Below are positions 1-25,420 of a stretch of 25,420 nucleotides of DNA, piece by piece. Numbering within the stretch: position 1 is the first letter of the stretch; the number at the start of each line of letters is the position of its first letter. The stretch lies in assembly GCA_041690355.1 (NCBI GenBank), contig JAWLHK010000003.1, positions 297,428-322,847 of the forward strand, read 5' to 3'. The DNA is from a bacterium (GTDB lineage Bacteria > J088 > JAWLBW01). The translations under genes and the position numbers were made by a program. Below the pieces are notes generated by a model. It made no database searches. It saw only the letters and a list, made by a program, of their open reading frames with translations, and was not told the DNA's origin.

Positions 1-23
1 AGGCAGACGAATAGAACGCGCAT
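1..23 (-). CDS. 5' end of a low-molecular-weight protein tyrosine phosphatase / ArsC-family protein (truncated by window edge)
   Basis: The minus strand from ATG at 23 reads MRVLFVC(L), the typical LMW-PTP N-terminus leading into the CxxNxCRS loop. Only 7 full codons are visible. Confidence 0.7.
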
Positions 24-29
24 CCCCAA

Positions 30-38
30 AGGATACCA
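30..38 (-). promoter_or_regulatory. Extended -10 promoter (TG-G-TATCCT), probably giving a leaderless mRNA
   Basis: The minus strand reads TGGTATCCT-ttgggg-ATG, so the -10 lies 6 nt upstream of the ATG with no room for an SD. Confidence 0.5.
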
Positions 39-122
39 CGGCGGCGCGAGGGTGCACGCGATCCCGGCCCCGCCACCGCATCCGAACCCCGCCACCGCCC
101 CCTCCGCATGAGACACTCGCGT

Positions 123-229
123 CTGAGGATCTCCCCCGCCTCCTCCATACCACGCGCGCATGTGCATGACGCATGTCCCGCGGAACCCAGGCCACGCGCG
201 GGTTGGAGGAGGCGGGGGGACATGTCAGG
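123..229. repeat. Long imperfect hairpin (REP-like palindrome)
   Basis: Perfect 15-bp arms CCCCCGCCTCCTCCA (133-147) and TGGAGGAGGCGGGGG (204-218), extended by inner CGCGCG pairing and outer CTGA/TCAG pairing. Confidence 0.7.
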
Positions 230-309
230 TCCCTGCTCCCACTTCAGACGGACTCTTCGCAAAAAAACGCGCATGGACCTCAATCGAGGAAACCATGCGC
301 GCGGCATTT

Positions 310-369
310 CCTCCTCCGCGCTGGAGGAGGAGGACCGGGCGGGTCGATCCCGCCCGGAGGAGGTGGTGG
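310..369. repeat. Double-hairpin REP-like element just downstream of trxA
   Basis: CCTCCTCC-gcgct-GGAGGAGG (310-330), then CCGGGCGGG-tcgat-CCCGCCCGG (335-357), then an AGGAGGTGGTGG tail. Confidence 0.6.
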
Positions 370-371
370 AG

Positions 372-704
372 TCAGGCGATCGACTGCTCGATGAAGCTCT
401 TGAGCTGACCCTTGGGGGCCGCGCCGACGAGCTGGTTGACGAGCTTGCCCCCCTTGAAGATCATCAACGTCGGAATGCCGCGGATCGAGAAGCTGCCCGG
501 GGTAGCCGGGTTCTCGTCGGTGTTGATCTTGCCGACCTTCAGCTTGCCCTTGTACTCACCGGCCAGCTCTTCGACGATCGGGCCGACCATGCGGCAGGGT
601 CCGCACCACGGCGCCCAGAAGTCGACCAGCACCGGCAGGTCGCTCTGCAGAACTTCCTGCTGAAAGTTGCCGTCCGTAAACGTATGCATGTTGTCACCAG
701 CCAT
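372..704 (-). CDS. trxA: Thioredoxin
   Basis: 110 aa with [13 protein letters not shown] active site and cis-Pro IPT motif; AGGAG SD upstream. Confidence 0.97.
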
Positions 705-722
705 GAGATGCTCCTTCCTGAT

Positions 723-1079
723 TCACTTCTTCGCTGATTTCTCTGATTTCTGGCCGTGCCCCTCGGCGCGCGCACCCTGCGAACGCATCCACGTCACCAG
801 TTTCTCGACCCACGGGTCGACCACGCGATAAACCACCGTCGTACCCACCCGCTCGCCGCGGACGATCCCGTGCGCGCGAAGCAGGCTCAAGTGCTGCGAC
901 ACAGTGGCCTGCGCGAGCCCGAGACACTCCCCGATGTCCTTCACGCAGGTATCGGACGCGAGCAGCCCGGCGACGATGCGCAGACGGATCGGATGCCCGA
1001 GAATCCGCATGATCTCGGCCTCGTGCTCCAGCGTGACGCCCTCGTCGAGCGCCCAGTTTCGCGCCTGGTTTCCCGCCAC
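723..1079 (-). CDS. ArsR/SmtB-family transcriptional repressor
   Basis: LGHPIRLRIV helix, SQHLSLLR HTH, and GERVGTTVVY wing. GTG start with GGGAG SD; ends 18 nt before trxA. Confidence 0.93.
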   Translation of the reverse strand: MAGNQARNWALDEGVTLEHEAEIMRILGHPIRLRIVAGLLASDTCVKDIGECLGLAQATVSQHLSLLRAHGIVRGERVGTTVVYRVVDPWVEKLVTWMRSQGARAEGHGQKSEKSAKK

Positions 1080-1133
1080 GTTCGCTCCCGCAAGGCCACC
1101 CGGAAGGTGACCCGTCGCGCAAAGACCTTCAAG

Positions 1134-1151
1134 TATTCAAATATCAGAATA
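1134..1151. promoter_or_regulatory. Inverted-repeat operator TATTC-N8-GAATA upstream of the ArsR gene
   Basis: AT-rich island TATTCaaatatcaGAATA about 55 nt upstream of the ArsR start, with TTGATA (-35-like, minus strand) at 1152-1157. Confidence 0.7.
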
Positions 1152-1325
1152 TATCAAGTGTCGACGCCCCGCAAGCGAAAACGGCCACCCCTTTTTCCCC
1201 AGGCGGCTTGGGAATCCGCTTTCCTCCCGAGCGGCGGGCGGGATGCCGCGCCGGATCCGGCCCGCCGCGCTTGCCCCATCCGCCGTTTTCGCCGGAACCT
1301 GAGGGGAACCGGAAGGAGTCCTCTC

Positions 1326-3038
1326 TTGCGCTACATGGCCCTGGCAGCGGATTACGACGACACGCTGGCGACCGGCGGACGCATTCCCGATCGAGTCGTC
1401 GCCGCGCTCGAGCGGGTCAAGGCGACCGGACGCCGCCTGCTGCTCGTGACCGGCCGGCAGATGAGTGATCTGCGCGCCCTCGCCCCCCTCCGACTCTTCG
1501 ACCGCGTCGTGGCCGAGAACGGGGCCGTCCTCTATCTCCCCGAAACCGGCGAGGAGATTCCCCTCGCCTCCCCGCCGCCGGCCTCCTTCATCGCCGAGTT
1601 GCGCGCACGCGGCGTCGCGCCAGTGTCGACCGGGGCCGTCATCGTCGCCACCCACCGCCCGCACGAACACACGATCATGCATGCAATCTGGGAGATGGGG
1701 CTCGAGCTCCAGATCATTTTCAACGGGAATGCCGTCATGGTTCTGCCGCCCGGCACCAACAAGGCAAGCGGTCTCGGAGTCGCACTGCAGCAGCTCGGCC
1801 TCTCGCCGCACGAAGTCGTCGGGCTCGGCGATTCCGAAAACGATCACTCCCTGCTGGGCTTCTGCGAATGCGGCATCGCCGTCGCCAACGCCGTCAAACC
1901 GTTGCGGGCCGCGGCCGCCTGGGTTACGCAGGGAGAAGCGGGTGACGGCGCCATCGAAGTGGCCGGGGCGCTCGCCGACAGCGACCTCGCCTCTCTGCCC
2001 CTGCACATGCCCCACCGCGAAATTCCGCTCGGCATCGACGCATCCGGCGCCGTAGAGACCCTCCCGGTCTACGGCGTGAACGTGCTCGTCGCCGGTCCCT
2101 CAGGGGCCGGTAAGTCGACCTTCGCCACGGGCATCCTCGAGCGCCTGCGGCAGGCTGCGTACCAGGTCTGCATTGTCGATCCCGAAGGAGATTACGGCAC
2201 GCTCAAGGAAGTCGTCTCGCTCGGCAACCGCGCCCGCGCGCCGGGCATCGACGAAGTGATCAGTTCGCTGAGCAACCCGCGGGTCGACGTCGCCGCGAAT
2301 CTGCTCGGCATTCCCTTTGCAGATCGGCCGGACTACTTCATGCAGCTGCTCCCCAACCTGCTCGCCATGCGCGCCCGTACCGGACGCCCGCACTGGCTGC
2401 TGCTCGACGAGGTTCACCACTACCTCCCCGCAGTCTGGGGACTTTCGCATCTGACCATGCCGCAGAGGCTCGGCGAAACGCTGCTGCTCACGGTGCATCC
2501 CGACGAGGTCGCGCGCACGATTCTCGAGCAGGTTCACGTCGTCATCGCGGTCGGTCCCGATCCACAGGACACTCTCGGCCGCTACGCCGCGACCGTCGGC
2601 GAACGCGCGCCACAGTGGCACGGCGATCCGCCGCAGCGCGGAGAATTCGTGGTCTGGCGCCGCCGCATGCAGAAGCCGCTGCAGAAGCTGCGCACGATTC
2701 CCGGGCACACCGAACGTTTGCGCCACCTGCGTAAATACGCGGAAGGGGATCTGGGGGCCCGCAGCTTCTACTTCCGCGGACCGCGGGATCGGCTGAATCT
2801 GCGCGCGCAGAATCTGGTGCTCTTCTGCCAGATCGGCGAGGGGGTCGACGAAGATACCTGGCTGCACCACCTGCGCAACGGCGATTACGCGCGCTGGCTG
2901 CGCGAGGCCATCAAGGACGAGCCGCTCGCCGCCCGGGCCGATGCTCTCGCGGCCCGCGCCGACGTCACGGCGCGCGAGAGCTACCGCGTCCTGCGCACGG
3001 CCATCGAAGAGCGCTACATCCTGCCGCCCCTGCCCTGA
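1326..3038 (+). CDS. HAD-IIB (Cof-type) phosphatase fused to a P-loop NTPase and a C-terminal helical domain
   Basis: Start reassigned to TTG 1326 (AGGAG SD 7 nt upstream). HAD motifs DYDDT, VTGR, NK, GDSENDH; Walker A GPSGAGKS; Walker B LLLDEVH. 570 aa. Confidence 0.85.
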   Translation: MRYMALAADYDDTLATGGRIPDRVVAALERVKATGRRLLLVTGRQMSDLRALAPLRLFDRVVAENGAVLYLPETGEEIPLASPPPASFIAELRARGVAPVSTGAVIVATHRPHEHTIMHAIWEMGLELQIIFNGNAVMVLPPGTNKASGLGVALQQLGLSPHEVVGLGDSENDHSLLGFCECGIAVANAVKPLRAAAAWVTQGEAGDGAIEVAGALADSDLASLPLHMPHREIPLGIDASGAVETLPVYGVNVLVAGPSGAGKSTFATGILERLRQAAYQVCIVDPEGDYGTLKEVVSLGNRARAPGIDEVISSLSNPRVDVAANLLGIPFADRPDYFMQLLPNLLAMRARTGRPHWLLLDEVHHYLPAVWGLSHLTMPQRLGETLLLTVHPDEVARTILEQVHVVIAVGPDPQDTLGRYAATVGERAPQWHGDPPQRGEFVVWRRRMQKPLQKLRTIPGHTERLRHLRKYAEGDLGARSFYFRGPRDRLNLRAQNLVLFCQIGEGVDEDTWLHHLRNGDYARWLREAIKDEPLAARADALAARADVTARESYRVLRTAIEERYILPPLP

Positions 3039-3099
3039 ACCGCCGCACCCCGCGCCGCCACGACAAAGGCGCACGACCGCGCGGCGGCGGCGTGCCCCA

Positions 3100-3108
3100 T
3101 GTTAGAAT
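3100..3108 (+). promoter_or_regulatory. Extended -10 promoter for tldD
   Basis: TG-T-TAGAAT about 87 nt upstream of the tldD ATG. Confidence 0.5.
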
Positions 3109-3195
3109 CTAGGAGTTCCGCGTTTCCCGCGCCTCCGGTTCCTTGTCCTCTCGTCGGCGCAACCGGTCGCGGATTCTTTTTCTGCGAGGCTGTCC

Positions 3196-4581
3196 ATGTG
3201 GAATGAGTTGCCGTTCGATCCGAAATCCGTCCTGCGCAGGCTGCTGCGCAACGGGGGCGAATATGCCGATCTCTTCGTCGAGGATCTCGACTCCACCTTT
3301 CTCGGCTACGAAGCGGGCAAGCTCGACGACATCGTCACCGGCATCGACCGCGGCGCAGGCCTGCGCCTCATCGTCAACCAGCGCACGATTTACGCCTATA
3401 CCAACGATCTGACCGAGGCCGGCCTGATCGCCCTGGCCGAACAGATGTCGTCGGCGGTACGCCTCGGGCAGCACGGGCACCTGGGCGCGCTGCAGGCCGG
3501 GCGCCCCGGCGTCCACTCACCGATTGCCCGGCCGCCGTATCTCGCGCCGCTCGCCGACAAGATCAAGCTTCTCGAACGCGCCAACGCCGAGGCCTGGGGC
3601 TCGAGCGATCTCGTCAAGCAGGTGCGGGTCGCCTACCGCGACAAGCGCCGCCGGCTCGCCTTCGCCGCCTCGAGCGGGGAACAGACGGAAGAGGAACAGC
3701 AGAGCCTGGTCTTCTTCACGCACGTCACCGCCGCCGACGAAAAGAGCATCCAGACCGGATACGAACCGGTGGGCGGCGTGGAAGGGCTCGAAATCTTCGA
3801 CCGCGTTTCCCCCGAAGAGGTCGCGCGCATCGCCTCCGATCGCGCCCTGCAGGCCCTCCGTTCCCCCGCGGCGCCGGCGGGTACCATGCCGGTCGTCCTC
3901 TCTTCGGAGGCAGGGGGAACCATGGTGCACGAGGCGGTCGGCCACGGCCTCGAAGCCGATCTGGCCAGCCAGGGGCTTTCGGTTTACCAGGGAAAGCTCG
4001 GACAGAAGGTCGCCTCGGAGCTCATCACCGTCGTGGACGACGGCACGATGGCGAACCGGCGCGGCTCTTTCGGCTATGACGACGAGGGTACGCCAAGCCA
4101 GCGCAACGTGCTCATCGAAAACGGCATTCTCAAGTCCTACATGTACGATCGCCTCATGGCGCAGCGCGACGGCGTGCAGAGCACCGGCAATGGCCGCCGC
4201 GAGAATTACCGCCACCGCCCCATCGTGCGCATGACGAACACCTACATCGACCGGGGCACGATGAACCCCGACGATATCGTCAAGGCGACCGACCACGGCC
4301 TGTTCGTCAAGAAGATGGGGGGCGGCCAGGTGAACACCGTGAACGGCGACTTCGTCTTCGAGGTGACCGAGGGCTATCGCATCGAGAACGGGAAGATCGG
4401 CGAACCCGTGCGCAACGCGACGCTCACGGGGAATGGTCCCAAGGTCCTGCAAATGGTCGACATGGTCGGCAACGACCTCGGCTTCGCCATCGGCACCTGC
4501 GGCAAAGACGGCCAGGGGGTCCCCGTCACCGACGCCCAGCCCACGCTGCGCATTCCGGAGCTGGTGGTCGGGGGCTCGTGA
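3196..4581 (+). CDS. tldD: TldD metalloprotease (TldD/PmbA family, catalytic type)
   Basis: HEAVGHGLEAD metal motif, DDEG, STGNGRR, RMTNT, GGGQV, and C-terminal GTCGKDGQGVPV. 461 aa. Confidence 0.93.
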   Translation: MWNELPFDPKSVLRRLLRNGGEYADLFVEDLDSTFLGYEAGKLDDIVTGIDRGAGLRLIVNQRTIYAYTNDLTEAGLIALAEQMSSAVRLGQHGHLGALQAGRPGVHSPIARPPYLAPLADKIKLLERANAEAWGSSDLVKQVRVAYRDKRRRLAFAASSGEQTEEEQQSLVFFTHVTAADEKSIQTGYEPVGGVEGLEIFDRVSPEEVARIASDRALQALRSPAAPAGTMPVVLSSEAGGTMVHEAVGHGLEADLASQGLSVYQGKLGQKVASELITVVDDGTMANRRGSFGYDDEGTPSQRNVLIENGILKSYMYDRLMAQRDGVQSTGNGRRENYRHRPIVRMTNTYIDRGTMNPDDIVKATDHGLFVKKMGGGQVNTVNGDFVFEVTEGYRIENGKIGEPVRNATLTGNGPKVLQMVDMVGNDLGFAIGTCGKDGQGVPVTDAQPTLRIPELVVGGS

Positions 4582-4588
4582 GGCCTGA

Positions 4589-4607
4589 CCGCTACAGCGG
4601 CTTTTTT
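4589..4607 (+). terminator. Short intrinsic terminator after tldD
   Basis: CCGC-TACA-GCGG followed by CTTTTTT. Confidence 0.5.
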
Positions 4608-4615
4608 ACCGGGAA

Positions 4616-4876
4616 CTAGATCCCCAGCTTCTTGAAGAGGTCGTCCATATCTTCGGCGTCATGGACGTCTTCGCCAGCCGCGGATTTCCGTAGCGTATCG
4701 GCGGTAACCGCGTTGGGAATCCGCACGGCGAACGGCAGGCCCTTGTGCAGTTCCACCTGGCGGTAAAATATGCGGATGGCTTCCGTTGCCGAAATACCCA
4801 GCTCAAAAACCTTTTAAGCATTGCGCTTGAGCTTCGCCTCCACTCGGGCATGAATCATTGCGGTCTTCGTTGCCAT
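4616..4876 (-). pseudogene. RelB/DinJ-family type II antitoxin pseudogene (in-frame TAA at 4814-4816)
   Basis: Hand translation gives MATKTAMIHARVEAKLKRNA*KVFELGISATEAIRIFYRQVELHKGLPFAVRIPNAVTADTLRKSAAGEDVHDAEDMDDLFKKLGI: RHH N-terminus, GLPF..IPN..T, and DLF..LGI tail. AGGGGAG SD present. Confidence 0.9.
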
Positions 4877-4897
4877 GGATTCTCCCCTTGCGATCAC

Positions 4898-4915
4898 TGT
4901 ATATCAATCGCTACA
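4898..4915. promoter_or_regulatory. Putative antitoxin auto-operator TGTA-N10-TACA
   Basis: TGTAtatcaatcgcTACA lies 21 nt upstream of the antitoxin ATG. RHH antitoxins autorepress through short palindromes. Confidence 0.45.
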
Positions 4916-5167
4916 CGGGAGGAAATGCGACCCTGACTTCGTTTCGGGGCGTGGAGAGCGGTCACAGATATTATTGCGGTTTCCAAAAGACTGCAACCGT
5001 ACCCAACACTCCCCCTCCAAAGCAATGCGCTTGGCGGGCGGCCGTCTGAATACCATCCCGGCCCCCGGCCACCAAGGCGCCCCCACACCCCCCCTCCGTT
5101 CGCCTCCAACCCCCGGTGCGGTTATACTGATCCTTTTTACTTCCCGAACCCCGCAGGGAGCACGGAT

Positions 5168-6043
5168 ATGGCGCAGATTCTCGACGGCAAGGCACTGGCC
5201 CAGCGACTTCGCACCCGCATGGCCGAGCGGGTCGCGCGGCTGCGCGACGACAAGGGAATCCTTCCGGGCCTCGGCGTCATTCTCGTGGGCGACAACCCGG
5301 CCAGCCAGGTCTACGTGCGCAACAAGGGGATCGCCTCCCGCGACGCCGGGTTCCACTTCGAGGAGCTGCGCCTGCCCGAGAATGCCTCGCAGGACGACGT
5401 GCACGCCGCCATCGACCGCATGAACGCGGCCGCCGACATTCACAGCTACCTCGTGCAGCTGCCGCTGCCGAAGCACCTCGACGAAATGAAGGCGCTGCAG
5501 CGGATCGCCGTCGAGAAGGACGCCGACGGTCTGCTCCCCGCCAGCCTCGGGCAGCTCGTGGCCGGCCTGCCGGGACCCATTCCGTGCACGCCCCATGGCG
5601 TCATGAAGCTGCTCGAGGAAGCGCAGTGCGACCCGCGCGGTAAGCATGCCGTCGTCATCGGCCGCAGCAACATCGTCGGCAAGCCGATGGCCCTCCTGCT
5701 CCTGCGCGCCGACGCCACGGTCACCATCTGCCACTCGCGCACCCCCGACCTGCCCGCCGTCGTGCGCGGCGCCGACATCGTGGTCGCCGCCGTGGGCCGC
5801 GCCCGCATGGTCAAGGGAGACTGGCTGAAGCCGGGCGCCGTCATCATCGACGTGGGCATGAACCGCGACGAACAGGGGAAACTCTGCGGCGACGTCGATT
5901 ACGATTCCGCCAGCGCCGTCGCCTCGGCCATCACGCCCGTCCCCGGCGGGGTCGGGCCGATGACCATCGCCATGCTGCTCGAGAACACCTTCCAGGCCGC
6001 GCTGCGGGCCGCCGGCGTTTCTGACGCGGGCGCCTACGCATGA
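5168..6043 (+). CDS. folD: Bifunctional methylene-THF dehydrogenase / methenyl-THF cyclohydrolase
   Basis: [41 protein letters not shown] motifs. Confidence 0.97.
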
Positions 6044-6810
6044 AGACGCTGCTTCTGCTGTGCGCCCTCGTGGCCGCCGATGCCGGCATGTGGCGCTATG
6101 AAGACGCCGCCGGCAACGTCAACTTCACCAATAACCTCGACGCAGTTCCGCTGGAATTCCGCGCCAAGGCGACCCGCTTCGAGCCGCGCTCCGACCGGGT
6201 GCAGAGCGAGGCCGCCCTCGGCGCCGGCGGGATCGCCGCCTATGCCTCGCAGAAGGAACTCGACGAGGCGGCCGCGCTCACCCAGGCCCAGGCTGAAGAG
6301 CGGCTGCGCGCGGGCCGGCTGACCGAGGCCCAGGTGCGTTATCTGGTGGAGCGCGGCGTGCTGCGCACCTCGGCGCTGGGCGACACGGTGCGCTCGGGCC
6401 GGACACAGGCAGAACTGGCCGCCGAGCGCGCGCAGGCAGCGAAGGCTGCGAACGAGGATCCGCTCGGGCTCGGCAAGCTGGCCGTGCCGATGGCCAGCCC
6501 GCAGGGTATCCGCGAGCGGCTGCGGCCGATTACCGAGAGCCCCAAGTTCCGCTGGTCGCTGATCGGCGAGGGGGTGCTCATGGGCATTCTCATCGTCGCC
6601 CTCCCCTTCGCGCTGCGCAAGTACCATGAAGACGGCACGCGCCGCATCGTGCGTCTCTCTTTCATCTTCATCTTCGTCATCATCTCGGCGACGGGGAACC
6701 TCGTGCTCTTCCGCGACGAAATCGCACTGCTCTTCGGCGTCGCGAAAGACGTGCAGACTGCCGGCGCTCCCCAGCCTCCGAACCCATCCGGAAAGAATCA
6801 TGAGCGATAA
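6040..6810 (+). CDS. Membrane protein: signal peptide, DUF4124-like N-terminal domain, two C-terminal TM helices
   Basis: [15 protein letters not shown] signal, [14 protein letters not shown] motif, two hydrophobic helices. ATGA overlap with folD and 11-nt overlap with gcvT; high GC3. Confidence 0.75.
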
Positions 6811-7915
6811 GAAAACTCCGTTGAACGCGACGCACCGCAAGGCCGGGGCGCGCATGGTCAGCTTTGCCGGGTGGGACATGCCCGTGCAGTACGCCGGCGT
6901 CATTCAGGAACACAAGGCCGTGCGCGAAAAGGCGGGCCTGTTCGACGTCAGCCACATGGGCGAGATCTGGGTGACCGGGCCCAATGCGGCCGCCGTCTGC
7001 CAGCATCTGATCACCAACGATGTCGGCCTGCTGCAGGAAGACGGCCAGATCATCTATTCCGCCGTGTGCCAGCCCGACGGGGGAACCGTGGATGACGTGC
7101 TGCTGCACCGCATTTCGCCGACGGAATACCTGTTTGTCGTGAACGCCGCCAACATCGACAAGGATTTCGCCTTCTTCTGCGAACACGCGCCGCAGGGGGC
7201 CGAGCTGACGAACCGTTCGGACGACTGGGGGCAGCTCGCCCTGCAGGGTCCCCTGAGCCAGCAGATTCTGCAGCCGCTCGTCGACGTCGCGCTCGACGAC
7301 ATCGCCTACTACACTTTCAAGCCGGCCACGATGGCAGGGATCCGCGGATTGCTGGCCCGCACGGGATACACCGGCGAAGACGGCTTCGAGCTCTACGTGC
7401 CGGCCGACCGCGTGGTGGAACTCTGGAACAAAGTGATGGAGGCCGGCGCTCCCCAGGGGCTCGAGCCCATCGGTCTCGGCGCCCGCGACACGCTGCGCCT
7501 CGAAGCCGGCTATTCCCTGTACGGCCACGAGCTCTCGGCCACAATCACCCCCCTCGAGGCGAACCTCGGCTGGGTGACCAAGCTCGACGGCGACGATTTC
7601 GTGGGCCGCGACGCTCTGCGCAAGCAGAAAGAGGCCGGCATCCCCCGCCAGATCGTCGGCTTCCGCTTCACGGGCCGGGGCGTGCCGCGCGACGGCTACC
7701 CGGTGTGGAAGGGGGACGAGCAGCTCGGCGTCGTCACCAGCGGCACCATGAGCCCCATGCTGCAGACCGGCATCGGCCTGGCCCTCGTGAAGCGCGGCTC
7801 CCTGCAGGACGGGGACGCGCTCGACGTCGAAATCCGCGGAAAACGGTTTCCGGCCGTGGTCCAGCGCCCGCCGTTCGTCCCCTCGAACGTCCGGCGCAAG
7901 CCTCGAAAGGCTTGA
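6800..7915 (+). CDS. gcvT: Glycine cleavage system T protein (aminomethyltransferase)
   Basis: Start reassigned to ATG 6800. [43 protein letters not shown]. 371 aa. Confidence 0.97.
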
Positions 7916-7942
7916 CACAGCCGAAATCCGATCCTGTACAAT
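7912..7942 (+). promoter_or_regulatory. Internal sigma70-type promoter for gcvH (TTGACA-N19-TACAAT)
   Basis: Consensus -35 overlapping the gcvT stop and a near-consensus -10; the spacer is long (19 nt). Confidence 0.55.
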
Positions 7943-8015
7943 GTTCCCTTGAGCCCTCGCTTGGGCGAGCGGCCCGATAAGTACCCCGGTCTTCCGAGAA
8001 AGGAGCATCCCGGAA

Positions 8016-8426
8016 ATGGATTTTCCGAAGCATCTCAAGTATACGCGCGAACACGAATGGGCCCTCATCGAGGGCGACGAAGTGACCGTCGGCATCACCG
8101 AATACGCGGCTGAAAAGCTCGGCGACGTCGTCTACGTCGATCTCCCCGAAGAAGGCGACTCGCTCGACGCGGGCGGCACGTTCGGCGCGGTCGAAAGCGT
8201 GAAGGCCGTAAGCGATCTCTACTCCCCGATCACGGGAACGGTCAAGGAGATCAACAAGTCGCTCGCCGACAGCCCCGAGGTCATCAACGAAGACCCGTAC
8301 GTCGAGGCGTGGATGGTCAAGATCACCGTCGACGATCCCGACGAGCTCGAAGACCTGATGACGGCCGAAGCCTACGCGGCCTACATCGCCGAGAGCAGCG
8401 AAGAAGGTTCTGACGAAGAGGAATAA
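8016..8426 (+). CDS. gcvH: Glycine cleavage system H protein
   Basis: YTREHEW, lipoyl-Lys motif [23 protein letters not shown]. Confidence 0.97.
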
Positions 8427-8447
8427 GGGCACGTCCCCTGTTCCGCA

Positions 8448-8500
8448 CGGCGCAGCATTCGCCCCGGCTCCGGTCGGCGCGGATCCTGCGCTGTTTTTCT
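8448..8500 (+). terminator. Hairpin plus U-tract between gcvH and gcvP
   Basis: CGGCGCAG...CTGCGCTG outer stem with an inner CCGG/CCGG stem, followed by TTTTTCT. Confidence 0.5.
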
Positions 8501-8546
8501 TATCCGCCCCGTGCCGATGCGGCTTCCGGCGCCGGGCGCACCGCCA

Positions 8547-8575
8547 TTGACGGCCGCACCGCCCACCGGCATCCT
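8547..8575 (+). promoter_or_regulatory. Putative promoter for gcvP (TTGACG-N17-CATCCT)
   Basis: Good -35, 17-nt spacer, weak -10; 33 nt upstream of the ATG. Confidence 0.45.
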
Positions 8576-8608
8576 GTTGAATTACGATTTTTTTCCTGCG
8601 AGTCATCC

Positions 8609-11518
8609 ATGAGTCAGCGTACGCGTCTTTTCGAATCCACCGATCGTTTCGTCGACCGCCACCTCGGGCCCCGCGAAAGCGAGCTGCGCGAGATGCTCGA
8701 CACCCTCGGCTACCGCACGCTCGACGAACTCATGGACGCCACGCTGCCGGCGGGGATCCGCAGCCGCACGCCGCTCGACCTCGAAGCGCCGCGCAGCGAG
8801 TTCGAGGCCCTCGCGGAACTGAAGGGCATTGCGGAACGCAACCAGATTTTCCGCTCCTTCATCGGCATGGGCTATCACGACACGGTCGTGCCGCCGGTCA
8901 TCCAGCGCAACATCCTCGAGAATCCGGGCTGGTACACGCAATACACGCCCTATCAGGCCGAGATCGCGCAGGGGCGCCTCGAGGCGCTGCTCAACTTTCA
9001 GACGATGATCATCGATCTGACCGGCCTCCCCATTGCGAACGCCTCGCTGCTCGACGAAGGGACCGCCGCCGCCGAAGCCATGACGATGTGCATGGCCGCC
9101 AAGGCGAAGCGGAAGGATTCCCCGCGCGCCTTCTTCGTCTCGGAATCGTGCCACCCGCAGACCATCGAAGTCGTGCGCACGCGCGCCCGGGCGCTGGGAA
9201 TCGAGGTCATCGTGGGGAACCATGAGGCCTTCGACTTCCACAAGCCGGTCTTCGGCGTGCTGCTGCAGTACCCGGCCACCGACGGCGTCATCTGGGACTA
9301 CCGGGCCATCATCGACAAGGCGCACGAGCACGGCGCGCTGGTCGTCCTGGCGGCCGACATTCTGAGCCTCACGGTGCTCACGCCGCCGGGGGAACTCGGG
9401 GCCGACATCGCGGTGGGCAACACGCAGCGTTTCGGCGTGCCCCTCGGCTTCGGCGGACCCCACGCCGCCTACATGTCGACGAAGGACGAACACAAGCGCA
9501 TCATTCCGGGGCGCATCGTCGGCGTCTCGCGCGACGTCGACGACAAGCCGGCCATCCGCCTGGCGCTGCAGACGCGCGAGCAGCATATCCGCCGCGACAA
9601 GGCGACGAGCAACATCTGCACGGCCCAGGTTCTGCTGGCCATCATCGCGTCGATGTACGCCGTCTATCACGGTCCGCACGGGCTGCGGAAGATCGCCGAG
9701 CGCGTCCACAGTCTGGCCCGCGTCGTCGAGAAGGGGCTGCGCCGTCTGGGCTACGACCTGCCGGCCACGCCGTACTTCGATACCCTGCGCGTGAACCTGG
9801 GCAAGATTGACCAGGATTCCCTCTTCCGCTTCGCCGCCGAGCGCCGCATGAACCTGCGCGCCCTCGACAGCCACCACGTCGGCATCGCCCTCGATGAAGC
9901 GGTGACGCGCGCCGACGTCGTCGCGCTCTTCGAAGTCTTCGCGCAGGCGGCCGGCAGCACGGTCGACTTCACGCCCGAGGATCTGGCCGAGGACGTCGGC
10001 TTCGACGCCGAGGCCTTCTATGCCCGCCGTTCCGCGTACCTCGAGCATCCGGTGTTCAACAGCTACCACTCCGAAATGGAGATGCTGCGCTACATCCACC
10101 GCCTGCAGAACCGCGACCTGTCGCTCACGACGAGCATGATACCGCTCGGCTCCTGCACGATGAAGCTGAACGCGACGGCCGAGATGTATCCGGTTACGTG
10201 GCCGGAATTCGGCCGTATCCATCCCTTCGCGCCCGCGGAGCAGACCCACGGCTACCGCCAGATGCTGCAGCAGCTCGAGCAGATGCTCATGGAGGTGACC
10301 GGTTTCGCCGGCATTTCGCTGCAGCCGAACGCCGGCTCACAAGGGGAATATGCGGGGCTGCTCGTCATCCGCCGTTACCACGAGAGCCGCGGTGAAGCGG
10401 AACGCAACGTCTGCCTCATCCCTAGCTCGGCCCACGGTACGAACCCGGCCAGCGCCGCGCTCGCCGGCATGAAGGTCGTGGTCGTCGAGTGCGACAACCA
10501 GGGGAACATCAACGTGGCCGACCTCAAGAAGAAAGCGGCCGAGCATGCCGCAAACCTGGCCGCGCTCATGGTCACCTATCCGTCGACCCACGGCGTCTTC
10601 GAGGAATCGATCGAGGAGGTCTGCGCCGTGGTGCACCAGCACGGCGGGCAGGTCTATATGGACGGCGCGAACATGAACGCCCAGGTCGGTCTCATCCGCC
10701 CGGGGGAATTCGGTCCCGACGTCTGCCACCTGAACCTGCACAAGACCTTCTGCATTCCGCACGGCGGCGGCGGCCCGGGCATGGGCCCCATCGGCGTGGC
10801 GGCGCATCTCGTCCCCTTTCTTCCCGGTCATCCCGTCGTGACCATCGGCGGCCCGAACGCCATCGGTCCCGTCTCGGCGGCCCCGTGGGGAAGCGCGAGC
10901 ATCTTGCCGATCTCGTGGATGTACGTGCGCATGATGGGGGGCGAGGGGCTGCGCAAGGCGACCCAGGTCGCCATCCTCAACGCCAACTACATCGCGGCGC
11001 GCCTGGCCCCGCACTACCCCGTGCTGTACAAAGGGAAGCATAACCTGGTCGCCCACGAGTGCATCTTCGACACGCGCCACTTCAAGGAGACCGCGGGTAT
11101 TGAAGTCGAGGATATCGCCAAGCGCCTGATGGACTACGGCTATCACGCGCCGACGATCTCCTTCCCCGTTCCGGGCACGCTCATGGTCGAGCCGACCGAA
11201 AGCGAATCGAAGGCGGAACTGGATCGCTTCTGCGACGCCATGATCGCCATCCGCCAGGAGATCCGCGATATCGAGGAAGGCCGCGCGGATCGCGAGCGGA
11301 ACGTCGTGAAGCTGGCGCCGCACACGGCCGAGCAGGTGCTGCGCGAGACGTGGAACCGCCCCTACTCGCGTGAGCAGGCGGCTTTTCCGGCCGCGTGGGT
11401 GCGCGAGAACAAGTTCTGGCCGGCGGTCGGCCGCATCAATCAGGTCCTGGGCGACCGGAATCTGATCTGCGCGTGTCTGCCGATCGAGGCGTACGCGAGC
11501 GACGGGAGCGATTCCTGA
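8609..11518 (+). CDS. gcvP: Glycine dehydrogenase (decarboxylating), single-chain P protein
   Basis: 969 aa; [35 protein letters not shown]-Lys in [16 protein letters not shown]. Confidence 0.98.
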
Positions 11519-11537
11519 TTCCTGATTCTTGATTCCT
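11510..11537. repeat. Heptamer tandem repeat (GATTCCT)x4 overlapping the gcvP stop
   Basis: GATTCCT GATTCCT GATTCTT GATTCCT. Confidence 0.85.
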
Positions 11538-11590
11538 GAGCAGCCAGGACCGAAGGACCGAACAGTCCGATAGCCGCCGTCCGATTCTCC

Positions 11591-11722
11591 ATGACCGACT
11601 GGATCGATCTTGATCATACGCTCACCGAGTGGTTGCTGTTCGCGGCCGTCATTGCCGTGCTGCTCGGCGTGCGCGCGTGGGCCCGGCGCCAGCGGCGCCG
11701 GCAGGAGGCGGGGGAGGAGTAA
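11591..11722 (+). CDS. Small single-pass membrane protein (43 aa; below ORF-track cutoff)
   Basis: MTDWIDLDHTLTEWLLFAAVIAVLLGVRAWARRQRRRQEAGEE: acidic N-terminus, hydrophobic helix, Arg-rich flank. No clear SD. Confidence 0.55.
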   Translation: MTDWIDLDHTLTEWLLFAAVIAVLLGVRAWARRQRRRQEAGEE

Positions 11723-11726
11723 GGCG

Positions 11727-11787
11727 CCCGCTCGCGCGGCCCCCACCCGGCGAACTCACGCCGCCAGGGCTCCCCGAGGGGAGCAAA
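11727..11787 (-). repeat. Single inverted copy of the palindromic repeat unit arrayed at 12553-12862
   Basis: Reverse complement is TTTGCTCCCCTCGGGGAGCC-(hairpin)-CCGGGTGGGGGCCGCGCGAGCGGG, matching the two conserved blocks of array unit 1 at 20/20 and 22/24. Confidence 0.9.
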
Positions 11788-11822
11788 TTTTGAGCGGCCA
11801 AGAAAATCGTCGGACACCAGGG

Positions 11823-11851
11823 TTCGCAAAGTGAGGGTTCCGGGTTAGAAT
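11823..11851 (+). promoter_or_regulatory. Promoter for the DUF559 gene (TTCGCA-N17-TAGAAT), near-leaderless
   Basis: The -10 ends 8 nt before ATG 11860; no SD. Confidence 0.5.
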
Positions 11852-11859
11852 CGGCGGCG

Positions 11860-12521
11860 ATGACCAAGGAGATATTTTCGCCACGCTATGTCCGCCTCCT
11901 GGCCCAGGAGATGCGCCGGAACCCGACCCCGACCGAAAAAATGCTCTGGCAGAAGCTGCGGCGTGGCAACCTGAACGGCATCGGCTTCAAACAGCAGGAG
12001 CCGATCGGCCGGTACATCGTCGACTTCCTCGCCCCCCGACTAAACAGGGTGTTGAAATATTCCCGCGAGCGCGCACATGGTGCGTTTTCAGGCGGCGGCA
12101 AGGCGCGACAAGGAGTCGATGTGGTGCATCGGCGACGAAGGCGCAACGAAGCAGCCGCCTAGAAAAAGCCCTGTGCCCTGAAAGGGTTAGGGCCGGCATG
12201 GCCGCATCTACTGCGTTGCCGCGTCTCGACAGACCACCGGTATGCCTTCGACGCGGACGCCTTGCATCTGCAAGCCATGGCGGCCCTAACGCGCCGCGCG
12301 TGATATTTCAACGCCCTGTTAACGCCGTCATCGAGATCGACGGACCTGTCCACGATCTTCGTAAAGATTACGACGGACTTCGAGACGAATGGCTTCTGGC
12401 AAACGGTTATCGGACGCTTCACATCTCTGTCGACGACGTGGAATCAAGACTCCACGCTACGCTGGCCACCATTCTGCAATTCTGTACCGAGAGACCGGCT
12501 CACACCATCGACCAGTCCTGA
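11860..12521 (+). pseudogene. DUF559 (Vsr-like PD-(D/E)xK) endonuclease interrupted by a MITE
   Basis: N-half MRRNPTPTEKMLWQKLR...FKQQEPIGRYIVDF and C-half VIEIDGPVH...D..RDEWL...GYRTL lie in different frames. Deleting 12043-12320 joins them into an intact 127-aa ORF (...APRLNAVIEIDG...). Confidence 0.92.
12043..12320. mobile_element. 278-bp non-autonomous MITE with 18-bp terminal inverted repeats
   Basis: Left end AACAGGGTGTTGAAATAT (12043-12060) and right end ATATTTCAACGCCCTGTT (12303-12320) match 17/18. No transposase; sits exactly in the DUF559 break. Confidence 0.92.
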
Positions 12522-12552
12522 TCCACTTGAACGACCTGGATAGGGCACGCCG

Positions 12553-12862
12553 TTTGCTCCCCTCGGGGAGCCATGCTTCACAAGGTGCACCAGGTGGGGG
12601 CCGCGCCAGCGGGCCGGCCTGCAACATCGCTCGCCACTTGCTCCCCTCGGGGAGCCATGCTTCACAAAGTGCACCAGGTGGGGGCCGCGACAGCGGGCCG
12701 ATTTGCACATCGCTCGCCACTTGCTCCCCTCGGGGAGCCATGCTTCACAAGGTGCACCAGGTGGGGGCCGCGACAGCGGGCCGATTTGCACATCGCTCGC
12801 CATTTGCTCCCCTCGGGGAGCCATGCTTCACAAGATGCACTGGGTGAGGGCCGCGACAGCGG
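12553..12862 (+). repeat. Tandem array of about 3.7 copies of an 83-84-bp palindromic REP-like unit
   Basis: Units start at 12554, 12638, 12721, 12804: TTGCTCCCCTCGGGGAGCCATGCTTCACAAGGTGCACCAGGTGGGGGCCGCGACAGCGGGCCGATTTGCACATCGCTCGCCAC. Confidence 0.95.
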
Positions 12863-12866
12863 AAGT

Positions 12867-14546
12867 TCACGCCGCGAGGCGCGGCATGCGCTCGCGCGCC
12901 AGCTCGGCGTCGCTGATCTCGGCCTCTTCGCAGCCGAGTTCCTCGAGCAACCGCAGCTGCTCCTGCGTCGTCACCCCGCGCGCCGTGATGGGCCGGCGTA
13001 AGACGGGACCGAGCTGCAGAATCATGCGCACCATGTCGTCGGCATACTTGTCGGTACCCAGCCGGGACACGAGCTGCGGGTCGATGGTCAGTCCGTCGAC
13101 CGGCAGCGCACGCAGCGGATGCAGGCTCGCCTGGCCGCTGCCGAAGTCGTCGACCGCGATGCGGAAGCCGATTCTGCGGACGGCATCAAGCAGTTCGTGC
13201 CAGTCGCCCCGGATAAGGAGGAACTCGGGGATGAGCAGCTCCAGGGCGGAGGGTCGCGCCCCCGCCTCGCGCGCCAGATTCGCCATGCGCTCTGGCGCAT
13301 CGCCCGCCTCCCAGACGATGCGCGGGAGACGCACGGATACCGCACGATCCTTGCCGGCAAGCCGCGGCCAGCGCGTGACCGTGCGGCACGCCTGTTCGAA
13401 CAGCCGCATGCCGAGCTGAATTCCCCAGGGACCCGACTCAACGACCGACGCCCAGCTGTCGGGGGTCGCCTCCGCCAGTTTCGGAAAAACAGGCTCGAGG
13501 CGCCAGTTTCCGATCATACCGGTGCGCAGCTGGAGCACGGGCCGGAAATCGAAGGCGACGGCATCGGCCCGCAGGGCGTCGCGCAACACAGTCTCCATCT
13601 CGAGACGCCGCCCGATGCGCTCGCCGACATGATCGTCGAAGACGACACAGCGGGCCTTGTCGGCGCGCTTGGCCCGGTACATGGCCGCATCGGCGTCGCG
13701 CAGCAGCTCCGCAGCCGACTGGTAGCCGCCGCTCTGGTGCGCAATCCCCAGGCTGACCGAAAGGGCCACGGTGGTCGCGCCGATGCGCAGCGGCCGGTCG
13801 ATGGCTGCCTGCACGCGCCCCGCGACGCGAACCGCGTCTTCGGGGCCGGTGAGATCCTCGAGCAGAATGGCGAACTCGTCTCCTCCGAGGCGCGCGACCG
13901 TGTCGCCGGGGCGCAATGAGCCCTCGATGCGACGCGCCATCTCGGCGAGCACGCGATCGCCGGTTTCATGTCCCCAGCGATCGTTCACCGGCTTGAAGCC
14001 GTCGAGATCGGCATACAGGATGGCGAAGGGGACCCGTTTGCGTCGCCAGCGCCGGATGCAGCGCTCGGTGCGATCGAGAAAAAGCGCGCGGTTGGCGAGG
14101 CCGGTCAGACCGTCGCGAAAGGCACCCCGCATGAGCTGCTCGCGCGCGGTCTGATCCTCGTGAATGTCGGCCAGAAGCCCGCGCACGGCCCTCACCCGCC
14201 CGTCGGGGCCGCGGATGGAGGCGCCGGTCGCACGCAGCCATCGGATTTCACCCCCGGGCAGGCGAACGCGATGCTCGCAGCGGAAGCGAGGCTGCCTGCC
14301 TGCAAGATGCGCCTGCAGCGCGCGCCGGAAGCGCTCGCGGTCTTCGGGCACGATACGTTCGAGCCACTGTTCCTGACTCGCCAGCATTCTGTCAGAGGGA
14401 TACCCGAGCAGCCAGGCGGCCCGCCCGCAGAAACCCGCTCTCCCCGTTCCCGGAATCCATTCCCAGACGCCGAGCCCCGCACCGTACAGGGCGTCTTCGA
14501 GAAGTGACGCGCCTGCATCCACGGCCCAATCCTGTTGCCCCCCCAT
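12867..14546 (-). CDS. PAS-GGDEF diguanylate cyclase with degenerate EAL domain
   Basis: PAS/PAC (GVWEW...GGEIRWL), DGLTGLANR, DLDGFKPVNDRWGH, RPGD I-site, GGDEF. The EAL domain keeps DDFGSG but lacks ExLxR, the KID Lys and EGVE. Start uncertain (14546 or 14564). Confidence 0.9.
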   Translation of the reverse strand: MGGQQDWAVDAGASLLEDALYGAGLGVWEWIPGTGRAGFCGRAAWLLGYPSDRMLASQEQWLERIVPEDRERFRRALQAHLAGRQPRFRCEHRVRLPGGEIRWLRATGASIRGPDGRVRAVRGLLADIHEDQTAREQLMRGAFRDGLTGLANRALFLDRTERCIRRWRRKRVPFAILYADLDGFKPVNDRWGHETGDRVLAEMARRIEGSLRPGDTVARLGGDEFAILLEDLTGPEDAVRVAGRVQAAIDRPLRIGATTVALSVSLGIAHQSGGYQSAAELLRDADAAMYRAKRADKARCVVFDDHVGERIGRRLEMETVLRDALRADAVAFDFRPVLQLRTGMIGNWRLEPVFPKLAEATPDSWASVVESGPWGIQLGMRLFEQACRTVTRWPRLAGKDRAVSVRLPRIVWEAGDAPERMANLAREAGARPSALELLIPEFLLIRGDWHELLDAVRRIGFRIAVDDFGSGQASLHPLRALPVDGLTIDPQLVSRLGTDKYADDMVRMILQLGPVLRRPITARGVTTQEQLRLLEELGCEEAEISDAELARERMPRLAA

Positions 14547-14667
14547 ACTGCCCCCGGTACGCACAAATCGCGATACGGCGCCAACCTTCGACGCCTCCTC
14601 TCCCTACCCTAGCGCGGACACGCCATGGCGTCGACCCTGTTCGGGGCAAACGGCGTTGGAATCGGCG

Positions 14668-14696
14668 ATGACAACTAAACGTACATTTGATAGGAT
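14668..14696 (+). promoter_or_regulatory. Promoter ATGACA-N17-TAGGAT with palindrome AAACGTACATTT in the spacer
   Basis: AT-rich island 45 nt upstream of the diiron gene; imperfect inverted repeat at 14677-14688. Confidence 0.55.
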
Positions 14697-14741
14697 AATC
14701 CATCTCCCCATCAGGCCCCGGCAGACGGGCAAGGAGGCACC

Positions 14742-15824
14742 ATGTCGGTCCGATTCGTCGATCATCCCCCCCGCACCGTCGAATTCATGCGCGAAGACGC
14801 GCCCGCCGCCGCGCGGCAGGCCGAGCGGATCGCGGAAATCTTTCAGACCCCGCTGACCGGCAGTTACGCCTGGGATTATGCGACGGCCGACGAGAAGATC
14901 CGGCGCCTGTACCGTCTGGGCAAGGAGCTCAACTGGAACGCCGAAGTCGACATCGACTGGAGCTACACGTATCCGCGCAGCGAGCCGCCGGGCGATCCCA
15001 GCTTCAACCCCTTCGTGGGCGTGGACTACTATGAAAGGCTGAGCGAAGAGAAGAAACTCGAGTTCGGCTGGCACATCCACGCATGGATGCTGTCGCAGTT
15101 TCTGCACGGCGAACAGGGGGCCCTGCTCGTCGCCTCGCAGCTCGTGTCCTGCGCGCCGACGATTGAAGCGAAGTTCTACGCTTCGTCGCAGACCTTCGAC
15201 GAGGCCCGCCACGTGGAGGTCTTCTCGAAGTACCTGATGGAGAAGGTGCGCTTCATGTACCCGGTCAACCGGCACCTGAAGGCGCTGCTCGACAAGGTGC
15301 TCACCGATCCGCGCTGGGACCTCAAGTTCATCGGCATGCAGATCATCATCGAGGGACTCGCCCTCGCTGCCTTCCAGACGCAGAAGCTGATCTCCAACGA
15401 CCCACAGCTCAAGACGATCATCGAATATGTGCTGCGCGACGAATCCCGGCATGTAGCGTTCGGCGTGACCTACATGGAGGAGTTCGTGAAATCGCTGCCG
15501 CCCGAGGAAGTCGAGGCGCGTGCCATGTTCGCCTACGAGGCCTGCGTCGTCATGCGCGAGCGGCTGATCGCGACCGACGTCTTCGAGTACTTCGGGTGGG
15601 ACGTCGAGGATGCGCGGCGCAAGGTGCTCGAGGCCTCGATCATGGCCCAGTTCCAGAACCTGCTCTTCACGCGGATCATTCCGAACCTCAAGCGCGTCGG
15701 CCTGCTCACCGCGACCGTGCGCCCGCTCTACGAAAAGCTGGGGATTCTGGAATTCGAAAACCTCGTGGATGACGGCGAAATTGACTGGGCGGCCCTCAAG
15801 GCGCCCGTACAGACGGCGGTCTAA
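14742..15824 (+). CDS. Ferritin-like diiron oxygenase (AurF-related)
   Basis: Diiron ligand pattern FLHGEQGAL / DEARH / IIEGLAL / DESRH; AAGGAGG SD; 360 aa. Confidence 0.88.
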   Translation: MSVRFVDHPPRTVEFMREDAPAAARQAERIAEIFQTPLTGSYAWDYATADEKIRRLYRLGKELNWNAEVDIDWSYTYPRSEPPGDPSFNPFVGVDYYERLSEEKKLEFGWHIHAWMLSQFLHGEQGALLVASQLVSCAPTIEAKFYASSQTFDEARHVEVFSKYLMEKVRFMYPVNRHLKALLDKVLTDPRWDLKFIGMQIIIEGLALAAFQTQKLISNDPQLKTIIEYVLRDESRHVAFGVTYMEEFVKSLPPEEVEARAMFAYEACVVMRERLIATDVFEYFGWDVEDARRKVLEASIMAQFQNLLFTRIIPNLKRVGLLTATVRPLYEKLGILEFENLVDDGEIDWAALKAPVQTAV

Positions 15825-15906
15825 TTACTCCTGGAATACACAAGGGGGCGCTGCTCACCGCCGCTCGCGGGAAGGACAAAAAGAAAAAGGGGGAACCTTT
15901 CCGCTA

Positions 15907-15951
15907 CCCAGGGCCCTGCCCTGGGCAAATGGCTTTCGCCCCTTCAGGGCT
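15907..15951. repeat. REP-like double hairpin between convergent genes
   Basis: CCCAGGG-ccctg-CCCTGGG (15907-15925) followed by GCCC-cttca-GGGC. Confidence 0.65.
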
Positions 15952-15983
15952 CTGTGGAAACGGCCAGTGGATGGCTGTGAAGT

Positions 15984-16018
15984 TTGGCATCTGCCATTTG
16001 CGATCTGCCACCTGACTA
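15984..16018. repeat. Degenerate heptamer repeat (YTGCCAT-like) x5 overlapping the TauE stop
   Basis: TTGGCAT CTGCCAT TTGCGAT CTGCCAC CTGACTA. Confidence 0.65.
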
Positions 16019-16759
16019 TTTGAATCCGCGCAGCAGCATCCACGCGCCGAGCGCAAGAAGAAGCACCGAGACCACCTGGCGGAACCGGTGGCGGGGGATG
16101 CCGCGCAGGAGCGGCCCCCCGGCCAGCGTGCCGAGGACAACACCGGCCGTCGCCGCTCCGATCGCGAGCGGGTGGCTCACCATCGTGGAACCGTGGATTG
16201 CCGCGTAAACGGGGAGGCGCGCCAGATCGACGGCGAGCGCGATGGCCGTGGCGGTGGCGACGAACGCTTCGCGTCCGACCCCCAGGCCAAGCATGGCGGC
16301 CGCGCGGATACCCCCCTGGTTCCCCACCAGCCCGCCGAAGAGTCCCGACAGGCCGCCGGCAACCCATGCCGCCTTCCCGCGGAAGACGAAGCGGTCGGAC
16401 CATCCCGTAATGCCCGAGACGCCGGCGAACAGGAGCAGTACAGCGAAGACGCCCGTGAAGACGCCGGGGGGGAACGGGCCGTGCAGCAGCGCGCCGACCA
16501 GCCCGCCCGCGGCGCTCATGAGGCCGAAACCTTTGAGAACCTGCCGGTCGATGTGCGCGCGCCACATCCACAGCCGCAACGCCGTACCGAGAAAGTGGGG
16601 GATGGCGATCAGGGCCACTGCCTGATCGGTCGGAAGCGAAAGCGCGACCAACGGCGTGAGCAGGCTGCCGATGCCGAAGCCGGCGATGGAGGCAACCGCG
16701 CCGGCGACGAGGCCGACCGCCAGCAGACCAGCCAGCATTTCGGGGGACAGAATTTCCAA
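16016..16759 (-). CDS. TauE/SafE (TSUP) family membrane transporter
   Basis: About 8 TM helices with internal duplication (AGFGIGSLLTP / GGLVGNQGG; REAFVAT). TTG start with GGAG SD. Confidence 0.9.
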   Translation of the reverse strand: MEILSPEMLAGLLAVGLVAGAVASIAGFGIGSLLTPLVALSLPTDQAVALIAIPHFLGTALRLWMWRAHIDRQVLKGFGLMSAAGGLVGALLHGPFPPGVFTGVFAVLLLFAGVSGITGWSDRFVFRGKAAWVAGGLSGLFGGLVGNQGGIRAAAMLGLGVGREAFVATATAIALAVDLARLPVYAAIHGSTMVSHPLAIGAATAGVVLGTLAGGPLLRGIPRHRFRQVVSVLLLALGAWMLLRGFK

Positions 16760-16825
16760 GACATGCTCCGGGGATCACCGTAGCACAGGCGCGGAACGGG
16801 TGCGAGCGGAACGCCTTCCGGGCGC

Positions 16826-17557
16826 TCAGCGAACCGGCTGCCGGGTCGCGGCCAGCACCGCCCCGGCCCCATCGAGGCGGAGGAGGGACCTTCCCGGTTC
16901 CGTCAGCAGCGCGAGCTCTTCGCGGCGCAGGGCCGTCCATCCGCGCCGGAGCGGATACGAGCAGAAACCGGCCACCTCGGCCTCGTCCAGACGCAGCGTG
17001 AAGTGGAAGAGTCCGTGCCCCCGGCGATAGGCCATCAGACGTTCGCCGTCAAAGAGGATACAGTTGAGGCGTGCCGTGGGGTTCGCGCGGGCAATGCCGC
17101 TGGTCAGCCGCAGCATCCCCCCCTCGCCCTCCGCTTCCACCTCGGCGCGGGCGGCGTGGAAGAAGACTTCACTGTCGGTGTCCCCGCGGGTCGCCGGGCG
17201 GAATCGATCGCGCAGGGACGCCGTGACCGGATTCACGATGGTGCCGTTGTGCGCGAACATCCACGGCCCGTGCGTGAACGGCTGCAGGTTCTCGAGGCAG
17301 ATGCGTCCACGCGTCGCCCGGCGCACGTGGATGAGGACGAAACCGGACCGCAGCGCGCGCACCCGGCGAAGAAACTCGTCGTCTTCAACGACCCAGCGCA
17401 GCCGGTGTTCGGCCCGCGGCGCATTCCCCTCGTACCAGCCGACGCCCCAGCCGCTGCGGTGCCGCCGGCAGCGGCGCTGGAACTCTTCGGGAAGGTCGCC
17501 GTGGAGCACCGCCGCGACGGCGTCCGGGTCGCCCCACAGCGCGAGCATTCTGCACAT
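16826..17557 (-). CDS. Class II glutamine amidotransferase-like Ntn hydrolase (EgtC/YafJ/Dug3-like)
   Basis: True start MCRML (N-terminal Cys nucleophile) coupled to the upstream stop by TGATG. H..GWGVGWY, HVRRAT.G, N.QPF, FAHNG, GDTDSE. 243 aa. Confidence 0.92.
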   Translation of the reverse strand: MCRMLALWGDPDAVAAVLHGDLPEEFQRRCRRHRSGWGVGWYEGNAPRAEHRLRWVVEDDEFLRRVRALRSGFVLIHVRRATRGRICLENLQPFTHGPWMFAHNGTIVNPVTASLRDRFRPATRGDTDSEVFFHAARAEVEAEGEGGMLRLTSGIARANPTARLNCILFDGERLMAYRRGHGLFHFTLRLDEAEVAGFCSYPLRRGWTALRREELALLTEPGRSLLRLDGAGAVLAATRQPVR

Positions 17558-18723
17558 CAGGCGATCTCGCGGAAGAGCTGCTCGAACTCGCCGGCCCCCA
17601 TCGGGCGCGGATTGTCCGGATGGCAACCGTCGGCGCAGGCGCCGGCCACGAGGCGCGCCAGATCCGGTGCGTCGATCCCTGCCGCGGCCAGATCCGCCGG
17701 CATGCCTATGTCGGAGAAAAGCGCTTCCAGTTCCGCGTGGAACCAATGACCGGCGTCCTCGCCGGCGGGAGCGCCGGCCGCGCGGCCCAGGTCGCGCAGG
17801 CGCTCGGCCGTCGCCGCGTCACCCGCGCCGTTGTAGCGGACGACCGCCGGCAGGCAGAGCGCGTTGGCCGTTCCGTGGTGCAGACCGTGGACCGCCGAAA
17901 TGGCGTGCGCCATGGAATGGCAGGCGCCGAGCCCCTTCTGGAAGGCGATGGCCCCCATCATTGAAGCCAGCATCATCCACGACCGGGCCTCGACGTCGTC
18001 GGGCTCGCGCACGGCGGTGCGCAGATGGCGGAAGCCGTAGCGGACCCCCTGCAGCGCAATGGCGTCGGCGACGGGGTGGAATCCGCGGGCCACGTAGGCC
18101 TCGATGGCATGCGTGAGCGCATCGGCCCCCGTGGCCGCCGTAAGCCATGCGGGCATGCGCAGCGTGAGCAGCGGATCGCAGACCGCCATGCTGGGAATCA
18201 GGTTGCCCGCGAAAAGAATGATCTTGCGCCCCGTGGCGGGATTCTCGATGACCGCGCTGCGGGAGACTTCGCTTCCCGTACCCGCCGTCGTCGGCACGGC
18301 GATCATCGGCGGAAGCGGGTGCACCACATTCCGCCCGCCTTCGGCGGCGTCGTAGCGCTCGAGCGGCGCCTCGTGGTTCACCAGAAGGCGAATACCCTTG
18401 GCGGCGTCGAGCGGACTGCCGCCGCCGACGGCCACGATCAGATCGGCCACGGCCTCCTGATAGGCCTGCAACCCCTCGACGACATTGCCGACCGTCGGGT
18501 TCGGCTCGACGCCGTCGAACACGGCGGCCTCGAGCCCGGCGCGCTGCAGTTCGCGCACGACCTCGTCGGCGATTCCAGCGGCACGCACCCCGCGATCGGT
18601 GACGATGAGGGCGCGCTTCCCCAGCGCCGCCGCTTCGGAGGCCGCGGTGCGCAGGACGCCGGGGCCGAAGCGCACCTGCGTCGGAAACGCGAACCGCCCG
18701 GTCATCGATTCCCACGTCAGCAT
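17557..18723 (-). CDS. Iron-containing (group III) alcohol dehydrogenase
   Basis: GGGSPLDAAK, PTTAGTGSE, and metal ligands DALTHAIE, HSMAH, HHG. Start ATG 18723; 388 aa. Confidence 0.94.
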   Translation of the reverse strand: MLTWESMTGRFAFPTQVRFGPGVLRTAASEAAALGKRALIVTDRGVRAAGIADEVVRELQRAGLEAAVFDGVEPNPTVGNVVEGLQAYQEAVADLIVAVGGGSPLDAAKGIRLLVNHEAPLERYDAAEGGRNVVHPLPPMIAVPTTAGTGSEVSRSAVIENPATGRKIILFAGNLIPSMAVCDPLLTLRMPAWLTAATGADALTHAIEAYVARGFHPVADAIALQGVRYGFRHLRTAVREPDDVEARSWMMLASMMGAIAFQKGLGACHSMAHAISAVHGLHHGTANALCLPAVVRYNGAGDAATAERLRDLGRAAGAPAGEDAGHWFHAELEALFSDIGMPADLAAAGIDAPDLARLVAGACADGCHPDNPRPMGAGEFEQLFREIA

Positions 18724-18743
18724 CCCTGCCCCCTTTCGGCTTC

Positions 18744-20153
18744 TCACGCCGATTCGAAATAGCGGGCCAGCTCCCAGTCGGTCACCGACCGCGCGTACTG
18801 CCGGCACTCCCAGAGCCGCGTGGCGGCGAAGTGATCGACGAAGGCGTCGCCGAGCATGGCGCAAGCCGATTCGCTCGCACGCAGCTGCTCGGCGGCGGCG
18901 GCGAGCGAGCGCGGGAACTCGAGGACGGCGGAACTGCCGTAGGCGCTCCCCCGCGTGGGTGCGGGCGGCTCCAGGCGCTCGCGCCACCCCTCGATACCCA
19001 TGGCGACGGCGGCGGCCAACGCAAGATACGGATTCGCATCGGCGCCCGGCAAGCGGAACTCGAGGCGGCTCGACGCCGTCGCCGAAGGGATCAGGCGCAC
19101 GGCGGTCGTGCGGTTCTCCTCACCCCACGTGGCCGCCGTCGGGGCCCACGTATTCTCGACGAGACGCTTGTAAGAGTTGACCGTCGGCGCCACGAGGGCC
19201 AGATAGTCGCGCATGCCGGCGACCATGCCGCCGACGAACCGGTCCAGATCGGCGGAACCGTCGGCCCCTTGGCGGAACCGGTTGCGGCGCACGGCCGCGT
19301 CCCACACGCTCAGGTGGATATGGCCAGAACAGCCGGGCAACTCCGGATTCCACTTCGCCATGAAGCAGGCCGTCAGCCCCTGCCGGCGCGCAAGCTCCTT
19401 CACGCACGCCTTGAAGAGAGCCGCCTTGTCGGCGGCGGCGAGGGCGTCGTCGTAGCGGATGGCCGCTTCGTAGACCCCCGGACCCGTTTCGGTGTGCAGC
19501 CCTTCGAGCTCGATGCCGGCCCCGGCGAGTTCATCGAAAAGCCGGTTCACGAACTCCGCATGTTCCCCCGCGCGAAGCAGACTGTAGCCGAACATGCCGG
19601 GGGAGAGCGTTTCGAGGTTGCGGAATCCTTTCGCGCGCAGGCTCTGCGGCGTCTCGCGGAAGACAAAGAACTCGTACTCGAAACCGACTTTCGCCGTGGC
19701 GCCTTCCTTGTGCAGGAGCCCGAGGACGCGCTTGAGCACCTGGCGCGGACAGACCGAAAGCGGCTCACCCGTCTTCGGGTCCCAGAAGTCGGCGAGGAAA
19801 AATGCGGTCCCCTCGTCCCAAGGGAGCAGGCGGCGCGTATCGAGATCGATGCGGGCGAGCGTATCCGGATAGCCGGTGTGCCAGCCGGTGAACTCGAGCC
19901 CGTCGATGAGGGTGTCGGCGCTGTCCCAGCCGAAGATGACGTCGCAGAAGCCGAATCCATCTTCGAGTACGGAGAGAAATTTTGCCGTCGACACGATCTT
20001 GCCGCGCAGGATGCCGTCGATGTCGAATCCACCGAGGCGGATGCGCCGGACATGATGCTCGGCCAGCCACGCGCGAATTTCTCCATCGTCGATTTTCGCC
20101 TGCCCCGGCGCCCTGGCCTGTCCCGGTACGATTCTGGCGACCGATCTGCCCAT
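18744..20153 (-). CDS. Glutamine synthetase-like gamma-glutamyl-amine ligase (GlnA4/PuuA type)
   Basis: DIDGILRGK, GFEYEF, HTETGPGVYE, GCSGHIHLS, ENRT, RLEFRLPGADANPYL. The flap reads ENTWAP rather than the GYEAP of true GS. Start ATG 20153. Confidence 0.92.
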   Translation of the reverse strand: MGRSVARIVPGQARAPGQAKIDDGEIRAWLAEHHVRRIRLGGFDIDGILRGKIVSTAKFLSVLEDGFGFCDVIFGWDSADTLIDGLEFTGWHTGYPDTLARIDLDTRRLLPWDEGTAFFLADFWDPKTGEPLSVCPRQVLKRVLGLLHKEGATAKVGFEYEFFVFRETPQSLRAKGFRNLETLSPGMFGYSLLRAGEHAEFVNRLFDELAGAGIELEGLHTETGPGVYEAAIRYDDALAAADKAALFKACVKELARRQGLTACFMAKWNPELPGCSGHIHLSVWDAAVRRNRFRQGADGSADLDRFVGGMVAGMRDYLALVAPTVNSYKRLVENTWAPTAATWGEENRTTAVRLIPSATASSRLEFRLPGADANPYLALAAAVAMGIEGWRERLEPPAPTRGSAYGSSAVLEFPRSLAAAAEQLRASESACAMLGDAFVDHFAATRLWECRQYARSVTDWELARYFESA

Positions 20154-20175
20154 GCGAACCCTTTTTCCCTTCCCC

Positions 20176-21723
20176 CTAGCGGCCCTCGTGAATCCAGACC
20201 GCCTTGGTCGTCGTGTACTGTTCGAGCGCATGGTGGCCCATGTCGCGTCCGAAGCCGGAATGCTTGACGCCGCCGAAGGGGGCGCCGCTGTCGAAACCGT
20301 TCCACAGATTGATCCAGACGGAACCGGCCCGCATCGCCCGGGCCATGCGCAGCGCGCGACCGGTGTTGCCCGTCCACACCGCGGAGACCAGCCCGTAGAG
20401 CGTGTCATTGGCGAGCTCGATCGCCTCCTGCTCATCGGCGAAGGGGAGCACAGCCAGCACCGGGCCAAAGATTTCATCCTGCGCGATCGCCATGTCGCTG
20501 GTCACCTCGGCGAAGACCGTCGGCGCATAGAAGTTCCCCCTCCGGCGCTCTTCGTCGCTCAGCCGCTCGCCGCCGCAGCACAGGCGCGCCCCCTCTTTGA
20601 GCCCTGCATCCACATAGTGCTGAATCCGCCGCAGCTGCAGTTCACTGATCTGCGCGCCCATGTCGGTCCGCTCGTCGAGGGGATCGCCGACGCGCATCGT
20701 GCGGGCGCGGGCAACGACCCGGGCGAGGACGTCGTCGTAGATTTCGCGCTGCACGAGCAGGCGGCTCCCCGCGTTGCAGATTTCGCCCTTGTTCGCGAAG
20801 ATCGCCTTCCACGCCGCTTCGCAGGCGGAATCGAGGTCAGCATCCGCAAAAATGATGTTCGGCGACTTGCCCCCGAGCTCGAGCGACAGCGGCTTCAGAT
20901 TCGAGTCGGCCGAGGCATAAAGCAGGCTGCGCGCGGTGCGTACCGATCCGGTGAAGGCGAGTTTGTCGACTCCGTGATGCCGGGCGAGAGCATGGCCGGT
21001 GGTGGCGCCGCGTCCGGGAACTATGTTGACGAGGCCGTCGGGAATGCCGGCCTCCTGAAGAATGGAGGCGAGCCGCAGTGCGGTCAGCGGCGTATACTCG
21101 CTCGGCTTGAGTACCACGGCGTTTCCGGCGGCGAGAGCCGGCGCGAGCTTCCACGCCGCCATCAGCAGCGGATAGTTCCACGGAATGATAGCGCCGACGA
21201 CGCCGGCGGGTTCGCGCAGGGTCAGGCACAGGTGCGGCCCTGATACCGGGATGGTCTCGCCCTCGATCTTGCGCGTCCACCCCGCGTAGTAGCGGAAGAT
21301 GTCGATGGCGGGGGGAAGATCCCCCTGCAGGGCTTCGCGCACGGTTTTCCCATTGTTGAGCGACTCGAGGCAGGCGAGATCGAGGGCGTCGCGTTCGAGG
21401 AGATCGGCGATGCGCCAGAGGATGCGCTCGCGCTCGGCCCCCTCCATGTTCCGCCAGAGGGGCTGTGTGGCCTGGGCCGCCTGCACCGCTTCGTCAACCT
21501 GGATGGCGGTCGCCTCGGCCACATCGGTCAGCCGCTCGCCGGTCGCCGGATTCCAGACCGCGAGCGCCTCGCCGTCCCCTTCGCTCCACCGGCCGCCGAT
21601 CCAGAGTCGCTGCGCGGGCAGGTCGCGCGCCAACGCCTGCGCACGTTCTCTGAAGCTTGTCACCGGCTCGCTCTGCGGATCGCTCTGTCGCTCGCCCTTC
21701 CGCTCGATCTGCGCCCCTTGCAT
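20176..21723 (-). CDS. NAD(P)-dependent aldehyde dehydrogenase
   Basis: IIPWNYP, KPSE, FTGS, catalytic LELGGKSP and GEICNAGS, EIFGP, PFGGVKHSGFGR. Start may be up to about 20 codons later. Confidence 0.95.
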   Translation of the reverse strand: MQGAQIERKGERQSDPQSEPVTSFRERAQALARDLPAQRLWIGGRWSEGDGEALAVWNPATGERLTDVAEATAIQVDEAVQAAQATQPLWRNMEGAERERILWRIADLLERDALDLACLESLNNGKTVREALQGDLPPAIDIFRYYAGWTRKIEGETIPVSGPHLCLTLREPAGVVGAIIPWNYPLLMAAWKLAPALAAGNAVVLKPSEYTPLTALRLASILQEAGIPDGLVNIVPGRGATTGHALARHHGVDKLAFTGSVRTARSLLYASADSNLKPLSLELGGKSPNIIFADADLDSACEAAWKAIFANKGEICNAGSRLLVQREIYDDVLARVVARARTMRVGDPLDERTDMGAQISELQLRRIQHYVDAGLKEGARLCCGGERLSDEERRRGNFYAPTVFAEVTSDMAIAQDEIFGPVLAVLPFADEQEAIELANDTLYGLVSAVWTGNTGRALRMARAMRAGSVWINLWNGFDSGAPFGGVKHSGFGRDMGHHALEQYTTTKAVWIHEGR

Positions 21724-21945
21724 GGTCCCTCTCCGATGTCAACGCACGCTGCCGACGGCTCGTGGAGCTGTCGCGCGAAGCTTCGGCGATCATAGCACGG
21801 GCCGTCGACGAGCAGAACGGGGGAGACGGACGCGAGGGTCGGAATCCAGCCCCCCGTCTGACCCCCCGCCCCGGCGGTGACGGCATGCCGTGTTCCGGCC
21901 CGCGGTTTCCGGCTACCATGGCCCCGTGCATGCCGGGAGGTGAGG

Positions 21946-22353
21946 ATGGAACCTGATTTGAAGCGGAGAACCGAGAAGCGGCGAATCGCGGCCTACGCGA
22001 CCTTCGGCGCGGGCCTGATCGCGCTGTTCGTCGGCGTGCTCGTCGCCATGTATTTTGCGAGTCTCGCCGGGGTGATCGTGAGTCTCGTCGTCGCGGCCGC
22101 CCTGTTTCTCGCGACGTTCATGCTCGGCGGCGCCGCCTGGGGGCGCTTCGAGACGGGCCAATCGGTGCCCCGGGACGCGCTCCCGGCGCGCGACGCGCCC
22201 ACGCGGGTCCGGCCGCTGCGCGAGGAGACTTCGTTCAGCACGCCCCCGCCACCGCCGCGGGTTGAAACCATCGAGCGGACGCCGGGCGGGCCCGGCAGCA
22301 GCGAGGCAGGCAGCGACGAGGTCGGCCGCGGTGAGGGACGACAGGCACCCTGA
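21946..22353 (+). CDS. Two-TM membrane protein with Pro-rich tail
   Basis: Start ATG 21946 after GGAGGTGAGG; two hydrophobic helices, then a disordered tail containing TPPPPP. 135 aa. Confidence 0.7.
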   Translation: MEPDLKRRTEKRRIAAYATFGAGLIALFVGVLVAMYFASLAGVIVSLVVAAALFLATFMLGGAAWGRFETGQSVPRDALPARDAPTRVRPLREETSFSTPPPPPRVETIERTPGGPGSSEAGSDEVGRGEGRQAP

Positions 22354-22384
22354 ACCGGGCCCGTTGGGAGCGGTGGTCCGGCGC

Positions 22385-22756
22385 ATGCGCCTGGCGACCC
22401 GGCTCCTCTTCTTTGCCGGCGTGGCCCTGCAGACGGCGTGCCTCGCCATCGGCATGCGGCAGGCAATTGCCCCGCTCATCGCGCTGGGGGTTTCGATCCC
22501 CTTCGGGCTCTACGGACTGGCCCTGCGACTCGAGGATCTCGCGCGCTCCCTCCCCCGCATTCCGTCTGCCCGGGACGCGTCTTCGCCCCTCGCCCATCGG
22601 CCGCCTACGCTCCACGATCGTTTCGGTCTCGCATACTCTGTAGGTGCAAGCAGGCTCCGCCTCCGGATCCCTTCGGCGTTCGTTTCAAGCTTTCGACACG
22701 CACTCCGCCGGAATCGGACGCGAGGACGGAGCGGATGGAAAGGAGACGGATCATGA
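22385..22756 (+). CDS. Possible small two-TM membrane protein
   Basis: MRLATRLLFFAGVALQTACLAIG...IAPLIALGVSIPFGLYGLAL. Weak SD; the C-terminal half looks non-coding. Confidence 0.35.
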   Translation: MRLATRLLFFAGVALQTACLAIGMRQAIAPLIALGVSIPFGLYGLALRLEDLARSLPRIPSARDASSPLAHRPPTLHDRFGLAYSVGASRLRLRIPSAFVSSFRHALRRNRTRGRSGWKGDGS

Positions 22757-22887
22757 CCAGCATGCCAACCCCACGCCAGGCACGTACCGAACGCCCGAAT
22801 CCCCATGAACCCGACCGCAGAACGACGGCAGGCCGCCGTTATGGCCGGGACGATGACAACCCGACCGCCGTTCGCGGGATGGACTGA
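22753..22887 (+). CDS. Small hydrophilic protein (44 aa)
   Basis: AAAGGAG SD 7 nt before ATG; MTSMPTPRQARTERPNPHEPDRRTTAGRRYGRDDDNPTAVRGMD; ends 29 nt before the next gene. Confidence 0.5.
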   Translation: MTSMPTPRQARTERPNPHEPDRRTTAGRRYGRDDDNPTAVRGMD

Positions 22888-22916
22888 GACAGAACGGCGA
22901 ACCTGGAGAGAACCGA

Positions 22917-23345
22917 ATGAGCGCAGATGCAGCCCGCGGACTGTGGTGGATCGGATATCTGCTGACGATTACGGCGACATTCGTTTTCGCCGTCGCCGTC
23001 GTGCCGGCGATTTACAGTGAGACGACCGACGTACCGCAGCTTCTCGAGATGAGCCTCTTCGTGACCGGCGGTCTCCTGCTTTTCGCCGTGCTCACCGGCG
23101 GAGCAGGTTACTGGTTCTTCCAGAAGGAGCGTACGCAGCCCCAGGGTTCGCGGGACAGCTCCCGCGCCGGCGCGCCCATGCCGGTTCGCGCGGCACCCCG
23201 GCCGACGGAAAGCGTCACCGGTACCACCGATGTCGATGGAGAGCACCTCGTGCGCGGCACCGGCGCCCTGAACCCCGAGGAACCGCCGGCGCCGAATCCG
23301 CAGGAGCGGCGCGAGACGATCCTCGACGACGATCGAGCACGCTGA
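22917..23345 (+). CDS. Two-TM membrane protein with Pro-rich tail
   Basis: GGAGAG SD; two hydrophobic helices, then a disordered tail. 142 aa. Confidence 0.72.
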   Translation: MSADAARGLWWIGYLLTITATFVFAVAVVPAIYSETTDVPQLLEMSLFVTGGLLLFAVLTGGAGYWFFQKERTQPQGSRDSSRAGAPMPVRAAPRPTESVTGTTDVDGEHLVRGTGALNPEEPPAPNPQERRETILDDDRAR

Positions 23346-23456
23346 GGGACGCCGGCGCCGGGCGCTGAACGCCGGGGCGCGCCGTCGGCCGCTTCGCTCA
23401 CGCCTGATTACTCCTCCGTCGTTACTCGCCCCCCGTTGCGCGACTCGGCACACTTC

Positions 23457-24605
23457 CTAAGCGGCTTCGCGGAACTGCGGAGCCTGTGCCCGCTGCCGTG
23501 CGCGGTGGTCGGCCCGGATGATGGCGCGCGCCAGCGTCCAGGCCGTGCGCTCGGGGGTGTGGTGCAGGATGCTCGAACGAATCATGACCCGGTCGCGTCC
23601 CGCCCCCATGGCCCGGGCGAGCACGTCGGCCATGTGCTGCGGATCGGTCGTGTCGACGGTGAGCCCGTTGACGCCGTAATTGATCAGATCGGGAACGCAT
23701 CCGGCATTCTGCCCCGCGACGACGAAGAGTCCGGCCGCCAGCGCTTCGTTGACGACAAGCCCCCAGACTTCGCGGTGTGACGGCATGACGAGGATATCGC
23801 AGCCGGCAAAAAACGGCGCCAGCGCTTCGCTCTGGCGAAAGCCGTGAAAGAGGATGTGTTCTTCCAGGCCGTGATGCGATACGAGGCGCCGCAGCTGCGC
23901 TTCCTGCGGCCCGCTCCCGACGATATGCAGGCGGAAGTTGCGTTCGGGAAGCCGGGCGAGCCCACGAATCAAAGTGTCGACCCCCTTGCGCGGAATCAGC
24001 TGGCCCACATACAGAAGTTCGTGCTCGGCCTTGCGTTCGATGGGCGTGGCCGCGTCGGTCATGGCCGCGATGCGTTCGACGTCGACCGTATTCGTCCCCG
24101 TGAAAATGTCTTCCCAGTGCGCGCCGAGCGACACCAGGTAGTCGCGCGACCAGGTCCCGTACGTATAGAACGCATCCGTCTCGCGCACGATGCGGCGCCG
24201 CAGCGCGCCGATGACTCCACCATGGTTGCGGCTGCTCAGGGCAGTGCTGCCGAAATAGAGCACGCGCCCCGCGCCGTTGCGGGCCGCCCAACGCGCGCCC
24301 TGCCAGAAGCCAGGCGAGTCGTAGCCCATGGTCACGATCACATCGGGCTTGAGGCGATCGAGCTCGCGCTGCAGCCCCCAATGGATGTGGATGGGCCAGT
24401 CGCGCCCGGTCACATACGTGCTCACGCTGGGGAGCAGGACGTGCGGATGCTCGAGCCGGCCCTCGACGCTCCACTGTCGATTCTTCTCGGTGCGGCTCAG
24501 ATACATTACCTCGACGCGGAAATCGACGAGGCCCGCGAGTTCGTTGAACACCGGTATGCGGTAGGGAATCATCTGATTGCAGATGATTCCGACGGATATG
24601 GCCAT
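23457..24605 (-). CDS. Glycosyltransferase family 4 (GT-B fold)
   Basis: Start ATG 24605 with GGAGG SD; PYR motif, LYVGQLIPRKG, IVGSGP, E-X7-E motif EVWGLVVNE. 382 aa. Confidence 0.93.
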   Translation of the reverse strand: MAISVGIICNQMIPYRIPVFNELAGLVDFRVEVMYLSRTEKNRQWSVEGRLEHPHVLLPSVSTYVTGRDWPIHIHWGLQRELDRLKPDVIVTMGYDSPGFWQGARWAARNGAGRVLYFGSTALSSRNHGGVIGALRRRIVRETDAFYTYGTWSRDYLVSLGAHWEDIFTGTNTVDVERIAAMTDAATPIERKAEHELLYVGQLIPRKGVDTLIRGLARLPERNFRLHIVGSGPQEAQLRRLVSHHGLEEHILFHGFRQSEALAPFFAGCDILVMPSHREVWGLVVNEALAAGLFVVAGQNAGCVPDLINYGVNGLTVDTTDPQHMADVLARAMGAGRDRVMIRSSILHHTPERTAWTLARAIIRADHRARQRAQAPQFREAA

Positions 24606-24796
24606 GGCTCCCCCCTCCAGGCGAACGTTCTCTGCCTCCAGTATAGGAAACAAGTGGGCGGGCCCCAAACCCTGCGGCACCCGATCGGACCCCCGTATGC
24701 GCGGCGCTTGCATTCTGCCCTTCACCGGCCCTAGCATGGGCGTGAGCGGATGCTTTTCAGTCAGCTTCAACCGCGAACCGCCAGAGGAGGACTGCC

Positions 24797-24919
24797 ATGC
24801 GACGTTTGATCCGCGTCCGGATCGGAAACCGCGAACTTGGGATCGGCGAGGTCGAGATTGCCGTGGGCATTGCCGTGCTCCTGGGATTCTTCGCCGTCAC
24901 GACCCTCGGGGCCCTCTAG
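24797..24919 (+). CDS. Small single-TM protein (40 aa; below ORF-track cutoff)
   Basis: GAGGAGG SD 6 nt upstream; MRRLIRVRIGNRELGIGEVEIAVGIAVLLGFFAVTTLGAL. Confidence 0.6.
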   Translation: MRRLIRVRIGNRELGIGEVEIAVGIAVLLGFFAVTTLGAL

Positions 24920-24996
24920 CCGGCTCGCCCCGGTATCGAGCGGTCGCGCCTGTCATTCCCCAGGAGACGCGCGAGACTGGGAGAAAGGAGAAAACC

Positions 24997-25272
24997 ATGG
25001 CCGGATCGAATCGTGCGCCCGGACGGTTCCGGAGCAACAGGGGTGCGGTGCGTCTTACGGCCCTGGCCTCGTGGCTTGGCCTGGGCATTCTGCTGCTTGG
25101 CGTCGTGCTGCTGCTCAGCGGCGGGGGTGATACCCGCCCGGCCTGGGGCTTCGCGATCACGATCGGTGCGCTCGTCTTTCTCTTTCTGCTCGGAAGCGCC
25201 GTCGCCTTTCGCTCGGTTTACCGGCCCAAGGACGAGCGAGTGGATCCCCGGAACACGCAGTCGAACGACTGA
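24997..25272 (+). CDS. Small two-TM membrane protein (91 aa)
   Basis: GAAAGGAG SD 6 nt before ATG 24997; two hydrophobic helices separated by SGGGDTRP. Confidence 0.72.
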   Translation: MAGSNRAPGRFRSNRGAVRLTALASWLGLGILLLGVVLLLSGGGDTRPAWGFAITIGALVFLFLLGSAVAFRSVYRPKDERVDPRNTQSND

Positions 25273-25294
25273 GCGCGTTGCCCGCCCGCAAACG

Positions 25295-25330
25295 AAAAAA
25301 GGGCTCCAGCACAAAAATGCTGGAGCCCTT
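25295..25330 (-). terminator. Intrinsic terminator downstream of 5S rRNA
   Basis: 13-bp perfect stem AAGGGCTCCAGCA / TGCTGGAGCCCTT, 6-nt loop; the A6 run at 25295-25300 is the minus-strand U-tract. Confidence 0.9.
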
Positions 25331-25340
25331 CACAAAAAGA

Positions 25341-25420
25341 CCCGGCGACGACCTACTCTCCCGGTCACGATAGTGACAAGTACCATTGGCGCAGAGGGGC
25401 TTAACTGCCGAGTTCGGGAT
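25341..25420 (-). rRNA. rrf: 5S rRNA, 3' two-thirds (truncated by window edge)
   Basis: Reverse complement reads AUCCCGAACUCGGCAGUUAAG...GCCAAUGGUACU...GGGAGAGUAGGUCGUCGCCGGG. Confidence 0.97.

Follow-up and report, generated by a model that had tools for sequence, protein, structure and literature searches.

A predicted amine gamma-glutamylation operon with an EgtC-like Ntn amidohydrolase as its candidate deglutamylase

Among the described systems closest to the operon reported here is the gamma-glutamyl ethanolamine pathway of C. salexigens, Phaeobacter (MED193_10026-10056) and S. coelicolor (GlnA4, SCO1611-1615). It follows the same protect-oxidize-deprotect logic and uses three of the same four enzyme families, a GS-like ligase (PF00120), an iron-containing alcohol dehydrogenase (Fe-ADH; PF00465) and an aldehyde dehydrogenase (ALDH; PF00171) (PMC9397018, PMC10132767, PMC6529630). 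The fourth differs, since the deglutamylase described for the ethanolamine clusters is an FGase (PF05013) (PMC6529630, PMC9397018). A Ruegeria plasmid cluster of the ethanolamine type reads FGase-ligase-ALDH-FeADH-EamA. Neither a TRAP transporter nor an ethanolamine permease accompanies the operon studied here.

The E. coli Puu pathway likewise starts with gamma-glutamylation, after which a PuuC-type ALDH yields the acid and deglutamylation follows. There, however, the flavoprotein PuuB oxidizes an amine, whereas the operon described below has an Fe-ADH for an alcohol, and the hydrolase, PuuD, is a Peptidase_C26 and not an Ntn protein. In the Ipu isopropylamine route, the hydrolase precedes the ADH and the ALDH; the ipuC-annotated clusters of Paenarthrobacter aurescens pTC1 share a GS-like ligase with our operon but carry a P450, a ferredoxin and a class-I GATase. 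EgtC, the gamma-glutamyl amidohydrolase of ergothioneine synthesis, cleaves a gamma-glutamyl amide. Like the protein studied here, it is a class-II Ntn amidohydrolase that stands alone and has Cys2 as its nucleophile; its gene is expected in an egt neighborhood.

We analyzed a 25,420-nt stretch of bacterial DNA (the window) from a genome here called G000. It contains five co-directional genes, in the order ALDH, GS-like ligase, Fe-ADH, stand-alone class-II (Ntn) amidohydrolase and TauE-family gene, separated by 22, 20, −1 and 66 nt. The −1 junction is an overlap of the Fe-ADH stop codon with the Ntn start codon (TGATG, within gccTGATGtgc). All five genes matched Pfam families (Table 1), confirming the layout given in an initial annotation, and the reading of these genes as a protect-oxidize-deprotect operon was supported both by gene content and by the related clusters described below. 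A Shine-Dalgarno-like sequence, GGAGAGGGA, lies 5' of the ALDH ATG. Between positions 15700 and 22600 we found five terminator-like sites against 4.1 expected; none fell in any of the four operon junctions, all lying inside genes or outside the operon. The region upstream of the ALDH gene held no open reading frame with a family match, no sigma-70-like site in a consensus scan and no Rfam family match. Judging by Pfam matches in the operon and the window, the operon genes include neither a PuuB-type oxidase nor a P450 hydroxylase and no biosynthetic genes, and family matches across the window gave no FGase, P450 or ferredoxin.

Table 1. Positions of the operon genes and of neighboring features within the window
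Feature	Position	Strand	Family match or remark
TauE/SafE (TSUP) family membrane protein	16016..16759	-	PF01925 91.8 bits, residues 12-241, cut-off 32.6
Stand-alone class-II (Ntn) amidohydrolase, GATase_4, EgtC-like; proposed deglutamylase	16826..17557	-	PF13230 76.5 bits, cut-off 23; PF13522 40.8 bits
Iron-containing alcohol dehydrogenase; proposed gamma-glutamyl-aminoalcohol dehydrogenase	17557..18723	-	PF00465 175 bits; PF25137 144 bits
GS-like ATP-dependent gamma-glutamyl-amine ligase (P0001), predicted	18744..20153	-	PF00120 299 bits
NAD(P)-dependent aldehyde dehydrogenase at the operon's 5' end; proposed gamma-glutamyl-aminoaldehyde dehydrogenase	20176..21723	-	PF00171 602 bits
Upstream leader/promoter region	21724..21945	-	Non-coding, 5' of the operon
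gcvT, gcvH, gcvP (glycine cleavage)	6626..11518	+	Pfam GCV_T, GCV_H, GDC-P; context only
folD	5168-6043		Context only

When aligned to E. coli GlnA, the ligase retained E129, E131, E212, E220, H269, H271, R321, R339, R344, E357 and R359 but carried the changes S53E, Y179F, N264P and E327W at the ammonium site. On this alignment, it has every GS residue for metal, ATP and glutamate, while the ammonium site is lost. The ligase did not reach any of the NCBIfam cut-offs for GS or PuuA (217.9 against 429 for the GlnA model), and a separate true GS (444.6 bits) is encoded on contig C12 of the same genome. P0001 is thus predicted to be a GS-like gamma-glutamyl-amine ligase that would join glutamate to an amine at the expense of ATP. 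The tryptophan that the annotation had noted at the Glu flap, in the motif KRLVENTWAPT, does align to GlnA Glu327. It is common to all 16 clade-A sequences listed (see below), both IpuC-type ligases and one clade-B ligase (L165), and the FGase-linked ethanolamine-type ligase has phenylalanine there; the residue is neither distinctive nor diagnostic.

In a phylogenetic tree, the ligase grouped with those of a sister genome (G001) and five metagenome proteins in a seven-member clade (support 100) nested inside a larger clade of 28 sequences, clade A (support 97). In this tree, which included E. coli PuuA and Ipu-type ligases and not GlnA4, the window ligase is separate from the ethanolamine type, from PuuA (31% identical, on a long separate branch) and from the Ipu clade (41 to 42% identical, with the same flap tryptophan). 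The FGase-linked ethanolamine-type ligase is 35% identical, belongs to another clade and differs in its pocket, where it carries E179, V264 and F327. Structure 5dm3, which we take to be the C. salexigens enzyme, scored 793 bits with the FGase-linked ligase of Ruegeria and 243 bits with that of the window. Clade A is apparently uncharacterized; no characterized or solved member was found in the literature and PDB searched, and clade-A ligases scored at best 236 to 268 bits against PDB entries. We therefore rejected three identities for the ligase and its pathway. An orthologue of the ethanolamine gamma-glutamylases is contradicted by the 5dm3 scores and the separate clade, a Puu system by the PuuA model (NF045547; 204 bits against a cut-off of 650), the low identity to PuuA, the lack of an oxidase in the operon and the lack of a full-length Peptidase_C26 in G000, and an IpuC/Ipu system by the separate clade and the lack of a P450 or ferredoxin in the window.

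The ALDH scored below every NCBIfam equivalog cut-off (BADH, the highest, 545 against 669; PuuC, 469 against 850). Its identity is 43% with E. coli PuuC, 53% with its counterpart in the clade-A cluster of genome G210 and 64% with the partial G001 sequence; the ALDHs of the other clade-A clusters belong to another subfamily (29 to 35%). The Fe-ADH is 44 to 49% identical to those of five clade-A clusters and 38% identical to those of loci L160 and L176, and a tblastn search with it (E ≤ 1e-8) gave no other match in the genome. Relative to the counterparts in the Ruegeria FGase cluster, the Fe-ADH is 38% and the ALDH 31% identical.

The Ntn protein begins M-C-R. In an alignment of 53 sequences, M1 and C2 were nearly invariant and R79, N104, G105 and D128 were invariant. 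We take Cys2, Arg79, Asn104-Gly105 and Asp128 to be the class-II GATase glutamine-binding set, with roles assigned after work on PurF and GlmS (Asn-Gly being the oxyanion hole); the catalytic residues of this protein, like those of the ligase, are intact. Its AF2 model (pLDDT 93.7) gave the EgtC structures 4zfk, 4zfj and 4zfl as its top PDB folds, with TM scores of 0.70 to 0.79 at 24 to 25% identity. The protein scored 74.4 bits on the EgtC model TIGR03442, against a cut-off of 218.65, and its gene has no egt neighborhood, so we rejected it as an EgtC equivalog; the likeness lies in the modeled fold. Within GATase_4, the subfamily to which it belongs is a separate clade on a long branch, and it is very rare. 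Among 114 loci encoding more distant Ntn relatives, none adjoined such a ligase.

We compared this arrangement with those of related clusters. In G001, the cluster has the same order, ALDH-ligase-FeADH-Ntn (64, 63, 58 and 49% identical, respectively), with the Ntn start 2 nt past the Fe-ADH stop. An Ntn gene thus occupied the hydrolase position both in the window and in G001, the single sister genome. The clusters of G142 and G297 (ALDH-ligase-FeADH-C26) have a layout identical to that of the window but for the hydrolase fold, and variants occur in G082 (ligase-FeADH-C26-ALDH), G040 (ALDH-FeADH-ligase-GATase1) and a Legionella lytica plasmid (ligase-ALDH-FeADH-GATase1). Together with a Burkholderia vietnamiensis G4 plasmid, these clade-A clusters resemble the window in their ligases (45 to 53% identical), which share its F179/P264/W327 pocket except for C179 in Burkholderia, and in having an Fe-ADH (38 to 49% identical) and an ALDH, but their hydrolase has the class-I GATase fold instead of the Ntn class-II fold. 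In the literature searched, we found no substrate for them. A class-I GATase was present at 13 of the 20 ligase loci sampled; with the FGase of the ethanolamine clusters, this bears out the statement in the annotation that known pathways use one or the other type. Hydrolase genes were absent within about 8 kb at four of the eight other clade-A genomic loci (G210, G286, G062 and G238), so that a deglutamylase can either lie elsewhere in the genome or be dispensable. G000 and G001 are members of a single family, and their shared gene order and gcv neighborhood may be inherited rather than selected, which weakens the reading that follows.

The operon probably catabolizes a hydroxyl-bearing primary amine (an amino alcohol) via transient gamma-glutamylation, with the Ntn protein as a nonorthologous replacement for the class-I GATase/Peptidase_C26. 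In this scheme, whose activities, step order and substrate are all inferred, the GS-like ligase would couple the amine to the glutamate gamma-carboxyl group in an ATP-dependent step, the Fe-ADH would turn the alcohol of the gamma-glutamyl amide into an aldehyde, and the PuuC-like ALDH would convert the aldehyde to the acid. The EgtC-like Ntn amidohydrolase, through its N-terminal Cys, would then cleave the gamma-glutamyl amide to glutamate and an amino acid, taking the place of the enzyme that completes this pathway in the nearest relatives of the ligase. Related clade-A clusters carry a class-I GATase/C26 gene in the slot of the Ntn gene, the Ntn subfamily is rare and its more distant relatives adjoined such ligases at none of 114 loci, G000 has no full-length Peptidase_C26 (the best match, 45 bits, covers half of the model), and its sole FGase is unlinked; the reading that fits best is therefore a nonorthologous substitution at the deglutamylase step, and the deglutamylase variant proposed in the annotation gains support from the position of the gene. 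That FGase gene lies on contig C7 with GCS2 and RimK-like genes and belongs to another module. What would be new is the swap of the usual unmasking enzyme for a rare, unrelated EgtC-like hydrolase within a known logic.

If this pathway reading is right, the foremost single candidate substrate is ethanolamine, whose conversion to glycine would feed the nearby glycine cleavage system; it is a tentative candidate, to which we give somewhat less than an even chance. The gcvTHP genes and folD lie 4.5 kb from the operon, and in G001 a gcvP 72% identical to that of the window lies beside the cluster, separated from it by a single TauE gene. Because gcvTHP is near the operon in both genomes, conversion of ethanolamine to glycine is plausible, with gcvTHP as a possible sink for the product; EutB was looked for and not found, which we counted in favor of glycine. 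Several scores count against ethanolamine: the top ALDH profiles, all below cut-off, were BADH and aminobutyraldehyde dehydrogenase, and the top NCBIfam match of the Fe-ADH was 4-hydroxybutyrate dehydrogenase (372.6 against a cut-off of 500). The annotation had argued for an amino alcohol from kinship with the ethanolamine clusters. The shared logic and the Fe-ADH and ALDH partners uphold this in part, but the ligase differs from the ethanolamine enzymes in clade and amine pocket and is not orthologous to them, and it is therefore the gcvTHP synteny by itself that points to conversion of ethanolamine to glycine. A longer amino alcohol may be the substrate instead.

It is unlikely, in our estimation, that the Ntn protein is not the deglutamylase of the pathway but a glutaminase, an EgtC-type enzyme for an EgtB/EgtD pair or a hydrolase of some other gamma-glutamyl compound, traveling with the operon in this lineage while an enzyme encoded elsewhere cleaves the product. 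Such a role would fit the missing hydrolase at half of the other clade-A genomic loci and an EgtB-like and EgtD-like gene pair on contig C1 of G000, away from the Ntn gene and with neither EgtA nor EgtC adjoining. It would also fit the further gene of the Ntn subfamily that G000 has on contig C22, outside any ligase cluster, a finding that counts against replacement, and the kinship of G000 and G001 makes their adjacency worth about one event. Yet the Ntn start overlaps the Fe-ADH stop in the window and closely follows it in G001, the gene occupies the exact C26 slot of G142 and G297, and all subfamily members tested scored 71 to 87 bits on the EgtC model, far from its cut-off. G000 offers neither a full-length C26 nor an operon-linked FGase as a substitute, and two metagenome contigs of 18945 and 25568 nt, with ligases 63 to 66% identical to that of the window, appear to carry an Ntn gene as well, judging from matches on contigs of equal length.

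Less probable still is a polyamine or alkylamine substrate, handled in the manner of Puu/Pau or Ipu, with the Fe-ADH acting on a different metabolite. The similarity of the ALDH to PuuC would suit this, as would IpuC-annotated ligases closer to that of the window than the ethanolamine type is, and polyamine-type ABC transporters and aminotransferases occur at some clade-A plasmid loci. Against it, the operon lacks a PuuB-type oxidase and a P450 hydroxylase, six of the eight genomic loci of clade A besides the window, and the Legionella plasmid too, pair the ligase with an Fe-ADH, and both the PuuA comparisons and the separate Ipu clade speak for a different enzyme. A different order or purpose, with hydrolysis before oxidation or with the gamma-glutamyl group as a carrier in small-molecule biosynthesis, seems very improbable. 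The Ipu route is a precedent for the former, but without a hydroxylase, glutamylation followed by immediate hydrolysis would be futile. For the latter, an AurF-like di-iron oxygenase gene lies nearby (14742-15824), but it is convergent, outside the operon and missing from the G001 contig, and the operon itself has no biosynthetic genes.

Finally, we considered the TauE gene, which the annotation had counted as a member of the system. That assignment was not borne out: the TauE gene by the G001 cluster encodes a different paralogue (28% identity over 92 amino acids) and lies on the opposite strand, and PF01925 had no match among 208 open reading frames scanned at 20 other ligase loci. The protein had no NCBIfam match; its subfamily is very abundant (7023 hits at E ≤ 1e-10 among 8000 scored), and none of its top 120 homologues fell on contigs of 18945 or 25568 nt. 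Its linkage to the system is weak and its membership uncertain; the gene may be co-transcribed with the operon.

Five minus-strand genes in the window, which forms the final 25.4 kb of contig C3 in a 4.64-Mb genome (G000), make up a real operon encoding an ALDH, a glutamine synthetase (GS)-like ligase, an Fe-ADH, a class-II (Ntn) amidohydrolase and a TauE-family protein. Each gave a Pfam match, and the gaps read by the initial annotation between these co-directional genes (22, 20, −1 and 66 nt in that order) were confirmed, the start of the Ntn gene overlapping the Fe-ADH stop in TGATG. A GGAGAGGGA motif lies upstream of the ALDH start, and no terminator-like site was found in any operon junction. 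A promoter scan found no sigma-70-like site for the operon, and an Rfam scan found no riboswitch in the window, glycine riboswitch included. TauE is probably cotranscribed with the other four genes.

Features of the window (positions in nucleotides)
Feature	Position	Strand	Match or remark
HAD-IIB phosphatase/P-loop ATPase fusion	756-3038	plus	760 aa
Glycine/C1 block: folD, DUF4124 protein, gcvT, gcvH, gcvP	5168-11518	plus	
DUF559 ORF, first	11860-12162	plus	profile positions 4-53
DUF559 ORF, second	12198-12521	plus	profile positions 55-108
AurF-like/R2-like di-iron protein	14742-15824	plus	PF11583, 57.6 bits
TauE-family gene	16016-16759	minus	PF01925, 91.8 bits
Class-II/Ntn amidohydrolase	16826-17557	minus	PF13230, 76.5 bits
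Fe-ADH	17557-18723	minus	PF00465, 175 bits; PF25137, 144 bits
GS-like ligase	18744-20153	minus	PF00120, 299 bits
ALDH	20176-21723	minus	PF00171, 602 bits
ORF	21877-22353	plus	GC3 0.82
ORF	22917-23345	plus	GC3 0.77
5S rRNA fragment	25340-25420	minus	truncated by contig end

Alignment with E. coli GlnA shows that all the metal, ATP and glutamate residues examined (E129, E131, E212, E220, H269, H271, R321, R339, R344, E357 and R359) are retained in the ligase, whose ammonium-site positions are E53, F179, P264 and W327. The Trp noticed earlier at the Glu-flap is indeed present, in VENTWAP, at the position of Glu327 in the E. coli enzyme. One further PF00120 gene in G000, on contig C12, is a true GS (444.6 bits) that retains D50, S53, Y179, N264 and E327. 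Because the catalytic residues are kept, the ammonium site is changed and a true GS is encoded elsewhere in the genome, the window's protein looks like an active gamma-glutamyl ligase with a substrate other than ammonia, and we rejected the idea that it is itself a glutamine synthetase. No NCBIfam model matched the ligase at its cut-off: the scores were 229.5 against 469.6 for type III GS, 217.9 against 429 for GlnA and 204 against 650 for gamma-glutamylputrescine synthetase.

Searching a collection of 5.8 billion proteins (best 120 of 8000 scored candidates) gave six ligase relatives (P0126 to P0131) at 63 to 66% identity and, below them, a very large set at 53 to 60%. Matches at E ≤ 1e-60 were found in 25 of 401 genomes sampled across the domain; ten of these, including G000 and its sister genome G001, reach at least 48% identity, and the remaining 15 lie at 33 to 40%. 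On plasmids, 88 records match, the best at 45 to 49%, with ipuC-annotated genes of Paenarthrobacter aurescens at 41 to 42% and a Ruegeria gene at 35%. The best sequence scores with solved structures were 268 bits for 11zs, titled a Brucella melitensis “glutamine synthetase,” 243 bits for 5dm3 and 169 bits for GmaS (9qur); the 1-naphthylamine enzyme 8wwu gave 155 bits and 4hpp gave 81 bits.

We built a 46-row tree (quick IQ-TREE, SH-aLRT support, rooted on the G000 GS) from the ligases of the window and G001, five of the six close metagenome proteins (the sixth has the G001 sequence exactly), PuuA, ten proteins picked arbitrarily from the 53 to 60% set, 20 genomic loci and seven plasmid ligases. 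The window's ligase fell in a seven-row clade (support 100) nested in a clade of 28 rows (support 97), here called clade A. The Ruegeria ligase, which is linked to a PF05013 hydrolase (FGase), fell in a different clade of 14 rows, two Ipu-type ligases formed a third, and PuuA was a long branch of unsure placement. With respect to the relationships that the initial annotation had raised, the ligase thus stands apart from PuuA and the Ipu-type enzymes in the tree, and for GmaS the comparison is by sequence score with its solved structure.

The Ruegeria ligase scored 793 bits with 5dm3 and 550 bits with 11zs, and so the proteins in those structures belong to the FGase-linked group. A clade A ligase from a Legionella lytica plasmid scored at most 236 bits with any solved structure. 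The pocket of the Ruegeria type (E179, V264 and F327) also differs from that of the window's ligase. W327 was present in all 16 clade A rows examined in the alignment, and P264 and F179 were each present in all but one (S264 in Pseudorhizobium and C179 in Burkholderia). With its separate clade, different pocket and low 5dm3 score, the window's ligase is therefore not orthologous to the known ethanolamine gamma-glutamylases. In G284, a presumed actinomycete genome searched for a GlnA4 orthologue, no PF00120 gene lies close to the FGase.

Gamma-glutamylation is a common bacterial means of amine detoxification and use, and the hydrolases known for its final step are of the class-I GATase (PuuD-like) or FGase type. 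For 20 genomes we took flanks of about 8 kb to either side of the ligase and scanned 112 ORFs from eight clade A loci (at least 48% identity) and 96 of 142 from the other twelve (the 46 farthest from the ligase were omitted); the neighbourhoods were then checked again with hydrolase, ADH and ALDH as queries in six-frame tblastn. Four of the eight clade A loci (G297, G142, G082 and G040) carry a class-I GATase/Peptidase_C26 hydrolase (C26), and the same span at the other four (G210, G286, G062 and G238) holds no C26, FGase or Ntn gene. Fe-ADH is present at six of the eight and ALDH at five. The order in G142 and G297, ALDH-ligase-FeADH-C26, matches that of the window; G210 has ALDH-ligase-FeADH without a hydrolase, and no other of these loci has an ALDH as similar to that of the window (53%). 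Of the twelve loci with more distant ligases, nine have a class-I GATase, two have Fe-ADH and none has an FGase or Ntn gene. In G142 (L156 3387-12266) and G297 (L155), the cluster has a Beta_elim_lyase-family PLP aldolase upstream and an APS kinase downstream.

Plasmid loci are similarly varied: ligase-ALDH-FeADH-class-I GATase in L. lytica, ligase-ALDH-class-I GATase in Burkholderia vietnamiensis G4 and FGase-ligase-ALDH-FeADH-EamA in Ruegeria conchae. The R. conchae cluster agrees with the ethanolamine operons (PF00120, PF00465, PF00171 and PF05013) set out in Table 2 of PMC9397018 and in PMC6529630 and PMC10132767. A Rhodobacteraceae M382 plasmid (L190 7125-10784) has FGase-ligase-ALDH, its ligase, which was outside the tree, being 46.5% identical to the window's and so in the clade A range; FGase and class-I GATase may therefore both accompany such ligases. 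An aminotransferase and a P1-family peptidase are also found at this M382 locus. Since the loci have C26, FGase, Ntn or no hydrolase, the hydrolase position is variable, and among the loci examined the Ntn enzyme fills it in the window and G001 only.

Among the sampled genomes, G001 is the sole other member of the same family and three more share the phylum, none of the three having the ligase at E ≤ 1e-60. On the 7.2-kb G001 contig, one strand carries ALDH (truncated where the contig stops), ligase, Fe-ADH and Ntn, and the opposite strand carries TauE and gcvP after them, with identities to the window of 64, 63, 58 and 49% for the first four and 72% for gcvP. The recorded longest contigs and sources agree for the ligase relative P0127 and the Ntn relative P0011 (18945 nt) and likewise for P0131 and P0010 (25568 nt), and so these two metagenome contigs probably hold both genes. 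Of the five-gene neighbourhood first described, ALDH-ligase-FeADH-Ntn is thus kept in G001, the Ntn gene was found at none of the other genomic and plasmid ligase loci examined and TauE differs.

The Ntn protein begins M-C-R. Comparison of 53 GATase_4 sequences showed no variation at R79, N104, G105, D128, S129 and E130 and hardly any at M1 and C2; we take these conserved residues to be the class-II amidotransferase nucleophile, the Arg for the glutamine carboxylate, the oxyanion Asn-Gly and the amino-binding Asp. The best structural matches to its AF2 model (pLDDT 93.7) were EgtC structures 4zfk, 4zfj and 4zfl (TM 0.70 to 0.79, 24 to 25% identity), followed by the GlmS glutaminase domain. We rejected its identification as EgtC, since it scores 74 bits against a cut-off of 218.65 for the EgtC model; all tested members of its subfamily score 71 to 87 bits.

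This subfamily is rare. A word-indexed search (385 matches among 5454 candidates) gave six relatives at 45 to 51% identity, the next being at 34%. When 1.84 billion representatives were searched exhaustively with a profile, 5990 matched at E ≤ 1e-3 and 45 still did so at E ≤ 1e-30, with only four reaching at least 167 bits (440, 377, 245 and 167) and the generic family level at 151 bits or below. A genome scan found a relative on one contig, that of G001 (49% identity), and a metagenome scan found relatives at 38% or below and no subfamily member. In a 54-row tree, the proteins of the window and G001, the six from metagenomes and another G000 copy formed one clade with support 100 on a long branch. 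This second copy (C22:1440-2219, L125) is 40% identical to the operon copy, is placed closer to the metagenome proteins than to that copy, and adjoins an aldo-keto reductase with no ligase nearby. None of 114 loci with more distant GATase_4 genes (65 of them at least 6 kb) has the ligase, Fe-ADH or ALDH (window proteins as queries, E ≤ 1e-10).

No full-length C26 was found in G000; the best match (45 bits) covers model positions 97-219, and the partial matches look like generic class-I domains within larger proteins. The only FGase of G000 lies at C7:~71500-75900 (L196 5533-9868) with a GCS2-family ligase, a RimK-like protein and a C39-like peptidase. The RimK-like ATP-grasp protein of that block carries an RLAN domain. 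An EgtB-like gene lies at C1:~420900-423100 (L205 6898-9142) together with an EgtD-like gene that scores 288.2 bits, just under the 290.9 cut-off, and neither EgtA nor EgtC adjoins this pair. The operon position of the Ntn gene, the C26 genes of related loci and the lack of a full-length C26 in G000 make the central idea of the initial annotation, a gamma-glutamylation route whose deglutamylase is a non-orthologous Ntn enzyme, the best-supported reading and one towards which we lean.

The presence of Fe-ADH and ALDH together implies that the substrate is an amine with a primary alcohol. Given a gamma-glutamylation pathway, conversion of ethanolamine to glycine is conceivable, and we regard it as somewhat doubtful. 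It would fit the position of folD, gcvT, gcvH and gcvP 4.5 kb from the operon, the gcvP gene adjoining the cluster in G001 and the failure to find EutB in G000, a genome rated 100% complete; the PLP aldolase of G142 and G297, which belongs to the threonine-aldolase superfamily and scores 76 bits where the cut-off is 230, hints weakly the same way. Against it, the Fe-ADH best fits the 4-hydroxybutyrate dehydrogenase profile (372.6, cut-off 500) and the ALDH is similar to BADH, aminobutyraldehyde dehydrogenase and PuuC. Moreover, the ligase clade and pocket are unlike the ethanolamine type, and the two gcv-linked genomes, G000 and G001, are kin. The assignment to ethanolamine is not established.

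Nor is membership of TauE in the system, and we rejected it as a defining component because it is not conserved. In G001 the TauE neighbour is another paralogue, encoded on the opposite strand (28% identity over 92 aa), and PF01925 was absent from the scanned ligase loci. The window's TauE subfamily is very abundant, and none of its best 120 relatives lies on the 18945- or 25568-nt contigs. G000 has four TauE genes and G001 three; that the cluster has a TauE-family neighbour in each genome is unlikely by chance, and so some link is possible.

We tentatively propose that the Ntn clade may add to Peptidase_C26 and FGase a third type of deglutamylase in catabolic gamma-glutamylation, unrelated to both in structure, and that clade A may represent an amino-alcohol pathway separate from the ethanolamine route already published, its product entering the neighbouring glycine cleavage system. 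If so, this would be the first catabolic role for any branch of GATase_4, a large and mostly uncharacterised family to which E. coli YafJ belongs. An EgtC-like Ntn hydrolase at the final step would, if confirmed, mean that three folds can replace one another in deprotection over evolution, would provide one branch of this large family with a function open to testing, and would draw attention to a widespread ligase clade linked to Fe-ADH and ALDH, with thousands of metagenome homologues at 53 to 60% identity. It would change no major concept. It is a rare variant in a sparsely sampled lineage. A literature search, which was not exhaustive, found no paper tying an Ntn/EgtC-like hydrolase to a GS-like ligase pathway.

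Elsewhere in the window, two ORFs with coding-like GC3 and hydrophobic N-termini, neither with a Pfam or NCBIfam match, sit in the 1.7 kb separating the operon from a GT4 glycosyltransferase. The 5S rRNA fragment places the end of contig C3 in an rRNA operon. The AurF-like gene is convergent with TauE and is missing from the G001 contig. The adjacent DUF559 ORFs match the two halves of the profile and look like one gene split by a frameshift or stop. The 760-aa protein is an unusual fusion of a HAD-IIB phosphatase with a C-terminal P-loop ATPase (DUF87/HerA-like, AAA_16).
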